Below the pieces are notes generated by a model that was not told where the DNA came from, ran no database searches, and worked only from the letters and a program-made list of their open reading frames with translations. Positions 1-64,000 of a DNA stretch of 64,000 bases are shown in pieces. How positions within the stretch are numbered: position 1 is the first letter of the stretch; every line of letters begins with the position of its first letter. This stretch comes from a virus, in the IMG/VR virus record IMGVR_UViG_3300045988_114759; one strand, written 5' to 3'. The position numbers and the translations under genes are program-made.

Positions 1-151
1 AGACACAGACACGTTATCAGTGTACGTACATAAGTTATTGGCATAAGAGATACTGGCCCTGAAAACGTCCCGTATTTGATTTCGATCGTAAACGCCTCCA
101 GTTTTCTTCATCACATCATCTATAATATGTGACTCAAATGATATAGGGAAA

Positions 152-613
152 TTATTCTTCGGCATCAGCATCAAAAGTTTTCTTTCTGTAAAATAAAGAA
201 ACCAATGCACATTGATCCCTGGAACCTTCCAATACAAAAAGACGGCGCATGTTCTCTATATCCGGACACAAACACCTGGTCCTGTAATTCCCCTCCCTGT
301 CAATCAATATACCTCTTTTCTTCATCTCCGTATCCAAAACCGATACATATTGAAGATCGGTACTGAAACAATGAGAAAACTTCTTCTTGGTATCATAAGA
401 ATACCCAAACACAAAATAATAAGCAAGAAGATTTAAATGTCTTGCGTCTATAACATTCTTCTCATTGCCTGAAGCCATAAGATACCCGTTATAAAACAGA
501 AGTATCTTCTTAGCCATATCCACCGTGTCGGAATAAGGCACTAAAAGCCTATAGGCTCTATTACTAACATCTTTATTATCACACTCTTTCATCCGATTAT
601 AGTTTTGATACAA
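152..613 (-). CDS. hypothetical protein
   Basis: 153-aa ORF at the left edge. It is the only minus-strand ORF before the plus-strand block. No recognisable motif. Confidence 0.4.
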   Translation of the reverse strand: MYQNYNRMKECDNKDVSNRAYRLLVPYSDTVDMAKKILLFYNGYLMASGNEKNVIDARHLNLLAYYFVFGYSYDTKKKFSHCFSTDLQYVSVLDTEMKKRGILIDREGNYRTRCLCPDIENMRRLFVLEGSRDQCALVSLFYRKKTFDADAEE

Positions 614-881
614 AGATAAGGATTAAGAATTTATAAATATAAAATTAACGTATTTTATGACAACAGATTCAGGATTTATCCCGATATTTGCACTGTGGCA
701 TTAAAAAAATAAGTTTTTGTTGTTTGATTCTTGAATTTTGTTTCTACATTTGTAGCGTGTCACAGATGTAGAGACAAAATAAAACAAAATACAAGATATT
801 AAGTGTTATGTTTTGTTGATTTTTGTTCTTCATCATCTGTGACGGGGTTTTGGGGATTATCTGCAAAAAGACACAAATCGG

Positions 882-2495
882 ATGGATATCCCCAAAAATC
901 CATCCGATTTTTTTTTGTTACAGATTATGAAGTTGCAATTAGGTAGAAATATTAACATAAGTCTCAGACTTTTGGAACAGTGGTCAGATGATCCGCTATT
1001 CATGGAATTGTATGCTTTATACTGTATGATAAAAATCTCCCGCCGGGATTCGAGAATAAGATTCAAAAACCAGAAAGACCTTCTTCACAAACTTGGAATC
1101 GGGTATTCGAAGTTCAAGAACATGACAGGACATCCGATGTTCGATGAGCTATTCCGTATGACGGATAGTACGTTCGTTGCAAGAAGGTATCGTGTTAATG
1201 GCGTACAACTTACTCTCGGATGTGGGAAAGTGAATCTTCCAAAGAATAGGATTTTAATTAAGATAAAGAAAAATGAAATAACAAACCATGAAAAGGTCCT
1301 TGACAGGATAAGAGAGGCGATGTTTGTTAATTTAGTCAGAAACAATGAGTCTGTACTGAACAGTGGAGAGACAAACTCTCAGGCTGATGTCGTAGACGGA
1401 AGCCACTCGTATTATGGATTAATTGATTCGACGATAAGTAATAAAACAATTGCCTTGTACTTGAATGTAGGACTAACAAAAGCGAAAGAGCTTGTCAGTA
1501 TGGCGATACAAGACAAGCTCGTAAAAAGGTTCGAAAACGTACAATTTATAACATACGTAGATAATCCTCGTGCTTACATTGAAGCAAACGAACATAACTA
1601 CCCAATAGGTAAGCTAATTCCGGTATATAGGCATGGAGCCGTTTTCTGGCAAATAGCAAATACCTGGACCTTGTATAAAAAAGGAGCAACAAACAGATGG
1701 TATTTTGGAGAAAAGGATATAGAGAAAGAGGAGAAAGAAAAAGTAAGTAAGAAAGACGATTTCAATTTCTTCTTAAAAGACAACACTCATATCCTACGTT
1801 TCCTAAACGCAGATGAAGTTGTTTCCGAAGATGGCGAAATCCTTGGCATAGATCGTAAAAAGACAAAAGAAGAAGAAGCAAGGTCATTAGCTTCTGCTAT
1901 GGCTAAAGAAGCGCACAAAGACTTCTGGGACGGATATGAGCGAAGTACACAAAACCAGATTGTAAGAAAGTACTATCGCGCTATCATAGCAGAAGATAAG
2001 AAGCGCAGAATGGACATGTTCTTAAACCGTCTTAAACAATCATACGACAAGGTTAGTGGATGGAGTAAGGAGAAGATAGCCACAGTAAAAGCAGGCCTGG
2101 CTGATGCGGAAGCCTGCTGTGCTGAGGTAGGGACGTCCGTTGCCGGGGTCTGCGGTATGGTAAGTAGGAGAATGAAATCCTATAACAATATTGCTCCTGA
2201 CAAAAAGGCAGGTTTTAATGAGGTACGGGATATGTATGCTGAGTTCGCCGGCGAGATGGCTAAAGCGGTGGGATCGGTAAGCGAAGACATCTATACGTAT
2301 GTTAAGGCAGAACAGTTTAAGGAAAAGATAGAGAATATGGATATATCTGCCCAATCATTACCTAATATTAGTATAACAGTAGACAATGATAAAGAATTAG
2401 ATGGTGAATCTGTATTCAAGGATATACCATTTGAAGAGCTATCATTCTATAATGATACCTATCTTTATCCTATATCTCAGTATTCATCATTGTAA
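882..2495 (+). CDS. hypothetical protein (537 aa, K/E-rich)
   Basis: Long uninterrupted ORF preceded by an AT-rich promoter-like region at 640-880. No catalytic motif recognised. Confidence 0.45.
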   Translation: MDIPKNPSDFFLLQIMKLQLGRNINISLRLLEQWSDDPLFMELYALYCMIKISRRDSRIRFKNQKDLLHKLGIGYSKFKNMTGHPMFDELFRMTDSTFVARRYRVNGVQLTLGCGKVNLPKNRILIKIKKNEITNHEKVLDRIREAMFVNLVRNNESVLNSGETNSQADVVDGSHSYYGLIDSTISNKTIALYLNVGLTKAKELVSMAIQDKLVKRFENVQFITYVDNPRAYIEANEHNYPIGKLIPVYRHGAVFWQIANTWTLYKKGATNRWYFGEKDIEKEEKEKVSKKDDFNFFLKDNTHILRFLNADEVVSEDGEILGIDRKKTKEEEARSLASAMAKEAHKDFWDGYERSTQNQIVRKYYRAIIAEDKKRRMDMFLNRLKQSYDKVSGWSKEKIATVKAGLADAEACCAEVGTSVAGVCGMVSRRMKSYNNIAPDKKAGFNEVRDMYAEFAGEMAKAVGSVSEDIYTYVKAEQFKEKIENMDISAQSLPNISITVDNDKELDGESVFKDIPFEELSFYNDTYLYPISQYSSL

Positions 2496-2752
2496 TGTTT
2501 GGTACTTGAGAGAGGGTCTGTTCTTAGTAGTCGCCGACAGAGCCGAAAAACGATAATCTCGTAGAATATCGACGGAAACACCCGTTAGCCACCACTATGC
2601 CATAACCATATCTATACGAAATCATATTACTGTCTGATCTAAAACTACTTATCCAACTTATTATTTCTTTTTAATCCTAATTAATTCATTTTATATTTTA
2701 GGTTTTATTTTATTTTCATACTTTTGTTTTGTAGAACAAAATCAGAAAAAAG

Positions 2753-5236
2753 ATGGCTATAAGTTACGACAAAAAAATCATGGAGTGCGTTCTTCGTTCA
2801 GTTATGTCCGAAGGTAATGTCGCACAAGGAAAGGCTATTAAGTCTATTTGTAAGTCACCAAAACCGCTGTTTATAACCGGTAAAGGAGGAAGTGGAAAAG
2901 CACAGCCTTTGTATGCTAAAATTTTAACGCCAGATGGTTTTAAGAATATGGGGGATATAAAGGTTGGTGATAAAGTTATGGGCGCAGATGGTAAACAACA
3001 GACTGTATTGGGTGTGTATCCACAGGGAATTAGACCTGTATATAAGGTAACTATGAATGATGGTTATTTTACATATTGCGATGAAGAGCATTTGTGGTCA
3101 TATAGATTATCCAGTCATTATGGTAAAACTCCATTTTCGAGATGCAGTACACTAAAAGAAATTATAAGTACAGGTATCAGGAAGAATGTTAAAATAAAAA
3201 ATGGTGAAAAACAGCCGTTAAGATATGAAATTCCAGTGTGCCGACCTATAGAATATGAAGAAAAGAAATTTTCTATACATCCGTATGTATTGGGAGTTTT
3301 TATAGGTGATGGGAGTTTAAATGGTAATATGGCTATTTTTTCTTGTTCTGATTCTGATGTAGAAATAAGAAATAGAGTAGAGTCATTTCTTGGAGAAGAT
3401 TTTCTATTGAGTAAAAAAAAGGAACATCCAGCCATCACATGTCCTCAATACAGTGTGATTCAAAAAAATCATACAAAAGGTGGTGGGTTTATAAATAGGA
3501 TAAAGGATTTAGGACTAAATGTTACGTCTGGGTATAAATTTATACCAGAAGAATATAAACTTGGCAGTATCGATCAGAGAATGCATTTGTTAAATGGTTT
3601 AATGGACACCGATGGAACATGCTCGAAAGAAAGAAATAGATTGACGTATTCTACTACAAGCAAGAGATTGGCTGAAGACATTGTTGATCTTGTACAGTCG
3701 TTAGGTGGAATAGCTAAGATAAATACGCTTTTTAGACCTGATAAGAAATACGTGTATGAATATACCGTAAGAATAAAAATGTACGATAATGCATTTACAT
3801 TAAAAAGAAAAAAAGAAAGATATGTTCCTAATCCGGCAAGAGTTTCAAGGTATATAGAAAGCGTGGAAAAGGTAGATGATTCTGAATGCGTATGTATAAA
3901 AGTATCAAATAAAGACGAGTTGTATATAACAGATAATTATATTGTAACTCATAATACTACTTTCCTTAAGCGTATTATACCGGCATTAAAAAATGCGGTT
4001 GTTGTAGCTCCTACAGGTGTTGCTGCTGTTAATGCAGGTGGTCAAACCATTCATTCATTTTTTAGAATAGGAATGCAGCCGTATATACCTGAAATACGAA
4101 AAGGCGCGTTTATGGATAATTGCGAATATAAATTCAACGGAGGTTCGGAAAAGATTTTACAGAATATAAAGTATCTTATCATAGACGAGATTTCTATGGT
4201 TCGCCCTGATCTTCTTGACAACGTAGCTGATATACTTCGTCATGCAAGAGGAGACAAGGACCCGTTTGGCGGCGTGAAACTTATTATGGTAGGTGATTTA
4301 TTTCAACTTCCGCCAGTAATTAAGGAGGATTTTTTTAGAGAAATATACGATACATCTTACTTCTTTAGCTCCAAGTCTCTAATGGCTTCTGGTATGGAAA
4401 TGGTTTCTTTTGAAAAAATATACCGTCAGAAAGATGAGAAGTTTATTAGTGTCCTTAATAAGGTGCGTGAAGGGCAGATGGATGATGATGTATTTGATAC
4501 AATAAACAGCAGATGTATTCAGTCTGATAATAATCAAGGATATGTTGAGATTGTAACTACCAACTCAAAAGCTACGGCTATTAACGAAATGAGAATATCA
4601 TCGTTACCAGGCTCTTTAAGAAAATTAGAAGCTGTTATAAACGGTGATTATCCTAAAGATGCTCCGGTTGAAAAAACTCTTTTCTTGAAAGAAGGATCAA
4701 GAGTTATGATAACAAGAAACGGAGGAGAGTACTTCAATGGCTCTCTTGGTACTGTATTGTCTATAAAAAGGGGGGAGATTGAAGTAGTCCTTGATAAACC
4801 GAAAGATGATGAGCATACTAAGGTTGTTATAACACCATGTTCGTTTGAGAAAGTAAAATACGTAAGAAACGGATATAAGATAGAATCTGAAGTAGTAGGA
4901 GCTATTATTCAGTATCCTATAAAAATAGGTTATTCTATCACGATTCATAAAGCCCAAGGCCTGACATTGGATGCGGCTATGATGGACGTATCTAATTCTT
5001 TTGAAACAGGACAGCTATATACGGCTCTTTCAAGAGTAAAGTCTCTTGATGGATTATATCTTCGTCAACCTATTCCTAAGACGGTAAAAACCAGCGATCA
5101 GGTGGTGATAAACTTCTATAAAAGGACTCTTGGTAATGGAGGTATTGTGAAACCGGTTCCAATGGAAGAGCTTGAAAAGTCAATGATTAATTTGTCAACC
5201 GGATCTGAAATAGATTTTGCAGAGTTTAATTTATAA
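2753..5236 (+). CDS. Pif1/RecD/Dda-like SF1 DNA helicase precursor, interrupted by an intein
   Basis: The Walker A motif GKGGSGK|T is split by a 352-aa insertion. After the insertion come the motifs APTGVAAVNAGGQTIHSFF, LIIDEISMV (Walker B), MVGDLFQLPPV and SITIHKAQGLTLD, which are typical of Pif1/RecD (AAA_30 + UvrD_C_2). The spliced product would be about 475 aa. Confidence 0.8.
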   Translation: MAISYDKKIMECVLRSVMSEGNVAQGKAIKSICKSPKPLFITGKGGSGKAQPLYAKILTPDGFKNMGDIKVGDKVMGADGKQQTVLGVYPQGIRPVYKVTMNDGYFTYCDEEHLWSYRLSSHYGKTPFSRCSTLKEIISTGIRKNVKIKNGEKQPLRYEIPVCRPIEYEEKKFSIHPYVLGVFIGDGSLNGNMAIFSCSDSDVEIRNRVESFLGEDFLLSKKKEHPAITCPQYSVIQKNHTKGGGFINRIKDLGLNVTSGYKFIPEEYKLGSIDQRMHLLNGLMDTDGTCSKERNRLTYSTTSKRLAEDIVDLVQSLGGIAKINTLFRPDKKYVYEYTVRIKMYDNAFTLKRKKERYVPNPARVSRYIESVEKVDDSECVCIKVSNKDELYITDNYIVTHNTTFLKRIIPALKNAVVVAPTGVAAVNAGGQTIHSFFRIGMQPYIPEIRKGAFMDNCEYKFNGGSEKILQNIKYLIIDEISMVRPDLLDNVADILRHARGDKDPFGGVKLIMVGDLFQLPPVIKEDFFREIYDTSYFFSSKSLMASGMEMVSFEKIYRQKDEKFISVLNKVREGQMDDDVFDTINSRCIQSDNNQGYVEIVTTNSKATAINEMRISSLPGSLRKLEAVINGDYPKDAPVEKTLFLKEGSRVMITRNGGEYFNGSLGTVLSIKRGEIEVVLDKPKDDEHTKVVITPCSFEKVKYVRNGYKIESEVVGAIIQYPIKIGYSITIHKAQGLTLDAAMMDVSNSFETGQLYTALSRVKSLDGLYLRQPIPKTVKTSDQVVINFYKRTLGNGGIVKPVPMEELEKSMINLSTGSEIDFAEFNL
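2900..3955 (+). mobile_element. intein carrying a LAGLIDADG homing endonuclease, inserted in the helicase P-loop
   Basis: The insertion starts with Ala right after GKGGSGK and ends with ...IVTHN, followed by Thr (+1). Removing it restores the GSGKT Walker A motif. It contains two LAGLIDADG blocks (LGVFIGDGSL and LLNGLMDTDGTC). A Hint-like N-terminal region reads KILTPDGFKNMGDIKVGDKV. Confidence 0.75.
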
Positions 5237-5247
5237 AAAATATAGTT

Positions 5248-5559
5248 ATGAAATTTGGAGAAGCTTTAGAAGAAGTAAAAAAAGGTGCGTTGATTGCACG
5301 TGCCGGATGGAATGGTAAAGGTATGTTCGTATTCCAGCGCCCGGAAGATTGGTTGTCCACTGATATGATAGTTAATAAAGTAAAGTCATTGCCGGATTCG
5401 TTAAAAAAATACGTAAACGATTATTATGACGTAACTGAAACCAACATGATTAAATTTTGCGCTTATCTGTGCATGAAAGATGCTAACGATAATATCGTAA
5501 ACGGATGGTTAGCTTCGCAATCAGATATGTTGGCTGATGATTGGATGGTTGTTGGTTAA
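5248..5559 (+). CDS. hypothetical protein
   Basis: 103-aa ORF starting 12 nt after the helicase stop. No motif. Confidence 0.4.
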   Translation: MKFGEALEEVKKGALIARAGWNGKGMFVFQRPEDWLSTDMIVNKVKSLPDSLKKYVNDYYDVTETNMIKFCAYLCMKDANDNIVNGWLASQSDMLADDWMVVG

Positions 5560-5629
5560 GATAACTTAGTTTATCACCGCTTTATTTTTTTATAAATCAA
5601 TTAATTATTCACTTTTAAAAATTACAGTT

Positions 5630-5830
5630 ATGAAAACAAAAGAAGAAAAACAAAAGAAGTTTGTGACAGAATTTGATATAAATGGAGAAAAGTATGGTGG
5701 ATATATTTATGCTACAACTTTTTCCGAAGCTGAAGATTTTGTTAGACAAAGAAAAGCAACAGAGAAAGTTGTAGGTGGTCCGTGTTTAGAACAAGAAGAA
5801 ATTAATCGTCTTTATAACCATTCCTCTTAG
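5630..5830 (+). CDS. small protein, member of a duplicated gene family (paralog at 54471-54635)
   Basis: 66-aa ORF. The first ~45 aa (MKTKEEKQKKF.TEF.ING.KY.G.I.AT...EAEDFV.Q..ATE.VVG) and ~60 nt upstream are near-identical to the copy at 54.4 kb. Confidence 0.5.
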   Translation: MKTKEEKQKKFVTEFDINGEKYGGYIYATTFSEAEDFVRQRKATEKVVGGPCLEQEEINRLYNHSS

Positions 5831-5905
5831 AATTTTCAATAATCCTTGTTTGTTGGCATAACCTTGAGATGGTGATACTATAGTATATAAGTACCTAATA
5901 AGAAT

Positions 5906-6778
5906 ATGGCAAGAGTAGATAAAATATTTCAAGACAATTTGGCTCTTATAATGAGCCAGCCGCGGGAAGAGGTAAAGCGACCGGTCTACGGTGACGGGAC
6001 AGGCGTCAAGGTGAGGCGTATCCTGCAAGTATGCAACCAGTACGATCTTCGTCGGGAATTTCCTCTTGGTTCGCTGAGACCTACTAATTTATGGAAGGCT
6101 ATAGATGAGGTGATCTGGATATGGAGAAAGAGAAGTACTGATTTAAAAGATCTTCATTCTCATATCTGGGATCAGTGGGCTGATGATAATGGAAAGATAG
6201 AAGGATGTTATGGAGATATGGTGAACAGACATGTTTATATGGATACCGGTAAAGCTCCAGAGGGTATGATAGACATCCATGATGGTCTTTACGGTTTTCT
6301 TAACCAAACAGACTTCATTCTTTGGTCACTCAAGAATGATCGTTCATCAAGAAGAATAGTAGCATCCATGTTCGATCCTGAAACCAATGGACTAAAACCT
6401 CTTCAAGAATGTGCGTTTCAGATTAATTTATCTGTTAAAGGAGATGAGCTGTATATGACGCTTTATCAGCGCAGCCAGGATGCTATTGTTGCCGGTCTAT
6501 GGAACGTAGCACAGTACGCGGCGTTGATGATGATGTTTGCTCACGACGCAGGCCTGAAGCCGGCTATTTTTACGCACTTCATTCAAGATATGCACGTATA
6601 TGACCGGCACGAAGAGCAGGCAAACGAACTCCTTTGTCGATCCCCCTTCGGCCCGGTTCCGCAGGTTACTATCTCGTCTCGTATGGAAGGGAAAGGATTT
6701 TATGATTTTGTAGCTGATGATTTTGAGGTATGGAATTATGAACCGAAGGAGCAAATCAAATTCGAAGTAGCAAAATGA
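5906..6778 (+). CDS. thymidylate synthase family protein (ThyA / dUMP hydroxymethylase-like) with divergent active-site motif
   Basis: Aligns with ThyA along its length: IWDQWADDNG matches IWDEWADENG, SRRIVASMFDPE matches SRRIIVSAWNP, LYQRSQD matches LYQRSCD, and WNVAQYAAL matches FNIASYALL. The Asn of the uracil-specificity position is retained. The catalytic Cys is present, but in an E-C-A context instead of the canonical P-C-H. Confidence 0.8.
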   Translation: MARVDKIFQDNLALIMSQPREEVKRPVYGDGTGVKVRRILQVCNQYDLRREFPLGSLRPTNLWKAIDEVIWIWRKRSTDLKDLHSHIWDQWADDNGKIEGCYGDMVNRHVYMDTGKAPEGMIDIHDGLYGFLNQTDFILWSLKNDRSSRRIVASMFDPETNGLKPLQECAFQINLSVKGDELYMTLYQRSQDAIVAGLWNVAQYAALMMMFAHDAGLKPAIFTHFIQDMHVYDRHEEQANELLCRSPFGPVPQVTISSRMEGKGFYDFVADDFEVWNYEPKEQIKFEVAK

Positions 6779-7077
6779 AAATAAGCATAGACAGAAGAGC
6801 CAAAATGATTCCTATTATGGAAATCAGTTCCGGCGATGAAGTTAATATCGGAGGTTTTGATTATGTTGTTGAAAATATACTTCCATGTAGGAAAGGATCT
6901 TATTCAGATGCGTATGGAATTAGGTTGGTCATGTCTTCTTACAAGCATGGCCAACTTGTAAGGAAAGTAGATAGTGTTTTTTCTATCGATTCTATTTTAG
7001 TATTTCTCCCTAAAGGAGATTCTGTTGTAGTAGAGTGCTCTTATAGAGAACTGGAAGAATGTTTCCCTAAAATATAA
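6775..7077 (+). CDS. hypothetical protein
   Basis: 100-aa ORF. Its start overlaps the upstream stop (ATGA). Confidence 0.4.
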   Translation: MKISIDRRAKMIPIMEISSGDEVNIGGFDYVVENILPCRKGSYSDAYGIRLVMSSYKHGQLVRKVDSVFSIDSILVFLPKGDSVVVECSYRELEECFPKI

Positions 7078-7082
7078 TTACA

Positions 7083-7331
7083 ATGACAGGCGAAGAAAAA
7101 TGCAACCGATGTGAGCAGTTTAGACCGAACGGTCTCACTGACTATCCATGTAAAAGGATTCCATCAAGGAACTGTCCTTGGTTTATAAAAATATCGGATA
7201 AGAAATACAAAAAGATTCTTGCCGATAGGGTGAAAAGAATTAAGGAGAATGAGAAACTTAAGCAGGAGATGATGAAAGATCAGGATCTTGTTGAAGAAGT
7301 AAAACAAAACACAAAAAGACTAATGCAATGA
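7083..7331 (+). CDS. hypothetical protein with a Cys cluster
   Basis: 82 aa. The N-terminus reads CNRCEQ...CKRIPSRNCPWF (4 Cys). The C-terminus is a charged helix. Confidence 0.35.
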   Translation: MTGEEKCNRCEQFRPNGLTDYPCKRIPSRNCPWFIKISDKKYKKILADRVKRIKENEKLKQEMMKDQDLVEEVKQNTKRLMQ

Positions 7332-7762
7332 AAAAGGAAAATATAAAACCAGAAGAAGTGGAAGTCGTTATTCCTAAAGAAGTAGAAGCTATTAATATAT
7401 GTGGAGATATCGATAGTTTTATAAAACACATTATATATATCAGCTTGGATAAGGTAAGTAGTGATAGGGCGTTTGTCAATAACGATATTCTGTATATGGT
7501 TACATACGCATCTATAAAAGGTAAAAATATACCCGTTGGTGTATTAGCAAAACAAAAGGAAGCTAAATCAGAAGATATCGCTATGCCGTTTGAGGATATT
7601 GGAAGGGACGTAAATGTCGTGTATCCCATTGAAATAGGAAAGATGTTTAAAGGTTTTTACATTCTTAGTAACGGCTCTGTAGCTATTGATTACAAACTTA
7701 CGGACAATGGAGGTTTTGACGATGATGACAGCATTGGCAAAATTGACATGAATTTAAATTAG
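7328..7762 (+). CDS. hypothetical protein
   Basis: 144 aa with an ATGA overlap to the upstream gene and an acidic C-terminus. Confidence 0.4.
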   Translation: MKKENIKPEEVEVVIPKEVEAINICGDIDSFIKHIIYISLDKVSSDRAFVNNDILYMVTYASIKGKNIPVGVLAKQKEAKSEDIAMPFEDIGRDVNVVYPIEIGKMFKGFYILSNGSVAIDYKLTDNGGFDDDDSIGKIDMNLN

Positions 7763-7769
7763 TGTAGGC

Positions 7770-8303
7770 ATGGTATTATATATAGCAGCAGATCCGGGAA
7801 AAGATGGAGCTATAGCTTGCATAGATCAAGACAGCAAACTAATATCTAGAATCTCAATTCCAAGAATAGCAAATTCAGGACCGGTAGACTTGACTAAAGA
7901 ATATATTTTTTGCCGGGATACGATCGTAGAAAACAATCCTGATAGGGTAGTGTTTGTCATAGAGGACGTCCACGCCCTGTACGGGGTCAGCACGTCCTCT
8001 ACAGCTTCTCTCATGGAGAACAAAGGCCAACTGCATGGGCTGTTCCTATCCCTCTGTATGGCATTTCCGGACATAAGTTGCTCCGTTAATTTCATAGCCC
8101 CTAAAACATGGCAGAAATTAGTTTGGACGCATTCTGATAAGGTTATGGAAGCCAGTAAGGTAAATACTAAGAAAACGTCATTAGCTTGCGCTAAAAGGCT
8201 TTGGCCAAACGATACGTTTGTTAAAAATGAAAGATGTAAGACCGCTCATGACGGTATAGTTGACGCAATGCTGATAGCAGAAGCAGCAAGAAGAAGTATT
8301 TAA
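7770..8303 (+). CDS. RuvC-like Holliday junction resolvase
   Basis: IAADPGKDGAIACID resembles the RuvC N-terminus (catalytic Asp). VFVIEDV supplies a Glu. The C-terminal HDGIVDAMLIAEAA matches the RuvC DAADALAIA motif. Confidence 0.7.
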   Translation: MVLYIAADPGKDGAIACIDQDSKLISRISIPRIANSGPVDLTKEYIFCRDTIVENNPDRVVFVIEDVHALYGVSTSSTASLMENKGQLHGLFLSLCMAFPDISCSVNFIAPKTWQKLVWTHSDKVMEASKVNTKKTSLACAKRLWPNDTFVKNERCKTAHDGIVDAMLIAEAARRSI

Positions 8304-8400
8304 TCTATTTTAAATCATTTTAAATCCAATTAATTCAAAATTAGATTTTAAAATAATACATTTGCAGTGTTAGATAGTCATAATCGTAAGTTTTAAAAAA

Positions 8401-9510
8401 ATGAAAGTAAGAGTTCCTGGCATACTAATGAATGAGAAACTTTCAAGCATTTCAAAGATGTTTGATAAGGTCTTAAAGGATTGTGTCACATCGAATATAA
8501 AAATTACTTTATATTTTGATCATATCCGGATACAAGCCATGAACGAACGTATAACATATACGGATGATATTTTCGATGTGAATACTGATATTTCTTGTGA
8601 CCATAAGTTTTCTCTTTTAGTAGATGCCGGGACTCTTATTTCGTTTTTTAAAAATCATAACCAGGATATAGAGATAGAGATTAAAAACGATTACAGTATC
8701 GTTTTTAAATACGATAGAGGATCTTTTTCTTCTACTTGGATTGAGGATAAGGCTTTCCCTGATTTCTTTTATCCTGTAGGTGATGGTATTCGTGTTATGA
8801 GCTCGTCTTTCATTCAGTCTATGAAAAGATCTTTTGCGTTTGTTGGATCGGATGAATTTAGACCGGCTATATGCTCGATTCTTCTTAATGTGAAGAAGGA
8901 CTATATTGACATTGTTTCTACTGATATGTTCCGTCTGTTTATAAACAGGAAAGAGTATGCTAATGCAGTAGAAGAAAGGTCGATTATGCTAAGCGAGGTC
9001 GCGGCTTCCATCTTATACCGCTTTCTATCTGATAAGGATACGGAGATCAGTATTTCCACAGATGGTGTTAGGACGTTCTTATGCTTTGATAATGTAATTA
9101 TATCGGATATGAACGTAGAACAACAGTATCCTAACTACGAATACGTATGTAATAAATTCGAAAAATCTTCGAGTGTTAAGTTCGACAGGGATTTGCTTAT
9201 ATCGGTTCTTAATTCCATGACTTTAGTGGATAATGTTGTCAATGTTAAGGTAGATAAAGAAAACGGCATAACAGTAATGTCTGAGGATTTTGGAAATAGA
9301 AAAAAGATAATGGAATCAATGCCTTTGAATGCGCTTGAAGGCCCGTGTTTTAATTTTTCTATCGGTAAGGAAAATATACTTTCATCCGTAAAATCTCTTA
9401 TAAAAGGAGATACTGTTATGGATTGGTCTGATCAGTATAAGATGATAAAGATGTTCAATCCTAAATACGAATCAACATACGTCTTAAATCAAACATTGTA
9501 TAATCTATAA
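8401..9510 (+). CDS. DNA polymerase sliding clamp (beta-clamp/DnaN-like)
   Basis: Its 369 aa is close to the 366 aa of DnaN. Three DnaN-like segments are visible: WIEDKAFPDFF vs LPAADFPNLDDW, FRPAICSILLNVKKDYIDIVSTDMFRLF vs VRYYLNGMLFE...TDGHRLA, and QYPNYEYV vs RFPDYRRVLP. A TAcaTTTG -7 box lies upstream. Confidence 0.6.
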   Translation: MKVRVPGILMNEKLSSISKMFDKVLKDCVTSNIKITLYFDHIRIQAMNERITYTDDIFDVNTDISCDHKFSLLVDAGTLISFFKNHNQDIEIEIKNDYSIVFKYDRGSFSSTWIEDKAFPDFFYPVGDGIRVMSSSFIQSMKRSFAFVGSDEFRPAICSILLNVKKDYIDIVSTDMFRLFINRKEYANAVEERSIMLSEVAASILYRFLSDKDTEISISTDGVRTFLCFDNVIISDMNVEQQYPNYEYVCNKFEKSSSVKFDRDLLISVLNSMTLVDNVVNVKVDKENGITVMSEDFGNRKKIMESMPLNALEGPCFNFSIGKENILSSVKSLIKGDTVMDWSDQYKMIKMFNPKYESTYVLNQTLYNL

Positions 9511-9522
9511 AAAAACAATAAT

Positions 9523-10470
9523 ATGGCTTTTAGAGAAAACAGAAATTTTGGTACAACTTATTATCTGTATATTAATTCAGATGGTAACTTGTATGAAAAA
9601 AGTAACGAACCAAAAGAAGGTTTTGTTCAGCACATAAATCCTAATAGCGGTCAGCCGGCGGGATATTGGAAAGAGTATTATAATGGAGTAGTTGGATACA
9701 TTAACTACATCGGGTTAAAGTTAAGCTCTTTCTCTAATGGAAATACTATTACTAATTTCCTTATCGTATTAAAAGATTACGAGCTTAATGAAAACTATTG
9801 TATTTCCATACCTCTCGTCAATCAAAAAGGAAATATCAAGGGCTTTGTTAAGAGCTTCGTAAAATACTACGAAAACATCGATTTCAGTCGTGAAATTTAT
9901 TTCAATGTCTTTAAGAAGAAGAAAGATGACGAGTTTGGACCTTCGGAGCTTATTATCGCATATGCCGGAGTAGACGGAGAAAAAGATCAGCTTGTTGAAC
10001 GTTTTTATAAAAAAGGCGTAAATGGTTGGCCTGACCCTGTTGAAGTTACAGGATTTGATGGCAAGAAAAGCCTCGATTATTCAGCTCAAAACAACTTTAC
10101 TTATCAGAAGATTACTGAATATTCAGACAGGTTCAATGCTTCTATTAAAGATATCAGAGCCGGTATAATGGCTAAATTAGGTTTAGGAGGAAATACTCAG
10201 CAAGAGCCTACAGCTCCTCAGACTTATACCCAGCAGCCAGCCGAGCCTCAACAGGTTCAACAACCTCAGTCTGTTCCGAGTGCTATTCCGTATCAAAATT
10301 ACCAACAGCCTGCTCAACAGCCAGCACAGTATCAGGCACCGGCTCAGCCTGCTGCACCTGCCCAGGCGCCTACTACAAGGAGCACCAAGCCTCAGCATCA
10401 GACGCAGCCACAGCCGCAAGCACAGATGCCGAACCTCCCTCCTATGGAAGAAGATGACCTTCCATTTTAA
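9523..10470 (+). CDS. single-stranded DNA-binding protein (SSB) with Q/P-rich linker and acidic DDLPF tail
   Basis: The C-terminus ...PPMEEDDLPF matches the conserved SSB tail (DDDIPF). It is preceded by a long Gln/Pro/Ala-rich low-complexity linker, as in bacterial SSBs. The N-terminal domain is divergent. Confidence 0.65.
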   Translation: MAFRENRNFGTTYYLYINSDGNLYEKSNEPKEGFVQHINPNSGQPAGYWKEYYNGVVGYINYIGLKLSSFSNGNTITNFLIVLKDYELNENYCISIPLVNQKGNIKGFVKSFVKYYENIDFSREIYFNVFKKKKDDEFGPSELIIAYAGVDGEKDQLVERFYKKGVNGWPDPVEVTGFDGKKSLDYSAQNNFTYQKITEYSDRFNASIKDIRAGIMAKLGLGGNTQQEPTAPQTYTQQPAEPQQVQQPQSVPSAIPYQNYQQPAQQPAQYQAPAQPAAPAQAPTTRSTKPQHQTQPQPQAQMPNLPPMEEDDLPF

Positions 10471-10480
10471 TATAAACATC

Positions 10481-10516
10481 AGCCCAGGAGAATAACATCT
10501 CTTGGGCTTTTAAAGA
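10481..10516 (+). terminator. putative intrinsic terminator after ssb
   Basis: Hairpin agcccagg...cttgggct followed by TTTT. Confidence 0.4.
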
Positions 10517-10755
10517 TTGTGTAGAATGATGGTAGAAATAGTTACAAGATTTCCCCTTATTAAACTTCGTAGGAAAGTGACAGAAGAAAGGATTATGGCG
10601 AAGCATGGGGATAAATTATGTATGATCTACTCAGAAACCAGAGAAAAATATAAGCAAGGAGATGAGTGGGTCGATGATCCTAATGATGCAGACATAAGTA
10701 CTTTTCGTGAGTGTTATGAATCAACGAAGGATATAAAAAAAGAAGGTATTGTTTA

Positions 10756-11427
10756 TTGTACTATAAAAATATAGATATGGATAAGTTAGAAGATATTGAA
10801 AGACTTCTTTCTGAAAAAGAAGATAATAAGAAGGATACTGTTTCTAAAAAGAACAACAAACGTAAAAAAGAAGATAAGGTCGTTAATAAAATACCTGAAT
10901 CGTATTTGACTCCAGGTTATCAGAAGACTGTGAAGGTAGGTATTAAGAAACTGTACCCTGATGTCGTTGCACCTGAATACAAACATGATGGTGATGCATG
11001 TTGTGATATTCGTGCATATAGAGTGGTGAAGATGGTGAATGACATGGGAGTGGAAATAGATGTTCCTTCCGATTTTGAATCAATTACCTTATATCAAGGT
11101 TATTCTGTTAGAATAGGAACAGGATTCAAGTTGAATATACCAGAAGGATGGTGCGTGAATGTAGAAGGAAGATCAGGATTCTCTTTTGACGAGGGAGTGG
11201 TAGTTACTAACGCGCCCGGTAAATGCGAATTTACTTACAAAGGAGAGTATATGGTTAATCTTACTAAAGTCAATAAAAAACCGACCGTAATCCATAAAAA
11301 CGATCGAATAGCTCAGATGGAAATCGTTCCACAATACAAAATGGTATTGGAAGAGGTGACAGATATTGAGGTAGAAGACGGAAATGAACGTGGAGAAAAA
11401 GGTCTTGGTAGTTCCGGAGTTAAGTAA
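10756..11427 (+). CDS. dUTPase (trimeric dUTP pyrophosphatase-like)
   Basis: All five dUTPase motif equivalents are present in order: GDACCDIR (M1), EGRSGFSF (M2, RSG), TYKGEYMVNL (M3-like), NDRIAQMEI (M4, R.AQ) and ERGEKGLGSSG (M5, RGxGGFGSTG-like). Confidence 0.65.
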   Translation: MYYKNIDMDKLEDIERLLSEKEDNKKDTVSKKNNKRKKEDKVVNKIPESYLTPGYQKTVKVGIKKLYPDVVAPEYKHDGDACCDIRAYRVVKMVNDMGVEIDVPSDFESITLYQGYSVRIGTGFKLNIPEGWCVNVEGRSGFSFDEGVVVTNAPGKCEFTYKGEYMVNLTKVNKKPTVIHKNDRIAQMEIVPQYKMVLEEVTDIEVEDGNERGEKGLGSSGVK

Positions 11428-11439
11428 TATTTAAATATT

Positions 11440-12162
11440 TTGAAAATGAGCATGTTAGGTTTTACATTCATCACAGACAGCAAGCTTTCAATGTACAAGG
11501 AGAAAGCTATTAAATCCGAAAATCTTGCAAAAGAAATTGAGGAAATACAGGATAAGGTAGATTTTTACAAGGAAAGGCTTTCCGAACTTAAGTCAAATAT
11601 CGCTTCAAAGGATAAAGAGATTTTATCTATTGGCAAAGATCTTTCTACGTCTAAGGAAAAAATTGACTCCTTGAAGGAAAATCAGAAAAAACTGATAAAA
11701 AGCGTCAAGAAGAAAACGGAAGAATTTGACGCTATCAATGCTGATCTTGACAAAGCCAAATCTGATCTTGATGAGGCTAATTACAAAATCAGAAACTTGG
11801 AAGAAAAGAGAAACAGTATCTCATCTGACTTAAAAAAGAAATCAAATGAATTGATTGAGGCCAGGATCAGAATCGGAGATTTGGAAAATGAGGTTTCGAT
11901 TGGAGCTAAAACAATACAGGAGTTGGAATCGAAACTGAAATTAATGCAAGTAGAATTAAGAGGATACCAAATAGGTATAATCGGTAAAGACAAAAATGAT
12001 GTCGCTGAGCCGGAATTGAATAAAGATGGGGAGACAGATAAAGATGTGGCTGAGCCGGAGAAGACTGATGAAAATAATGAATTTAAGTCTGATGTTATTC
12101 CTGAGACGGATGTAGTTCAGGAAGAGGCCGGTGATATAGTGGAGTCAGAAAAACGAAGCTGA
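11440..12162 (+). CDS. coiled-coil protein
   Basis: 240 aa with strongly heptad-like K/E/L-rich sequence (KLKLMQVELR, SELKSNIASKDKEIL). No enzymatic motif. Confidence 0.45.
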   Translation: MKMSMLGFTFITDSKLSMYKEKAIKSENLAKEIEEIQDKVDFYKERLSELKSNIASKDKEILSIGKDLSTSKEKIDSLKENQKKLIKSVKKKTEEFDAINADLDKAKSDLDEANYKIRNLEEKRNSISSDLKKKSNELIEARIRIGDLENEVSIGAKTIQELESKLKLMQVELRGYQIGIIGKDKNDVAEPELNKDGETDKDVAEPEKTDENNEFKSDVIPETDVVQEEAGDIVESEKRS

Positions 12163-12310
12163 AAAAGTAAAAGACACTAAAAAGAAGAAGAAAAAGAAGT
12201 AGGTATTTTAATCCTTTTTATATTTTAAGGTTTGCCATATTTTAGGTTAGTACTTAACTTTGCGTTGAGAGAGAGTTTTTTAATAAAGTGAGTATCTAAA
12301 ATTAAGTCCT

Positions 12311-12336
12311 ATGAGTAGGTATCTGAAAAGATACCT
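12311..12336. promoter_or_regulatory. perfect 11-bp-arm palindrome (agtaggtatct gaaa agatacctact) upstream of the HNH gene
   Basis: Seen directly in the sequence. Located 25 nt before the 12362 start codon. Could be an operator or terminator. Confidence 0.4.
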
Positions 12337-12361
12337 ACTTGTTCTATAATTAATCAATAAA

Positions 12362-12868
12362 ATGAGTAGATTAGTAGAAATTAAAGGATATGATGGAGAT
12401 TATTTTATTTCTGATTGCGGAGATGTTTTTTCTTTTAAATCAGGAAAGAGTAAGATCTTAAAGAAAAGGATAAATCAAGGAGGATACTATTATGTTAATT
12501 TATATAAAAATGGAAAGTATAAATCATTTTGTATTCATAGATTGGTCGGTATTTACTTTGTTGATAAATATGATGAAAATTTAAATGTTTTAAATCATAT
12601 AGATGGAAACAAATTAAATAATAACTATGATAATCTTGAATGGTGTACACTTTCTTATAATACTAAGGAAGCCATAAGATTGGGGCTGTTTAAAATAAGA
12701 AAGGGTGAAGAGTCAAATTTATATAGTGGAAAGATAAATAATGATGTGGCTAAAACGATAAGGGATATGAGAAATAATCGCAATATGTCTTATGGAGAAA
12801 TAGCCGATATTTTTGATTTATCACGCGCTACCATAATTAATATTTGTAAAAATAGGATTTATACATAA
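12362..12868 (+). CDS. HNH homing endonuclease (free-standing)
   Basis: The HRLV...NHIDGNKLNN.YDNLEW.TLSYN pattern (HNH with conserved His/Asn) fits. The C-terminal helix-turn-helix-like tail and the position next to the tRNA cluster are typical of phage HNH endonucleases. Confidence 0.7.
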   Translation: MSRLVEIKGYDGDYFISDCGDVFSFKSGKSKILKKRINQGGYYYVNLYKNGKYKSFCIHRLVGIYFVDKYDENLNVLNHIDGNKLNNNYDNLEWCTLSYNTKEAIRLGLFKIRKGEESNLYSGKINNDVAKTIRDMRNNRNMSYGEIADIFDLSRATIINICKNRIYT

Positions 12869-12875
12869 ATTTTAT

Positions 12876-12955
12876 CCGGTAGTATCCCCTCAAGCTTATA
12901 CCTTGTAGAAAGGGTAGTTGGTTACACGTGGGTTCAAATCCCTCCTACCGGACCA
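12876..12955 (+). tRNA. tRNA-like gene with encoded CCA; anticodon unresolved
   Basis: Acceptor stem ccggtag/ctaccgg. T-arm gtggg-TTCAAAT-ccctc. Discriminator A plus CCA. 45 nt lie between acceptor and T-arm, 4 more than a class I tRNA. The D-arm region lacks the usual GG and no clean anticodon stem was found. Confidence 0.45.
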
Positions 12956-12956
12956 C

Positions 12957-13027
12957 TGTCCAATGGTGTAGTGGTAGCACAACAGATTTTGGTTCTGTTA
13001 GCGGAGGTTCGAATCCTCCTTGGATAA
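12957..13027 (+). tRNA. tRNA-Gln (anticodon TTG)
   Basis: Acceptor tgtccaa/ttggata, with the U1-A72 pair typical of bacterial tRNA-Gln. Anticodon stem acaga/tctgt with loop ttTTGgt. T-arm ggagg-TTCGAAT-cctcc. Confidence 0.7.
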
Positions 13028-13097
13028 CAATAAGTTTTTGTGTAAAGTGTTAATTATCTCAGTGTTTGCGGTGTGCGAACATAGCAAACATGAATCT

Positions 13098-13169
13098 GGC
13101 CCATTAGTTTAACGGATAAAACCTTTGAGTCCTAATCAAAAGTTGCCTGTTCGATTCAGGCATGGGCTA
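13098..13169 (+). tRNA. tRNA-Arg (anticodon CCT)
   Basis: Acceptor ggcccat/atgggct. D-arm gttt-aacggat-aaac. Anticodon stem tttga/tcaaa with loop gtCCTaa. Variable loop agtt. T-arm gcctg-TTCGATT-caggc. Confidence 0.75.
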
Positions 13170-13172
13170 CAT

Positions 13173-13244
13173 GGCTTGTTGGATGAGTGGTTTAGTCAGG
13201 GGTCCGCAAAACCTCGTATGGCGGTTCGATTCCGCTACAAGCCT
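13173..13244 (+). tRNA. tRNA with GCA anticodon (Cys-like) and unusual C at position 33
   Basis: Acceptor ggcttgt/acaagcc. D-loop contains GG. Anticodon stem ggggt/acctc with loop ccGCAaa. Variable loop gtat. T-arm ggcgg-TTCGATT-ccgct. C33 in place of the near-universal U33 makes the identity uncertain. Confidence 0.55.
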
Positions 13245-13261
13245 CTAAAAAAAGTAAGACA

Positions 13262-13702
13262 ATGAACTACCCAGAGCAACAAATGCTTAAGATCCTTAAT
13301 AGGGATCTGTTAAGTAATCCGATGTATGTTATTAACAATCTTCATATATATGATTGGGAATCTGACTTCCTGGCCATAACAAGATCATTGTACGCTTATG
13401 AAGTAGAGGTTAAGATGTCTAAACAAGATTTCTTTAACGACTTCAAAAAGGATAAAAAACATAAGGTTCTTAAAGACGGCATTATTAAGGTAGGTGGTGT
13501 CATAAGCTATCCTCCAAACTATTTCTACTACGCCTGTCCTCCTAATATGATTGACGTAAGTGAAGTTCCGTCTTATGCCGGGCTGATTTATGTCGATGTT
13601 AGTAAAAATAGGAAGAACGTCGTTAAAGTAGCACCTTTAATTCATAGACAGAAGTTTGATGTAGTGGGTAGGAAACTGGTGGATAAGTTTTACGATCTTT
13701 AA
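13262..13702 (+). CDS. hypothetical protein
   Basis: 146-aa ORF immediately after the tRNA cluster. Confidence 0.45.
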   Translation: MNYPEQQMLKILNRDLLSNPMYVINNLHIYDWESDFLAITRSLYAYEVEVKMSKQDFFNDFKKDKKHKVLKDGIIKVGGVISYPPNYFYYACPPNMIDVSEVPSYAGLIYVDVSKNRKNVVKVAPLIHRQKFDVVGRKLVDKFYDL

Positions 13703-13782
13703 CAAAACCCCTGCTTTTAAGCAGGGGATCAATGATTCTTTTATTCATATATGTATTTTTTAATAATTGATTCTGATACCGG

Positions 13783-14115
13783 TTGCAGAAATGCAGGGGT
13801 TCCATACGTTTGTATCCAAGAATCCCATTTGCTTTAGCGATGGGAGTATGTCAATACAATATGCTCACTTGGAAGAAAAGAGCTATTTCAAACGTGTATG
13901 CTGACCCAGCCAAGGAGAGAGAGAAAGGCGTGCGTGCCGGGGCTGAGGCTGTGAGGAAGTCGGCCTGGGATGCGTTCAGGGCGCAGTGCCCGCACATTGC
14001 TTTCCCCTATGGAAATGAATTTCCGATGTGTGACGATCACGAACAAGATCATCCCATGAGAGACTGCATTCTTCAGTGTGAAAAAGGTAGAATATTTAAA
14101 AACAAATTAAAATGA
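13783..14115 (+). CDS. hypothetical Cys/His-rich protein; the 5' end lies inside a dispersed repeat
   Basis: 110 aa. The first ~25 codons fall within the ~60-bp repeat also present, inverted, at 23.8 kb. The C-terminus is Cys/His-rich (CPHIAF...CDDHEQDHPMRDCILQC). Confidence 0.35.
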   Translation: MQKCRGSIRLYPRIPFALAMGVCQYNMLTWKKRAISNVYADPAKEREKGVRAGAEAVRKSAWDAFRAQCPHIAFPYGNEFPMCDDHEQDHPMRDCILQCEKGRIFKNKLK

Positions 14116-14381
14116 GCACCCCACGTGAATTAAGCAGGATAGCTAATAGGATAGCCGGTAAGATGACTGATGATGGATGGGTCAGCCCCGGTAGGAAGAA
14201 TCTTGTCTCCGATAAGAAGGTTATGGAATTAATAGATTTGATCTTTAATGAAATATGGAGGGAATTAGATGACGGGAAAAGAGTCCATATCAGAAAACAG
14301 ATGATTTTAAAAAAGATTTTTGTCAGTAGGCAAAAAGATAAATACTACATACAATGCATAGAAAAAAGGGACGCCAAATAG
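14112..14381 (+). CDS. hypothetical protein
   Basis: 89 aa with an ATGA overlap to the upstream ORF. Confidence 0.4.
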   Translation: MSTPRELSRIANRIAGKMTDDGWVSPGRKNLVSDKKVMELIDLIFNEIWRELDDGKRVHIRKQMILKKIFVSRQKDKYYIQCIEKRDAK

Positions 14382-14398
14382 ACGCCCCTTTTCTTTTT
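14366..14398. terminator. bidirectional hairpin terminator at a convergent gene junction
   Basis: The aaaaggg...ccctttt stem sits between the + gene ending at 14381 and the - gene ending at 14412. It is followed by a T-run on the + strand and an A-run on the - strand. Confidence 0.5.
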
Positions 14399-14411
14399 CT
14401 GTAAGTAATTG

Positions 14412-15068
14412 TTATTTCATTACTTTCCTTACCAACTTAGAAACAGCTTGCGTGATAGTCCACCTTATGTTAGCACTAACATTGATAGTCTGAGAAGTAC
14501 CGTTTGCATCCAAGTTAATTACCTCCTTGTCTAATTTCAAGAACGGATCACCTGCTGTCTGGGTAATAACCGTATTAGCTGTCTGACCACCAGCGGTCGT
14601 CACCTCAAGAGTATTTACCAGATCGTTTGTATTAGTGTTCGCTGCAATACCGGAGAATACGATACTGAAAGCAAAGCCCTCTGTTGCACCAGGGTCGTTG
14701 GCAATAGCAGCGCCGTTGCTGGTATCCTTGCCTGCCGCCCGATAACTGGCAGGCATTTTCAGCGTCAGAGGATGAGTCTTGTCCGGAGTTGAGGAGAACG
14801 TTAATTTAGTTGAGTTACTTGTACCGTTGATCGTTACAGTACCACCTTCTTTTCCTACGGATACAGTAGAATCTATTTTTACAAACTCAGCTGCCGCAGC
14901 TTGGTTTATGGTAACACTTTTCTTAACTCCCCCAGATTCGGCGCCAAATTCTACTTGTTGCGTGCGTCGTGTACGACCTTCGTATTTTTCACCTGATACG
15001 GTAACCGCCTGATTACCATCACCTGATCCCGGATTGAAGGTTACAAAACCTATTTTCAATTCTGCCAT
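14412..15068 (-). CDS. structural protein with bacterial Ig-like (BIG2-type) domain
   Basis: 218 aa, Thr/Gly/Ser-rich. The C-terminal segment LKLDKEVINLDANGTSQTINVSANIRWTIT resembles BIG2 domains found in capsid-decoration and major tail proteins. Confidence 0.5.
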   Translation of the reverse strand: MAELKIGFVTFNPGSGDGNQAVTVSGEKYEGRTRRTQQVEFGAESGGVKKSVTINQAAAAEFVKIDSTVSVGKEGGTVTINGTSNSTKLTFSSTPDKTHPLTLKMPASYRAAGKDTSNGAAIANDPGATEGFAFSIVFSGIAANTNTNDLVNTLEVTTAGGQTANTVITQTAGDPFLKLDKEVINLDANGTSQTINVSANIRWTITQAVSKLVRKVMK

Positions 15069-15311
15069 AACATAAATAATTTTGTAGTTAATTAATATCT
15101 TGACAAAGATAGATTTATTATACGAAAATCATATTATTCATGTTTATAAATTAAAAGTTATCTTTATCCCAAAATAAGACAATCATGAGAAGAAGATTTT
15201 TTAACAAAATAGGGGGGCGGTCTCCCTACTGATAATTTTATAGTTTTTGATAAATCTGTATCAGATCCTGCTAATATAACAATAAGCGAAGACTTCGATT
15301 TTTTATATAGG

Positions 15312-16298
15312 TTGATTACCAGTGGCTTCTATAGAGTTCTTTGCAAGAGCGCTATGGGAGGAGGAGAGGTTTTTGTATGTAGGTTGAAGGAAGACAACAG
15401 CAATTTGTATCTTGATGGCAGTCCGGCTGTTCTTACCGGAGAAGAAGGTGATGTGATGGTCGTTTTCTTAGAATTTTGGTATAAGTGGTATAAGGTGGAT
15501 GATAATAGATTTCTTTATCATTTTGCTGATCATGATATCGACGGTACTTACATTCATGTCCCGCAATCTCTTGTTGGAGCATATAAAGGATATGTGTCTT
15601 CAAATAGACTATATAGCTGGAGTGATGTTACTCCTACGACGAACGTATCATTATCTGATTTCAGAAGTTACGCAAAAGCACGTGGTACCGGTTTCCAGGT
15701 GATAGATTTTCAACAACATTGTGTGATTGCTATGATGTTGTATGCTAAGTACAAAACACGTAACCTGCAAGGCGTATTAGGACCCGGTGGCGCAACCGGT
15801 GGTGCGGCTACAACAACGGGAAGCAGCAACGCAACCGGTGGTGCGGATACCGAAAACGAAAGTTCAAAGTATGTTTGCGGCTTAGGACTTGAAGGTGTAT
15901 TTGGCGGTATCTGTGAATGGGTTGAAGGTGTAGAAATAAACAACCGAGTTTGGAAAATCACCGACCCGGACGGTTCGACTCGCAATGTGAACGCCGAGAC
16001 TTTCAGCGGTTGGATAATAAATATAGCAGCCGAAAATGGTCCGTTTTTTGATGTGGTGCCGACACAAGTTGGCGGTAGCGATTCCACGCATTATTCAGAT
16101 TACTATAGTCGGACATCAGACAGCTCCCTTGTTTTGGCGCGCTCCGGTTACCGCTCGTGTCCGACTGGCGGCGTGGCGTATACGGATGCGGCTTACGATG
16201 CGTCGGACATGGATTCGAGCTACGGTTCTCGTCTTGCTTTCCACGGAACCATATCCGAATTGGCTCCAAGGCAATTCAAAAGATTACCCGTATTATAA
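15312..16298 (+). CDS. glycine-rich putative virion/tail-fibre-like protein
   Basis: 328 aa with a G/T/A-rich stretch (GPGGATGGAATTTGSSNATGG), then a Ser/Tyr/Asp-rich C-terminus. No enzyme motif. Confidence 0.45.
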   Translation: MITSGFYRVLCKSAMGGGEVFVCRLKEDNSNLYLDGSPAVLTGEEGDVMVVFLEFWYKWYKVDDNRFLYHFADHDIDGTYIHVPQSLVGAYKGYVSSNRLYSWSDVTPTTNVSLSDFRSYAKARGTGFQVIDFQQHCVIAMMLYAKYKTRNLQGVLGPGGATGGAATTTGSSNATGGADTENESSKYVCGLGLEGVFGGICEWVEGVEINNRVWKITDPDGSTRNVNAETFSGWIINIAAENGPFFDVVPTQVGGSDSTHYSDYYSRTSDSSLVLARSGYRSCPTGGVAYTDAAYDASDMDSSYGSRLAFHGTISELAPRQFKRLPVL

Positions 16299-16378
16299 TA
16301 TCATATTTTAATTGTTTTTTAAATTGTATTGTTAATATTATTACGTATATTTGCGATACAATTTAAAAACATTATATC

Positions 16379-16801
16379 ATGAAGATAAACTTTTTAAGCA
16401 GTAAGGTTTATGTAGGTTCTAAGACAAAAGAAGCTAAAATCAGAAAGCTTTCTATTAGCAAAGATCGGATTATGACCATATCGGTAGATAACCTGAAATG
16501 GATGGGTATCGAAGATGCGGTTCTGATTGGTATGGAAGAAGGAGCTGAGTTTAAAGGGGTGTTGGATTCTAATTTGTATATAGCTCCTTCTAAGGTAGAA
16601 GACGAGAGATCGTTTTTATTAAATAAACAAGGTGAGAAATATAGACGTATTTACCTCCGTGATGTACTGTCTTCGCTGGGTTGGGATATCGGTGATAATA
16701 AGTATGCGGTTTATGATATTGTGAAGATTAAGGACGAAGATGGTGTGTTCTGCCTGGTTCCGAGAGAGATTAAGAAAAGCAAGTTTGAAAAAGGAGAATG
16801 A
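16379..16801 (+). CDS. hypothetical protein
   Basis: 140-aa ORF. Confidence 0.45.
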   Translation: MKINFLSSKVYVGSKTKEAKIRKLSISKDRIMTISVDNLKWMGIEDAVLIGMEEGAEFKGVLDSNLYIAPSKVEDERSFLLNKQGEKYRRIYLRDVLSSLGWDIGDNKYAVYDIVKIKDEDGVFCLVPREIKKSKFEKGE

Positions 16802-16802
16802 T

Positions 16803-17360
16803 ATGGTACAAGATATTGATATAAAATCCAAACGAATATTATTGTTTGATTTTGATGGAACGCTTATAGAAACCGCTTCTGGGAATACGTTCGCTACAGA
16901 CTTGACAGATATGAGGATTAAGATGGATGTGGTGAATAAGGCTCTTGACCTCATGTAGGAGAACGGTGTTAAGGTATTTGCTATCGTAAGCAATCAAGGA
17001 GGAGTAGAAGCTGGGTTTGTTTCTGGAGCTGATATTGAAGCTAAGATAGAATACGTACTGAGGTGCGTACATGATCTGGCGGTAAAGAGAGGCATAAGAG
17101 GCGTCTTGTATGAAAAAAGGTTGTGTTATTCAAATGACGAACAAAATCCGATGAGGAAGCCTAACACGGGCATGATTGATGATATTCTTATGAAGTGTAA
17201 AGACACGGTAATGCGCGGTATGAACTTCAGTCAACTTAAGGGATGTTCGTTGATGGTCGGGGACGCCAGTGGTCTGCCAGGTCAGTTCTCTGATTCGGAT
17301 AAGGTATGTGCTTATAATGCTGGTATTGACTATATGGATAATTACTACGTTTTTGGATAA
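16803..17360 (+). pseudogene. HAD-superfamily phosphatase interrupted by a single in-frame TAG at 16956-16958
   Basis: Motif I LFDFDGTL (DxDGT). After the TAG, the same frame continues with motif II IVSNQGG, motif III RKPNTGMI and motif IV MVGDASGL. The order and spacing resemble GmhB/PNK-type 3'-phosphatases. The ORF table splits this frame into 16740-16958 and 17106-17360. Confidence 0.6.
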
Positions 17361-17682
17361 AGATCTTGATTTAGAATATGTATTGTCCAAAGAACATACA
17401 AGTGAAGGAATAGTTATTTTAAATAATGGCTATATATATATCCTTGAAAATCCATATGGTGTTGGTCTTAATATAAAAATCACTTTAAAAGATTTTTATA
17501 AGATTGAAACCGATGATGGAAAAAATGCAACCGTAGATGATGTGCTGAATATAAGGATTGATAAAGATCGGAATTTCAATTCATATAGTGATGTTGTAAA
17601 GATAGAGGTATTAGAAGACGGTAGTATCAAATATATAAGTTTGTATCATGAAAGTAAAGAAAGCAGCGATAGTTTATCATAA
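17269..17682 (+). CDS. hypothetical protein (start uncertain)
   Basis: ORF in another frame overlapping the 3' end of the HAD gene. There is no internal Met after residue 17, and a TTG start near 17353 is possible. Confidence 0.3.
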   Translation: MVCQVSSLIRIRYVLIMLVLTIWIITTFLDKDLDLEYVLSKEHTSEGIVILNNGYIYILENPYGVGLNIKITLKDFYKIETDDGKNATVDDVLNIRIDKDRNFNSYSDVVKIEVLEDGSIKYISLYHESKESSDSLS

Positions 17683-18607
17683 ATCGGATTTAGATGGCGT
17701 TGTATCGGCAGCCATCGCAACCATGTACGAAAACAGTAAAGACAGGGATGTTATTTATATCCCGTATTCGTATGAAGATGATGTTAAGAAAGTTACCAGC
17801 AAGGTGAGTGACTTAGATGTTGTTTACGTTCTTGACGTGTCTTTTGGAGCCGATTCTAAAACGGTTTTCAAGAAGTGGCTTGATGAAGGAAAGAGCCTGA
17901 TGTGGATAGATCATCATAAGGGGATTATCGAAGATAGTAAGACATGGGGGTTCGTAGTTCCAGGGTTGAGGAGAGTCGGTACCGGTGCGTGCGCACTTGC
18001 TGCCGACCTGCTGATGGGGAAGGTGCCGGCGATCGTCCGGTGTCTGTCAGACTACGATGTGTGGAATAAAGAATCCGGTTTAGGCTGGGATACGGTAGTA
18101 GCTGTCCAGTATGCCTTGAGATCAAAAATTCGATTGAATGTGTTAATAGCATTGTCGTACTTGTATGATCACTTTAAAGAAAATATGAAAGACAATGAAA
18201 TTGATCTTATTTTTTATGATCTTGCTAAAGAAGGACGTGCTATAATTAACTACATGGCTGGTAAAAACGAAGATGAGGTAAGTAGGTGTTCGTTCGAAGC
18301 GCACGTCGATGAGGTGAAGGTTGTAGCGATGAATACCGCTGAATCAGGTTCTAAGGTATTTGATTCTCTTACACCGGACTGGTTAGACGGTAGAAAAATT
18401 AAAGCTTTGATGCCATTCTGTATCATGCCAGGTGGAAAAGTTAGGTTCTCTCTTTACAAATGCGTAGAAGACGGCGTAGATTGCTGTGAGGTAAGTAAGA
18501 GATTCGGTGGTGGAGGACATGCCGGTGCTGCTGGATTCGTTATAGACGTATCAAGCGACCAATTTAAGGACTTCCTTGAAAACCACAAACTTACTTCAAT
18601 TCAATAA
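17648..18607 (+). CDS. DHH-DHHA1 phosphoesterase (NrnA-like nanoRNase / pAp phosphatase family)
   Basis: N-terminal YHKSDLDGVVSAA (DHH motif I). MWIDHHKG (DHH motif). C-terminal GGGGHAGAAGF (the GGGH signature of DHHA1). Confidence 0.8.
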   Translation: MKVKKAAIVYHKSDLDGVVSAAIATMYENSKDRDVIYIPYSYEDDVKKVTSKVSDLDVVYVLDVSFGADSKTVFKKWLDEGKSLMWIDHHKGIIEDSKTWGFVVPGLRRVGTGACALAADLLMGKVPAIVRCLSDYDVWNKESGLGWDTVVAVQYALRSKIRLNVLIALSYLYDHFKENMKDNEIDLIFYDLAKEGRAIINYMAGKNEDEVSRCSFEAHVDEVKVVAMNTAESGSKVFDSLTPDWLDGRKIKALMPFCIMPGGKVRFSLYKCVEDGVDCCEVSKRFGGGGHAGAAGFVIDVSSDQFKDFLENHKLTSIQ

Positions 18608-18617
18608 ATTAATAAGG

Positions 18618-18662
18618 TCGTGTTTTAAATAGGATTGGTTTCTATCAATCCTATTTTTTTTT
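18618..18662 (+). terminator. intrinsic terminator after the DHH gene
   Basis: The 9-bp stem aataggatt/aatcctatt is followed by T9. Confidence 0.6.
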
Positions 18663-18679
18663 GTGTTGCGTGGAGAGGC

Positions 18680-19045
18680 GGGTGTGATGATGATAAAATG
18701 AGAAATAGGTTTGTGCGATGGGAGAGAAAGACAGAAATAGGTTTGTGTGATGTGGGAGAAAGACAGAAATAGGTTTGTGTGATGTGGGAGAAAGACAGAA
18801 ATGGGTTTGTGTGATGGGAGAGAAAGACAGAAATGGGTTTGTGTGATGGGAGAGAGGGGCAGAAATAGGTTTGTGTGATGGGAGAGAGAAAGACAGAAAT
18901 AGGTTTGTGTGATGGGAGAGAGGGGGTGTGATGATGATAAAATGAGAAATAGGTTTGTGCGATGGGAGAAAGACAGAAATAGGTTTGTGTGATGGGGGAG
19001 AGGGGGGGGGGAAATAGGTTTGTGTGATGTGGGAGAGGGGGTACC
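18680..19045. repeat. tandem direct repeat array (~10 imperfect copies of a ~32-35-bp unit GAAATAGGTTTGTGTGATGGGAGAGAAAGACA); iteron-like
   Basis: Counted directly in the sequence. Copies vary by gtg/gcg and by gggagag length. The array lies in a ~900-bp non-coding region followed by AT-rich palindromes. Confidence 0.85.
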
Positions 19046-19519
19046 TATCACGAACCTCCCGCCCCCGAAACGCGTTTTCTACCCCACACCCCCCTTCGCT
19101 TGAAAACCGGAAACGCGTTTTTACCTCAAACCTACAAACTCTCTGATTATCAATCATTTATTTAAATTATTGATAATCAATGTGTTATTATAACATATTG
19201 ATTATAAGCCACTTAAATAAGCATATATCCCACATATTAATGTACGCGTGTAATACCGCTCCTGTATGTTTTTTATAACTTGCTGATAATCAGATAATAT
19301 AATCGAAATTAATACAAATTAACAAAAAAAAGATAGCATATATATTTGTAATATTGATAAATGTCGTATATTTGCGTCGTGATCGAGAGAGATCGCAAGT
19401 TAACATGATGAGCCTATATAGTGTACCCGTTGGGCTAACTATATATGTATCTGTTAATCGCCTGCGTTGTGGGCTATTGAATTGAATATCACTTGTTTAA
19501 CAAATAAATACATAATGTT

Positions 19520-20047
19520 ATGATTACGAAAAAAAACATTAACAAGCTACAGAACGCTGTTATCAAAGAAAATGCTGCAAATTTGGTTGGTGCCGTAAAG
19601 TTATACAACGCTTTATTTGCAAATGGAGCTGATCTCAAGGCTATTTGCAAGGCCTTGGAAATACCAGCCGAATATGCTGTAAAGGTTGCATCTCTCGCTA
19701 AAGATAAAAAACGTCTGGTAGCCGTGTGTAGCCAAATGTTACCAAAGGTTGGCGATACCTTCGTAAAATTTACCTTGTATTCTAAAATATACAAAGATAG
19801 TAAGGTTAACAAGGAAAAAGGTATCGAGAATAAAGAGGTGAAAAATATCGCCTACGGTGAAGAGTATAAGCCTTTTGGGTTTGCTTCTCCCGAACCTTTG
19901 GAAGGTAAGAACAGCGCAAAGTGGCTCACTCGTGAAACCGACGAGTATAGAGCTACTTATGTAGCGACACGAATCGCTTCTTACTCAATCCGTACCATCG
20001 CAAAGTGTGTAAGTGAATACCTCGCACATGAAAGCAACCAGCAGTAA
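19520..20047 (+). CDS. hypothetical protein
   Basis: 175-aa ORF after the repeat/AT-rich region. Confidence 0.45.
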   Translation: MITKKNINKLQNAVIKENAANLVGAVKLYNALFANGADLKAICKALEIPAEYAVKVASLAKDKKRLVAVCSQMLPKVGDTFVKFTLYSKIYKDSKVNKEKGIENKEVKNIAYGEEYKPFGFASPEPLEGKNSAKWLTRETDEYRATYVATRIASYSIRTIAKCVSEYLAHESNQQ

Positions 20048-20544
20048 CAAGGCACGGAGAGCGCCGTTAAGCTCTCCAAAGGTTTGACGCGTACCGTTAA
20101 ACGTGTCTGTACGCCGTTGTCAGTGGGTGCACGTCCCGCGTATGCTTTAGACTGAAGCTGACAAAATAGAGAGTTATTTTACATATTGGAGATAGATATA
20201 CCATTGCCCTTGCCGTTGGCAATTAAAGGGCCGGTATTACTGCATGGACTATCCGAATAGGTATGGTTTATGTTAGGTATGTGAGTATAGTTTAGAAAAT
20301 ATACCGTTGTACGAGGTTTGTCTCCGTTCGGGAACGTGTCTTACTTGCCTACACGTAAAATAGGACAAGGCTGTAGATTAAATTACAGGGTATGAGCATG
20401 TAACCTATCATGTAGGAGCATCTTATATCAAAACGCAAGGACACAATCGCCTTTATTTGTGGCTAAATTGTGTAGCAGACGGAAAATATAATAACAACAT
20501 AGTACGGGCCTGTACGCAAGAACTACGTACTAATTACGGGCTGT

Positions 20545-20608
20545 TGGTTGTAGCATAAAATCTCTATAGGATAGGAATGCGTGTCCGGTTCGATTCCGGA
20601 GCAACCTC
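20545..20608 (+). other. tRNA-3'-half-like element (T-arm tccgg-TTCGATT-ccgga plus acceptor-like stem tggttgt/gcaacct), too short to be a full tRNA
   Basis: Only 32 nt separate the acceptor 5' strand and the T-stem, where about 41 are needed. The element lies immediately upstream of the small ORF at 20632. Confidence 0.4.
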
Positions 20609-20631
20609 TAAATTATAAACAATATAATAAC

Positions 20632-20838
20632 ATGGAAAGGAAATTTAAATCTTATATGGTAGACGTCCGCGGTCTGTCCAGGAAAGAAGCTAAAGAAAAG
20701 CGGAAAAGAGCGTATCGTGAATTTATGTTGTATCGTGATCTTAAAGAAGCGTATCATGCCGATACCGGAAAAGAAAAGTGCAAGCGTAAAGTTCATACGT
20801 CAAGAACGTACGTTAAGGAAAATATAAACAGTATTTAA
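20632..20838 (+). CDS. small basic protein (68 aa)
   Basis: The ATG at 20632 is preferred over the GTG-initiated extension listed from 20581, because that extension reads through the tRNA-like element. Confidence 0.4.
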   Translation: MERKFKSYMVDVRGLSRKEAKEKRKRAYREFMLYRDLKEAYHADTGKEKCKRKVHTSRTYVKENINSI

Positions 20839-20842
20839 ATAG

Positions 20843-20885
20843 GAATAGGGTTGTTTCGAATATCGGAGCAGCCCTATTTTTGTAT
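20843..20885 (+). terminator. putative intrinsic terminator
   Basis: Stem atagggttg/cagccctat followed by TTTTTG. Confidence 0.4.
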
Positions 20886-21204
20886 CCTACTCTTTCTATT
20901 TACGGGTAGGATATTCTGAGAGTGAACACGACGACAAACAAGGTAGGAATGCGTATATTGGTTCAAATCGAAACAAAAATAAGGCTGTTTGGATATAATT
21001 CCGGTATTTTGTCTATATCATGTCGTTAAAATTGGTCTAAAACGAAACTTTAGGCGGTTTTCTGACCCAAAATAGGGCGTCAGATGCCGCCTTTTTCGTC
21101 TCTATGGATTGAAAATTAGGCTTATTGTATTTTTCTTAAAAATGAGGTATGCTTGATTATCAATTAGTTAGATTTTATAATCCCCGTATTTTCGGGCATA
21201 CTTA

Positions 21205-21390
21205 TTGTATTTTTTTTATTTTATGTGGTGGTTTTTATTAGTGGCTGACTTGTATTTTCTGTCGGTTGGTATTCGTTCTATGTTAGAGTACGGGCCGGAT
21301 CAGTATAATATCGTAATGGTCTTTTGCTTTTCTTTATTGGCTTTGATTATAGGCTTAAATATCTATCTTGATAGGAGGAGCAGACGGTAG
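21205..21390 (+). CDS. small membrane protein (2 predicted TM helices)
   Basis: 61 aa with two hydrophobic stretches (FMWWFLLVADLYFLSVGI and VMVFCFSLLALIIGLNIYL). Confidence 0.3.
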   Translation: MYFFYFMWWFLLVADLYFLSVGIRSMLEYGPDQYNIVMVFCFSLLALIIGLNIYLDRRSRR

Positions 21391-21576
21391 GGCGTGTGCT
21401 GAAGACTCTCTATTCTCTCTATGGAATGATATTATCTCCAAACACCCCACACTTCATGCCAGAGTATAAGCTTGTAGCGCTCTTCGTATGCCGGTAGTGA
21501 GGCGGTAGGGCGCAGGTTCTATGCGGAAAGATAGAGGATTAGACGGGGTGGGATTGGGGGAGAGGGAGGGCACTCT

Positions 21577-21850
21577 CCTCCAACAAAATTCAATAGATCA
21601 GAGCTTTAAAACAGCCAACAAAACTCAATAGATCAGAGCTTTAAAACAGCATTTTGTGGTTTCTTCCAACAAAATTCAATAGATCAGAGCTTTAAAACAG
21701 CCAACAAAATTCAATAGATCAACGTTTTAAAACAGCATTTTGTAGTTTCTTCCAACAAAATTCAACAGATCAACGTTTTAAAACAGCATAATGTAGGATT
21801 TTCCAACAAAATTAAGACTTACAGCGTTTTTAAAACAGTATTCTGTAGGT
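21577..21850. repeat. second tandem repeat array (~7 copies of ~35-bp unit CCAACAAAATTCAATAGATCAGAGCTTTAAAACAG, alternating with CATTTTGTGGTTTCTT spacers)
   Basis: Counted directly in the sequence. Preceded by the G-rich tract gggtgggattgggggagagggaggg at 21545-21570. Confidence 0.85.
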
Positions 21851-21920
21851 AAGAGTTAAGGACTGCATTATGTGAGTATTTTTTTTAATCGGAATGTATA
21901 ACAATTAAAACATAAACAAC

Positions 21921-22181
21921 ATGAACGTATATGACTTTGCGCCTGACTTAGATTTGAGTAAGGAGGGAGAAGGTTCTATTTTTGGAGTGAAAGGAATAGA
22001 AGGTAGTGATGGTATAGTATATGCTAAGGTAGTTAGCTGTGCAGAAGTTAAGGATTACAGTTGTGATAGGTGTATTTTTTATGATTGTTATAAGGATAAA
22101 TGTTTGTTATCGCGTAGTAATAGTTGTATAGATGGAGACTGGTGTTGTAGGTACGAACAGGCTGCCATAGAGGGGGAGTAG
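21921..22181 (+). CDS. small cysteine-rich protein (10 Cys in 86 aa)
   Basis: C...C..C....C....C......C....CC pattern. Possibly metal-binding. Confidence 0.4.
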   Translation: MNVYDFAPDLDLSKEGEGSIFGVKGIEGSDGIVYAKVVSCAEVKDYSCDRCIFYDCYKDKCLLSRSNSCIDGDWCCRYEQAAIEGE

Positions 22182-22213
22182 GCGGCGCCTTGGGCTAAGG
22201 CCTGCGGTTGTAG

Positions 22214-22537
22214 GTGGAACGTAGGTCGGAGCAGAGCCAGGACAGTTTATTGTGGAACGTAAAAAGAAAAAAGATGGAAAGGACAATACATTATATTTGG
22301 ATAAATTGGGTATCTTCTACAGGTTCGGAAAGTAGTAGGCTAATAAGCAACAGGTCTATGCCGGTATCAGATGCCAAAGAGATGATATTAAGAACGAGTG
22401 CTAAAGAATTGCTTAAATACAGACCGAGTTGGTTAAAGGACTGTGTTCGTATTAGTGTAAGTGCACAGGATATTACGACCGGAGAGATCCTGTATAGAAG
22501 AACTATAAACATAAAGAAGAAGGAGATAGCGATATGA
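22214..22537 (+). CDS. hypothetical protein
   Basis: 107-aa ORF. Confidence 0.4.
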   Translation: MERRSEQSQDSLLWNVKRKKMERTIHYIWINWVSSTGSESSRLISNRSMPVSDAKEMILRTSAKELLKYRPSWLKDCVRISVSAQDITTGEILYRRTINIKKKEIAI

Positions 22538-22656
22538 AAAAGGCATTTAAGATATTTTCTATTATGTTTGTCATAGAAATAGTGCTGATAGCTATTTTAG
22601 ATGCTATGGCGTAAGTGAGAAAAATTTCTTCATTAATTTTCTTATGCTTTAAACAG

Positions 22657-22684
22657 AGTGCTCCCGTCTGCGAAGATCGGAGCA
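22657..22684 (+). other. hairpin with conserved loop GTCTGCGAAGAT (copy 1)
   Basis: The gtgctcc...ggagcac stem shares its loop sequence with the terminator hairpin at 27145. Confidence 0.4.
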
Positions 22685-22693
22685 CTTGCTTTA

Positions 22694-22738
22694 TGGGATT
22701 CATGGTGCGGTAGGTCGGTTCGATTCCGGCGATCTCAC
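22694..22738 (+). other. tRNA-3'-half-like element (gtcgg-TTCGATT-ccggc T-arm, tgggatt/gatctca acceptor-like stem)
   Basis: Only 13 nt separate the 5' acceptor-like strand and the T-stem. The element sits immediately upstream of the ORF at 22768. Confidence 0.4.
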
Positions 22739-22767
22739 ACAACATTAAAAACAAAGGAGGAAAGAAA

Positions 22768-23109
22768 ATGAAAGATGGCATTAAATTGCATCCAGAACAC
22801 GGATTGAATCCGTCTATAGAAGTCTGCATGATATGTGGCGAAGAGATGGGGATTGCTTTATTAGGGAATAACATCAAGGGGCAGGCGCCGCATCATATAT
22901 GCACGGGCGAAGTATGTGACAATTGCAAAAAGATAATAGATGATGGAGGTTGTTTTATTATCGAAGTCGAGGATGGATCAGATCAAAAGAATCCGTATCG
23001 TACAGGAAGATATTGTGCGATAAAGAAAGAGGCGGCAAAGAAAATGTTTGGACAGGAGCATAATATTGTGTACATGGAAAAGTCTGCGTACAATCTAATA
23101 ATACCATAA
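22768..23109 (+). CDS. zinc-binding protein (CxxC...HH.C...C..C)
   Basis: 113 aa with the motif CMICGEE...HHICTGEVCDNCKK. Preceded by an AAAGGAGG ribosome-binding site. Confidence 0.45.
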   Translation: MKDGIKLHPEHGLNPSIEVCMICGEEMGIALLGNNIKGQAPHHICTGEVCDNCKKIIDDGGCFIIEVEDGSDQKNPYRTGRYCAIKKEAAKKMFGQEHNIVYMEKSAYNLIIP

Positions 23110-23210
23110 AAATGAAGAGAGATATGTTTACAAAAGAAGAGCGATTATTCATATGGAAAAAGGTATATGCTGTATCATAGAGGGGATGACGCGGCGTGCC
23201 GGTATGTATG

Positions 23211-23245
23211 TGTCGGTTCTGGTTCGATTCTGGGCATCTCACAAA
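23211..23245 (+). other. degenerate third copy of the TTCGATTC..GG/ATCTCACAAACA motif
   Basis: Shares TTCGATTC and ATCTCACA(A/C)AACA with the 22694 copy. Sits upstream of the ORF at 23264. Confidence 0.35.
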
Positions 23246-23263
23246 CAATAAAACAAAAGAGTT

Positions 23264-23494
23264 ATGAGAATATACAAGAATGATATTATAAAGGCGTCAG
23301 CGATAAACACCGGCGCAGACAGAGGTGTGTTACTGTGTTCAATAACAGATTCAGGATTCACGTCTATAGCGGGCGTAATATCGGCTGTTAAGGATAAGTT
23401 ACCAGGCAAAGATCATAAGAAGATGATTTTTGAAATACGGAATGATGGAAGAAACGAATATGGTAGATATAATAATTGTGGAGGAAAAATATGA
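23264..23494 (+). CDS. hypothetical protein
   Basis: 76-aa ORF. Confidence 0.35.
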   Translation: MRIYKNDIIKASAINTGADRGVLLCSITDSGFTSIAGVISAVKDKLPGKDHKKMIFEIRNDGRNEYGRYNNCGGKI

Positions 23495-23766
23495 AATACA
23501 GAGGTCTGTTGCTCCCTATGATATTAGCTGCAATGTGCGGAGATGATGCCTTTGTGCTAAATACTAAAAGGGGAAAAGGAATGCAATCTACATATAGAAG
23601 AGAAAAGATTGTCAGAACAGAAAAAGAATTTGATATTAATGGTACTAAAGTAATGGCATACTCAAGAAAGGATGCCATTAAGAGATTAAAACATAAGAAG
23701 TGGAAAACGTATTTTTATGTTAATGTTAGTTTTTTCATTTTTATTGAAAGGAGCGCCGGCCCGTGA
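23476..23766 (+). CDS. hypothetical protein
   Basis: 96-aa ORF overlapping the previous stop. Confidence 0.35.
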   Translation: MWRKNMKYRGLLLPMILAAMCGDDAFVLNTKRGKGMQSTYRREKIVRTEKEFDINGTKVMAYSRKDAIKRLKHKKWKTYFYVNVSFFIFIERSAGP

Positions 23767-24003
23767 AGGTATGCGCTCTTTGTATTTGTATAATGCTTGA
23801 CATACTCCCATCGCTAAAGCAAACGGGATTCTTGGATACAAACGTACGGAACCCCCGGTTTTACAATCGTTGGAATCACCCGCACTTTCCAACTCGGAAA
23901 TGCCCTTCCGAGGTCGCAAGACAGGGCAAATATAATGTTTAATTATCATCTGACACATAAATGGGATCAGTATTACCATTAAATAACATAAAACAATAAT
24001 AAT

Positions 24004-24258
24004 ATGACAGATAATAACATAGATGTGAATATCGTACCTGTAAGGAATGGCGCGAAACGTGTTGTGGTATCATATTACCATTATTCACGCAAGGGCAAAA
24101 ATCATATGAGTTCCCAAACGGATTACGTTTGGGAAACAAAGAATGAAGAAATGTTTAAATACTTTGAGGCCAGGAGGACAAAAGTATTTTATAGTCAGAT
24201 TCGTGCCATGTGTAGATTCTATGGCAAGAAAAATGTACGTAAATACAAAAAGCTATGA
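24004..24258 (+). CDS. hypothetical protein
   Basis: 84-aa ORF. Confidence 0.35.
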   Translation: MTDNNIDVNIVPVRNGAKRVVVSYYHYSRKGKNHMSSQTDYVWETKNEEMFKYFEARRTKVFYSQIRAMCRFYGKKNVRKYKKL

Positions 24259-25064
24259 TATTAAAAACGACAACCAATGAGTTTTGTTTCATTAACGTAA
24301 GTTTCTATGAAACAATAGCAGATCCTCGCTATTTCTTTGAACAGGATTATGAAGAGATGCCGGAATATGAGGAAGAATCGGATTTTGATTTTGATTCTTA
24401 TTGCAATAAGTTTATTCCTTTTGTACAGGAATGGGCGAATAAGGTGGGCGAACGCCTTTATGAATATGGTGTGAATAACATAAAGGTAATATCGGTCGGA
24501 CATCCAAATGAATACAATTATGGTACCGATTGGATAAACGTAGAGGTAGAGTTTTGTGATGAATGGAGGCAAAAGATGTTATCTAACATTGGTAAGATTG
24601 TTAATGATGATAAATGCGAGAAGTATGCGGAGGCTAATTATCGGTCGGTATCAGGATGCATCTTTTTAGGACCTGAAGATTTAAAGGAATTTGAAAAGAA
24701 AATAATAGAAAGAAAGTCAGATTCGGGATATGATGCAACAATATTATTAAATATGTATCTAACTTTGGCTTTTGTAAAAGAATTTGGATTTAAAGCCGGA
24801 GAAGCGTGGAGTGAAATAACAGAATATGCTTACGGATGTTTATCGTATTCCGATTTTGCAACAACAGAGATGCTTATACCGGAAGGTTCGGAGCATTTAT
24901 TCAAAGACATTTACACGGCAAAGGCCGACGAATTATATCATCATGTCCTGGATAAATTCGGATGGGCGTGGCGTGATCCGAAATATAAATCAGAAACAGA
25001 ATTATGCTCGATGTTAAAATGGGCAAAAGAAAAAGGCTTGACCATTGAAGAGTTAAGTATTTAA
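24255..25064 (+). CDS. hypothetical protein (269 aa)
   Basis: ATGA overlap with the upstream ORF. No motif. Confidence 0.45.
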   Translation: MILKTTTNEFCFINVSFYETIADPRYFFEQDYEEMPEYEEESDFDFDSYCNKFIPFVQEWANKVGERLYEYGVNNIKVISVGHPNEYNYGTDWINVEVEFCDEWRQKMLSNIGKIVNDDKCEKYAEANYRSVSGCIFLGPEDLKEFEKKIIERKSDSGYDATILLNMYLTLAFVKEFGFKAGEAWSEITEYAYGCLSYSDFATTEMLIPEGSEHLFKDIYTAKADELYHHVLDKFGWAWRDPKYKSETELCSMLKWAKEKGLTIEELSI

Positions 25065-25091
25065 TTGTTAAACATAAGGCAGTAGTGGTGC

Positions 25092-25376
25092 GTGAGTATA
25101 GGTGCTGCCGTTAAAATATTTTATAAGATGAAAAAAGAAGAGATTCAAACTATTTTATACACAATCAAAGAAGGAGACAGTATTAAAATCAAAGTACAAG
25201 ACAAAAGTGAAGAGATAAGATTGCGGGATCATGTAAGAAGAACGCAGAAATACGGATACAGGTTTTGTTTGTCTCATTTGCATGATGGAATTTTCTATTT
25301 GGAGAAGTTGGAAGAGGGAGATAAAGATAAATACTATAGAGTAATAAACAGAGGAAATGGAAAGACCGGAGTATAA
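25092..25376 (+). CDS. hypothetical protein
   Basis: 94-aa ORF. Confidence 0.35.
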   Translation: MSIGAAVKIFYKMKKEEIQTILYTIKEGDSIKIKVQDKSEEIRLRDHVRRTQKYGYRFCLSHLHDGIFYLEKLEEGDKDKYYRVINRGNGKTGV

Positions 25377-25600
25377 TAAGCTACGCAAAATGGCTAAGAC
25401 TACCCCAGGTCTGATAGTGGACGAGGCGCAAAACATGATGCGTGTATCGCTATACGATAATGGGGAACTTAAGAAGGTGGCAGTAGTAATGAAATGCGAT
25501 TCTTTTTTACAGTCAAAAAGTAACATAGAAAAGATAATGTTATTATCATCTTCCATAGAAGATAGAAAAAACAAAGAAAAAAATAAAACAAAATCAGAAA

Positions 25601-25984
25601 ATGAACAGAATAACAAAAATAAGAGAAGAAATAGGAGGAAAACAGGTTGATTTGACCTTTTACGGGCGCTTTTGCAGCCTTATCGAAGATGATAGAAAGA
25701 TAATACTAAGGGCGATAAAAAACGGTCGTAAGAAGGGCGTAATTGGAGCCATTCAGCCTGGGAGACATGATAGAATTTGGACCACATGGTCTATTGCTTT
25801 TGATGATTTGAAGGTAGGGGATACGGTAGAGTTCAGTACATCTGGAAAATACAATCCCGGATTTCATGCTACGGAAAAGTATGTAGGGTGTGTAGAATGG
25901 ATAAAAGGATCGGAATGTGCGATAAAAACCGGCAATGGAATGGCGGTAGTATTAATTAAACACATAGAAAGGGTAGTAAAATGA
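25601..25984 (+). CDS. hypothetical protein
   Basis: 127-aa ORF. Confidence 0.4.
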   Translation: MNRITKIREEIGGKQVDLTFYGRFCSLIEDDRKIILRAIKNGRKKGVIGAIQPGRHDRIWTTWSIAFDDLKVGDTVEFSTSGKYNPGFHATEKYVGCVEWIKGSECAIKTGNGMAVVLIKHIERVVK

Positions 25985-26265
25985 TGGGGTTGAGAGAATT
26001 TGTAGAACTTTTTGACAAGAATGAAGTAAAGAATTTGTTTAATGCATTGTCTTCATGTATAGAATACGTAAGGATAGATTTGCATGTATTTAATATAGGT
26101 GCTCATGTTGCGTGTCTGTACAGTAATGATCCTGAATTGCTTTCACAGGCAGAAGGTTGTAATGTGAATATGATAATAGAGGTACCCTACTTGTTTGAAG
26201 CATTTATGGAATACGCTTCACCGGAACTGAAAGCTTATTATGATGAACTAACAAAAGAAGTATGA
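25981..26265 (+). CDS. hypothetical protein
   Basis: 94 aa with an ATGA overlap. Confidence 0.4.
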   Translation: MMGLREFVELFDKNEVKNLFNALSSCIEYVRIDLHVFNIGAHVACLYSNDPELLSQAEGCNVNMIIEVPYLFEAFMEYASPELKAYYDELTKEV

Positions 26266-26744
26266 AAGAGGAAGTAGAACGGATAAAGAAGTTGGTTGGC
26301 ATAGATCATAACAGATGGGAGCAACCTTGTACATGTGATAAATGCAAGAATATGTGTAAGGTTCCTTGTATTGGTACGCCAAAAGACATAGAAGCTATCA
26401 TAGATGCAGGATATGCTGACAGGCTAAAAGAGACAATGTGGATGGTGGGGTATCTTGCAGTGAAAGAAAAACCAATAACGATGATCCAGCCAACAAAAAA
26501 AGACGGGTGGTGCGCATTCCGCCAGCCGGACGGTCTCTGCGAGCTGCATGACCGCGGACTAAAGCCGACTGAAGGAGTTCTGGCTTCTTGCAAGGTGGTT
26601 GAAGAAGACGATATTCCAACATACGAGACATCCGTACTTAGAGCGGTAGCCCACGAGTGGGTTAAGATAGAGAACTTCGCAACTATAATGAGGGTCGTTT
26701 TTAAATACTTGCATTACAATGAACGTAGAGAACAAGATAAATAA
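26262..26744 (+). CDS. Cys-rich protein (CTCDKCKNMCKVPC N-terminal cluster)
   Basis: 160 aa. The N-terminal cluster of 5 Cys plus later Cys/His suggests metal or Fe-S binding. Confidence 0.4.
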   Translation: MKEEVERIKKLVGIDHNRWEQPCTCDKCKNMCKVPCIGTPKDIEAIIDAGYADRLKETMWMVGYLAVKEKPITMIQPTKKDGWCAFRQPDGLCELHDRGLKPTEGVLASCKVVEEDDIPTYETSVLRAVAHEWVKIENFATIMRVVFKYLHYNERREQDK

Positions 26745-27123
26745 GATAGCTAAGATCTTAAAAGAAAAAGGATTTATTGTGTATAAGAAAGGCGGAAAGG
26801 AACCAGGTGTGTTTTACGCCAAAGAAGGTGACAGCCGGATAGGATTCGTTTATCCCAACAACGGATATATATACGACAGGATAAAGATGTGGTCTTTTTC
26901 AAGGATATATAAACCACATAAGAAAACCGGATCTTCGTGTTTAATGTGTGTCAGCGACGAATTTACTATAGAAAATGCGATTAAGAACATAGGGGATAGA
27001 CTGTGGGTAAATTATATAAAAGATGGTAACGGAAAACGACCAGAAGAATATAAAAATATAAGAGAATTTGTTGGTAGCTTCACTAAATTCTACAACTCTG
27101 TAGAATTAGTTGAGGTTAAGTAG
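26719..27123 (+). CDS. hypothetical protein
   Basis: 134 aa. Confidence 0.4.
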   Translation: MNVENKINKIAKILKEKGFIVYKKGGKEPGVFYAKEGDSRIGFVYPNNGYIYDRIKMWSFSRIYKPHKKTGSSCLMCVSDEFTIENAIKNIGDRLWVNYIKDGNGKRPEEYKNIREFVGSFTKFYNSVELVEVK

Positions 27124-27144
27124 TTTTCCATGTAAGTTAGTTAC

Positions 27145-27181
27145 CGGCACTGGTCTGCGAAGATAGGTGCCGTTTTTTTTA
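27145..27181 (+). terminator. intrinsic terminator; hairpin loop GTCTGCGAAGAT, then T8
   Basis: The cggcac...gtgccg stem is followed by TTTTTTTT. Downstream comes an AAAGGAGG ribosome-binding site and the ATG of the next gene. Confidence 0.65.
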
Positions 27182-27201
27182 TTCAAGAAAGGAGGACAAA
27201 G

Positions 27202-27453
27202 ATGGAGAAAAGAGACAAGAAGATACCTTATGAGGTAGTCATACAGGAAAGAAAAAGGGTGGATTTATACGGTAACATAGTGTATTATATCCATTGGTTT
27301 GATAAATATGGGTACAATATCACAAAAGAATGGAAATTTTGGAGCAAGGGCCCGAAAAAGAAATACGATAGAGTTAATCGTTATCTAACGGATAGTTGGC
27401 TGAAGGAATACTGTGGGAATAACAATTTAAAGATAAGTAGAATAAAGGAATGA
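27202..27453 (+). CDS. hypothetical protein
   Basis: 83 aa with a strong AAGGAGG ribosome-binding site. Confidence 0.45.
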   Translation: MEKRDKKIPYEVVIQERKRVDLYGNIVYYIHWFDKYGYNITKEWKFWSKGPKKKYDRVNRYLTDSWLKEYCGNNNLKISRIKE

Positions 27454-27782
27454 AAACGATAAAAGTAGACAAAGTGATATTATATTACATGGATCGGGTA
27501 GACCCTGACGGGAACTTATACCGGTTCTATGTGTATAAAGGAATGGCATCTGAAATAGAATACTTTTGCACTGAAGAGGCAGGTAATATGACCATACCAA
27601 TCGGAGAAGGAGAGTATGTCAAGATCGTACCAAAAGAAATAGAGAAAATACCGGTAAGGGGATATAGGAAGCTTGCTGGAATATGGAATTGTGAAACATG
27701 TAACGGGAAGGGATGGCATAGGCTTTTTAATTATTTCAAATACAAGCCAGACATATGTTATATTAAAAAACATAGGGCGTGA
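27450..27782 (+). CDS. hypothetical protein
   Basis: 110 aa with an ATGA overlap. Confidence 0.4.
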   Translation: MKTIKVDKVILYYMDRVDPDGNLYRFYVYKGMASEIEYFCTEEAGNMTIPIGEGEYVKIVPKEIEKIPVRGYRKLAGIWNCETCNGKGWHRLFNYFKYKPDICYIKKHRA

Positions 27783-27962
27783 TAAAAATGGAAACACAAG
27801 ATATGAAGTATCATTATTTAATGCCACTATGAATGTGACAAGGTATTTTAATCTGTGGAGAATGAAGCCAGGGATGCATGCTATGATAACAAACGAGTAC
27901 GGAGTCTTGGATATTATAAAAGAAAAATTCGATAACATAAATATAGTGGAATATAGTGGAAT

Positions 27963-28160
27963 ATGGATATAAATAAAAAGAGTAGAAAAGATTATGAGAA
28001 GTTTCTTAACTCAATATCTCCAGATAGAGACGATGAGGCATGGATCATTGGAGGAAAGAACAGGTATTGCGGTAGAGAGAATTATGGCACTATGATCAAA
28101 AGGTATGATCCTATTGGTTTTAATGTAGGATACAGGGAGTGGGTAGAACAGCCAGAGTAA
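27963..28160 (+). CDS. hypothetical protein
   Basis: 65 aa. Confidence 0.3.
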   Translation: MDINKKSRKDYEKFLNSISPDRDDEAWIIGGKNRYCGRENYGTMIKRYDPIGFNVGYREWVEQPE

Positions 28161-28405
28161 GGCGGCGCCCGTCCTGCCATGAGGCCAGCCTAGCTGTTCG
28201 TGGCCAGGGCCATACATTAATCAGATAGTGAACGGCGAAAACAATACATAAAATGGGAAACGAATTAAAACTTAACAGCGCAGAAGAAGCAGAAGTAATT
28301 TTAAGAAATGGTGGCTGATTATAAAGGTCGCATATATGAATATTACGAGTTCAAGAGAGAGGTCATTGATAAGATAAGATAATTATATACCTAAAATAAT
28401 AGTTT

Positions 28406-28720
28406 ATGACATTCAAAGAATTTATGAAAGAAGTGGGCTATAACCTACTGACTACCTTTTGGGAAGATTTTAGTATAGCCGACAAGTATGGTATAGTAGG
28501 TGTCAAAGATACCTACAGACGTGCGTTTAGCGAATGGAAAGACGATTATAAGTTCTTCACGGAATTAACGCTCGTATTGAATCATAAAATCTGGCAGCAT
28601 TATGAAAGCAATCGTGAACTGGCTGCATTGTATGACCGGTTGTGGCGAGAAGCTGACGAGTATGCCATGAGCAACTTTAAGGGAGAAGAACTTGATTATT
28701 ATTACAGAATAACTGATTAG
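28406..28720 (+). CDS. hypothetical protein
   Basis: 104 aa. Confidence 0.4.
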   Translation: MTFKEFMKEVGYNLLTTFWEDFSIADKYGIVGVKDTYRRAFSEWKDDYKFFTELTLVLNHKIWQHYESNRELAALYDRLWREADEYAMSNFKGEELDYYYRITD

Positions 28721-28911
28721 CTATGTTATACCCGTTTTCATTGACGCTTGACTTATATATACAAGCCGAATCGTTTGAAGAAGCCAAGAAATTAGCAGAA
28801 GCATACGTACAAGATGCTTCGTTAGATACAACTGACTATCCGGAAATAGTACAGGATGTGTTGGAAGTGGCAGAGTATGGAATAATTGATGTAGAATAAT
28901 AAATTAATATT

Positions 28912-29187
28912 ATGACAGCAGCAGAAAAATTGCGTATGGAAATAGCGCAAGAAGCACCATTTAGTAAGGACGAATTTATTAGTAAAATCTCTCGTCTAAT
29001 TAAGGCGTATGGATATGCAAGTTTTATTTGCGACAAGCATATTCGAGAAACCGATGTATCGCCTAACGGTAACACGATTCGTATGGTACATGAACAGATA
29101 GCAATTGATTTTGCTCGTTATGAGGGTTTCTTAGTATCATACAAACATAACAGTTATGGTGTTAGATATATAGTATTCACTCTTTGA
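28912..29187 (+). CDS. hypothetical protein
   Basis: 91 aa. The 3' end abuts the third copy of the dispersed repeat. Confidence 0.4.
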   Translation: MTAAEKLRMEIAQEAPFSKDEFISKISRLIKAYGYASFICDKHIRETDVSPNGNTIRMVHEQIAIDFARYEGFLVSYKHNSYGVRYIVFTL

Positions 29188-29373
29188 CATACTCCCATAG
29201 CTAAAGCAAACGGGATTAAAAGAATGTAGCAGGGAAGAGGCATTTGACATCATTCAAGGGTGGGCTAAAGAGTTTGCAGAGGAATATGGGAATTGTGATT
29301 TTGATGGATCATACTATGATGAAATAGATGCATTTATCGAAGAAAAATTAAGAACTATTTAAAATATAAAGAC

Positions 29374-30183
29374 ATGGAAGACGATCTTATTACAACAAAA
29401 GAAGTAGGCGATTATCGAATTAAAGTGTATTATTGCCGTGATTCAGAATGTCCTATAACTAATTGGGGTTTGTTTGGGTCATTCTTTTTTGAATACTCAG
29501 ATACACATCGATTACATGATGAATGCAATTGGAAAACTTTCTTCTACGATAACAAGCATGATCTTAGAGATGTTATTGATGCTATTGTAATGAAGCATAT
29601 AGAACAGAAAGACATTGTAAAATATTTAAAGAAAGGGGAAGCGAATGGGATCTCATTCACATACAACAGAGGTGGCAATGTATGGGAGTTGAAACATAAG
29701 ACAAGTCTATATATAGGTCAAGAGTTTTCACCAGGTGATTTGAAGGACTTTGATTGCAGAGGAGAATTAATAGAGGATCTGGATGATGAAGACCTGTTAG
29801 ATATCATATCCAAATATGGAAAAGATGTGGTAGCTATAGAGTGGTCGACAAGGGGTTATAATCAAGGTGATTATATAAAAGGGATAGCATACGTTACAAA
29901 AGAAAAATATGATAATGAAGTCTGCAACAAAGAAGGAGACTGGAAAGAAGATTGTGCCAAGATTATAGATAATGAGGTAAAGTCCATAGGTATGTGGATG
30001 TGGGGAGATGTAAAAGGGTACGTTCTTGAAAAGAAGGTAGCATTTACCAAGAAATACAAAGACGAATCAAGAGAGGATGAAGATTGCGAAGAATGGGAAG
30101 AGGTTGATTCTTGCTGGGGATGTTACGAGGAGACAGATGAATTGATAAAGGAAGTCATGATAGAGAATGGCTTAGAAGAATAG
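29374..30183 (+). CDS. acidic hypothetical protein (269 aa)
   Basis: Asp/Glu-rich, with Cys pairs (CRDSECP...CEEWEEVDSCWGCYE). Confidence 0.45.
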   Translation: MEDDLITTKEVGDYRIKVYYCRDSECPITNWGLFGSFFFEYSDTHRLHDECNWKTFFYDNKHDLRDVIDAIVMKHIEQKDIVKYLKKGEANGISFTYNRGGNVWELKHKTSLYIGQEFSPGDLKDFDCRGELIEDLDDEDLLDIISKYGKDVVAIEWSTRGYNQGDYIKGIAYVTKEKYDNEVCNKEGDWKEDCAKIIDNEVKSIGMWMWGDVKGYVLEKKVAFTKKYKDESREDEDCEEWEEVDSCWGCYEETDELIKEVMIENGLEE

Positions 30184-30251
30184 GTTGTGTATGCTGATGC
30201 CATGAGTGATTTTATCCAGAAATTATATAACTACATTTAATAACATATCTT

Positions 30252-30644
30252 ATGAAAACACAAGAAGAATATGCACTTGAAATTGACGAAATAGTTCGCC
30301 GGGATGTGGAGAGTCGCCAGAGCGACTGGTTTAAAATCGACAAGGAGATATTTATGCAGCCAGAGAATAAGAACAAGGCATTTATTTTGGGAACCCGGAA
30401 GACCGGATGTGATTTAATAATACTGGGTGGCACTAATTGTGATGAAGGTAGTATGGATTGGCTTTTTGGGAGTCTTGGCAATGAAAATTTCTATGTATGT
30501 AAGCCGCTATCTTTCTATAAATCACAACAAGAAATCCAGAAAGTAAATCCGCTTTATGCTTTCAAGGTGGCCACTGCTTATTTTAGAGAACAAGGGAAGG
30601 TTCCGGTATTTGAAGATAGTAACTGTAGATTAATAAAACTATGA
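30252..30644 (+). CDS. hypothetical protein
   Basis: 130 aa. Confidence 0.4.
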   Translation: MKTQEEYALEIDEIVRRDVESRQSDWFKIDKEIFMQPENKNKAFILGTRKTGCDLIILGGTNCDEGSMDWLFGSLGNENFYVCKPLSFYKSQQEIQKVNPLYAFKVATAYFREQGKVPVFEDSNCRLIKL

Positions 30645-30877
30645 GCATAAAAGTAATAAGATACAGGTTGCCCTCTTATTGGGCTTGCCCGTTAATCAAT
30701 GATGATTACACTGGATTAACGGATGAAGAATGTGAGGAAATCCAACGCTTCTTGGAAGCAGCAGAAGGTTATCCGGTAGATGTAGATTTGGAAACACAAG
30801 GGTTTTACCGTTGTAATGACGCAGGAACACTTCCCGGAGAGTGTGCAGATTTTATTTTTCATAAGTGTAATGATTAA
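30641..30877 (+). CDS. hypothetical protein
   Basis: 78 aa with an ATGA overlap. Confidence 0.35.
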   Translation: MSIKVIRYRLPSYWACPLINDDYTGLTDEECEEIQRFLEAAEGYPVDVDLETQGFYRCNDAGTLPGECADFIFHKCND

Positions 30878-30888
30878 ACTAAAATAAT

Positions 30889-31722
30889 ATGGAAACTACA
30901 AACAAACTGTTTTATTCAGGTACAAAATTCTTTACAGAAAATGAAGAAGATTATAGAATAACAGTTAGAATCTCTTTGGATGATGACTGCAAAAATAACA
31001 TATGCGACTGGAGCATAACAGCCGACGTTGACTGGAAAAACAAGCATGGAAAATATGAGGATTACTTAGGAAGCTGCTGCCACGATGAAGTCGTAAAACA
31101 TTTTCCGGAATTGGCGAAATTCATATCGTTGCATCTTTGTAACCATTATGGTGCTCCTATGCATCCGGTAGAAAATGGCATATATCACGTTAGAAGAAGT
31201 GGTATGTCTGTGGCAATGGAGTATTTGCGTATATCAGAACAAGAATGCGTAGAATTATATAAAGCCTCTGAGGATAAGATGTATTTCAAGTATCTGCTTT
31301 TCAGTCTTGGAATCGTAGATAGATGGAAAAGAGAATCAGAAGAACTTATTGCGGAACTTGAAAAATTGTGTGGCAAGAAATGGGTAAATCCGTATATGCC
31401 GGAAAAGGAAAGGTTTACTTTGACATTAACGGACGAGGAACGTTTGCTTATTGAAGAGCGCATTAAAGCTGGGTATTATTCCGCAGAAAGTATCGAAAAA
31501 CGTAGGGAAGAGACTCATAAGGCAAAGATGTTGAAAAAGCGTGCTGAAATTTGTGAGCGATACGATAAGAAAATCAGACAAGCAGAAGCAGAAAAGAAGA
31601 TAATGCTCTGTGTGTTTGATTATGGATTGCCAATTAATAATGTTATATATTATCCTCACACGAACACTTTGTCTTTCAACTGGAACGGTTATGGAGAAAA
31701 AAATCACACAGGAAGAGTTTGA
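30889..31722 (+). CDS. hypothetical protein (277 aa)
   Basis: Contains Cys/His pairs (CKNNICDW...CCHDE...HLCNH). No confident family assignment. Confidence 0.45.
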   Translation: METTNKLFYSGTKFFTENEEDYRITVRISLDDDCKNNICDWSITADVDWKNKHGKYEDYLGSCCHDEVVKHFPELAKFISLHLCNHYGAPMHPVENGIYHVRRSGMSVAMEYLRISEQECVELYKASEDKMYFKYLLFSLGIVDRWKRESEELIAELEKLCGKKWVNPYMPEKERFTLTLTDEERLLIEERIKAGYYSAESIEKRREETHKAKMLKKRAEICERYDKKIRQAEAEKKIMLCVFDYGLPINNVIYYPHTNTLSFNWNGYGEKNHTGRV

Positions 31723-31772
31723 TGATTTTGTGAATAAGGTAGACCGCTCTCAATTGCCAGAAGATATTAGGT

Positions 31773-32087
31773 TTGAGCTTAAATAAAATACAGGATATGG
31801 AAAGATTGAATTTTGAAACATTGTTTCGTATCGTAAGATGGGATTACAACCGTTGTTTTAAGGATGAGTCGTTAGACAAGGATTTGTTCGTGGAAAAATA
31901 TGGGAAAGTTATGGGTGAACATTATTATAACAAGTTCGTTCATGAGTTTGACGGGAACATCCTGAAGATGATTGGTTACTTCAGAGGTTCCGAAAAAGAG
32001 GGGCAAGTCTTCTGCGATATGATAACCGAACGTATTGAAAAATACGAAAAGAGAATGTCATATGATAAAGGTAAGTTAAACAATTAA
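31773..32087 (+). CDS. hypothetical protein
   Basis: 104 aa. Confidence 0.4.
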   Translation: MSLNKIQDMERLNFETLFRIVRWDYNRCFKDESLDKDLFVEKYGKVMGEHYYNKFVHEFDGNILKMIGYFRGSEKEGQVFCDMITERIEKYEKRMSYDKGKLNN

Positions 32088-32099
32088 AAAGATATTTAT

Positions 32100-33161
32100 A
32101 TGAACAATTCAATGGTCGCTCACTTGTGGGCTCATGAACAAGAAGAATCAGCATTAGGGAGCAATTTCTTCTTTGAAGGTACAAGTATTTATTCTTATGG
32201 GCATCACTTTGAAGTCGGAAGAATAGTAAAAAACAAACAAGGGAAGAAAGCATACCTGATAAATGAAGATTATTATTCTGCTACCACGAGCAAACATCAA
32301 TGCTATGTTCGTAATGCGATACCAACTTGGGCAATGGTTTTCAGTGTAGGGGATAATATATCGGATACTGGTAATATGAGGTTCGTTGCCAGCAAACTGG
32401 AATCAATTAAGAAGTCTATTGAAAAATACAAAAGAGCTAAAACAGAATTATCTTATACAGATATTTGGGGCGCTTTTGGGAATATGATGGATTACATTCA
32501 GTTCTTTAACATGGGAACTGCTAAGAGTATCCTTAAAAAGAGTGCTAATGATTGGCTTGGAACCAATCATGAATTATCCAAGAGCGAAGATAGTATCAAG
32601 CGTAAGCACGTACATGAATTAAAACGCATCTTTCAAATTTTATTGGATCATCAAGGATTAAAAGTGTTAGGGACCGTAAATGTGATTGTTGATGAAGTTT
32701 GCGGGGAAGGTACATGGATTAAGTATTCAGAAAGATCTGAAAGATGGAGAAAGGGTGAGGAAGAAAGAGAAAGAATAAAATTAGAGAGATTAAGAAAGGA
32801 AGAAGAAGCCCGTTACAAGGATTTTGATGAAAAACTGGAAGAGTGGAAGTCAGGAGAAATCAATTTCTTGAATACACCTTTCTATATTCCTGGTGAAAAA
32901 CCTAACGCCTGGATTCGTATAAAAGGAAATATTATTGAGACAAGTAAACAGATAAAGATTGGAATAGCAGAAGCCAGAAAACTGTGGCGGGCTGTGTCGG
33001 CAATGCACCGGGGCGCAGAGTTTCAGCACGGTCTGGTGGAGGACGTCACCGGTCACCAGTGGAGTCTAAATCGGTACGAAAACGATTTGCTAACCGCTGG
33101 ATGTCATAGGATAGCATATAACGAAATGGAGAGAATAGCAAAACAACTGGGATGGGTGTAA
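32100..33161 (+). CDS. hypothetical protein (353 aa)
   Basis: Long ORF with a charged coiled segment (RWRKGEEERERIKLERLRKEEEARYK). Confidence 0.45.
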   Translation: MNNSMVAHLWAHEQEESALGSNFFFEGTSIYSYGHHFEVGRIVKNKQGKKAYLINEDYYSATTSKHQCYVRNAIPTWAMVFSVGDNISDTGNMRFVASKLESIKKSIEKYKRAKTELSYTDIWGAFGNMMDYIQFFNMGTAKSILKKSANDWLGTNHELSKSEDSIKRKHVHELKRIFQILLDHQGLKVLGTVNVIVDEVCGEGTWIKYSERSERWRKGEEERERIKLERLRKEEEARYKDFDEKLEEWKSGEINFLNTPFYIPGEKPNAWIRIKGNIIETSKQIKIGIAEARKLWRAVSAMHRGAEFQHGLVEDVTGHQWSLNRYENDLLTAGCHRIAYNEMERIAKQLGWV

Positions 33162-33437
33162 GTAGCCCATCTTATTTTATTAATCACATAATTAAAAACA
33201 AGAAAAATATGGAAAATTCAATTGTTGTTCCGTTTGATTTAAATACGGCGAGAAAAATTAAAAGCGGAGAAATAGAAGGTTCGGTATTAATTGATAATAT
33301 TGAAATAGAATTTGTATATGAGTCGAAAGACTGTGCAGGTCCTTATAATTTGCTTTTTGTAAAAAAAAGATGGATATGGGATAAGTGCTATATATGCCAA
33401 CACGGAAGGTTGTATTATTGGCGGCACCACTCTGGAA

Positions 33438-33950
33438 TTGAGGGTAGAGGCTGGAGCGTATTTCAAGAAAGGAGATGTATTAACAAGCACTAAAGGATGT
33501 CAATTTATATATGATGGACTTATTGCCAAAGGGGTAATGGGAAGTATATGTGGAATGACAATATCTGGAGATATTGAATTTGATCATAACAAATTATGGA
33601 CTGATGTGTATGGAGAAGATAAAAATCGGCATGTAAGAAAGGCTATAGAAGAAGAGAAGAAATTTTTAGCAGAAAAGATTATAAAAGCCGAAGACAGTAG
33701 AAAAATAGATATAATAAAACGATATTTAAGTGAATATGAGTATCTATTAGATGAGATGCCGAAACATGACTTCAAACCATTTGAACGAGTGCTGGTGAGA
33801 AGAACTAACCAAGAGAGGTGGAAATTGCATTTATTCTCCAGAGGATCAGGAATATATGAAGAATTTGAATGTTTGGGAGGCGTAACATTCAGTCAGTGTA
33901 TCCCATACGAAGGGAACGAACATCTTTTAGGAACCAATAAAAACAAATAA
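33438..33950 (+). CDS. hypothetical protein
   Basis: 170 aa. Confidence 0.4.
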   Translation: MRVEAGAYFKKGDVLTSTKGCQFIYDGLIAKGVMGSICGMTISGDIEFDHNKLWTDVYGEDKNRHVRKAIEEEKKFLAEKIIKAEDSRKIDIIKRYLSEYEYLLDEMPKHDFKPFERVLVRRTNQERWKLHLFSRGSGIYEEFECLGGVTFSQCIPYEGNEHLLGTNKNK

Positions 33951-34036
33951 GATTATGGAATATAAAATGGTAACAATCCCGTTTGATTTAGAAACGGCGA
34001 AAAAAAATAAACATAGGGGAAAGAGTAGGTCAGATT

Positions 34037-34489
34037 GTGACAGAGAAAGGACGAAATAGAGCAGAAATCGTATATGAAGACAATTCATCAATTTATCCGT
34101 TATTGGTTGTAATTCATTCGATTTCTGTATCAGCAGATTGGTTTTCTGCTACAGGAAAAGCAATTAGCAGCGAAAATAGCCTCCTTCTTGAAGTCCCGGA
34201 ATATACTACATTTAAAGATGGAGATGTGTTAAGCAACAAAGATGGAAGTTATATTTTTATTTTAAATATACATGGGAAATATTTAACATCTTTGTATGCG
34301 AGTCTTGCAGCGGGAACAAGTCTTAATATATCGGATAATTTGGCTGCACACGAAAACCACATAGAATGTTATAGACTTGCAACAGATTCGGAAAAACAGA
34401 AGATGATTAAAGCGTTAAAGAAAAGCGAAAATCCTAAAGCAAAAGAATATCTGAAACGCTTCTTCGGGATTAAAGAAGAGCCGAAATAA
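34037..34489 (+). CDS. hypothetical protein
   Basis: 150 aa. Confidence 0.4.
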   Translation: MTEKGRNRAEIVYEDNSSIYPLLVVIHSISVSADWFSATGKAISSENSLLLEVPEYTTFKDGDVLSNKDGSYIFILNIHGKYLTSLYASLAAGTSLNISDNLAAHENHIECYRLATDSEKQKMIKALKKSENPKAKEYLKRFFGIKEEPK

Positions 34490-34572
34490 GTCTGTATATA
34501 GACAAAGGGCTTGTTGGTAAGGGTATTCCAATTGAAGCTAAAAATTGGAATATAAAGAACGAAAAAGAAGTC

Positions 34573-35094
34573 GTGTATCCAAGAACGGGAGTTCCAGTAT
34601 TTATGTTAAAAGATGTCGGCATCGGTTTTAGAACCATAGAAGGTGCAACTGAGGTGGCTAATTTGCTTGTTAAATATAATGCATTTAAAATAGAATCAAG
34701 GTTTCTGACAGGATCGTATGAACAGTTTTGGATCATAAAAGAAAGTGTTTGCCCGGCTATTAAAGGGGAAGCGGGGTATAGCAAAGAAGAGTTTGATAAG
34801 GTAAACAAGGAAAACCAAGATCCAGAATTGGAAAGTATAAATTCCTTCAATAACACTTTGAAAAATGCCAATGAAATTAAAGACAGGGTGTTGAAATACG
34901 TGTACAACATAAAACAAGAGCGTTCATATAACAATGACCTGGTTGGTATCTTTGAAAGGTATAAAGATATAGCAGACGGTGATATGGAGGTAGCTATGAA
35001 TTTTATTAAGGAGGCCTATCCATTCAATGAAGAAACAGAATCGTTTATCAGGAAAAAGTTTGACATGCCTATGCCGGACGAATCAAAAGAGTAG
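34573..35094 (+). CDS. hypothetical protein
   Basis: 173 aa. Confidence 0.4.
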   Translation: MYPRTGVPVFMLKDVGIGFRTIEGATEVANLLVKYNAFKIESRFLTGSYEQFWIIKESVCPAIKGEAGYSKEEFDKVNKENQDPELESINSFNNTLKNANEIKDRVLKYVYNIKQERSYNNDLVGIFERYKDIADGDMEVAMNFIKEAYPFNEETESFIRKKFDMPMPDESKE

Positions 35095-35117
35095 TAATTA
35101 AGCTAAATTAAATCATT

Positions 35118-35426
35118 TTGAATCTTTTTTATTATCAAAAGACATATCTTTGTCCAAAAAAAACAAACAAAATGGAAGAAAAAGAGATAAAAGAAGCTAT
35201 GATTGAAGCCCTGACGCACTTAGAGGGGTGTAAGTATTTCGTAGCCACGATAGTAAATGAAGAGGAAAGAAGATTTGATATGAGCCTAAGAATGTCACAG
35301 CATCAATTGGCGTTAATTATAAAAGGCATCTTATCTAATAATGAGATGATGATGATGGATGTTTTGCAGTGGTGTTCTGAAAGATTTAAAAACAGTATAG
35401 AAAAAGGAAAGAAATCAACTAATTGA
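35118..35426 (+). CDS. hypothetical protein
   Basis: 102 aa. Confidence 0.35.
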   Translation: MNLFYYQKTYLCPKKTNKMEEKEIKEAMIEALTHLEGCKYFVATIVNEEERRFDMSLRMSQHQLALIIKGILSNNEMMMMDVLQWCSERFKNSIEKGKKSTN

Positions 35427-35908
35427 ATATTAATACAATGAATCGCTGGTTTGAAATTACGGTAAAAGCCGAGATTGATAATATCGAGAACGGCAAAAAA
35501 AAGAAAGTAACTGAAAAGTATTTGGTGGATGCCTTGTCTTATACAGAGGTAGAATCAAGATCGTTGGAGATCTTTAAGGATTTGTACAATTCTTTCGAGG
35601 TTGTAAAAATTAACCCTATTAAAGTGTCAGAAATCTTTTTCAACGGAGAAGCTGAGTACTGGTATAAGTGCAAGGTGAATTACATTACACTGGATGAAAA
35701 GAAAGGTAAAGAAAAGAAAACGCCATGCTATATGTATGTCCAAGCCGGCAATCCTAAAGACGCCGAAGCTGTGTTGACTAAAGGTATGCAGGGTACGTTG
35801 GGAGACTGGAATTGCGAGTCTATTGCTGAAACAAAGATCATTGAAGTGTTTAAATACGATCTGCAAAAAGGTGTAGAAAAATTGGGAGAAAAGAAAACTG
35901 ATGAGTGA
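35423..35908 (+). CDS. hypothetical protein
   Basis: 161 aa with an ATGA overlap. Confidence 0.4.
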   Translation: MNINTMNRWFEITVKAEIDNIENGKKKKVTEKYLVDALSYTEVESRSLEIFKDLYNSFEVVKINPIKVSEIFFNGEAEYWYKCKVNYITLDEKKGKEKKTPCYMYVQAGNPKDAEAVLTKGMQGTLGDWNCESIAETKIIEVFKYDLQKGVEKLGEKKTDE

Positions 35909-36131
35909 TGTTGTTTCCCGTGTAGCACTTGCGACGGCAATTGTATTATTGGTAGTAGCGGGTGCTACTTTGTTGATAGTGATTAAGACCGAAGAAGTAC
36001 CGAGATGGTTAATGAACTTACCATATACGTTGTCTTTAACGGCGGTATCTTTTTCAATTATATCACTTGTATCGAAATATAAAGAGTGGAAAAGAAATTG
36101 TACGTCTGCGAAAGATGCGGACGAAAAGTGA
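35901..36131 (+). CDS. small membrane protein (2 TM helices)
   Basis: 76 aa with hydrophobic stretches VALATAIVLLVVAGATLLIVI and LSLTAVSFSIISLV. Confidence 0.35.
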   Translation: MSDVVSRVALATAIVLLVVAGATLLIVIKTEEVPRWLMNLPYTLSLTAVSFSIISLVSKYKEWKRNCTSAKDADEK

Positions 36132-36598
36132 TGATAAGAAGTCATGGCTTATGCCAGGCTTGCAGGAGCAAAGAGTTGACTCCGAAGAAAAAAGACAGAA
36201 TTACATCCATTAAAAACAACAGCAAGAAGAAAAAGTTAGAGAGCCCGGATTTATCCGGGTTTTTTCGTCTTATGCTGGAGGAGTTGAATAGTATTCGAAT
36301 GTCTATGACCGGTAAGGCTATTCATTTTCCTACAGTATGTAACGTATGTCACATACTTCCAAAAAGGATATATAAGTCGGTTGCCACTTGCAGAGATAAT
36401 ATAGTTTTTCTACATGAATCGGAGCATACGGTATTCGACATGTATCTTGACAGGATGGAATTTGATAAACTTGAAACAGAATTTCCTTTTGTGTGGAAGT
36501 ATGCGGTAAAGAAGGTACTGGATATGGAAAACAGGGGAATGATTAAAGAAAGAGGTAGGTTGATTATTGAAATAATTGACAGGTATAACCCCAAATAG
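36086..36598 (+). CDS. zinc-ribbon protein
   Basis: 170 aa. The N-terminus reads CERCGRK...HGLCQACRS (CxxC...CxxC). Later Cys/His residues follow. Confidence 0.4.
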   Translation: MEKKLYVCERCGRKVMIRSHGLCQACRSKELTPKKKDRITSIKNNSKKKKLESPDLSGFFRLMLEELNSIRMSMTGKAIHFPTVCNVCHILPKRIYKSVATCRDNIVFLHESEHTVFDMYLDRMEFDKLETEFPFVWKYAVKKVLDMENRGMIKERGRLIIEIIDRYNPK

Positions 36599-36945
36599 TA
36601 TTAAACCAATATAATTCTATTATAAAAGTTTAATACATCTCTTTCAGAGATCGGGTTATTAGCCTAAGTGTTGAAACAAACACTACGTTATTTGAGAATA
36701 TATAGTTACCTACGGATGTTTGCCCAAGTCTGTAGCTCTAAGGATGGTGATTAAACAGGAGTAGTGTATTTGACGAAACAGTGTTGCCATTATATAAAAC
36801 CTCTTATAACATTGGCGATGGGTACTAACAGGATGAAATATTCCTGACTTATCCCTAACGGGATTTACATCTACCAAGGAGACCGAAAGGTCTCCGAGGG
36901 GATGTATTAAAACAGATGAGTAGTTTTAAATATATTTAATAGAAT

Positions 36946-37131
36946 ATGGGATATGAGAAAAAAAAATATAAGGTTACGATAGAAGCTGACGATGAAGTTA
37001 TTTTCATTGCCAACATAAAAAGAGGAGATAGTGAGAGATTGATTGATTTTGAGAGAGCGGCCGCAGATATTGATGAGGCTGTAACTGTGTTGTATTATGT
37101 TAAAGAGGAATTAATTGAGAAATTGAGATGA
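36946..37131 (+). CDS. hypothetical small protein
   Basis: 61 aa. Confidence 0.3.
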   Translation: MGYEKKKYKVTIEADDEVIFIANIKRGDSERLIDFERAAADIDEAVTVLYYVKEELIEKLR

Positions 37132-38447
37132 TAGAAGAAAAGATTAAAATATTAACAGATTTAGGGTTTGTCCCTATGGTGGAAGGAGTAGAAAATACGT
37201 TGTTTAGAATGAACGATGTTGTGATGTCGGTGTCAGATCCTAACCAAACACCAGAGCAGTTGAAGAAGGAGGTTATGTCTTTAATAAAGAACAGAGACAT
37301 AGCGGAAAGAGGTGGACAGGTTCCAGTAGTTGAAGAGCCGTCGCCTGAGCCAGAGCAGGCCCAGAAGGAGGAACCGGTAGCTCCGGCAGAGGAAGCTGCT
37401 CCTAATCCTGGAGAAGAAGATTCGAATCCGTTTACAGAAAATCAGGAAACGTTAGAGCCGTTTTATATCTGCGATGAGTTAAAGAAGATCGAGACTCCCA
37501 AATTCGTAAGATTGACATTAGACGGTAATCGTTTTTATGTAAGAAAGATGGACGATGGGACAGCCAAGATATACGCCTCGGTAACAACCATGATTAGAGA
37601 CGGATTCGTAGATGACAAGACGGCTCTTCAAGAATGGAGACAGGAGATGAGGATGATTGGTCGCAATCCGGAAGAAGTATCAGAATATGATGCAGATAAA
37701 GGAACGATCATGCACTACTTATACGGATTGTACCTAACAGGTAGAGATATGGTCTTAAATCGAAGTTTTATAGTTAAGACCGTACAAGAAGGTAAGCTGA
37801 AGATATCGAAAAAGAATCTTGACAAATTCTTTGGTAGCATAGATGATCTTGACGATATGATTGTCAGAGTTATGAAGTTTGCTAAGTTTTGTTCGGAGTA
37901 TAAGGTTAAGCCGATGATGATTGAAAGGATATTATCATTAGAAGATTATTTGGTAGCTACGCCGATAGATGCGATGGTTAAAATGACATTCAAATACAAA
38001 GAAGAAGGTTATTTTGGAGCCGTGTATCAAAGGGCTACGGGGCAGTTCAAAAAAGGAGATCCGAAGAAGGAAGTGAGAGAAGTGGAGAAAGAAGAGATTG
38101 TTATCTTAGATTTTAAATCAGGTGACATACGAAATGAACATGCTTTTCAATTGGAGGCTGAAAGGAGAATGGTTAAAAACTGGTACGGAATTGATGCACG
38201 TATTATGAATTTTTCTCCAAAAAGCACGAACAGTAAAGGTTATACGCTAAAAGAATGGTCTGATAAAAATGCTGCTATGGAGAAAGCGGACTGTGTGTTC
38301 CAACAAGGGATGTTGAATCATATCAGAAAAGATAAGAGGTTCAAAGTGAGAAAAGGAGTGCTGAATATCAATAAGCCATACAATGAAGAGGATCATATTG
38401 TTGTATATGATATTGCTGAGGAAATGTCTAAAAGATTCGTAATCTAA
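37128..38447 (+). CDS. putative PD-(D/E)XK-family nuclease with N-terminal P/E-rich linker
   Basis: 439 aa. Residues ~60-110 form a Pro/Glu/Ala low-complexity linker. The C-terminal segment EIVILDFKSGD shows a D...(D/E)xK-like arrangement. Family assignment is tentative. Confidence 0.35.
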   Translation: MIEEKIKILTDLGFVPMVEGVENTLFRMNDVVMSVSDPNQTPEQLKKEVMSLIKNRDIAERGGQVPVVEEPSPEPEQAQKEEPVAPAEEAAPNPGEEDSNPFTENQETLEPFYICDELKKIETPKFVRLTLDGNRFYVRKMDDGTAKIYASVTTMIRDGFVDDKTALQEWRQEMRMIGRNPEEVSEYDADKGTIMHYLYGLYLTGRDMVLNRSFIVKTVQEGKLKISKKNLDKFFGSIDDLDDMIVRVMKFAKFCSEYKVKPMMIERILSLEDYLVATPIDAMVKMTFKYKEEGYFGAVYQRATGQFKKGDPKKEVREVEKEEIVILDFKSGDIRNEHAFQLEAERRMVKNWYGIDARIMNFSPKSTNSKGYTLKEWSDKNAAMEKADCVFQQGMLNHIRKDKRFKVRKGVLNINKPYNEEDHIVVYDIAEEMSKRFVI

Positions 38448-38453
38448 AGAATT

Positions 38454-38804
38454 ATGAAAAGAAAAATTAGAAGAACCGGGGAGATAATAGACGTAATCAC
38501 CTTCAGTGGTTCAACTATAAGGAGTGATCATGATAAAATACAGTTCTACGACAGTAACGGAAGTGTGATAAATGAGAGTTTAAATTATTATCTCGATACC
38601 CTTCCTGTGGATGATGAAAACAAAGATGTAGACTGGGAACAACGTAGATTCGATCTTGTTAAGGCTTATTCTATTGAGTTTGTTAAAGCACAAAATAGAA
38701 AAGGTGAAATAGATTGCGGAGTATATGTACCAGATGTGGTGTCATGGTCTATAACTATAGCAGATAGAATCATAGAAGCAATGAGAGGAGTTAAAAATGC
38801 TTGA
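38454..38804 (+). CDS. hypothetical protein
   Basis: 116 aa. Confidence 0.4.
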   Translation: MKRKIRRTGEIIDVITFSGSTIRSDHDKIQFYDSNGSVINESLNYYLDTLPVDDENKDVDWEQRRFDLVKAYSIEFVKAQNRKGEIDCGVYVPDVVSWSITIADRIIEAMRGVKNA

Positions 38805-39810
38805 TTTTAGAAAATATGAAAACGTACCTAGGTTTCAACTTGACCGCAGACCCGGCAGGAGCCGACTGAAGCTAACCTGCCCGGCCTGCGGGAAAGGCCG
38901 GTGCCTTACTCCTTATATTGATGTGGCAACAGGTCAGATTGTTGGAAACGAGTTCGGAAGATGCGATCATGAACGGACTTGCGGTTACGATAAACGACCT
39001 ACCGGTAAGGATGTAGGTGACAAAGATCTTTGGATTTCTGGGAATAAGTGTATAAGAGCTTATCGTCCTCCTGTAAACCCTGATGTTGTAAATTACATAC
39101 CTTTTAGCGAGTTTGAGAGGACTGTGGTTCCAGATGATAGAAATACTGTATTTAGATTTTTATCGTCTCTATGGGGAAAAGAAAGGGTATCTGACGTATT
39201 TAGAAGATATCATGTCGGAACAATGGACTTATGGGGATGGAAAGGGTGTTGTATATTCTGGCAGATAGATAAGGACTTTGTATGTAGAACCGGCAAGATC
39301 ATGGACTTTTATATAAAGACCGACAGCCAGGGGAATGAGATTGATGTAAAAAGAGTGAAGGAAAAAGACGGTGACAATGAGCGACCCCATGTCATGTTTT
39401 ATCACTCATTGCATGCAAGAGACTTCTTGTTTAGACAATGCCTGTTCGGAGAACATCTTCTGAGCCAGTATCCGGATAAGGTGGTTAATCTGGTGGAATC
39501 AGAAAAGACGGCTATTATATGCGCTGTGAATAAACCAGATGAATTATTTGTGGCCACCGGAGGGTTGCAGAATCTAAGGCCGGAAGTGATAGATGTTTTA
39601 AAAGATAGAAAGACTGTAGCTTTTCCGGACAAAGGACAAGCATTTGATACATGGAGTAAAAAGATAGATGGAATGATGATGAAGTCAAGGATAAAAGTAT
39701 CGGACTATCTTCAAAATGTTGAAAATGTAGGAGATGGAGATGATGTGGCAGATTTGATAATTAGTAACAAGGTAAAGGAAAAATATCATGAGCCTGGATG
39801 TTTATATTAA
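38797..39810 (+). CDS. DNA primase (zinc-binding domain + TOPRIM)
   Basis: N-terminal CPACGKGRC...CDHERTC zinc ribbon. TOPRIM-like block VVNLVESEKTAIICAV...VATGGLQNL...VAFPDKGQAFD, with an acidic Glu in ESEKT and the DxD-equivalent PDKG. Confidence 0.6.
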   Translation: MLDFRKYENVPRFQLDRRPGRSRLKLTCPACGKGRCLTPYIDVATGQIVGNEFGRCDHERTCGYDKRPTGKDVGDKDLWISGNKCIRAYRPPVNPDVVNYIPFSEFERTVVPDDRNTVFRFLSSLWGKERVSDVFRRYHVGTMDLWGWKGCCIFWQIDKDFVCRTGKIMDFYIKTDSQGNEIDVKRVKEKDGDNERPHVMFYHSLHARDFLFRQCLFGEHLLSQYPDKVVNLVESEKTAIICAVNKPDELFVATGGLQNLRPEVIDVLKDRKTVAFPDKGQAFDTWSKKIDGMMMKSRIKVSDYLQNVENVGDGDDVADLIISNKVKEKYHEPGCLY

Positions 39811-40138
39811 GAACAAGAAGAAAGAAGATCGTGAATGGGTTGCAAACATTACCCACAACATGAACAAGATGGCACAAAGAATATTCGTATCAGAAAATAA
39901 AGAAACGCTATACGATTATGTTTGGAGACCAGAAGAATTGGGTAGGGAAATAGATACCGATGAGATGAAGAATGTACTTACAAAAGGTATATGTATTATG
40001 ATCTCTAAGAGAAAAAGTCTTTTGAGATACGAGCCGAAAAACGGATGGGGGTCTTATGATTCATTTCTTAAGTTTCTTATCGAATATAAAAAGGCGTGTG
40101 AAGATAATTCAGGTTATATAATTGAAGCAAGTAGATAA
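39788..40138 (+). CDS. hypothetical protein
   Basis: 116 aa. Confidence 0.4.
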   Translation: MSLDVYIKNKKKEDREWVANITHNMNKMAQRIFVSENKETLYDYVWRPEELGREIDTDEMKNVLTKGICIMISKRKSLLRYEPKNGWGSYDSFLKFLIEYKKACEDNSGYIIEASR

Positions 40139-40397
40139 CATGGAAAATTACAAAAACACTTTAAACGAGGTAGTGGTGATCGAATCGTCACCAGAAACGT
40201 ATTTTGTTTACGCTATTCGTAATGCTATTCGTATCTCTAAATGCGCGTATCCGACAGCCAAGAAAGTAATTTTCAAAAGAGAGGACGTAGAGGTAGAGAT
40301 CTCAGAAATGGAAACTGAAAGCAGTTTGTATGAAAAGTTTAAAGAAAAACAAAAGAATAGGGTATGGAACTTAATGAGCGCCAACAACGGATTTTAA
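40122..40397 (+). CDS. hypothetical protein
   Basis: 91 aa. Confidence 0.35.
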   Translation: MKQVDNMENYKNTLNEVVVIESSPETYFVYAIRNAIRISKCAYPTAKKVIFKREDVEVEISEMETESSLYEKFKEKQKNRVWNLMSANNGF

Positions 40398-40930
40398 GAG
40401 GCGAAATTTGTCCTTATTGCGGAAGAGAAACCGAGTTGGTCAATGCCGATAAAATATATAGCAGAAAAGGCTTAGGGATGGTTATGATGTGTAAACCATG
40501 CAACGCTTATGTCGGTGTTCATGAATCAGGGCCGAATAAGGGAAAAGCTAAAGGCCGGCTTGCGGGCCCATCACTAAGGTCTCTTAAAATAAGAGTCCAT
40601 GCCGAACTTGACAGACTGTGGTCTACGCCGGAAGAACAGGAAAGGATGTATAAAGATTTATCAGAATTTCTCTCTATACCGGAAGAATATACGCATATAG
40701 GCATGTTCGGTGAGAAGACGATGGGGAAAGTCTTTCAGTTCTGTCATATAAATAAAGAACGATCAGGTTCGAGGATAGAATGGCATAAACCTGGAGATAA
40801 GTGTCCTAATAAGAATAATCAAATAGTGTCAGGGAGTAGTGCATGCAGGGGATGTCCTGAGTATCTTCATGATGAGAAAGACGGATATGTTTGGTGTGAT
40901 CCTGATATGAGCTACGGCAGGTTGAAATAG
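40364..40930 (+). CDS. zinc-finger protein
   Basis: 188 aa. The N-terminus reads CPYCGRE...CKPCNAY. The C-terminus reads CRGCPEYLHDE...C. Confidence 0.4.
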   Translation: MELNERQQRILRGEICPYCGRETELVNADKIYSRKGLGMVMMCKPCNAYVGVHESGPNKGKAKGRLAGPSLRSLKIRVHAELDRLWSTPEEQERMYKDLSEFLSIPEEYTHIGMFGEKTMGKVFQFCHINKERSGSRIEWHKPGDKCPNKNNQIVSGSSACRGCPEYLHDEKDGYVWCDPDMSYGRLK

Positions 40931-40982
40931 GGCGCGAATTGCCTATCTTTGTGCTATTATTAATCAAAAAAAATATAAGCAC

Positions 40983-41261
40983 ATGGGTAGATCGACAGAG
41001 TACTACAGGACTCATCCCGAAGCCAGGAAGAAAAAGGCTAAAAAAGACAAGGAGATAAATGCCAGACCGGAACAGAAAGCCAAACGCCGGGAACTTGGTC
41101 GTAAAAACTACGAAACGGACAAGAAGAAGGGCAAGGGCTGGAGGAAAGGCAAGGATTGTTCTCATACCAAGAACGGTCTTAGGTATAAATCAGTAAAAGC
41201 TAATAGGGGATCCAAGTCGGATACGAAAGGTGACAAAAATGCAAGAGGAGATAGCAAATAG
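40983..41261 (+). CDS. highly basic small protein (about 45% K/R)
   Basis: 92 aa. Overlaps the start of the DnaB-like gene by 30 nt. Confidence 0.3.
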   Translation: MGRSTEYYRTHPEARKKKAKKDKEINARPEQKAKRRELGRKNYETDKKKGKGWRKGKDCSHTKNGLRYKSVKANRGSKSDTKGDKNARGDSK

Positions 41262-42363
41262 GATAGATATAAGAAGGATATTCAAGACCTCTAAACAGGT
41301 TATGGAAGAGGCGTATGAGAATATCTTAAAATACAGGCGGGGAGAACTTATCCCCGCTAAAACCGGATACGATTATATTGACGAGGCTTTGCTTGGAGGC
41401 ATTTTCCCTCAGCATGCTATTGCCATAGGAGCCCGGCCATCTGTAGGTAAATCGTATGTGGCTCAAAAGATATTGAAAAATGTGATGAATCCGATGATTA
41501 ACCCGCAAGCAGAAGATTATTTTCTTGTCAATTGCGAGTTCGAAATGAATCCTCAAGATCTTCTTCTTCGCAGAATGAGCCAGGATATGAAAAAGCGGGC
41601 TCCTGAAATATTAAGAAGGCAAGATTCTAATACGATAGAAGAGACGAGAATGTTTGAAATCCTTCAAGGTGAAATCAGAAATAATATAATATACATTGAT
41701 GCTCCATGTACGGTAAAAGAGTTTGAGGCGGCTGTGTATCATATAGCTACTAAACATAAAGACAAACGTCTTATAATATTTAAAGTCGATCATATTGCTT
41801 TGATAAAAAGAATGGGATTGGATCCTAAGTCGGCTATAGATGATTTGGTGGCGGTAATAAATGAAGCCAAATTAGTGTATAAAAACATATTTTTTCTCAT
41901 TATATCCCAATTCAACAGAGAAATAGAAGGACGGATAAAAAGTCCCCAAGAGCAGCCTCCGCGTCTTTCTGATTTTTACCAATCTGATACGTTGGGACAA
42001 CTATGTACGTTAATGATAGGCTTGCATAATCCTCGCAGATACGGGCTGGATAAGTATATGATATTTGGAAAAGATTGGTATCAGACTCTTGACCGGTTTA
42101 AAACTGAAAACAAAACATCATTCAGGACAGCCGGACTGGTGTTTCATCATATACTGAAGGTAAGGCAAGTTAGTATGGAAGAGCTTACTAATACAATCCA
42201 CCCAGAGATCCTGCCGGGGCATGGATGGATGTACGGGGAGGGAGGGACGAAGTTCGTGAACCCCAACCAGCCGCCGACGCCGCCCAAGCTCTATACTGTG
42301 GAAAACGTTACGAACAATCAAGATCAAGAACAAGAGGTAAAGGAAGAACAGTCAGTATATTAA
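41230..42363 (+). CDS. DnaB-like replicative helicase (RecA-fold C-terminal domain)
   Basis: Walker A AIGARPSVGKS matches DnaB (AARPSMGKT). Walker B-like IIFKVDHIALIK is present. The N-terminal DnaB domain is reduced. Confidence 0.6.
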   Translation: MTKMQEEIANRIDIRRIFKTSKQVMEEAYENILKYRRGELIPAKTGYDYIDEALLGGIFPQHAIAIGARPSVGKSYVAQKILKNVMNPMINPQAEDYFLVNCEFEMNPQDLLLRRMSQDMKKRAPEILRRQDSNTIEETRMFEILQGEIRNNIIYIDAPCTVKEFEAAVYHIATKHKDKRLIIFKVDHIALIKRMGLDPKSAIDDLVAVINEAKLVYKNIFFLIISQFNREIEGRIKSPQEQPPRLSDFYQSDTLGQLCTLMIGLHNPRRYGLDKYMIFGKDWYQTLDRFKTENKTSFRTAGLVFHHILKVRQVSMEELTNTIHPEILPGHGWMYGEGGTKFVNPNQPPTPPKLYTVENVTNNQDQEQEVKEEQSVY

Positions 42364-42376
42364 AAAAAAGAAACGT

Positions 42377-42979
42377 ATGAGACTTACCGTAGAAGAAAAC
42401 GAATACCTGATAAGTAAGTTCCTTTTGGTTCTTACTGAGTTCGCAGGGGATGAAAGAGAGATGTTTTTAATCAACTCCATACACGACAAGGCGGTGGCGG
42501 ATATGAATTATCGTCTTCCGTCTTTAATAAGCAGAGAACGCAAAAGACGAGTTATTGAGCTCCTTAAAGAAGGAACCAAAATAATCAAGGACTTTTCCGG
42601 CTATGCAGGTGATATGGGTATGATTAACGAATACGATCGTTTAAAGAAAGAAATAGGAACCGTCCAAGATCAGCTTGGTGACGTAGAAGGTCAACTTCGG
42701 GCAGCCGGCGAAGTAATCAAAAAAGAGCTTGATATGATTGCTGACCGAATCAAAGAAGATCTTCTCGACCGAGAGCTGGCTAAAAGTAATGCCGAGGCTG
42801 AAAGAAAAGCCAAAGTAGATCCGAGATATGAAGTAGCTTTAGGTGATTATAAGGAGATGCTGGAAGTGATTTTTACAACCAGAAACAAGTATTCTACGGT
42901 AGATTCTGTACATGATGATCTTCGTCAGTCGGTGTCTACCGGTAGAAATTCGATTATCAAAGAAGGGTACAACAGTTAA
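42377..42979 (+). CDS. coiled-coil protein
   Basis: 200 aa with charged heptad-like segments. Confidence 0.4.
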   Translation: MRLTVEENEYLISKFLLVLTEFAGDEREMFLINSIHDKAVADMNYRLPSLISRERKRRVIELLKEGTKIIKDFSGYAGDMGMINEYDRLKKEIGTVQDQLGDVEGQLRAAGEVIKKELDMIADRIKEDLLDRELAKSNAEAERKAKVDPRYEVALGDYKEMLEVIFTTRNKYSTVDSVHDDLRQSVSTGRNSIIKEGYNS

Positions 42980-43207
42980 AAAACAAGGAGGAAATATGGA
43001 AAAGAAGGAATTTAAAGTAGGAGAAGTGTTTGATGCCGGACTTGTGAGATTAAAATGTGTGGATGCTCCAGAGCCAGACTTAGGATGTGAAGGATGTATA
43101 TTTAATGACCACATTACATGCGGGTCGGTAGATGTAGTCGCAGGCCCGTGTAATCACGTAGAGAGGGAGGATGGTAAGGATGTTATTTTTATTAAAGCTG
43201 ATTAGGC

Positions 43208-43921
43208 ATGTACATCAATTTCAGACAACTTGCAGCATCAGACATGACTCCTAATGATCTGGCTAATCTTCTTGCTATAAGACAGAAGGATACGGTTATG
43301 ATCGAAGCCATGCCGGAAGAAGATGCTGGGAGGTATATAGAGCTTGGCCTGGTTGAGAAATTAAAATCAGGCGTGATGAGATTGACCAACAAAGGAACGT
43401 CTTTTGTGAATTATATAGAGACGCCGGAGATGACAGACGAGGTTCTGGAAACGTTGAAGATTATGATAGGAATGTACGAATCATATTCAAAAGACATAGG
43501 TGCCAGCAGAAAAGAAGCAGAATCCAGATTGTGTTGGTTTATGGGTAACACCTCATTCAAGAAAGAGGTCATACTTCAGGTAACGGAATCTTATATAGCA
43601 GAGTCAGGAGATTATACAATGAGCTTATGTAACTTCATATGGAAACCGCCTTCTCAGGCTTTTTCAGTCCATATGAACCTTAAAAATTCAAAGCTCTTTG
43701 ACTTAATAGCTGAAAAATTTAAGATCGCTACCGAACCTTATTTGGAGTCTAAGAAGAATAAGGAAATGGATTGGTTGTTTGCCGTATCTAAATTGCCTAC
43801 GCCGCCAGCTAAAGGCAATCCGGATTATTTGTTTACCGGAAGTTCTGAAACAGACAAAGAGCGATTGAAAAACATAAAAACGTATTTATTTAACAAAATT
43901 AGAAAGCAATGGAAAAAGTAA
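43208..43921 (+). CDS. hypothetical protein
   Basis: 237 aa. Confidence 0.45.
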   Translation: MYINFRQLAASDMTPNDLANLLAIRQKDTVMIEAMPEEDAGRYIELGLVEKLKSGVMRLTNKGTSFVNYIETPEMTDEVLETLKIMIGMYESYSKDIGASRKEAESRLCWFMGNTSFKKEVILQVTESYIAESGDYTMSLCNFIWKPPSQAFSVHMNLKNSKLFDLIAEKFKIATEPYLESKKNKEMDWLFAVSKLPTPPAKGNPDYLFTGSSETDKERLKNIKTYLFNKIRKQWKK

Positions 43922-44150
43922 GAATCAGAAAGATAATAGAGGATATAATTATTACTCAGTTTCTTAATTCGGAAATAGATATAGTTCATGAAGAAGATGT
44001 GACGTTTAAAGAACTTGGATTAGATTCTATTGATCAAATTGAACTGGAAATGATGGTGGAACAAAAAATTCAATATTGTTATTATTGATTATGATATGGA
44101 GACCATCAAAGATATGACTGATCTTGTTTACAAAATAATAACAGAAGGAT

Positions 44151-44645
44151 ATGGGAAGTGACATAATTTTATGCATGGCTTTAATAGCGTCATTTGCTTT
44201 CGTTATACAGTTTTTGTTGTCGATATTAGGATCTGATCTGGATACGGATATTGATATTGATGATGCTTCTGATTTAAGTATGTCTTTGTCGGACATCATA
44301 TCATTCAAGGGCATAACACATTTTATTCTTGGATATAGCTGGACTACCTACTTTTCGGGTTCCCATTTAGTAGGGGTTGTGATAGGGTCGTTTTTCTTTA
44401 TCGTTTTGTTTTACGTATATAAGTTACTTTTTAAGTTAAAGCAAGAAATGGTGTACGAATGTCCGGAAGATTTAAATGGCAGAGAGGTGGAGATAGTGTT
44501 TAGATCAGGGAAGAATCATTATATGGTAAATATTTCGAAAAATGGAAGACAGGAGCAAATGAGAGTAAGATGCTTGTCTGGAAAAACTTACAAAAACGGT
44601 GACAAGGTGAATATAAAATACGAAGAAGGAGAATTAATTATCTAA
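44151..44645 (+). CDS. NfeD-like membrane protein (YqiJ/YuaF family)
   Basis: 164 aa. The N-terminal half has hydrophobic helices (ILCMALIASFAFVIQFLLSIL and VVIGSFFFIVLFYV). The C-terminal ~70 aa has a short beta-rich OB-like tail (EVEIVFRSGKNHYMVNI...GDKVNIKYEEGELII), as in NfeD. Sits directly upstream of the flotillin gene. Confidence 0.6.
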   Translation: MGSDIILCMALIASFAFVIQFLLSILGSDLDTDIDIDDASDLSMSLSDIISFKGITHFILGYSWTTYFSGSHLVGVVIGSFFFIVLFYVYKLLFKLKQEMVYECPEDLNGREVEIVFRSGKNHYMVNISKNGRQEQMRVRCLSGKTYKNGDKVNIKYEEGELII

Positions 44646-44676
44646 TTTTTTTATCAACAATTAAATTTTAAAAGTT

Positions 44677-46470
44677 ATGACAACAATTATGTACGTGTCA
44701 CCCATCTTAGCTGTAGTGATTATTTTGACAATCATCGGAGTCTTATCAAGGTATCGTAGATGTAAGCCTAATCAGGTCTTGGTCGTTTATGGTAAGACAG
44801 GTGGAGAGAAGAAATCGGCGAAATTATATCATGGTGGAGCAGCATTCGTGTTGCCTATTATCCAAAGCTATGATATTTTATCTATGGAGCCTATGCAAAT
44901 AGATTGTAGGCTTACCGGTGCTTTGTCATCTCAGAATATTAGAGTAGATGTGCCTACAACTATTACAGTAGCTATCAGTACAAATCCTGAAATCATGCAA
45001 AATGCAGCAGAAAGACTTTTGGGGATGGATACCGAATCTACTGAAAATCTTATTACAGACATCGTTTACGGTCAGATGCGTTTGATTATTGCCGAAATGA
45101 CAATCGAAAAACTTAATTCTGATAGGGATGAGTTTTTGGATAAGGCAAGAAAAAACATTGATAACGAACTTAATAAATTGGGTCTTTATCTTTTGAACAT
45201 TAACATCAGTGACATCAGAGATGAAGCCGGCTACATCATGAATCTTGGTAAAGAGGCTGAAAGCAAGGCTCTGAACGAAGCACAGGCTAATATCGAAGAA
45301 CAGGAAAAGCTGGGTGCTATTAAGATTGCTGTACAACAGAAGGAAAAAGAAACGGCTGTAGCTAATACCCAAAAAGAGCAAGAGATTCAAATTGCCTATA
45401 CTGAAAAAGAAAAAGAAACGGTAGTAGCTGAAACAAAGAAAGAAAAAGAAGTAGCTTTGGCTTTAACCGATAAAGAAAAACAGATCGGTGTAGCTCAAGC
45501 CGATAGAGATAGGGCTGCGGCTATAGCAAAGACTTTGGCTGACAAGGAATCAGCGATTGCAAGATCTAAGGCGGAACTTGAAGTAAACAAAGCTGAAGCC
45601 GAAAGAATGGAAGAAGTTGGAAAGAATAAAGCTGAAGCTGACAAACAAGCAGCTATAGCAATACAAGACTCTGAAGCTCAGATTAAGAAAGCTGAGGCTG
45701 AGAAAAATGCTTCTGTAGGCTACAACAATGCCCAGAAAGAGGTTGCTGTATCAGAATCAGAATTGCAGGTTATCAAAGCTCAATCAGAAAAGAAAGCCGG
45801 AGAAGAGAAAGTTAAATCGGAAGCGGCTGTGAAAACGGCAAAAGAGCTTGCTGATAAAGAAGTGGAAGAAGCTAAAGCTAAGAAGGTTCAAGCTGCGCTT
45901 AAAGCTGAAAAGATTGTGCCGGCTGAAATTCAGAAGCAGGAGGCTATGTTGCAAGCTGATGCCGAGGCCGAGAAGATCAAACGCCGGGCCGATGCTGAAG
46001 CAGCAGCACATTTGGCAAAAGCAGAGGCGGAAGCAAAAGCTATTCAGATGAAGCTGGAAGCGGAAGCCGAAGGTAAGAAAAAGTCGTTGATGGCAGAGGC
46101 CGACGGATTTAAGGCTATGGTGGAAGCAGCAGAATCCAATCCTCAGATCGCCATCCAGTACAAGATGGTTAATCAGTGGAAAGAAATTGCTGGAGAACAG
46201 GTTAAGGCGTTCGAGCACATCAATCTCGGAAATATCACGGTATTTGACGGCGGTCAGAACAGCACCGGTAATTTCCTTAACAATGTTGTTAAGGCCGTTG
46301 CTCCGGCATTGGGAGTCATTGATCAGCTTCCGATTGCAGATACTTTAAAGAAGTTAAAAGGAGATGACAAAAAAAATAAATACAATGGCCCAAGGTTACA
46401 CTTGGGCCTAATTGAAGAAGCAAAAGCAGCATTTATAGATTTCCTGCCGGCAGGGACAGTGCTTTACTAA
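44677..46470 (+). CDS. flotillin-like SPFH/band-7 protein (FloT/YqiK-like)
   Basis: The N-terminal TM helix plus SPFH core (VLVVYGKTGG...AFVLPIIQSYDILSMEPMQIDC...IRVDVPTTITVAI) fits. It is followed by a long EA-rich coiled-coil (AEAERMEEVGKNKAEADKQAAIAIQDSEAQIKKAEAEKNA) characteristic of flotillins. 597 aa. Confidence 0.8.
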   Translation: MTTIMYVSPILAVVIILTIIGVLSRYRRCKPNQVLVVYGKTGGEKKSAKLYHGGAAFVLPIIQSYDILSMEPMQIDCRLTGALSSQNIRVDVPTTITVAISTNPEIMQNAAERLLGMDTESTENLITDIVYGQMRLIIAEMTIEKLNSDRDEFLDKARKNIDNELNKLGLYLLNINISDIRDEAGYIMNLGKEAESKALNEAQANIEEQEKLGAIKIAVQQKEKETAVANTQKEQEIQIAYTEKEKETVVAETKKEKEVALALTDKEKQIGVAQADRDRAAAIAKTLADKESAIARSKAELEVNKAEAERMEEVGKNKAEADKQAAIAIQDSEAQIKKAEAEKNASVGYNNAQKEVAVSESELQVIKAQSEKKAGEEKVKSEAAVKTAKELADKEVEEAKAKKVQAALKAEKIVPAEIQKQEAMLQADAEAEKIKRRADAEAAAHLAKAEAEAKAIQMKLEAEAEGKKKSLMAEADGFKAMVEAAESNPQIAIQYKMVNQWKEIAGEQVKAFEHINLGNITVFDGGQNSTGNFLNNVVKAVAPALGVIDQLPIADTLKKLKGDDKKNKYNGPRLHLGLIEEAKAAFIDFLPAGTVLY

Positions 46471-46532
46471 TTACAATATTTTTAATATGGATTTTGGACA
46501 AGATTTAGAACCAGAAGAACTGACCAAGCATT

Positions 46533-46892
46533 ATGATCAGTGTTATGGAATTGATTTTGAAACAGAAGAAGAGGAGGATGAAGAGTATGACTGATGAGGA
46601 ATTTGCATTAGATAATAAGAAAAAGGTTGTTGTAAGAAAAAGAATATCCTATTTAAACAAAGGGGATAAAGTGTGGATCGTGTCTTCCGACGGGTATCTG
46701 CTGCACACGGACGTAGTTAGAGCCGACCGAGGCCGATCTTATGTGGATATAGACGGGATACTGTATTGGAAACGTGGATTGGATGGCAAACATCGTAATC
46801 GTAACAACTACATGCAGTTCGCCATGACACCAGAAGATGGTAAGAAGTATGTCGTATATTACCCGGAAGGATTTAAAGACGATAGCTTATGA
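46533..46892 (+). CDS. hypothetical protein
   Basis: 119 aa. Confidence 0.4.
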   Translation: MISVMELILKQKKRRMKSMTDEEFALDNKKKVVVRKRISYLNKGDKVWIVSSDGYLLHTDVVRADRGRSYVDIDGILYWKRGLDGKHRNRNNYMQFAMTPEDGKKYVVYYPEGFKDDSL

Positions 46893-47908
46893 TGGTCCCG
46901 GAAACGCATTTGCTATATAAGGAGTTTAATGGTGTGAAACGTCTTGCCATATCTTATTCCCAGATAGATACGTTTCTTACTTGTCCAATGAAATGGTATA
47001 AGACTTACGTAGAGGGCAAAAGGTCTACAGAAAAACAAGAAGCTACGTCTTATGGTACGGTTATTCATAAGACACTGGAATACTTCTTCAAGAACGGAAG
47101 GCAGCCTTCTGGCAAAGACCTTGGAGAAGCAATAAGTTACTATGCTTACCAAGAAGACATACCTTGGCAATCACCGGAAAATATGATGATAGCCATGAAA
47201 CAATCTGGGGAGCTTCTTGCTTGGATTGTGGATCTGTTTAAAAAAGACGGCAATAGGTTTATGATAGCTGATAGTGATCTTAATCCTTGTGAGAAACTTA
47301 TCAGACACGGCGCTATAGCTGGAGTCGAAGAAGATTTTGTGCTGCCGTACCGCCTTCCTAAGCCAGTTGACATAAATGGGGTAATTCATACCCATGTGTA
47401 CATAGTAGGATCAGTAGACCTTCATCTGGCTATAAAGAGCAAGAACGTAATTCACCATTATGTCATAGATTGGAAATCAGGGAATAAGGTTTTTGATTCT
47501 AAGAAGTTGGAAACGAATTTACAGCATCCTATATATTCGTTTTACATCTATAGAAAATATGGTGGGGTTCTACCAGATATGAACATCTATTTCTTTACCA
47601 GAACCAGGCAGTACCAAAAGGTTAAGGTGGATGAAGAACGTAAAACAAAATCTATAGAGATGCTAAATGACACTTTATCTAAAATGTATGATTTTGAAGA
47701 TAATAGTGTAAAAACATTTCAGGCATACATCCAGGGGGCAGAAGGAGCCAGATATAGCAAGCGGCGTGCCACCCTAAGTCAGCCTGTTTCGCAAAACAAG
47801 CTACCCTGCCCGTCGGCACTGTGTTATTATTGTGACTTTGGATTACATAACAAAAACGAATGCCCTTTCTCTTCGGATTGGGATCCGTCTAAAAAGATAA
47901 AGCGATGA
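46889..47908 (+). CDS. Cas4/RecB-like PD-(D/E)XK exonuclease with Fe-S Cys cluster
   Basis: N-terminal Cys (FLTCPMKWY). Motif II Asp (GSVDLHLA). Motif III IDWKSG. C-terminal C-x4-C-x2-C ... C cluster (CPSALCYYCDFGL...NECPF), typical of the 4Fe-4S site of Cas4/AddB nucleases. Confidence 0.65.
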   Translation: MMVPETHLLYKEFNGVKRLAISYSQIDTFLTCPMKWYKTYVEGKRSTEKQEATSYGTVIHKTLEYFFKNGRQPSGKDLGEAISYYAYQEDIPWQSPENMMIAMKQSGELLAWIVDLFKKDGNRFMIADSDLNPCEKLIRHGAIAGVEEDFVLPYRLPKPVDINGVIHTHVYIVGSVDLHLAIKSKNVIHHYVIDWKSGNKVFDSKKLETNLQHPIYSFYIYRKYGGVLPDMNIYFFTRTRQYQKVKVDEERKTKSIEMLNDTLSKMYDFEDNSVKTFQAYIQGAEGARYSKRRATLSQPVSQNKLPCPSALCYYCDFGLHNKNECPFSSDWDPSKKIKR

Positions 47909-48074
47909 AATACGAGGATGTTCAAAAGTTAAGAACAAAATACCGGCAAGATCCGGAAGTCATATATCTTGAAGAGATGAGGAACGTGGCGGTACGGTGC
48001 GGAAATTTTAAAAAGGCGTTTGAGTTCCAGGAGAAACTTGAGGCTATTTGGTTTAACTACTTAAAGGGAGTGCA

Positions 48075-48398
48075 ATGAAAGAAGATCTAATATGTGGAGT
48101 AGCGATCCTTTTGTATTTAGTTTTATTATGCTTGCTCACGACAATTTTCATAAAAATAGGTGAAGCAGTAGATCGTTATAAGATGAAGAAGAAAACTGAC
48201 AAAATCAAAGTAGGTCAAAGATACGAACATAAGGGCTACTTTGAGGATCCATTTGAAAGAGGCAAGCATGTGATTAAGATATTAGACATAAAAGAAGGGT
48301 ACGCTCTATATGAGTACGAAGAAAAACTATATATACGTTCTTCTGAGAGTCTTGAAGATATTGTTAAAAAATATATTTTAATTACTGATATAAAATAA
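48075..48398 (+). CDS. small membrane-anchored protein
   Basis: 107 aa with an N-terminal TM helix ICGVAILLYLVLLCLLTTIFI. Confidence 0.4.
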   Translation: MKEDLICGVAILLYLVLLCLLTTIFIKIGEAVDRYKMKKKTDKIKVGQRYEHKGYFEDPFERGKHVIKILDIKEGYALYEYEEKLYIRSSESLEDIVKKYILITDIK

Positions 48399-48404
48399 GG
48401 GGTT

Positions 48405-48791
48405 ATGGAAAAGAAAGTCACAATCAAAGAAGGGATGGATATTTTTTACAAAAATGCAGGGAAAGATATATGGGTCTATATTGGACTTTTTGGAAATAAA
48501 GTGCTATCCATTTTAAAAAACAAAGGTGTTATTGCATGCGAAAACGATGCTGAATATTGCGTGTTGATGGATGGAGAAGATCATTTTATAAGTATAGCAA
48601 AAGACATGAGTCACGACTATTGTTGTGAGTACGTTGTAGAAAGAGCAGAAGCCTACAGAGACTACCCCTCCAAAGGTACTACATGCAGTGTATGCCTGTT
48701 TGAAGATAATGAGAATAAGGCAAGGGAGATGTTGAAAGAGGCGATAATAGAACTTTCAAAAAATAATATAATAGATTGTGATGGGCTTTGA
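48405..48791 (+). CDS. hypothetical protein
   Basis: 128 aa. Confidence 0.4.
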   Translation: MEKKVTIKEGMDIFYKNAGKDIWVYIGLFGNKVLSILKNKGVIACENDAEYCVLMDGEDHFISIAKDMSHDYCCEYVVERAEAYRDYPSKGTTCSVCLFEDNENKAREMLKEAIIELSKNNIIDCDGL

Positions 48792-50202
48792 ACTTAGACC
48801 TTACCAGAAAGAGGCAGTAGATGCCGGGCTTAAGTTTCTTACAGGAAGATCTAAGAAGCCTGGCATAATCGTAGCCCCATGCGGATGTGGAAAGAGCCTT
48901 CTGATATCCAAGATAGCACATGAAATAAATAGACCGACATTAGTATTACAGCCCTCAAAAGAGATTCTGGAGCAGAATTATGCAAAGGCCGTATCATTCG
49001 GTTCTAAACCTACTATATATTCTGCTTCATGTGGTATAAAGGAGCTGTCGGCTATGACTTATGCAACATTAAAGAGCATAAAGAAAGATGTGGTGAGGTT
49101 GAAGGATATAGGGATAGATACCTTATTGATAGACGAATGTCATTCAGGATATTCTCCTGAAGAAGGTTCTGAATTTATGGAGTTTATGAACAGGTTCCCA
49201 GAGGCGAAGGTACTGGGCTTCACCGCCACTCCCTGCCGCCTCCGAACCTACAGTTCCATGCTGGAAGGAAACTATAGCAAGCTCAATATGCTGACGAAAG
49301 ACGAGCATAACTTCTTCAAGAAAATAGTTCATGTAACTCAAATACAAGAACTAACCTCTCAAGGGTTTTGGTGTCCACTTAAGTACGAACGATGGTCGTT
49401 TGATGAATCGGCTCTGATGTTAAACAGTACCGGGGCTGAATACACCAACGAATCTATTAAAGAAAGTATTGTAAGAAATGGCTTAAACAACTCTATCTAC
49501 AAGCGCCTTCTTCAACTTATGAACGAACGTAAAGCCATTTTGGTCTGTATGGATTCTATCGAATCATGTAATAGAATATCAGAGTTCATGAATGCCAGGA
49601 TGGGAGCCATAACCGGTGTCGTAACATCGCTAACAACCAAAAAGAAAAGAGAGCAAATCATATCAGATTTCAAAGAAGGTAAGTTGAAGGTGGTTTTTAA
49701 TTATTCAACGCTTGCTACCGGATTTGATTTTCCTGAACTTGATTGTGTGATGTTTGGTCGACCAACTTTCTCATATTCAACTTATTACCAAATATTAGGC
49801 CGCGCCGTCCGCATCCATCCTGACAAGAAAGAGGCGCTGATAGTTGATTGCTGCGACAACATGAGGCGTTTCGGTCGGATAGAAGACTTGACAATCGAAC
49901 AATTCCCTTCTAAGGGCTGGTGTATGTTTGCCGGCGATCAACTTCTGTCCAATATAAGGATGGGTGATATTATTACCAAAGACGAGATCCTTCGCCGGGC
50001 AGCCTCGCTTAAATCTGTGAATGGAGATGGTAGGAGAGAGGACGATCTTGACAGTATAATAATGTGGTTTGGAAAATATGAAGGAATTAGATTCAAGGAC
50101 ATACCGGTGTCGTATTTTAGGTTCTTGGCTGAGAATATGGAAGTAAAACCAGGAGATAGAAAAGAAAAGATTATCGAATATTATAATAGGATAAAGGCAT
50201 GA
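48778..50202 (+). CDS. SF2 DEAH-box helicase (type III restriction res-subunit-like / phage DNA helicase)
   Basis: Q-motif LRPYQKEAV. Motif I APCGCGKS. Motif II LLIDECHSG (DECH). Motif III GFTATPCR. Motif VI YQILGRAVR. Confidence 0.75.
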   Translation: MMGFELRPYQKEAVDAGLKFLTGRSKKPGIIVAPCGCGKSLLISKIAHEINRPTLVLQPSKEILEQNYAKAVSFGSKPTIYSASCGIKELSAMTYATLKSIKKDVVRLKDIGIDTLLIDECHSGYSPEEGSEFMEFMNRFPEAKVLGFTATPCRLRTYSSMLEGNYSKLNMLTKDEHNFFKKIVHVTQIQELTSQGFWCPLKYERWSFDESALMLNSTGAEYTNESIKESIVRNGLNNSIYKRLLQLMNERKAILVCMDSIESCNRISEFMNARMGAITGVVTSLTTKKKREQIISDFKEGKLKVVFNYSTLATGFDFPELDCVMFGRPTFSYSTYYQILGRAVRIHPDKKEALIVDCCDNMRRFGRIEDLTIEQFPSKGWCMFAGDQLLSNIRMGDIITKDEILRRAASLKSVNGDGRREDDLDSIIMWFGKYEGIRFKDIPVSYFRFLAENMEVKPGDRKEKIIEYYNRIKA

Positions 50203-50555
50203 ACAACAAGAGAAGAAAAAAAATATCGGATGTTATTAACAATGTAAATAAGTATAAAACGGATTTTGAATACATCAAATCAAAGTTGTCAGAGTTGAAG
50301 CACAACATAAATTCAGCCAAAGATGATGTTGATATGATTTTAGACGAAGAGACTGAGGCGAGAGATAATATACCGGAATCGTTACAAGACTCAGAAAAAT
50401 ACTGGGAATCAGATCGGGCTGTAGATGATATGGAGGAGGTGGTTGATGACATGGAAGGTATTATAAATGATTTAGATGATGTGATTTCAACCATAGATGG
50501 AAGCATTAAAACTATAAATAGTTCTATTAAAGTAAATTTGGAAGGAATAATATAA
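50199..50555 (+). CDS. acidic coiled-coil protein
   Basis: 118 aa, Asp/Glu-rich, with an ATGA overlap. Confidence 0.4.
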   Translation: MNNKRRKKISDVINNVNKYKTDFEYIKSKLSELKHNINSAKDDVDMILDEETEARDNIPESLQDSEKYWESDRAVDDMEEVVDDMEGIINDLDDVISTIDGSIKTINSSIKVNLEGII

Positions 50556-50861
50556 ATGGAAACAAATGAATTAAGGGAAATACTTAAATTGTATGGTCTT
50601 CAACATGATGTTGTTATCAACAAGAGTTCAAGAAGGTATTCTATTATCTTAGATAATAACATAATAGGAACCAATCACGACAAAGAGAGGGTGGTTGTGT
50701 TCCGTCCTATACCGGAAGGGAAAAACACATTCTGCATGGAGCGAGATAGGTTCTACACGGAGTTTGAAGAAGCTTTTGATGACGATAAAGCCATAGAAGC
50801 CGTAAGACAATATTTTGAAAACAATAAAACAGAAAGTCATGAACGAAAACGAAGTATTTAG
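50556..50861 (+). CDS. hypothetical protein
   Basis: 101 aa. Confidence 0.4.
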   Translation: METNELREILKLYGLQHDVVINKSSRRYSIILDNNIIGTNHDKERVVVFRPIPEGKNTFCMERDRFYTEFEEAFDDDKAIEAVRQYFENNKTESHERKRSI

Positions 50862-51180
50862 ATTAAAGGGCAGAATAGCTATATCCAACCTATCACGTGA
50901 GGACAAAGATATGATAAATAGCATCCTTGATGGTGTCAACAAAAAGGATGAAGAGGAAAAAGGGTATATCTATACCGTGAGAGTAAAACTAAACAACGGA
51001 AAGGTTGTACATGCTACTTTATTTTTTAAAGACAAGAAAGGTCCCACATTTGAAGACTTAGAGAAGGAGCTTGATGATATGGGAGTTAAAAGTGATGATT
51101 ATAGCAATAACGGCATAATTATCATTAACCGCATTGTTATGAGCGGAGAAGAATTTGATCGCTTTGCAAAAGAAAAATGA
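50815..51180 (+). CDS. hypothetical protein
   Basis: 121 aa. Confidence 0.4.
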   Translation: MKTIKQKVMNENEVFRLKGRIAISNLSREDKDMINSILDGVNKKDEEEKGYIYTVRVKLNNGKVVHATLFFKDKKGPTFEDLEKELDDMGVKSDDYSNNGIIIINRIVMSGEEFDRFAKEK

Positions 51181-51224
51181 TGGACTATATTATTATATCA
51201 AATAATTAAAAAGACGATAAAACA

Positions 51225-51968
51225 ATGGAAAAGATGGATGATATTATTATCCCAAAGGGGGAAAGCGTGGTTATTAACAAAGATGTTCATGCTTATAAAA
51301 CATTAGTAGCCAAAAAAGGGCTTAAGGTTGTGTGTGAAAAAGATATCAAAAAAGGAGATAAGGAGGTCACGCTGTCGTATGAAGGTCGTATGGAGATCGA
51401 TATACCAGTTGATTATATACTAAAGAATGATGATGTCCTTTTCAAAGAAGGAGAATTGCTTTTTGTTAAAAAGGATTATTCTTTTAAAGATGACATTGTT
51501 CCTGGAGGAGCTATAGTTGAGTTGGCGGAAGATGTCTACAATGTAGATGTTATGGCTGTCATATATTATGAAGGGGGAAAGATTTGTATGCCCTTAGAAT
51601 TATTAGAACCTGTTAGTTCAGAAAAAAGAAATAATAAAAAAGAAGGAAAATCGGTGAAAAATGACATCATTGATGATAAACTACGATGGGATTTGCTTCC
51701 GATGGAAGAAATTGAGGATATTGTAAGAGTTTATCATGCCGGAGCCAAGAAATATGGTCCTAATAATTGGCAGAATCTTGACAACGGCTTTGAACGGTAC
51801 CGCGCTGCAATGTTTAGACACCTGATAGAATACATGAAAGGAGAAAGAGTGGATTCTGATACAGGATGTTTTCATCTTGCACAATGCGCATGGAACTGTA
51901 TAGCTATGCTGTGGTATGATAAGCACGGAAAAGGGTTAATGCCTTTAAACAAGGAGGAAAAGAAATGA
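51225..51968 (+). CDS. protein with C-terminal dATP/dGTP pyrophosphohydrolase-like (DUF550/MazG-like all-alpha NTP-PPase) domain
   Basis: The C-terminal half RWDLLPMEEIEDIVRVYHAGAKKYGPNNWQN...FRHLIEYMKGERVDSDTGCFHLAQCAWNCIAMLWY matches the phage dATP/dGTP-PPase domain pattern as recalled (R.DL.P...GA.KYG..NW...RHL...E.D.ESG..HLAH.A.N). The N-terminal half is unknown. Confidence 0.5.
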   Translation: MEKMDDIIIPKGESVVINKDVHAYKTLVAKKGLKVVCEKDIKKGDKEVTLSYEGRMEIDIPVDYILKNDDVLFKEGELLFVKKDYSFKDDIVPGGAIVELAEDVYNVDVMAVIYYEGGKICMPLELLEPVSSEKRNNKKEGKSVKNDIIDDKLRWDLLPMEEIEDIVRVYHAGAKKYGPNNWQNLDNGFERYRAAMFRHLIEYMKGERVDSDTGCFHLAQCAWNCIAMLWYDKHGKGLMPLNKEEKK

Positions 51969-52273
51969 CAAAAGAACAGCTAAATTATTTATGGGAAAAA
52001 GAGCTTCGTGCTATAAGAAATCATAAAGACAATATTGATAGAATCAAAAAAGAGTATTTCGATTCTGTTTATGGGTTAAAGAAGGGAGATAAAGTGAGCG
52101 TTTTTTACAAACGTCCGAAAGAGCCTCTTGTTGGTTTCTTTAAGAGCGTGCAAATCATGAGTCCTGGAACAGTTATATTTACAATCCAGGAAGTTAATAA
52201 AGAAGGAAGACCGGGGAGAGGATCTTATTTGGTGCATGAAGACGATTTAAGCGAAATCAAAAAAGTAGAATAA
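51965..52273 (+). CDS. hypothetical protein
   Basis: 102 aa with an ATGA overlap. Confidence 0.4.
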   Translation: MTKEQLNYLWEKELRAIRNHKDNIDRIKKEYFDSVYGLKKGDKVSVFYKRPKEPLVGFFKSVQIMSPGTVIFTIQEVNKEGRPGRGSYLVHEDDLSEIKKVE

Positions 52274-52274
52274 C

Positions 52275-52796
52275 ATGATTAAAGCAAGATTTTACATTAG
52301 AAAGGATGACTGTAACAATGATTACTGTCCAGTCAAATGGCCTATAAAATATCCATATTGGTGTAGTGCAGAATCCAGTAATTCATTTGTATTGGTGGCG
52401 TATGCTGAAGATGAAGACAGCATAAAAGAACTGTGGCCGGAGGCGTATGATATTAATGTCTTAGAGAAAGATACCGAAATTAGATTCACATTAAGATTTC
52501 CTAAGCCGGAATGGTATGAATTATATGAAGAAATGTATGATACATTTGTGTGGATTACAGACACATGTATGCAAGATGGTAAGATAAGAAAAGTAAAAGC
52601 TAAAATAGAAGATTATGATGGTACTTTATTAGCCGACACCCCTAACCGGTTCACTCCTTATACGATGGGGTATCAAGCTTTTAAAAGTAAAGAAGAAGCT
52701 TTAAAATATGCAGAGGAACAGAGAACGGACTTAATTAAGTCTCTTAAGTTACAAATACACGAACTTGAAAATCTAAAATTTGAATACGATGATTAA
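52275..52796 (+). CDS. hypothetical protein
   Basis: 173 aa. Confidence 0.4.
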   Translation: MIKARFYIRKDDCNNDYCPVKWPIKYPYWCSAESSNSFVLVAYAEDEDSIKELWPEAYDINVLEKDTEIRFTLRFPKPEWYELYEEMYDTFVWITDTCMQDGKIRKVKAKIEDYDGTLLADTPNRFTPYTMGYQAFKSKEEALKYAEEQRTDLIKSLKLQIHELENLKFEYDD

Positions 52797-53502
52797 CTAT
52801 GCAGCAAAAGCCAGAAAAGCTTATTTGATAAACAATTTCGATAAGATTCTTAACAGTCTTAACACGCTTCATTCAACGGTTGAGACCATGACGTTGTTCG
52901 TAAACGACCAGGCTTATAATTACATTCTTAAGCTAAAGGAAGTAATTAAAACCAGTCCTATGTATAAGCACAATATCAAGCGTCTTTTAAATGATATGGA
53001 CAAAGAGATAAAGAGGTACAATGCTTCTATCTACTACATAAATAAAGAGCGTAGTGAGGTTATAGCTGATATAACACAAGTTATGGAAGACTGCCTCATG
53101 CCATACATAGACAACCTGGCTGGCGCTATAAGGGCAGCCGTGTGGTCGAAGGGTGTGTCTGGGGAGCGGACGGAAGCGGCGGTCCTGGCCCTTATCGTAT
53201 CCTCCTTGGCCACGACATCAGGCAGACTTATCTCAGGTGGATATCAGATCATGAAAGAAATGGGTGGAGGTCAAGGTGGTAATCCATTTACGTTTATGAA
53301 CATTGATAAGATAAGACACTTATCTACATCATTATCTGATGCTATTACCGGTGGAAAAATAGCTCTTGAAGAAAAAGAAGCCAATGACATAACTAAGGCG
53401 ATGGATGTTTTTATTGAGAAAATGTCCGATTCAGATATTGTTGACAAAGTAATTAGCATACTCGAAGAAGCAGAATCTAAAAATAAGGAGGAACGATCAT
53501 GA
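52780..53502 (+). CDS. hypothetical protein
   Basis: 240 aa. Confidence 0.4.
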   Translation: MNTMINYAAKARKAYLINNFDKILNSLNTLHSTVETMTLFVNDQAYNYILKLKEVIKTSPMYKHNIKRLLNDMDKEIKRYNASIYYINKERSEVIADITQVMEDCLMPYIDNLAGAIRAAVWSKGVSGERTEAAVLALIVSSLATTSGRLISGGYQIMKEMGGGQGGNPFTFMNIDKIRHLSTSLSDAITGGKIALEEKEANDITKAMDVFIEKMSDSDIVDKVISILEEAESKNKEERS

Positions 53503-53690
53503 ATTACTTAGATGGGTACGTAGAAGAGGTTCTTTCCGAGCCGTATTATGATGATTACGGATCGGGAATTTTCAGGTGGTGGGTGAAAGTGTCTTACGAT
53601 TGTTATGGCATGGGAGCCGTTACTACCTTAATGTTTGATACAAAAGAAGAAGCGGAAGCGGTAAAACCAGGTTATAAATTTTTATGTTGA
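53499..53690 (+). CDS. hypothetical small protein
   Basis: 63 aa with an ATGA overlap. Confidence 0.35.
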   Translation: MNYLDGYVEEVLSEPYYDDYGSGIFRWWVKVSYDCYGMGAVTTLMFDTKEEAEAVKPGYKFLC

Positions 53691-53697
53691 AAATAAT

Positions 53698-53931
53698 ATG
53701 AAATATTTTGTTTTATTGATGACACTTGTATTATCATCATGCAAATATGATAATCAAGTTAATGACGGATGGGTTATATACGATTTAAAACCTTTACGTG
53801 GTGGATATATAATGTATTATGGTGAAGACGAAAGAGTTTCAATAGCTCACAGTAATAGGTTAATAAAATTCGTTGGGCACCAAGGGGAATACAATATAGG
53901 AGATTCCATTAAGATCGTAAAAATTAAATAA
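53698..53931 (+). CDS. putative lipoprotein
   Basis: N-terminus MKYFVLLMTLVLSSC has a signal peptide plus an LSSC lipobox-like motif. Confidence 0.45.
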   Translation: MKYFVLLMTLVLSSCKYDNQVNDGWVIYDLKPLRGGYIMYYGEDERVSIAHSNRLIKFVGHQGEYNIGDSIKIVKIK

Positions 53932-53932
53932 T

Positions 53933-54133
53933 ATGGAAAAGAATTTAAAACTCGTATGTCCGAAATGTGGCACCCCTCACCAGCCTCATTCTCCGCACAC
54001 GATGGATGCAGATGGATTTGAAAGGTGTGAGATAAGAACTATCATGGAAGACAAGGGATGGTGCTACGAATGCTCTTTTTTTGGCAAAATATGTACGACA
54101 AACACAAAGACGATCCGGGATGGGTTAGGATAG
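53933..54133 (+). CDS. zinc-ribbon small protein
   Basis: 66 aa with CPKCG...C...CYEC. Confidence 0.35.
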   Translation: MEKNLKLVCPKCGTPHQPHSPHTMDADGFERCEIRTIMEDKGWCYECSFFGKICTTNTKTIRDGLG

Positions 54134-54414
54134 ACGGTGAAAGCTGGGTGCTTAAGCCTATGGTGGAAAACGTGCCAAGAGGATGGAATGGCCTTGGATG
54201 TGGTGGAAGAAAAATGTATGTCAATATCGAAGGGAAAGGCGTTGTTGTATCAAATAACTGCTGGTGCCAAGGTGATGTTTCGGACGCATTTAAGGAACTG
54301 ATGCCTGATAATGCTACTTGGGCTACGAAGGAGGAATTTGACAAAGCTCCTGTAGTAGGATATATTATAGAAGGTATTGGTTTAGTTTTCACAGATAGGG
54401 TACATTTTTTATAA
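54058..54414 (+). CDS. hypothetical protein
   Basis: 118 aa, overlapping the previous ORF in another frame. One of the two may be spurious. Confidence 0.3.
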   Translation: MVLRMLFFWQNMYDKHKDDPGWVRIDGESWVLKPMVENVPRGWNGLGCGGRKMYVNIEGKGVVVSNNCWCQGDVSDAFKELMPDNATWATKEEFDKAPVVGYIIEGIGLVFTDRVHFL

Positions 54415-54470
54415 ATCAATTAAGATAATTATATATCTCAATTAATTATTCACTTTTAAAAATTATAGTT

Positions 54471-54635
54471 ATGAAAACAAAAGAAGAAAAACAAAAGAAA
54501 TTTTTGACAGAATTTGAAATCAACGGGCGAAAATACGCTGGTGAAATATGGGCTACTTCTTGGGATGAGGCAGAAGATTTTGTTAAACAAAAAGCTGCAA
54601 CAGAAGAAGTAGTGGGAGTTATTCCAAATGATTAA
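54471..54635 (+). CDS. small protein, paralog of 5630-5830 (54 aa; below the ORF-track size cutoff)
   Basis: Translation MKTKEEKQKKFLTEFEINGRKYAGEIWATSWDEAEDFVKQKAATEEVVGVIPND. Residues 1-10 are identical to the 5.6-kb copy and the following ~35 are conserved, with the same upstream sequence. Confidence 0.5.
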   Translation: MKTKEEKQKKFLTEFEINGRKYAGEIWATSWDEAEDFVKQKAATEEVVGVIPND

Positions 54636-54696
54636 GGCAGTTATATATACAATTCTGCATATAGATGATAGTATAGATTCTATATACAGAATTGTT

Positions 54697-55140
54697 TTAA
54701 TTGTCGAACGTAACTGTCTCCGATGTTACCACATATTCACCTATACTTCCATACGCTTTAGAATATAATTCAAGTTTTATATGAGCGGAATAGGTGGCAT
54801 ATAAAGTGCCTTGACCCAACCTGGTTATAATAGGTCTGACTATTGATGTTAGGGTCAAATTTTGAAAAGATGTAGGAGAAGGCTCTGGTTCAATATTAGT
54901 TTCAACAAGTTCGCAACTCCATGATGTATCTGAGCCGGTTTCGTAGATCTTATCTACAGGATCTCCTATTATCGTATCTGGGTACTCATGTTGCTCACTG
55001 GTGTAATTCATTACAATAGGATTATCATTGTTTACATTGTATTTTTTACCAGGAGCAGTATATAGTATTTCACGATATGTTACATATTTCTTTTCTTGTT
55101 CTCTCACTGTAAACTGGTCAGGCAAATAAAGACGTATCAA
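54697..55140 (-). CDS. hypothetical (putative virion/tail) protein
   Basis: 147 aa. Last gene of the minus-strand block, downstream of the giant protein. Confidence 0.4.
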   Translation of the reverse strand: MIRLYLPDQFTVREQEKKYVTYREILYTAPGKKYNVNNDNPIVMNYTSEQHEYPDTIIGDPVDKIYETGSDTSWSCELVETNIEPEPSPTSFQNLTLTSIVRPIITRLGQGTLYATYSAHIKLELYSKAYGSIGEYVVTSETVTFDN

Positions 55141-55426
55141 AAAACCTAAAGAAGGAGATTCTACTCTACCTATAATAAGTTTAATGTCATCCTTCTCTAC
55201 AAGCTCTTTCGTAGATTCTGTTTGTTCGCTGATAGTCTCTTTTGTATTAGATGGGACTCCTCCTTGGATACTTATAGAACCCAGACGTTGTTTTATAGAA
55301 AGAAAGGTAAATACACCACTTTGTGGAACGGTACCGACTATTTCATCATCAATGATTACCCCCCCCCTATACAGTTGCTAACTATTTGATATTCATATAT
55401 TTTTAATGATGTTTCAAATCTTCTTC

Positions 55427-55888
55427 TCATATTCCTTTTAAGTAAGTATCAGGTGCAACAAAATCACTTATTGTCTTTATTATATGTATAGTATCTATAA
55501 AATATTTATCAACATCCATAGAAAGTTGAGGACGAAGATCTGAATCGTTTGTCTTATCTGTTATATAGAAATAGTACAGAACATCCTCCAGATAAAATGT
55601 AAGATAAATATCCTCTGTGACATTTCCATTATTGAAATAGCAATTGATGCCAGACCCAGATGGAGTCATATGGCAATCTATACTTTGGGTATCTCCCATA
55701 GTACACACGTAATTGGAACTGGCAATATCAACCGCATATTTTCCAACATTTATACCACCACTTTCCCTCGATCTCGTGGTAAGTATATGAACGGCATTTT
55801 TCCAAGTGGAAAGAGGTGCAGATATACTAACGGCGAAAACGGGAATTATCGTCTGAAATAAATCATATGACAAAAACCTTCTTCTCAT
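55427..55888 (-). CDS. hypothetical (putative virion/tail) protein
   Basis: 153 aa, immediately downstream of the giant ORF on the - strand. Confidence 0.4.
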   Translation of the reverse strand: MRRRFLSYDLFQTIIPVFAVSISAPLSTWKNAVHILTTRSRESGGINVGKYAVDIASSNYVCTMGDTQSIDCHMTPSGSGINCYFNNGNVTEDIYLTFYLEDVLYYFYITDKTNDSDLRPQLSMDVDKYFIDTIHIIKTISDFVAPDTYLKGI

Positions 55889-56105
55889 TATTTTATTTTT
55901 TTTTGCAAGATAGCATTTTTTTCATAACAAAAGAAACCAGTTCTCTATCATCGCTGACTGAGAACTGATAAGAAAACAATTTCAGAAAAAATTAAACCTA
56001 CATAGCCTTTAAAGTAAGAACAAAAAACGTATAGTCTACTCTTTGACAATGCTAAGATAGCATATTAGGGCCATATTGTAGTAATATAAGCCCAATATTC
56101 TTCGT

Positions 56106-59100
56106 CTACTTGTAGCTCACATCATCGTCTCCTTCCGAATCAGGAGTGGCGCCGATGAAGAACATCATTGACTTATTGTTCGTCTGCTGCCACCAGTTAT
56201 AGGCGCGTGCTACGTCTTCCGGCGTCTTAATGTTATACCATTGTTTGATAAACGTCTGTTTAGCGAGTTGTCTAAATAACTTAGACTCACCTTTGTATGT
56301 ACCAGATGTTACTTTATCAAGTGAGTAGTTCCTGAGATCGGTGAGATCCTTCAGTTTCCGTCCCATGACAAATGGGTCATTAATGATATCCACCACATTA
56401 AGCTCCATAATAAACGGCATCTGTGAAGCTATTTCATTTATGGTTCTAAATCCTACATAAGATCCGAATTGAGTAAGCCAGCTTTCCTCGTTTTCATCAT
56501 CATCACGCCATCCGGCAAGAAGCATAGACACGGCCTGCATGATGAGGAACGTGCCGGCATAAACACTGAGGCGTTTAAGATTAGTCTTTTCCACCTCACC
56601 CATCTTATCTTTATTTTCGTTCCAGGCATCTATGATATTTTTCATACCAGGCTCGGAAGCTAAGCTAAATGTTTTAGCTATCATATTCTTTAACGTAATT
56701 GACAGCCCTTCCTCTTCTTGCATTGTCTGGAAATTGAATCCCCTTCTTTTCCACAGACGTTGAGCCGCCAGCACCAGCCATCCTCGGTGGGCAGTCATGA
56801 ACCTGGCTATCCAGTTACGTGATGCGGCGGTTCGGTTTTCTTCATTCAAAGATCCGTTACATATCTGTGACAAGCTACGAACCTGATTACGGGTTATAGC
56901 CATCTGGGTTTCAACTTCCTCAACAGTAACACCCGATCCTGGTTTCACAACCACCTTGCCGTCTACAACATCTACCATACTCCATAAAGTACGATCTCTT
57001 AATGCATCCCATTCTCTTTTTATAGTGCTCTGTTCTTTATTGCGTTCTTTTTCCATCTTGAAATCCTGGAACGTGTAGAACCGACCTTTGTAATAACGAA
57101 CGTTATCCATCGTAGCGATCATAACCTGCGGATCAAGAGGGTAGTTCATGATTTCCATAAAAGCATACATCGGTGAACGCATTAAGGTCCTGGCCGCCCT
57201 ATTATATCCGGCACCATACATACGATTTCGGATATTGAATATCCCCATTCTCTCACCTATGACATATAATTTGCTTTTTCTATCTATGTCTCCGGTTTCT
57301 GCTATACAAGATGGCGCAAGACGTGAAAACTCAGCCGATGCGTATTTAAGGGAATCTTTGCTTATATATTGTCCTACGGCAGATTCCATGATGAGGTTAA
57401 TATGACCTGTCAGAGCGCCGGTAGCTGCCACAAACGGGGACAGCGCTAAGTTCATGACCGACATAAATCTTTCAACGGCCATCATAATTCTTGTAAGGTC
57501 TACCGTATATCCTCCGATGTTCACTGTAAGTTTTTTGGTGTTCATCCTAATGCCATAATAATGATCGTTGAAGAAGTCCCTGAACATCTGATATGCTTGG
57601 GTTGCTTCAGCCTTCTTACCGCCTTCAAATTGTTTGTTCAGCAACATCTGCTCCAGTCCTTGAGCGAGCTCTATAGACTTCTGCTTTTCGTTGTATAACG
57701 ATGACTGCATCATAAGCATCGAATAAGAGTAGCCAAAATCGTGAGATACATCATCTTGGTTCTCCAATTCATATATGTAGTATTTAGGTATAGACCTAAG
57801 TCTGTCTTCCGGATCATACACTTCCCCTTGTCTGGTTTTACCGTATAGAGAATCGTCTACTCTGTCCAGGCACAGATCTGATACAAAATTACGAACCGTA
57901 TTTTTGAAGTTAATACCCAATCCTTCTATACGTTCTATATCTTGTTTTGATATCTGTGGAATAGCATACAGGTTCGGGCTCTGCTCTTTGTATAGATCAA
58001 GGGATTGTCTTTTTATTTCCTTGAGTTTTTGAATCATATTCCACTGCTCTACGTTTTTAGTAGCAACTTCATTACCGTCAGCATCATACTTGATACCAAA
58101 GTCATTGAAATACGATTCATCACGATACAGGCTTTTCTTAGGCATGCGATGACCATACCCATGATCTTTTACATAATCAGGATTACGGCCGCTATTTTCG
58201 GCTTCAGATTCAGCCACCCATGCCCTTGCAGGATCGAAAGACAGGTATGATATGTCCATGCCATAATCTTGGGTGGATGTACCGTTTTGTACGTCCTTAA
58301 CCATCTGCGCTACATCTATCTCACCTCGACCGATTTTGTCGATCATAGCCGCATATCCGGTAGGCGCCATGCGTTTATAGTACGAAAAGACCTGGCTCCT
58401 GGCAAATTCATTAACAATAGCATTAGCTTCTTCTATGCCCGCTTTTATGTCAGCTTCTATACCCTCTTCCCTTGTATTATTTAAAAATAAGCTGGCCATC
58501 TTAGCATTAACAGCATTCCTAAAATCTCTACCGTCTAATTCTTTGCTTATACCAAGCTTTTCTGACAGGTAGTTGGTTTCAGATACGGTAAACAGATATC
58601 GGTTATCAGCAGCCTTAAACAGCTTATCCCTTAAAGCCTGAATCCTTTTTGCTTTCTTCGCCGTAGTATGACGTTGTACGAACTTCCATTCTACTTCCTT
58701 GGAGTCAGCAAGAGCATTTAAATAAGACTGATTTACTTCGTTTTCGGCCTTACTGCTTTTAGTAAGGTACTTATCAATATCTTCAAGACCCACCATCTTA
58801 GCATAATCTATTAAGATAGCGTAATCGGCTTCAATAGCTTCAGATGCAGCCCTAAAAGCATCTCTTTCAGATGAGGTAAATGTCGCTTCGTTAATCTCTC
58901 CGATATCAGCCACATCTCGGTTGTTTCCGATTATTTCCTTGATAATGGCCTTATTTTTTTCTATATCTTTTACAATCGAATCCACGTCAGTCGCATCTCT
59001 ATCACTTGTCGTAGAACTAATGATATCATGCGCCATTTTAAGATACGAAGCCTTGTTATTTGATTCGGTACGTGCCGACTGCTCCGATTCTATGTCATTC

Positions 59101-62100
59101 CAAAACCGATCGTTAAATGACAGGTGCCCTCCTAGCATAAGTGTCTTCAGCGCAGCTTCTCCTCCCGACTTGCTTTGAATCGTTCTCAATTTTTGCAAAA
59201 ACGATTCTGATACGGCATTGGAAACCTTATCTGATTCTTTTCTCCAAACTTCATTTATGGCTTGTATTTCTTTAGCCATCTTAAGTTGGTCGCCGGTTTT
59301 TTCCACTCTCCTGGTTCCTACATATATGTATTCTGAAGCTGCTTCCTTACGTTGTTTACGAAGCAGTCCTTCTTCTTCGTAATTGCTGCTTTTAAAATAG
59401 GCAACTTCATCAAAATTACCACCGCTATCAATAAAAGGCTGCCTCAATATCCGTTTTTGCCTGGATAGAGCATTAAGGTATTCTTTGGTTGTTTGAGAAA
59501 CTGGATGCCCTAATTCTTCTTCAGCCTTTTTGTATATGGATTCCATTCTTGTGGCATAACTTTCACTAAATTCCAATTCTGAATTTTCAGCATCCCACTT
59601 TTCCATCTGTTCTGTATAGATCTTTTCCTGCTCGATGGTGAAAATATCAGTATTAACCCTATCGGACGATGGTTTAAATTTAGCGTTTTCAGTAACCGTA
59701 TTTCCGTCCTTGTCAACTACTTCTCTTTTAAATACGTAATTACGATTATTGTCAACCACATCACCAATTTCTTCTTCTGATATCTCTATGTTCATGGCAG
59801 TCGCAAACGCTCGCATCTGCGCCAGCTTCTTATTACGATCGTATTTAGCCATATCAAGAGCACTACGAAGGTAATTAGAAGTTTTGCCGTCTACTTTCTG
59901 AAGCAGTTTTTCAAATTCAGATTTGTTAAAACCATGCTTTTTAGCATATGCCAGGAAGTCGGATATAGCGGGCTGAGCATTCACCATCGCATTGTAATTG
60001 TCTTTGGCAATCATAGCTCCAAGAGCGTTATTGAACGGGCTGGAAGAATGCTCTAATATACCAAACCACCTACTTATCCAAGAGACATCATGTTGAACTT
60101 TGTCAAAAAATTCTTTTACTCTCTTTACCTTATCTGCCGGCACATGAAGTTCGTTCATTAACTTATCAAGCAACGTACTTTCATCAAGGTCTTGTACTGA
60201 TTTAATATCAGACTGAATACCATTGATGTCGGCAATGACGGTGTTGATCCTATTTGTATAATCCTGCTTTTCACGTTCATCAAATTCGGTACTTCTGTTA
60301 CGGATATATCCTCGAAGATCGTTCATGATCGGAAGAACCTGATTGTTGATAATATCTACGTTCTTTCGATCATTGGTATTGAAGTGAAGCTTACCGTCTT
60401 TGGTATCACCATGAAGGATGGTGTTCACCACATTGCTTAAGTATCTGACCTGAGCTTCGGCTGTGGAGATCATGCTGTTCATGGCAGCCGCCATCTCATT
60501 CTTGTCTATTTCGGTCTCTACTTTATTTATCTTATCTTCTATGGTCTTAAGCTGAGCAAGGGTCATAGACGTAGTTACAGCCCTATCAGAGCTTATCTGA
60601 CGCAAGTCTCTTAAGGTTTTTCTTAGTGATCTGATCTTAGACTCAAGAAACTTGTTCTTGTTCATAGAAGAAAGGGAGTATAATGTAAAGTCATTATCCT
60701 TTAACAGAGAAGTGTCAAATCCTTTATCTATGTCAGTAATGGCAAGATCACGAATGTTTTTAATAACGTTATTCAAATCTTGTCTTTGGGTTGATAAAGC
60801 TGATTTAAGCCAGCTTACGATTCCAGAGAAAAGCTGCCGGACGCGCCCCAGGAAGGAGGTGGGCTCTACCGGCGCCTGTGCTGTTCCGGTCTGCATCTCC
60901 CTGGCAAGGATCTTTCCAAGAATTTCTCTCCTAACAGCATTATCAAGCTCAGCTCCTTCATATACCTTACCGTATGTATTATAATACTGACCTGCATACT
61001 GGTTCCACTCTTCCGTACCTTCTACATCTTGCAGAACAGCCTCAACGGCATTCTGATCTCTGTATGCCTCTACAAGGAAGTGGGCTGTTTCTTCTACTAA
61101 ATCAGATAAAGTAGCATCTTCACCAACTGCTATTACATTATTGGCAATATCCGCCAATGCCTTAGCAGAAGGTTCGTGCCCGTATTTGGTTTGGTACTTC
61201 TCTATATAGTCGGTCATACCTATGACACTAACGCCAAGAGTTTTCAGTATCTCGACAATAGAATTTCGTTGGTCACGTTCCTGCCTGCTATAATCTGATA
61301 CGATCTTAGCTTTAGTATCAGCATAAAGATCGTTGTCTTCTAATATGAATGAAACTACAAGCGCATCAAAATGATCGTACTTGGTGTCCAATTCATTGTA
61401 TCTTCCTGACTTGAGTTCGTTCTTTATCTGCTCCCTGCTAACCCTTTCCGTTCCCCCGGTGGCGAGCCTCATAGTTACCTTACTATTATCCAACGAGCTT
61501 ATGGTTATCATACCTTGGTCGTTCATGGAAACATCGGAACCAAAATGATTACGGAGCTCGGTGTAGGATAAGGCTGAATTGAAAAGTCTAATTTGTCCTG
61601 CATGACCTTCTCCTGTAAGATAATAGCTTCTTGTTTCCGGATCGAATATCTTAGATCCTGACAAAAGACCTTTCTTTATAAGGTAGTTAATTATTCCGCC
61701 TTTTGTTGATAAAGAAGTAGAAGCAGAAGCGGTCATGACCGGTATAAAAGACTTGGGATTATTAAGAACATACTTTCCAGCCTTGTAAGTAATGTCTGCC
61801 ACGCCATCCACGGTAGATTCTTGAACGGTGCCTGATAAGAATCCTATTCTAATATCATTTCCGCCAGAGCGAAGAGCTTCTCCGTAATCTTCAAATAATT
61901 GACTACGATCGTTCATGAAAAACAAACGAGGCTCTCCGGTCTGATACGTTACACCCACAGGATTAGAATCTGTCTGTGGTAACTCTTCTGGGCTAAATAT
62001 CTTAAGACCGTCTTTTATAACCATATAATTAACACCCTTATCCTGTACCATAGATACGGGAGTGAAGTCCGAAGATATAGCATCTTGTAAATACTGCCCG

Positions 62101-62552
62101 GCGTCTATTCCAGATCCTTCCGGTACGGAAATACTTGACGGAACCATAACATCCACCAACATAATATTATCACCCAGATCTTGGCTATAGAATCCGAAGC
62201 CTGATTCTTGAATCCCATAAGTTGCATCTGATTTTGATACAAGAACAGGATTACTCATCTTAGAAGCCTTATCCAGCACCCTTTCTCTATAAGCTTCCGG
62301 AATAAGATCGATGTTGGATTTCACCTTATTGTAGGCCTGTTTATTAACAGGTACTTTCTTTCTCCAGTCGCCAAAAGCCTTTAAGAACTTATTAGAAAAT
62401 ACGGTTTTAAAAACAGTAGTAGCCCGTTCCCTGTTCTCCATAAGAGGAATAGATGCTATTTTATCAAATAACATAGACCTGTCCCCTGATCTGGTAGAGA
62501 CAGAAACAACTTTCTTTTTATTATCTCTTTTAATAATACACGTTGATACCAT
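56106..62552 (-). CDS. giant 2148-aa virion protein, putatively tail tape-measure-like
   Basis: Uninterrupted 6.4-kb ORF. It is largely alpha-helical and charged, with hydrophobic segments in the C-terminal third (LALSPFVAATGALTGHINLI and VYAGTFLIMQAVSMLLAGW). It follows three small co-directional ORFs, two of them overlapping by ATGA (chaperone-like arrangement). No polymerase or enzyme motif found. Confidence 0.4.
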   Translation of the reverse strand: MVSTCIIKRDNKKKVVSVSTRSGDRSMLFDKIASIPLMENRERATTVFKTVFSNKFLKAFGDWRKKVPVNKQAYNKVKSNIDLIPEAYRERVLDKASKMSNPVLVSKSDATYGIQESGFGFYSQDLGDNIMLVDVMVPSSISVPEGSGIDAGQYLQDAISSDFTPVSMVQDKGVNYMVIKDGLKIFSPEELPQTDSNPVGVTYQTGEPRLFFMNDRSQLFEDYGEALRSGGNDIRIGFLSGTVQESTVDGVADITYKAGKYVLNNPKSFIPVMTASASTSLSTKGGIINYLIKKGLLSGSKIFDPETRSYYLTGEGHAGQIRLFNSALSYTELRNHFGSDVSMNDQGMITISSLDNSKVTMRLATGGTERVSREQIKNELKSGRYNELDTKYDHFDALVVSFILEDNDLYADTKAKIVSDYSRQERDQRNSIVEILKTLGVSVIGMTDYIEKYQTKYGHEPSAKALADIANNVIAVGEDATLSDLVEETAHFLVEAYRDQNAVEAVLQDVEGTEEWNQYAGQYYNTYGKVYEGAELDNAVRREILGKILAREMQTGTAQAPVEPTSFLGRVRQLFSGIVSWLKSALSTQRQDLNNVIKNIRDLAITDIDKGFDTSLLKDNDFTLYSLSSMNKNKFLESKIRSLRKTLRDLRQISSDRAVTTSMTLAQLKTIEDKINKVETEIDKNEMAAAMNSMISTAEAQVRYLSNVVNTILHGDTKDGKLHFNTNDRKNVDIINNQVLPIMNDLRGYIRNRSTEFDEREKQDYTNRINTVIADINGIQSDIKSVQDLDESTLLDKLMNELHVPADKVKRVKEFFDKVQHDVSWISRWFGILEHSSSPFNNALGAMIAKDNYNAMVNAQPAISDFLAYAKKHGFNKSEFEKLLQKVDGKTSNYLRSALDMAKYDRNKKLAQMRAFATAMNIEISEEEIGDVVDNNRNYVFKREVVDKDGNTVTENAKFKPSSDRVNTDIFTIEQEKIYTEQMEKWDAENSELEFSESYATRMESIYKKAEEELGHPVSQTTKEYLNALSRQKRILRQPFIDSGGNFDEVAYFKSSNYEEEGLLRKQRKEAASEYIYVGTRRVEKTGDQLKMAKEIQAINEVWRKESDKVSNAVSESFLQKLRTIQSKSGGEAALKTLMLGGHLSFNDRFWNDIESEQSARTESNNKASYLKMAHDIISSTTSDRDATDVDSIVKDIEKNKAIIKEIIGNNRDVADIGEINEATFTSSERDAFRAASEAIEADYAILIDYAKMVGLEDIDKYLTKSSKAENEVNQSYLNALADSKEVEWKFVQRHTTAKKAKRIQALRDKLFKAADNRYLFTVSETNYLSEKLGISKELDGRDFRNAVNAKMASLFLNNTREEGIEADIKAGIEEANAIVNEFARSQVFSYYKRMAPTGYAAMIDKIGRGEIDVAQMVKDVQNGTSTQDYGMDISYLSFDPARAWVAESEAENSGRNPDYVKDHGYGHRMPKKSLYRDESYFNDFGIKYDADGNEVATKNVEQWNMIQKLKEIKRQSLDLYKEQSPNLYAIPQISKQDIERIEGLGINFKNTVRNFVSDLCLDRVDDSLYGKTRQGEVYDPEDRLRSIPKYYIYELENQDDVSHDFGYSYSMLMMQSSLYNEKQKSIELAQGLEQMLLNKQFEGGKKAEATQAYQMFRDFFNDHYYGIRMNTKKLTVNIGGYTVDLTRIMMAVERFMSVMNLALSPFVAATGALTGHINLIMESAVGQYISKDSLKYASAEFSRLAPSCIAETGDIDRKSKLYVIGERMGIFNIRNRMYGAGYNRAARTLMRSPMYAFMEIMNYPLDPQVMIATMDNVRYYKGRFYTFQDFKMEKERNKEQSTIKREWDALRDRTLWSMVDVVDGKVVVKPGSGVTVEEVETQMAITRNQVRSLSQICNGSLNEENRTAASRNWIARFMTAHRGWLVLAAQRLWKRRGFNFQTMQEEEGLSITLKNMIAKTFSLASEPGMKNIIDAWNENKDKMGEVEKTNLKRLSVYAGTFLIMQAVSMLLAGWRDDDENEESWLTQFGSYVGFRTINEIASQMPFIMELNVVDIINDPFVMGRKLKDLTDLRNYSLDKVTSGTYKGESKLFRQLAKQTFIKQWYNIKTPEDVARAYNWWQQTNNKSMMFFIGATPDSEGDDDVSYK

Positions 62553-62693
62553 GATAAAACATTTTTGTTATGAGACAAAGGTAGTTAAAAATCAAGCATA
62601 TGATAAAACAAAGCCATCTAACTTCTCAGTCTGATGGCTTAAAAATAATATGAAAAAAAAATTATAATCTGACGAAAAATCGTCAAGTTCAGC

Positions 62694-63047
62694 TTATATG
62701 TAATGCATGTACCCATCTCGGTGTATAAACCTTCCCGATTCAAAGCGCTCAATATCTTCAGGGCAAATAGAGCCCGAATCCTCTCTCCTGGCTTCAAACC
62801 AAAGCCCCGGCTTACGAATTAGGCAAGTTATGATATAATTGAAGCAATTGTGCGTAAAATGGAAAACAGATCCTACAGGGAAATACCTATCAGCTTGAAA
62901 TACGATTCTTTTTCGTTTAGTATCAAACGTGATATCTCCTACTATCTTAGCCACGTAATAGCTTCTGCCATTTAACGTTTCATCTGTTTGTGGTATCCAA
63001 TAATAACCTCTTGCCATGCCACAAATATATAAAAAAAAATCGGACAA
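62694..63047 (-). CDS. hypothetical protein
   Basis: 117 aa upstream of the giant ORF. Confidence 0.4.
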   Translation of the reverse strand: MSDFFLYICGMARGYYWIPQTDETLNGRSYYVAKIVGDITFDTKRKRIVFQADRYFPVGSVFHFTHNCFNYIITCLIRKPGLWFEARREDSGSICPEDIERFESGRFIHRDGYMHYI

Positions 63048-63227
63048 GATATATGTCCGACTTTATATTACTTTGATTCGTTTTCAAACCGCTTTATAAT
63101 AGAAGCAATATCATCACCACAAATAAACATCATTCGACGTTCTTCTTTTGGTTTATGAGACACTGGAATGGTTTTGTTTATCTTAATCTGATTCGCCAGA
63201 CCTCTACCTAAACGAATATCAACTTTT

Positions 63228-63545
63228 TTACCTTTCATGAATTATTTGTTTAAACAGACCAATTCCATCTATTATAATATGACCGCTTTGCATACGACCA
63301 TTATTAGGATTGTGTAGAAAATTGAAACCACTTTCTTTTTCCTGTCTTTCAAAAGAACTGATATCCTTTCCTCTACGGGCTCTTTCAAAAGCTTTCTTGA
63401 ACAACTTGCCTCTAAAGGTCTTGACGAGGATCTTGGTAGCGTTATTGCCGACTCTTACTATTGCTTTCCTTGCCTGGTCCTCCGAGACAAAACTGCTTCG
63501 GAAAATATACGATGCTGCTGCTTGTATGTCCTGCTTGGTAATCAT
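63228..63545 (-). CDS. hypothetical protein (possible tail assembly chaperone)
   Basis: 105 aa. Its start overlaps the stop of 63542-63892 (ATGA). Confidence 0.35.
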   Translation of the reverse strand: MITKQDIQAAASYIFRSSFVSEDQARKAIVRVGNNATKILVKTFRGKLFKKAFERARRGKDISSFERQEKESGFNFLHNPNNGRMQSGHIIIDGIGLFKQIIHER

Positions 63546-63892
63546 ATGATAAACATTTCTTTCAGAATACTGATCTTTATTCCGTATATCAATTTCATCT
63601 CATCTCTATCATATACGTCAAAAAAGGATTCACTGGGGTCCTTTGGATTTACGTTCAATTGAATTATGCAATTACCAGTATAAACCTTAAGCCTATAATT
63701 ATCGGAGTATATATTCTGCATGGTTTCAAATGTCTCAATTAAATTTTCAACAAGTGCTCTGTTAAATGAAAAAGATTCTTTACCATCACCTTTAAATGTG
63801 ATATGATCTAAATCCCTGTTGTCAAATTCATACTTTAATTGATTGCCGTCCATCATATCATAAAATATTGACTTTCTGATTATAAATCCCAT
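63542..63892 (-). CDS. hypothetical protein (possible tail assembly chaperone)
   Basis: 116 aa. First gene of the minus-strand block in this window. Confidence 0.35.
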   Translation of the reverse strand: MGFIIRKSIFYDMMDGNQLKYEFDNRDLDHITFKGDGKESFSFNRALVENLIETFETMQNIYSDNYRLKVYTGNCIIQLNVNPKDPSESFFDVYDRDEMKLIYGIKISILKEMFII

Positions 63893-64000
63893 ATTGTTTT
63901 ATTTTTTAGTTAATACAAATCTTCTGAATACAACTGTTCTCTAATGGCATTCCTATCTACCACCATCTCCTGATTATTGTTTCTAACAAGTTCAGACGCT

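Follow-up and report, generated by a model that had tools for sequence, protein, structure and literature searches.

The array described here lies in a 64,000-nucleotide stretch of viral DNA (IMG/VR record IMGVR_UViG_3300045988_114759), the whole of which is referred to below as the window. The source of the window is an epsilon crAss-like phage, abundant in the human gut. Its sole close GenBank relative is csAssE-Sib/crAssE-Sib (OR575929.1, human gut, 151 kb, ~92% identity), which has been described as an epsilon crAss-like phage in a publication that leaves the array unmentioned (PMC11054128). Judging by canonical TTTG-N18-20-TAnnTTTG promoters ahead of window genes, the phage probably infects a member of the Bacteroidota. 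In addition, a 3.9-kb contig of the phage sits in a Veillonella MAG, probably as a binning error.

The array is invariably the last element of a conserved non-coding hub, which covers ~3.3 kb here (18.6-21.9 kb). A gap of 60-85 nt separates it from the first ORF in a long co-directional block, in which ~40 small genes lead to primase, helicase and other replication genes. Within the hub, non-coding sequence is more conserved (entropy 0.1-0.25) than ORF 19520 (0.3-0.55). Coding periodicity is present in ORFs 19520, 20632 and 21205 and weak in ORF 21921, and none of these four hub ORFs had a family match. Fold searches gave no match for ORF 19520 (AF2 pLDDT 69.8, best Foldseek E 0.31) or for the three-helix model of ORF 20632 (best structure-search E 3.5), and no candidate for an array-binding protein was recognisable in these two ORFs by family and fold searches. 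A second array, with 32-nt units, occupies 18701-19040 in the same hub and is unrelated to the one studied here, as the initial annotation had stated. The features from the conserved upstream block to the first downstream ORF are as follows.

21391-21544, + strand: conserved non-coding stretch that separates the small membrane-peptide ORF from the G-tract, holding TCTCTATGGAAT at 21416-21427
21545-21570, + strand: G-rich, mostly homopurine tract GGGGTGGGATTGGGGGAGAGGGAGGG, of differing length among relatives, G4-prone and mirror-repeat-prone
21571-21579, + strand: junction of CAC and a pyrimidine run (CACTCTCCT), entering the first Box B
21580-21614, + strand: unit 1, truncated; Box B CCAACAAAATT, variable CAATAGATCAGAGC and Box A first half TTTAAAACAG, without the Box A second half and the linker
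21615-21665, + strand: unit 2, full 51-nt form; 35 nt followed by CATTTTGTGG (Box A second half) and a TTTCTT linker
21666-21700, + strand: unit 3, truncated 35-nt form
21701-21751, + strand: unit 4, full 51-nt form, ending in TTTAAAACAG CATTTTGTAG TTTCTT
21752-21802, + strand: unit 5, full 51-nt form, ending in TTTAAAACAG CATAATGTAG GATTTT
21803-21848, + strand: unit 6, gene-proximal "type B" unit, CCAACAAAATTAAGACTTACAGCGTTTTTAAAACAG TATTCTGTAG; a terminal unit common to most relatives
21849-21920, + strand: unique A/T-rich leader from the array to the first downstream ORF, conserved in relatives of the same subclade
21921-22181, + strand: first ORF of the co-directional small-gene block, 86 aa, Cys-rich, without a family match

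Reading of the sequence and a repeat search, which agreed on the register, resolved the tandem array at 21580-21848 into six units in the same orientation, where about seven copies had been reported. The repeat is nevertheless present where the initial annotation placed it, and far beyond chance. TRF scored it at 355 (period 86 = 35+51) and 189 (period 51), and within the window the 20-nt Box A pattern matched 6 times (0.20 expected) and the 11-nt Box B pattern 9 times (2.62 expected), counts that no shuffle equalled. Units start at 21580, 21615, 21666, 21701, 21752 and 21803, giving start-to-start spacings of 35, 51, 35, 51 and 51 nt. The 35-nt parts of the first five units span 21580-21614, 21615-21649, 21666-21700, 21701-21735 and 21752-21786; that of the sixth (21803-21838) is 36 nt long and decayed, with 75% identity. 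Spacers of 1 and 16 nt had been described as alternating between the copies. The 16-nt intervals were found as described, whereas the shorter ones are in fact 0 nt. The 16-nt stretch is not a true spacer, since CATTTTGTRG, the 10 nt with which it begins, forms a conserved half of Box A and recurs after the last unit (TATTCTGTAG, 21839-21848).

Read on the minus strand, the unit presumably resembles type II CRISPR repeats, and we considered whether the array might mimic CRISPR repeats or act as an RNA anti-CRISPR. When the 35-nt unit pattern was compared with 185,579 species genomes, by an exact-pattern scan that diverged repeats could escape, the only hits were a chance match in coding sequence and the phage's own contig. 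The gaps between units (0 or 16 nt) are also unlike the unique spacers of CRISPR arrays in that the 16-nt sequence is conserved. With no matching CRISPR array and with conserved "spacers", this candidate was rejected.

Upstream of the units, the block at 21391-21544 has a column entropy of 0.17-0.30 over 38 loci, lacks codon periodicity and folds no better than its shuffles. The hub-specific motif TCTCTATGGAAT occurs on the + strand only at 21099 and 21416, and TTTATGGAAT is found again at a comparable distance ahead of the array of a distant genus. The G-rich tract GGGGTGGGATTGGGGGAGAGGGAGGG precedes the array at 21545-21570, as had been claimed. Across 47 loci its homopurine run has a median length of 20 nt (range 10-44), and 28 of the 47 carry a canonical G4 motif.

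A search of related genomes for the unit had been proposed, with absence of conservation named as evidence against function. The array was instead found in every relative examined (~130 loci), and its position was constant, between the G-rich tract and the first gene of the long small-gene block. The csAssE-Sib array comprises three units that keep to the 51-nt period throughout, and a pattern scan of IMG/VR recovered 87 loci with up to 9 pattern matches per array. In these loci together with the relative and the window, 167 of ~185 intervals measured 50-52 nt (24 at 50, 106 at 51 and 37 at 52), and the only two 35-nt steps were the window's own. A second set of 43 other distinct complete arrays gave 50-52 nt for 68 of 70 intervals and no 35-nt steps. 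From the interval counts in both sets, the ancestral period is 50-52 nt and the ancestral unit, read from sequence, is ~51 nt long. It consists of Box B (CCAACAAAATT), 12-14 variable nt, Box A (TTTAAAACAG followed by YATnnTGTAG) and a linker of ~6 nt. The 35-mers of the window are units that lack the Box A second half and the linker, a private slippage product. Private sub-unit amplifications are also seen in other genomes, with lengths of 23, 29, 33 and 39 nt.

The two boxes and the segment between them differ strongly in conservation. Among 60 distinct units the box cores CAAAAT and TTTAAAACAG have an entropy of ~0-0.2 bit, against 1-1.8 bit in the intervening 12-14 nt, which exist in unrelated versions (CAAYAGATCAG, AAGACTTACAG, AAGGATTGCAG, AAGACTATCAG). 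Because the unit regular expression fixed some of the box positions, entropy was remeasured with single anchors; with TAAAACAG as the only anchor, the unanchored CAAAAT was still at ~0-0.2 bit and the centre at 1-1.8 bit. Near-invariant boxes around a free spacer argue for a selected site and against a neutral minisatellite. Copy number between the conserved flanks ranged from 1 to 10 with a median of 4 in 47 loci and from 1 to 9 in 43 further loci, values that are approximate because short-read assemblies can collapse repeats. None of these complete loci (47 and 43) had lost all units, the minimum being one. Unit order varies as well, with two-unit alternations and many rearranged forms.

Counterparts of the array were also found in distant lineages. 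An exhaustive search for remote homologues of ORF 19520 returned proteins of 27-42% identity, one of which led to two long IMG/VR contigs (L176 and L177), and three more (L180, L181 and L184) came from scanning metagenomes with the small basic hub protein. All five contigs keep the hub layout and have a syntenic tandem array with a period of 40-42 nt, in lineages where the hub protein is only ~37% identical and the flanking proteins 37-45% identical. The window and the distant arrays have in common a G-rich tract ending in (G)CAC and followed by a pyrimidine run, a core of the form TTYCC-N0-3-CA(C/T/A)AAAAT (TTYCC-CAMAAAAT), and a decay of the units toward the downstream gene. The entry into the array, GGCAC-YTYTTCC-N-CMACAAA, is common to the genera, and the unit sequences of the distant lineages otherwise differ from those of the window. 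The first downstream ORFs of the window and L177 showed no homology, and the array therefore tracks the hub and the position within it, not a particular gene.

The boxes are confined to this one locus in the 151-kb genome of the relative and are absent from the other intergenic gaps of the window, on which grounds a dispersed promoter or operator motif was rejected. A solo, degenerate and inverted unit within ORF 19520 (19547-19590) is striking by window statistics and was considered as an autoregulatory operator. In relatives, however, its synonymous sites vary freely, and this candidate was dropped because its conservation does not exceed coding constraint.

The initial annotation regarded the array as a protein-binding platform, for example an origin, a partition site or a packaging site. 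The general idea is supported: by its single-copy locus, universal presence, two boxes and syntenic counterparts, the array behaves as a selected cis element, most simply such a platform. The tests applied supported none of the specific roles; the position of the array and the distribution of promoters point instead to control of the downstream early-type block. Our best explanation, offered tentatively and at less than even confidence, is that the array may be a reiterated cis-acting binding module controlling this block. We infer that it would act through binding at the DNA level by a factor of the early transcription machinery, with output tuned by the number of units. Each unit would be a composite site in which Box B (CCAACAAAATT) and Box A (TTTAAAACAG-YATnnTGTAG) are held at a fixed distance by a sequence-free spacer. 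The binder would be a sequence-specific factor other than the host sigma-A holoenzyme, with the injected virion RNA polymerase and a cofactor or regulator of early transcription as candidates. A period of ~51 bp (40-42 bp elsewhere), close to five or four helical turns, would set bound factors on about one face of the DNA and place them just upstream of the first early gene. Units gained or lost through slippage or unequal recombination would adjust strength while function is retained, since a single unit appears to suffice.

Host-type -7 elements (TAnnTTTG) lie at 745, 2719, 8357, 12255, 13805, 16346, 17636 and 19367, each 12-150 nt ahead of a gene start in the 0.7-19.4 kb region, and none was found in the intergenic gaps from the array to ~31.7 kb. 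The epsilon group is reported to encode a virion RNA polymerase like that of phi14:2 (PMC11054128), and in phi14:2 the early genes are transcribed by the virion enzyme (bioRxiv 10.1101/2020.03.07.982082). In P23-45, the conserved AT-rich promoter motif of the virion polymerase is concentrated at the leading genome end, the first to enter (PMC10770324). The bipartite boxes, their fixed spacing and their fixed co-directional orientation would fit a promoter or regulator-binding module, and the distance from the last unit to the first ORF is short and constant. Action on DNA rather than RNA is favoured by periods near four or five helical turns and by the phasing of A/T tracts, as far as can be judged from sequence. 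The A/T-tract signal at the ~10.2-bp harmonic was reached by only 113 and 40 of 5000 shuffles in units of the distant lineages and by 74 of 5000 in a 50-nt variant. The common 51-nt units, however, showed no significant helical phasing (651-860 of 5000 shuffles), and the sub-unit amplifications of 23, 29, 33, 35 and 39 nt ignore helical phase.

A more specific proposal, that each unit is a promoter or an obligatory promoter-proximal module for a divergent crAss-type virion RNA polymerase, we consider unlikely. Against the broader reading of early-block control stands the occurrence of the boxes at one locus in 151 kb, unlike the multi-site promoters of known phage RNA polymerases (N4, P23-45). 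The failure to find a common upstream motif among the early transcripts of phi14:2 (bioRxiv 10.1101/2020.03.07.982082) also counts against that reading.

A phased repeat array at a single locus is equally compatible with an origin of replication, an alternative that we regard as doubtful though it is the main rival. A phage initiator or a recruited host factor would bind the units as iterons. Opening or R-loop priming would be helped by the G-rich tract and the A/T-rich DNA beside it, after which the phage's DnaB-like helicase and primase and the host Pol III would be loaded. Such an origin would be in keeping with one array locus per genome, with direct repeats that have conserved boxes at roughly integral helical turns, and with a conserved non-coding hub flanked by genes for replication and nucleotide metabolism. 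An R-loop could be stabilised by the G-rich homopurine tract, which for rightward transcription lies on the non-template strand; the mechanism is that of the ColE1, T4 and mtDNA origins. The minimal replication set of the epsilon group, which includes no DNA polymerase (PMC7886860), was also counted in favour of an origin. However, GC skew climbs monotonically through the hub (18-23 kb), without an inflection there; its turning points are at ~0.7 kb and ~55 kb, although skew here follows gene direction, which confounds the test. Family searches detected no Rep_3, RepA, DnaA or lambda-O-like initiator, and the replication proteins recovered by the Pfam scan were limited to primase, DnaB_C and zinc-finger domains. 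DnaA boxes (TCCTCCACA / TTTCCCACA) were absent from the arrays at up to one mismatch and at background density at two, and the DnaA-box reading was rejected on that density. These negatives from skew, initiator and DnaA boxes are individually indecisive. The units of 45-51 bp also far exceed classical iterons of 17-22 bp, the A/T-rich stretch adjoining the array is only ~50 nt long, and the inverted operator-like unit in ORF 19520 is conserved no further than coding constraint. A partition role fared no better: neither ParA nor ParB was found in the 206 annotated features of the relative or in Pfam scans, and with the Par genes missing a centromere of the sopC/parS/parC type is not supported. 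It is improbable, too, that the array lies at or beside the boundary of a terminal repeat, a pac-like site of terminase assembly or a pause site during injection. A non-coding array at a single locus just ahead of the presumed first-expressed genes would suit such a role, similar placements being known at the leading ends of T7, N4, T5 and P23-45, and many contigs do end within the array. Phages of the crAss-like group are reported to use either short DTRs or pac-type headful packaging (PMC8042965). The contig ends, however, are spread over all phases of the unit, contigs that carry the array at either end are explained as circular assemblies opened within a repeat, and terS/terL lie ~20 kb from the start of the relative's record and tens of kb from the hub. 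Contig ends come from assemblies, which cannot show physical genome ends; given their scatter, a physical terminus at the array was disfavoured, and the suggested packaging role found no support.

Little probability attaches to an element acting at the RNA level, in which a transcribed leader or ncRNA would offer its A-rich and CU-rich motifs as a sponge or landing pad to an RNA-binding factor or the ribosome. In phi14:2 the long intergenic regions beside early genes give very highly transcribed lncRNAs (bioRxiv 10.1101/2020.03.07.982082). The rest of the hub resembles a set of conserved ncRNA modules, RNA from the array would be A-rich and unstructured, and CCUCC/CUUCC motifs in the units are complementary to the upstream GGAGG-rich tract. 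The CCUCC motif, however, is not kept across units or lineages, helical-repeat-like periods and phased A/T tracts have no rationale in RNA, and no consistent covariation was seen by inspection. A structured RNA was rejected: Rfam gave no relevant match (E up to 10), and neither the array (z-scores of -1.55 and -1.41) nor the upstream block folded better than shuffles, whichever strand was taken. A slippage-prone, functionless minisatellite carried as a passenger in non-coding DNA is quite improbable. It would account for the extreme polymorphism (1-10 copies, private sub-unit amplifications) and for the apparent sufficiency of one unit, yet the boxes are conserved while the spacer between them has diverged into unrelated variants. 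In addition, no loss was seen in ~90 complete loci, and a syntenic counterpart with a shared core persists where flanking proteins are only 37-45% identical. The initial annotation had raised a simple slippage expansion polymorphic between isolates; the strong variation in copy number bears out the polymorphism, but the constraint on the boxes speaks against simple neutral expansion. Tandem host-type promoters for the Bacteroidota sigma-A, whether reading into the early genes on the right or into the hub on the left, are very unlikely. Perfect minus-strand TAnnTTTG matches (TAATTTTG) do occur in 65 of 155 units, TAGGTTTG is present in every unit of array 1, and in L177 the final, decayed unit carries a perfect TAGTTTTG on the + strand, 43 nt ahead of the ORF. 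On the minus strand, however, the critical first T is variable (G in 77 of 155 units) while the non-critical "nn" is invariant, and the match is missing from L176 and L177; with the wrong conservation pattern and absence in other lineages, this promoter was rejected. A plus-strand promoter at the unit junction was rejected as well, both rejections applying to the genus of the window, as none of 157 junction 8-mers was perfect; 103 had two mismatches, and the gene-proximal one reads TAGGTAAG. No TTTG -33 element was found at 19-21 nt on either strand.

The tentatively preferred reading, a binding module for the control of early genes, can be set beside known systems. The array is a previously undescribed member of the familiar intergenic repeat arrays of phages. 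Like the iteron arrays and centromeres of lambda ori, P1 oriR and F sopC (43-bp), it consists of direct, same-orientation repeats at one non-coding locus, with conserved recognition boxes, near-whole-turn spacing and variable copy number. It differs from iteron arrays in its two-box units of 45-51 bp with a free spacer instead of 17-22 bp, and in lacking recognisable initiator or Par genes, a skew change, DnaA boxes and a substantial A/T-rich unwinding region. With the virion RNA polymerase promoters of P23-45 and N4 it shares a conserved A/T-rich motif found only where the earliest gene block begins, in a phage whose virion carries an RNA polymerase, and an earliest block free of host-type promoters. 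Those promoters, however, are dispersed before several genes, whereas the units of the array follow one another at a single site; in N4 the promoters form hairpins, of which the array has no conserved example. Phage phi14:2 has a comparable arrangement, in which a non-coding region of more than 1.5 kb with few small ORFs is followed by small early genes and then replication genes, but its region contains only a 15-nt repeat in 2.5 copies, no comparable array and no sequence similarity. As in VNTR or contingency repeats, copy number changes by slippage between close relatives upstream of a gene block and could tune its expression. The units here, in contrast, are long and have strongly conserved boxes, and tuning of expression is only a possibility.

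The array and its neighbour in the hub break short-read assemblies, which yields orphan contigs of ~2.75 kb and spurious "terminal repeats" that may be mistaken for genome completeness. The variable order and number of units provide a natural marker for strain typing. With its two defined boxes, the 45-nt unit is a short DNA probe and a handle on early transcription or replication in crAss-type phages. Should the units prove to be promoters or promoter-proximal modules for the virion RNA polymerase, the array would be a naturally reiterated early promoter tunable by copy number, and the polymerase would co-evolve with its recognition elements, namely the TTYCC-CAMAAAAT core and the lineage-specific A-rich box.

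The first of the two repeat arrays in the largely non-coding hub is a candidate promoter array. Each of its 32-nt units carries one copy of TAGGTTTG, a perfect Bacteroidota −7 promoter element, giving eight copies on the plus strand. The distance from TAGGTTTG back to the TTTG of the preceding unit is about 24 nt, slightly above the usual 19–21 nt. Array 1 may act as a tandem host-type promoter array directed into the hub. A third-lineage-like analogue of array 1, with a period of 27 nt, was also observed in L239. An A/T-rich stretch between array 1 and ORF 19520 holds an inverted repeat that forms part of a 27-nt repeat (2.2 copies in TRF), and relatives show conservation of this 27-nt repeat. 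In appearance, the inverted repeat comes closer to a classical operator or origin feature than does array 2, the six-unit array closing the hub. These and the other elements of the hub are as follows:

18701–19040, plus strand: array 1, 32-nt units, each with the −7 element
19144–19179: perfect 11-bp inverted repeat, TGATTATCAAT-N14-ATTGATAATCA
20048–20631, plus strand: ORF-free segment of about 580 nt, entropy 0.09–0.31
20960–20974 and 21034–21048, plus strand: GGTYWAAAWCGAAAC, two copies, hub only
21099–21110 and 21416–21427, plus strand: TCTCTATGGAWT, two copies, hub only
21223–21390, plus strand: conserved short ORF, truly coding, 55 aa when counted from its ATG at 21223

The ORF-free segment is more conserved than the adjoining gene, and two of its stretches, ATCAAAACGCAAGGACAC and GTGTAGCAGACGG, are still discernible in distant lineages (contig L177, 7880–7950). 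A search of Rfam with this segment returned no match. It is probably a large structured non-coding RNA, with a hairpin resembling a tRNA T-arm at its 3′ end. Hairpins of this type, all with a 5-bp stem and a TTCGATT loop, were found at five positions:

20584–20600, plus strand: T-arm-like hairpin
22714–22731, plus strand: T-arm-like hairpin
about 23220–23233, plus strand: T-arm-like hairpin
L177, about 8170–8190: T-arm-like hairpin
L173 (a further comparison locus), about 1338–1356: T-arm-like hairpin

Every one is spaced 44–52 nt from the start of a downstream ORF. The hairpin ahead of the small basic ORF (20632) is kept across lineages through compensatory stem changes (TCCGG/CCGGA, TAGGG/CCCTA, AACGG/CCGTT). 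These orphan hairpins gave no tRNA call in ARAGORN and no match in Rfam. They could be Y-RNA-like or tRNA-like elements, because the relative crAssE-Sib (OR575929.1) encodes a Ro60-related protein together with a CCA-adding/polyA polymerase, a polynucleotide kinase-phosphatase and a DHH (NrnA-like) enzyme.

The short motifs GGTYWAAAWCGAAAC and TCTCTATGGAWT recur in L177, where GGTYWAAAWCGAAAC has four copies, each followed by a hairpin and then a T-run, and TCTCTATGGAWT has three; they look like small repeated modules for transcription or processing. Immediately 5′ of the conserved leader of array 2, the 55-aa ORF encodes a very hydrophobic product with two membrane helices predicted by eye. 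Within the early block of co-directional small genes downstream, a 34-nt repeat occurs twice, 5.4 kb apart:

23797–23830 and 29184–29217, plus strand: TTGACATACTCCCATCGCTAAAGCAAACGGGATT, 97% identity between copies

Both arrays break short-read assemblies (IMG/VR and Logan contigs, e.g., L041/L072, L061/L074, L052/L067; P0008, P0010, P0020). Many Logan contigs, at about 2.75 kb, represent the inter-array segment, and many IMG/VR contigs begin or stop within an array. In some, array units occur at either end, an arrangement that can imitate the terminal repeat used for calling genomes complete. A 3.9-kb contig of the phage with a two-unit array (L090, NZ_DXLG01000138.1) was binned in a Veillonella MAG (HRGM_Genome_0346); Veillonella is a doubtful host, since the promoters are Bacteroidota-type.

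On the plus strand from 745 to 19374, TAnnTTTG occurs 12–150 nt before starts, ahead of most replication and nucleotide-metabolism operons. Host-type promoters so defined are absent across the next 10 kb of small genes (20900–31700, plus strand). This distribution implies two transcription regimes, divided by the hub.

Follow-up and report, generated by a model that had tools for sequence, protein, structure and literature searches.

Why should a phage carry a flotillin and its membrane partner among its replication genes? Flotillins and NfeD partners are found widely in bacteria, although what they do is poorly defined, and crAss-like phages are the group that dominates among the phages of the human gut. 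The 64,000-nt stretch of viral DNA analyzed here (the window; IMG/VR record IMGVR_UViG_3300045988_114759) shares 94.7% nucleotide identity with the epsilon crAss-like phage crAssE-Sib, whose complete, linear 151-kb genome (OR575929) contains the same two-gene cassette. The GenBank record of crAssE-Sib already labels the gene "flotillin family protein", without any discussion. In the window both cassette genes are on the + strand, ORF1 (44151-44645, 164 aa) and ORF2 (44677-46470, 597 aa), with 31 nt between them. An earlier note, made from the letters of the window, read them as an NfeD-type membrane protein and a flotillin of the YuaF-FloT or YqiJ-YqiK type, set within a phage replication/recombination module.

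The placement in such a module holds. The cassette sits within a co-directional array of replication and recombination genes, flanked as claimed by a DnaB_C helicase identified by Pfam search (41230-42363) and a PD-(D/E)XK nuclease with a C-terminal Cys cluster (46889-47908). Directly upstream of ORF1, on the same strand, is an acyl-carrier-protein-like (ACP-like) gene (43909-44150; Pfam PP-binding, 3e-4; PHROG 5934). In relatives this gene encodes 83-88 aa (83 aa in 74 of 80 loci) and overlaps the start of ORF1 by 11 nt. In the window a frameshift at an A-run (about 44063-44068) cuts it down to an ORF of 59 aa (43909-44088); the dN/dS of the gene is 0.36. Scans for sigma-70 and Bacteroides-type promoters and for terminators gave chance-level results near the cassette. 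Thus, no promoter or terminator signal marks the pair as its own unit, and we assume its time of expression from its position. A 50-52-aa transmembrane ORF that overlaps the flotillin stop was weighed as a possible third member of the cassette and set aside, because its frame varies from genome to genome and Bacteroides has no counterpart.

ORF2 is unambiguously a flotillin. It has a Pfam Band_7 match (PF01145, E = 2.8e-25, 89.8 bits against a cutoff of 23.6) over the SPFH domain at residues 30-211 (44764-45309), and a Flot match (PF15975, E = 2e-9, 38 bits against a cutoff of 27) over the C-terminal domain at residues 450-559 (46024-46353), the most host-like part of the phage protein. Its sole hydrophobic segment is a predicted N-terminal membrane anchor at about residues 5-25 (44689-44751). 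The NCBIfam FloT model (NF058507) matched only residues 10-275, at 1.4e-42 and 146 bits, far under the equivalog cutoff of 700 bits; ORF2 is therefore a member of the flotillin family and not an equivalog of Bacillus subtilis FloT. The flotillin had no match in PHROGs, and neither cassette protein matched a PADLOC-DB defense model at E <= 1.

Between the two domains of ORF2 lies a helical region rich in Ala, Glu and Lys (residues ~215-450, 45319-46026; A 22%, E 17%, K 17%, with seven Pro/Gly). It includes an A-rich repeat detected by TRF (45401-45456) and is length-polymorphic between genomes, with large indels between variants. The EA-repeat coiled coil proposed for this region is borne out in composition but not in register: a crude heptad test found no canonical coiled-coil register for most of its length, and we therefore use the term "coiled coil" loosely for ORF2. 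Both ORFs exist at the positions given in the earlier note, but the 31 aa at the end of ORF2 come from a read-through peculiar to the window. The normal flotillin has 566 aa and ends in ...KGDDKK (76 of 81 related loci). In the window, a run of eight A residues where relatives have six (46369-46376) causes the usual TAA stop to be bypassed, so that the flotillin continues in the frame of a small ORF downstream.

The Pfam domains expected of the pair were found only in part, as Band_7 and Flot in ORF2; ORF1 matched neither NfeD (PF01957) nor YqiJ, even at E <= 10. Nor did ORF1 match any NCBIfam, PHROG or PADLOC model. Its Bacteroides counterparts have no precomputed Pfam domain, a PDB profile search with its seven closest relatives returned nothing, and two of 74 family members matched Pfam NfeD (best 6e-5). 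Thus, its likeness to NfeD had to be shown by other routes. Hydropathy and an AF2 model give an N-terminal membrane region with helices at residues 2-25, 52-69 and 72-101 (44154-44453); these hydrophobic segments, and the single one of ORF2, agree with the membrane proteins that had been proposed. The family alignment shows an acidic D-x-D-x-D loop at residues 28-46 (44232-44288), and this motif and "SFKG..HF" are conserved over 74 members of a family of 405 representative clusters. The C-terminus (residues 110-164, 44478-44642) is a five-stranded OB-fold domain of the NfeD type, and its best matches are NfeD domains. A multi-pass membrane region without a protease domain is the architecture of short-form NfeD proteins. 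An SPFH gene adjoins the ORF1 family gene also in two divergent family members, and two sets of related phage loci have an intact ORF1 of 164 or 162 aa, in 81/81 and 77/78 cases. The locus searches used the flotillin alignment; the 74-member ORF1 alignment offered no conserved stretch for patterns.

Fold, architecture and conserved operon position, rather than Pfam, thus support ORF1 as an NfeD-like protein, and with it the reading of the cassette as an NfeD-flotillin pair. The sequence links of ORF1 to YuaF (~19% identity) and to Pfam NfeD are weak, and ORF1 could in principle have no relation to NfeD, being a small membrane protein with a generic OB fold whose gene just happens to lie beside that of a flotillin; we regard this as very improbable.

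The closest cellular relatives of the pair are in the Bacteroidales. The best 80 genome matches carry flotillins that are 60-66% identical to that of the phage over the full length, and in 79 of these 80 loci a 165-aa homolog of ORF1 (31-41% identity) lies directly upstream. This identifies the unannotated 165-aa "hypothetical protein" upstream of Bacteroidales flotillins as their NfeD-like partner; a literature search on flotillin in Bacteroides found nothing on the bacterial operon. In Bacteroides xylanisolvens XB1A (locus L118, 5471-5968 and 6001-7641), the homologous genes have the same order and a short intergenic gap. The partner there has 165 aa against 164 in the phage (35% identity, E = 3e-30), and the flotillin is 64% identical to ORF2 over its full length. 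The surroundings differ, in that the phage pair is flanked by replication genes and the ACP-like gene and the Bacteroidales operon by host genes. A further difference is that the presence of the flotillin is polymorphic in the phage.

The phage copies are about equidistant from all sampled Bacteroidales genera, which share a median of 87% identity with one another. Phage and bacteria share 68% identity in the flotillin and 38.5% in the partner, close to bacterial pairs in which ~70% flotillin identity goes with 39-48% in the partner. The phage values thus lie on the bacterial trend, consistent with joint capture of both genes. Third-position GC content (GC3) is 0.37 in the cassette, 0.39-0.40 in its phage neighbors and 0.42-0.48 in the B. 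xylanisolvens operon; this amelioration to phage values implies that the cassette has long resided in the phage. Judged from these sequence comparisons, the cassette is an old capture of a two-gene Bacteroidales chromosomal operon by an epsilon crAss-like gut phage.

The pair is host-derived in origin and is now intrinsic to the phage. Its clear host origin would fit host contamination, a chimeric assembly or an insertion in a prophage flank, the last being the concern raised in the earlier note. Such an artefact is scarcely credible, however, because the cassette lies at the same position in the complete linear genome of OR575929, in viral contigs and in independent ENA and Logan assemblies. 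Its composition is phage-like, its cellular matches reach only the identities given above, and its genes are under purifying selection. Related phages carry the pair: it was found in 80 viral contigs at 93-98% amino acid identity, and more than 130 viral contigs, the longest reaching 155 kb, contain it, although many of these loci were drawn from a single IMG dataset and are perhaps not all independent of one another. The flotillin of a second phage lineage is 83% identical, and the synteny there, including the arrangement of the ACP-like gene and ORF1, is the same. A second, independent phage capture was considered in a group at ~36-40% identity (L002, L004 and MT836799) and rejected; no relative was found among viral contigs, and MT836799, labelled "UNVERIFIED Bacteriophage sp.", contains bacterial housekeeping genes.

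Both cassette genes are under strong purifying selection. The dN/dS is 0.054 for ORF1 and 0.035 for ORF2, against 0.045 for DnaB and 0.052 for the nuclease. Within the flotillin it is 0.015 over residues 1-215 (SPFH), 0.056 in the helical region and 0.013 in the Flot domain. In loci selected through the neighboring gene orf237, however, the flotillin was intact in 50 of 76, absent in 16, disrupted by a frameshift or nonsense mutation in seven and partly deleted in three, such that 26 of 76 genomes (34%) are without an intact copy. In the same survey DnaB (78/78), the nuclease (76/76) and ORF1 (77/78) were intact. The flotillin lesions have at least eight different breakpoints, some of them seen in independent ENA and Logan assemblies, and ORF1 was not knocked out except where a flotillin deletion runs into it. 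The flotillin thus has its closest homologs in cells, is dispensable and is nevertheless selected, as in a host-derived accessory gene. Because it is constrained where present but repeatedly lost or broken, we conclude that the module is accessory and not essential. The high loss rate could also indicate that the phage gains little from the flotillin. In the flotillin-less genomes ORF1 (13 alleles, dS 0.17) has a dN/dS of 0.086, a constraint to which recent deletions, or recombination with genomes that bear the flotillin, could have contributed.

Several known systems resemble the cassette in part. The B. subtilis yuaF-floT operon has the same two kinds of gene, whereas the phage cassette belongs to a phage of a Gram-negative host. 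For the Escherichia coli YqiJ-YqiK pair, the likeness is limited by the missing YqiJ match of ORF1. E. coli QmcA-YbbJ forms an SPFH-NfeD complex (PDB 8z5g; Tan et al. 2024, as cited in PMC12624060), but QmcA is a stomatin-type SPFH protein and ORF2 a flotillin. In Pyrococcus horikoshii the partner of the stomatin PH1511 is PH1510, a long NfeD protease (STOPP; C-domain structures 3wwv and 2exd). ORF1 is instead the partner of a flotillin, and lacks the ClpP-like protease domain of PH1510, which makes it a short-form NfeD protein.

Among phages, SPFH ORFs occur in the T4-like phages 44RR, Aeh1 and RB43 (PMC1524935) and in Gibbsiella phage GIB1, where the function "remains unclear" (PMC13239085). 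Vibrio phage KIT04 (LC487410) and gut phage MT835492 encode full-length flotillins, like ORF2. However, these other phage SPFH and flotillin ORFs are only 26-28% identical to ORF2; the gene upstream of the KIT04 flotillin encodes a transmembrane-only protein of 82 aa that lacks an OB domain, and the MT835492 flotillin has no NfeD-like neighbor. None of them is a recognizable copy of a complete host operon. In the literature searched we found no paper on flotillin in crAss-like phages, in agreement with the remark in the earlier note that such a cassette had no described function in a phage.

We favor, at somewhat better than even probability, the reading that the captured host membrane-scaffold operon is a conditionally useful accessory module that reinforces or reorganizes the inner membrane during infection. 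By analogy with solved SPFH complexes, the flotillin would be anchored in the cytoplasmic membrane by its N-terminal hydrophobic segment, and its long Ala/Glu-rich helices and Flot domain may mediate its assembly into a large oligomeric cage that encloses a patch of membrane. Within this patch would lie the three transmembrane helices of the NfeD-like protein, whose cytoplasmic OB domain would bind the SPFH protein. The likeliest role would then be to reinforce or reorganize the host inner membrane while the phage replicates. The phage flotillin is 64-69% identical to that of the host, and because of this the two might co-assemble, which is conjecture. That the NfeD-like gene is kept and constrained without the flotillin suggests that its product can partner with the host's own flotillin. 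A bolder version, rather unlikely in our judgement, makes the NfeD-like protein the real effector, taking over phage or host SPFH/flotillin cages to keep the membrane of the infected cell intact through the long, poorly lytic infections that crAss-like phages typically have, or to weaken abortive-infection effectors aimed at the membrane. In that case the flotillin of the phage would serve as an optional "booster", its repeated loss or retention tracking the host strains that a phage population meets.

The same loss pattern could be read as the mark of conflict, in which the pair, or the flotillin alone, excludes superinfecting phages at the membrane or buffers the membrane against abortive-infection effectors whose killing works through membrane damage, and in which presence/absence polymorphism would mirror host-strain-specific or frequency-dependent selection. 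Recurrent, gene-specific loss in otherwise near-identical genomes (26/76, against none for the flanking genes) would fit this, as would the membrane location of both proteins (from hydropathy and the AF2 model) and the combination of loss with strong purifying selection on intact alleles that is typical of conditionally useful accessory genes. However, neither protein matches a PADLOC defense model, both remain near housekeeping host orthologs with no sign of diversifying selection (dN/dS 0.015-0.056), and the searched literature held no example of an SPFH protein in exclusion or anti-defense. We consider a conflict function unlikely.

The flotillin could also be a chance-captured passenger, useless now and being lost, given that a third of genomes have no intact copy through deletions, frameshifts and nonsense mutations, and that the window itself has a frameshifted ACP-like neighbor and a bypassed flotillin stop. 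Yet its overall dN/dS is as low as that of the replicative helicase, and lower still in the SPFH and Flot domains (0.013-0.015). It is also kept with identical synteny in the second lineage, and its GC3 implies long residence; passive decay is thus improbable. A flotillin scaffold that holds the replisome or the recombination apparatus of the phage at the membrane would explain why the cassette lies between helicase and nuclease, on the same strand as its tightly packed or overlapping neighbors. No feature of either protein suggests binding to DNA or the replisome, however, and the replication genes are intact in all sampled genomes, including the third in which the flotillin is missing or broken, so that replication does not need it. 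This anchoring role is very unlikely.

SPFH ORFs have been reported in phage genomes since 2006 without an assigned role. Here, the whole flotillin operon of the hosts is present in a crAss-like phage, as a copy that selection maintains, and the many independent natural knock-outs of the flotillin amount to a ready-made natural genetic experiment. Comparison of flotillin-bearing and flotillin-less variants could reveal what the scaffold is used for under membrane stress, and how phages manipulate the inner membrane of Bacteroides. Should the NfeD-like protein prove to be the effector, this would be the first defined role for a viral SPFH-NfeD system.

The cassette comprises two co-directional genes on the + strand, exactly where the earlier note had placed them: ORF1 (44151-44645, 164 aa) and, after a gap of 31 nt, ORF2 (44677-46470, 597 aa in the window). 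On sequence grounds ORF2 is a flotillin, and the SPFH core proposed for it is borne out by Pfam, in which two models score above their curated cutoffs: Band_7 at residues 30-211 (E 2.8e-25) and Flot at residues 450-559 (E 2e-9). The protein has only one hydrophobic segment, which is N-terminal, and a region (residues ~215-450) rich in Ala/Glu/Lys and poor in Pro/Gly. The NCBIfam FloT model gives a partial match (1.4e-42), far under its equivalog cutoff. The last 31 residues are unique to the window, because an A-run (46369-46376) of 8 A, against 6 A in relatives, takes the frame past the usual TAA stop; in 76 of 81 related loci the flotillin has its normal length of 566 aa.

The description of the partner as NfeD-type stood up on C-domain structure, weak sequence links, architecture and operon position, and failed on Pfam, where ORF1 has no NfeD or YqiJ match even at E<=10. 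NCBIfam, PHROG and PADLOC gave no useful match to ORF1, and its close relatives have no NfeD/YqiJ domain. An exhaustive HMM search defined a family of ~160-180 aa proteins (405 representative clusters) that share an N-terminal TM helix, an acidic DxDxD loop, the motif 'SFKG..HF', two further TM helices and a C-terminal domain. Modelled alone from a 74-sequence alignment, this domain is predicted very confidently (pLDDT 93.8), and its top non-self match in a viral structure library, entered in UniProt as 'NfeD-like C-terminal domain-containing protein', is a 175-aa protein (31% identical, E 7e-5, TM 0.83). Of the 74 aligned sequences, two give passing matches to Pfam NfeD (best 6e-5). Searched against the PDB, the family profile has a single non-TM match, YuaF, which spans the entire domain (E 0.29; hhalign P 1.2e-4). 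Given these structure and sequence links, the architecture and the operon position combined, ORF1 is most probably a short-form NfeD-like protein missed by current profile libraries, with slight residual doubt.

The nearest cellular flotillins are chromosomal, in Bacteroides, Parabacteroides, Prevotella, Phocaeicola and relatives (60-66% identity, nearly full length). A ~165-aa homologue of ORF1 (31-41% identity) lies directly upstream of the flotillin in 79 of 80 such loci, the single exception being cut by a contig end. The Bacteroides partner has no Pfam domain and is named 'hypothetical protein' or 'Transmembrane protein' in public sources. Among bacterial pairs, ~70% flotillin identity goes with 39-48% partner identity, and since the phage-versus-bacteria values (68% and 38.5%) sit on the same trend, the fact that one gene has diverged more than the other is no argument against joint capture. 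The phage flotillin is about equidistant from all sampled genera, which have a median identity of 87% among themselves; the capture may therefore be old, or followed by faster evolution, or the donor may belong to an unsampled lineage. Overall, we are highly confident of the identity of the pair and of its origin by capture of a host operon.

Over the 10 kb surrounding the cassette, the window shares 94.7% identity with OR575929, a complete, linear 151 kb genome labelled 'csAssE-Sib' in its record and described in print as crAssE-Sib, an epsilon crAss-like phage (PMC11054128). The record annotates the two genes as 'transmembrane protein' and 'flotillin family protein', and the text of the crAssE-Sib paper (PMC11054128) makes no mention of flotillin, SPFH or membrane. 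The flotillin also occurs at 93-98% identity in 80 IMG/VR contigs, which reach 155 kb in length. In a second phage lineage the flotillin is 83% identical, the ORF1 counterpart has 166-169 aa, and the synteny is identical (DnaB, 200-aa ORF, 237-aa ORF, ACP, NfeD-like gene, flotillin, nuclease, helicase), so related phages do carry the pair in the same gene order. The flanking DnaB_C helicase (41230-42363) and PD-(D/E)XK nuclease (46889-47908) were recovered by Pfam/PHROG search as the earlier note had described them. Third-position GC is 0.37 in the cassette, 0.39-0.40 in its phage neighbours and 0.42-0.48 in the corresponding Bacteroides xylanisolvens operon. The complete phage genome, viral contigs, second-lineage synteny and phage-like third-position GC rule out contamination, a chimera and the host-derived prophage-flank insertion that the earlier note had entertained; the cassette is phage-intrinsic. 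Domains, architecture and synteny thus support the overall reading of an NfeD-type and flotillin cassette in a phage.

Several neighbouring features were also recorded. Directly upstream of ORF1 is an ACP-like gene (43909-44150; PP-binding domain, DSI serine motif), which has an 11-nt overlap with the start of ORF1 in relatives. Its product has 83 aa in 74 of 80 related loci; in the second lineage it has 88 aa. One extra A in an A-run (~44063-44068) frameshifts the window copy and leaves a 59-aa ORF. The gene's dN/dS (0.36) is much above that of its neighbours, and it may form a conserved lipid/membrane trio with the NfeD-like gene and flotillin. Downstream of the cassette, a 474-aa superfamily-2 helicase (48778-50202) reads 790 aa in 4 related loci, pointing to fusion with the next gene there. 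A variable accessory slot in the second lineage (L251 13180-13707; L252 12880-13707), downstream of a dGTP diphosphohydrolase-like gene, holds an IS605 OrfB / Cas12f-like TnpB or a NAMPT/NAPRTase gene, in one genome each. GC skew and AT skew both flip from positive to negative at ~55000-57000, suggesting a coding-strand change and hence a module boundary near 55-56 kb. Three tRNA genes, Gln(TTG), Arg(CCT) and Cys(GCA), cluster at 12957-13245 (+); the crAssE-Sib paper counts six tRNAs in the whole genome (PMC11054128).

Pairwise Nei-Gojobori comparisons among phage alleles, which are approximate and tree-unaware, gave dN/dS of 0.054 for ORF1 and 0.035 for ORF2 (SPFH part 0.015, EA-rich region 0.056, Flot domain 0.013), equally low as the flanking DnaB helicase (0.045) and nuclease (0.052). 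Despite the approximate estimate, the constraint signal on the pair is large.

Because the first 80 viral loci had been picked by flotillin similarity, we re-sampled via the neighbouring 237-aa gene. The flanks were intact in all loci covering them (DnaB 78/78, orf200 79/79, orf237 80/80, nuclease 76/76), as was ORF1 in 77/78. Among the 76 loci spanning the region, the flotillin was intact in 48, carried a small in-frame indel in 2, was full-length in DNA but interrupted by a premature stop or frameshift in 7, was partly deleted in 3 and had no DNA left in 16; 26 loci (34%) thus lack an intact flotillin, a count in which one IMG dataset supplies many of the contigs and some frameshift alleles are possibly assembly errors at A-runs. 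The most frequent event is excision of a gene-sized segment that runs from just past the ORF1 stop (~44648) to ~46480, at AT-rich microhomology, with at least 3 different left junctions. Other breakpoints are 44524->46544, 44755->46544, 44172->46017, 45366->46384, 44491->46117 and, in a 75%-identical relative, 44485->45958. The 44491->46117 and 44485->45958 deletions yield in-frame fusions that join the N-terminus of ORF1 to the flotillin C-terminus; these chimeras were found again in independent ENA and Logan assemblies. In flotillin-less genomes ORF1 is intact and constrained (13 alleles, dS 0.17, dN/dS 0.086), a result that recombination may blur.

Within the EA-rich region, an A-rich imperfect 27-nt repeat (45401-45456) includes an A11 run, and truncated alleles of 257 and 276 aa stop shortly past it. 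The 257-aa allele (viral locus L178) is an internal deletion from ~45366; the 276-aa allele retains full-length DNA, making slippage in the A-run a candidate cause of flotillin frameshifts. A small ORF (46364-46520) overlaps the normal flotillin stop. Its product has a C-terminal TM helix both in crAssE-Sib (50 aa) and in the second lineage (52 aa), and no counterpart exists in Bacteroides. The reading frame of this ORF varies from genome to genome through 10-nt and 1-nt indels, and clean excisions of the flotillin take it out as well. Inside it, a perfect 8-bp, GC-rich hairpin (46387-46408, GGCCCAAGGTTACACTTGGGCC) is kept in 64/80 loci and is followed by no T-tract on the + strand. At ~46545, just before or at the start of a 119-aa ORF (46533-46892), about 14-16 related genomes have an extra ~360 bp, a second small presence/absence polymorphism that is independent of flotillin presence.

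The pair is a captured, selectively maintained yet dispensable host membrane-scaffold operon. FloT/YuaF and HflK/C are part of the established SPFH biology from which its assembly can be inferred. A cage structure, QmcA-YbbJ (8z5g), is cited in PMC12624060. By analogy, the flotillin would anchor to the cytoplasmic membrane and oligomerise into a cage enclosing a membrane patch, with the NfeD-like protein inside, bound through its OB domain. We found no cassette-specific promoter or terminator and so assume that the cassette is transcribed along with the replication genes. Most economically, though tentatively, we propose that the pair reinforces or reorganises the host inner membrane during infection. 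Mixed assemblies of phage and host flotillin are plausible given the high identity of the two proteins, strongest in the oligomerising C-terminal region, and the retention of ORF1 without phage flotillin suggests that ORF1 can use the host flotillin.

A part in conflict, as superinfection exclusion or anti-abortive-infection, would fit the presence/absence polymorphism of the flotillin, but with no match to a PADLOC defence model and no diversifying selection we consider it unlikely. Low dN/dS and retention in two phage lineages make a decaying passenger gene very unlikely, and a replisome anchor, contradicted by the dispensability of the flotillin, is the least probable of these roles.

Listings of SPFH ORFs in T4-like phages go back to 2006 (PMC1524935), and a 2026 paper states that why SPFH is present in phage 'remains unclear' (PMC13239085). 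Relatives of ORF2 are encoded in only 9 of 50,697 phage records. Full-length flotillins (26-28% identity to ORF2) are present in gut phage MT835492 and in the unrelated Vibrio phage KIT04. Unlike the window pair, MT835492 lacks an NfeD-like neighbour, and in KIT04 the upstream gene encodes an 82-aa TM-only protein, whereas ORF1 has an OB domain. This protein (L249 2189-2437) directly precedes the flotillin with no gap, has a short acidic 'DLDD' motif and resembles the membrane half of ORF1. An ORF1-family gene is also present in an 8.7 kb record, MT836799.1 ('UNVERIFIED: Bacteriophage sp.'), beside genes for an EPSP-synthase-family enzyme, a GNAT acetyltransferase, a cytidine/tRNA deaminase and a histidine phosphatase; one ORF matches a phage tail assembly chaperone model, and by gene content the record overall looks like mislabelled bacterial DNA. 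The flotillin gene itself is already annotated in GenBank, and the cassette falls among phage-borne, host-derived SPFH genes rather than being a new kind of system. What sets it apart is a complete NfeD-like and flotillin operon in a crAss-like phage, and strong constraint alongside recurrent flotillin loss.
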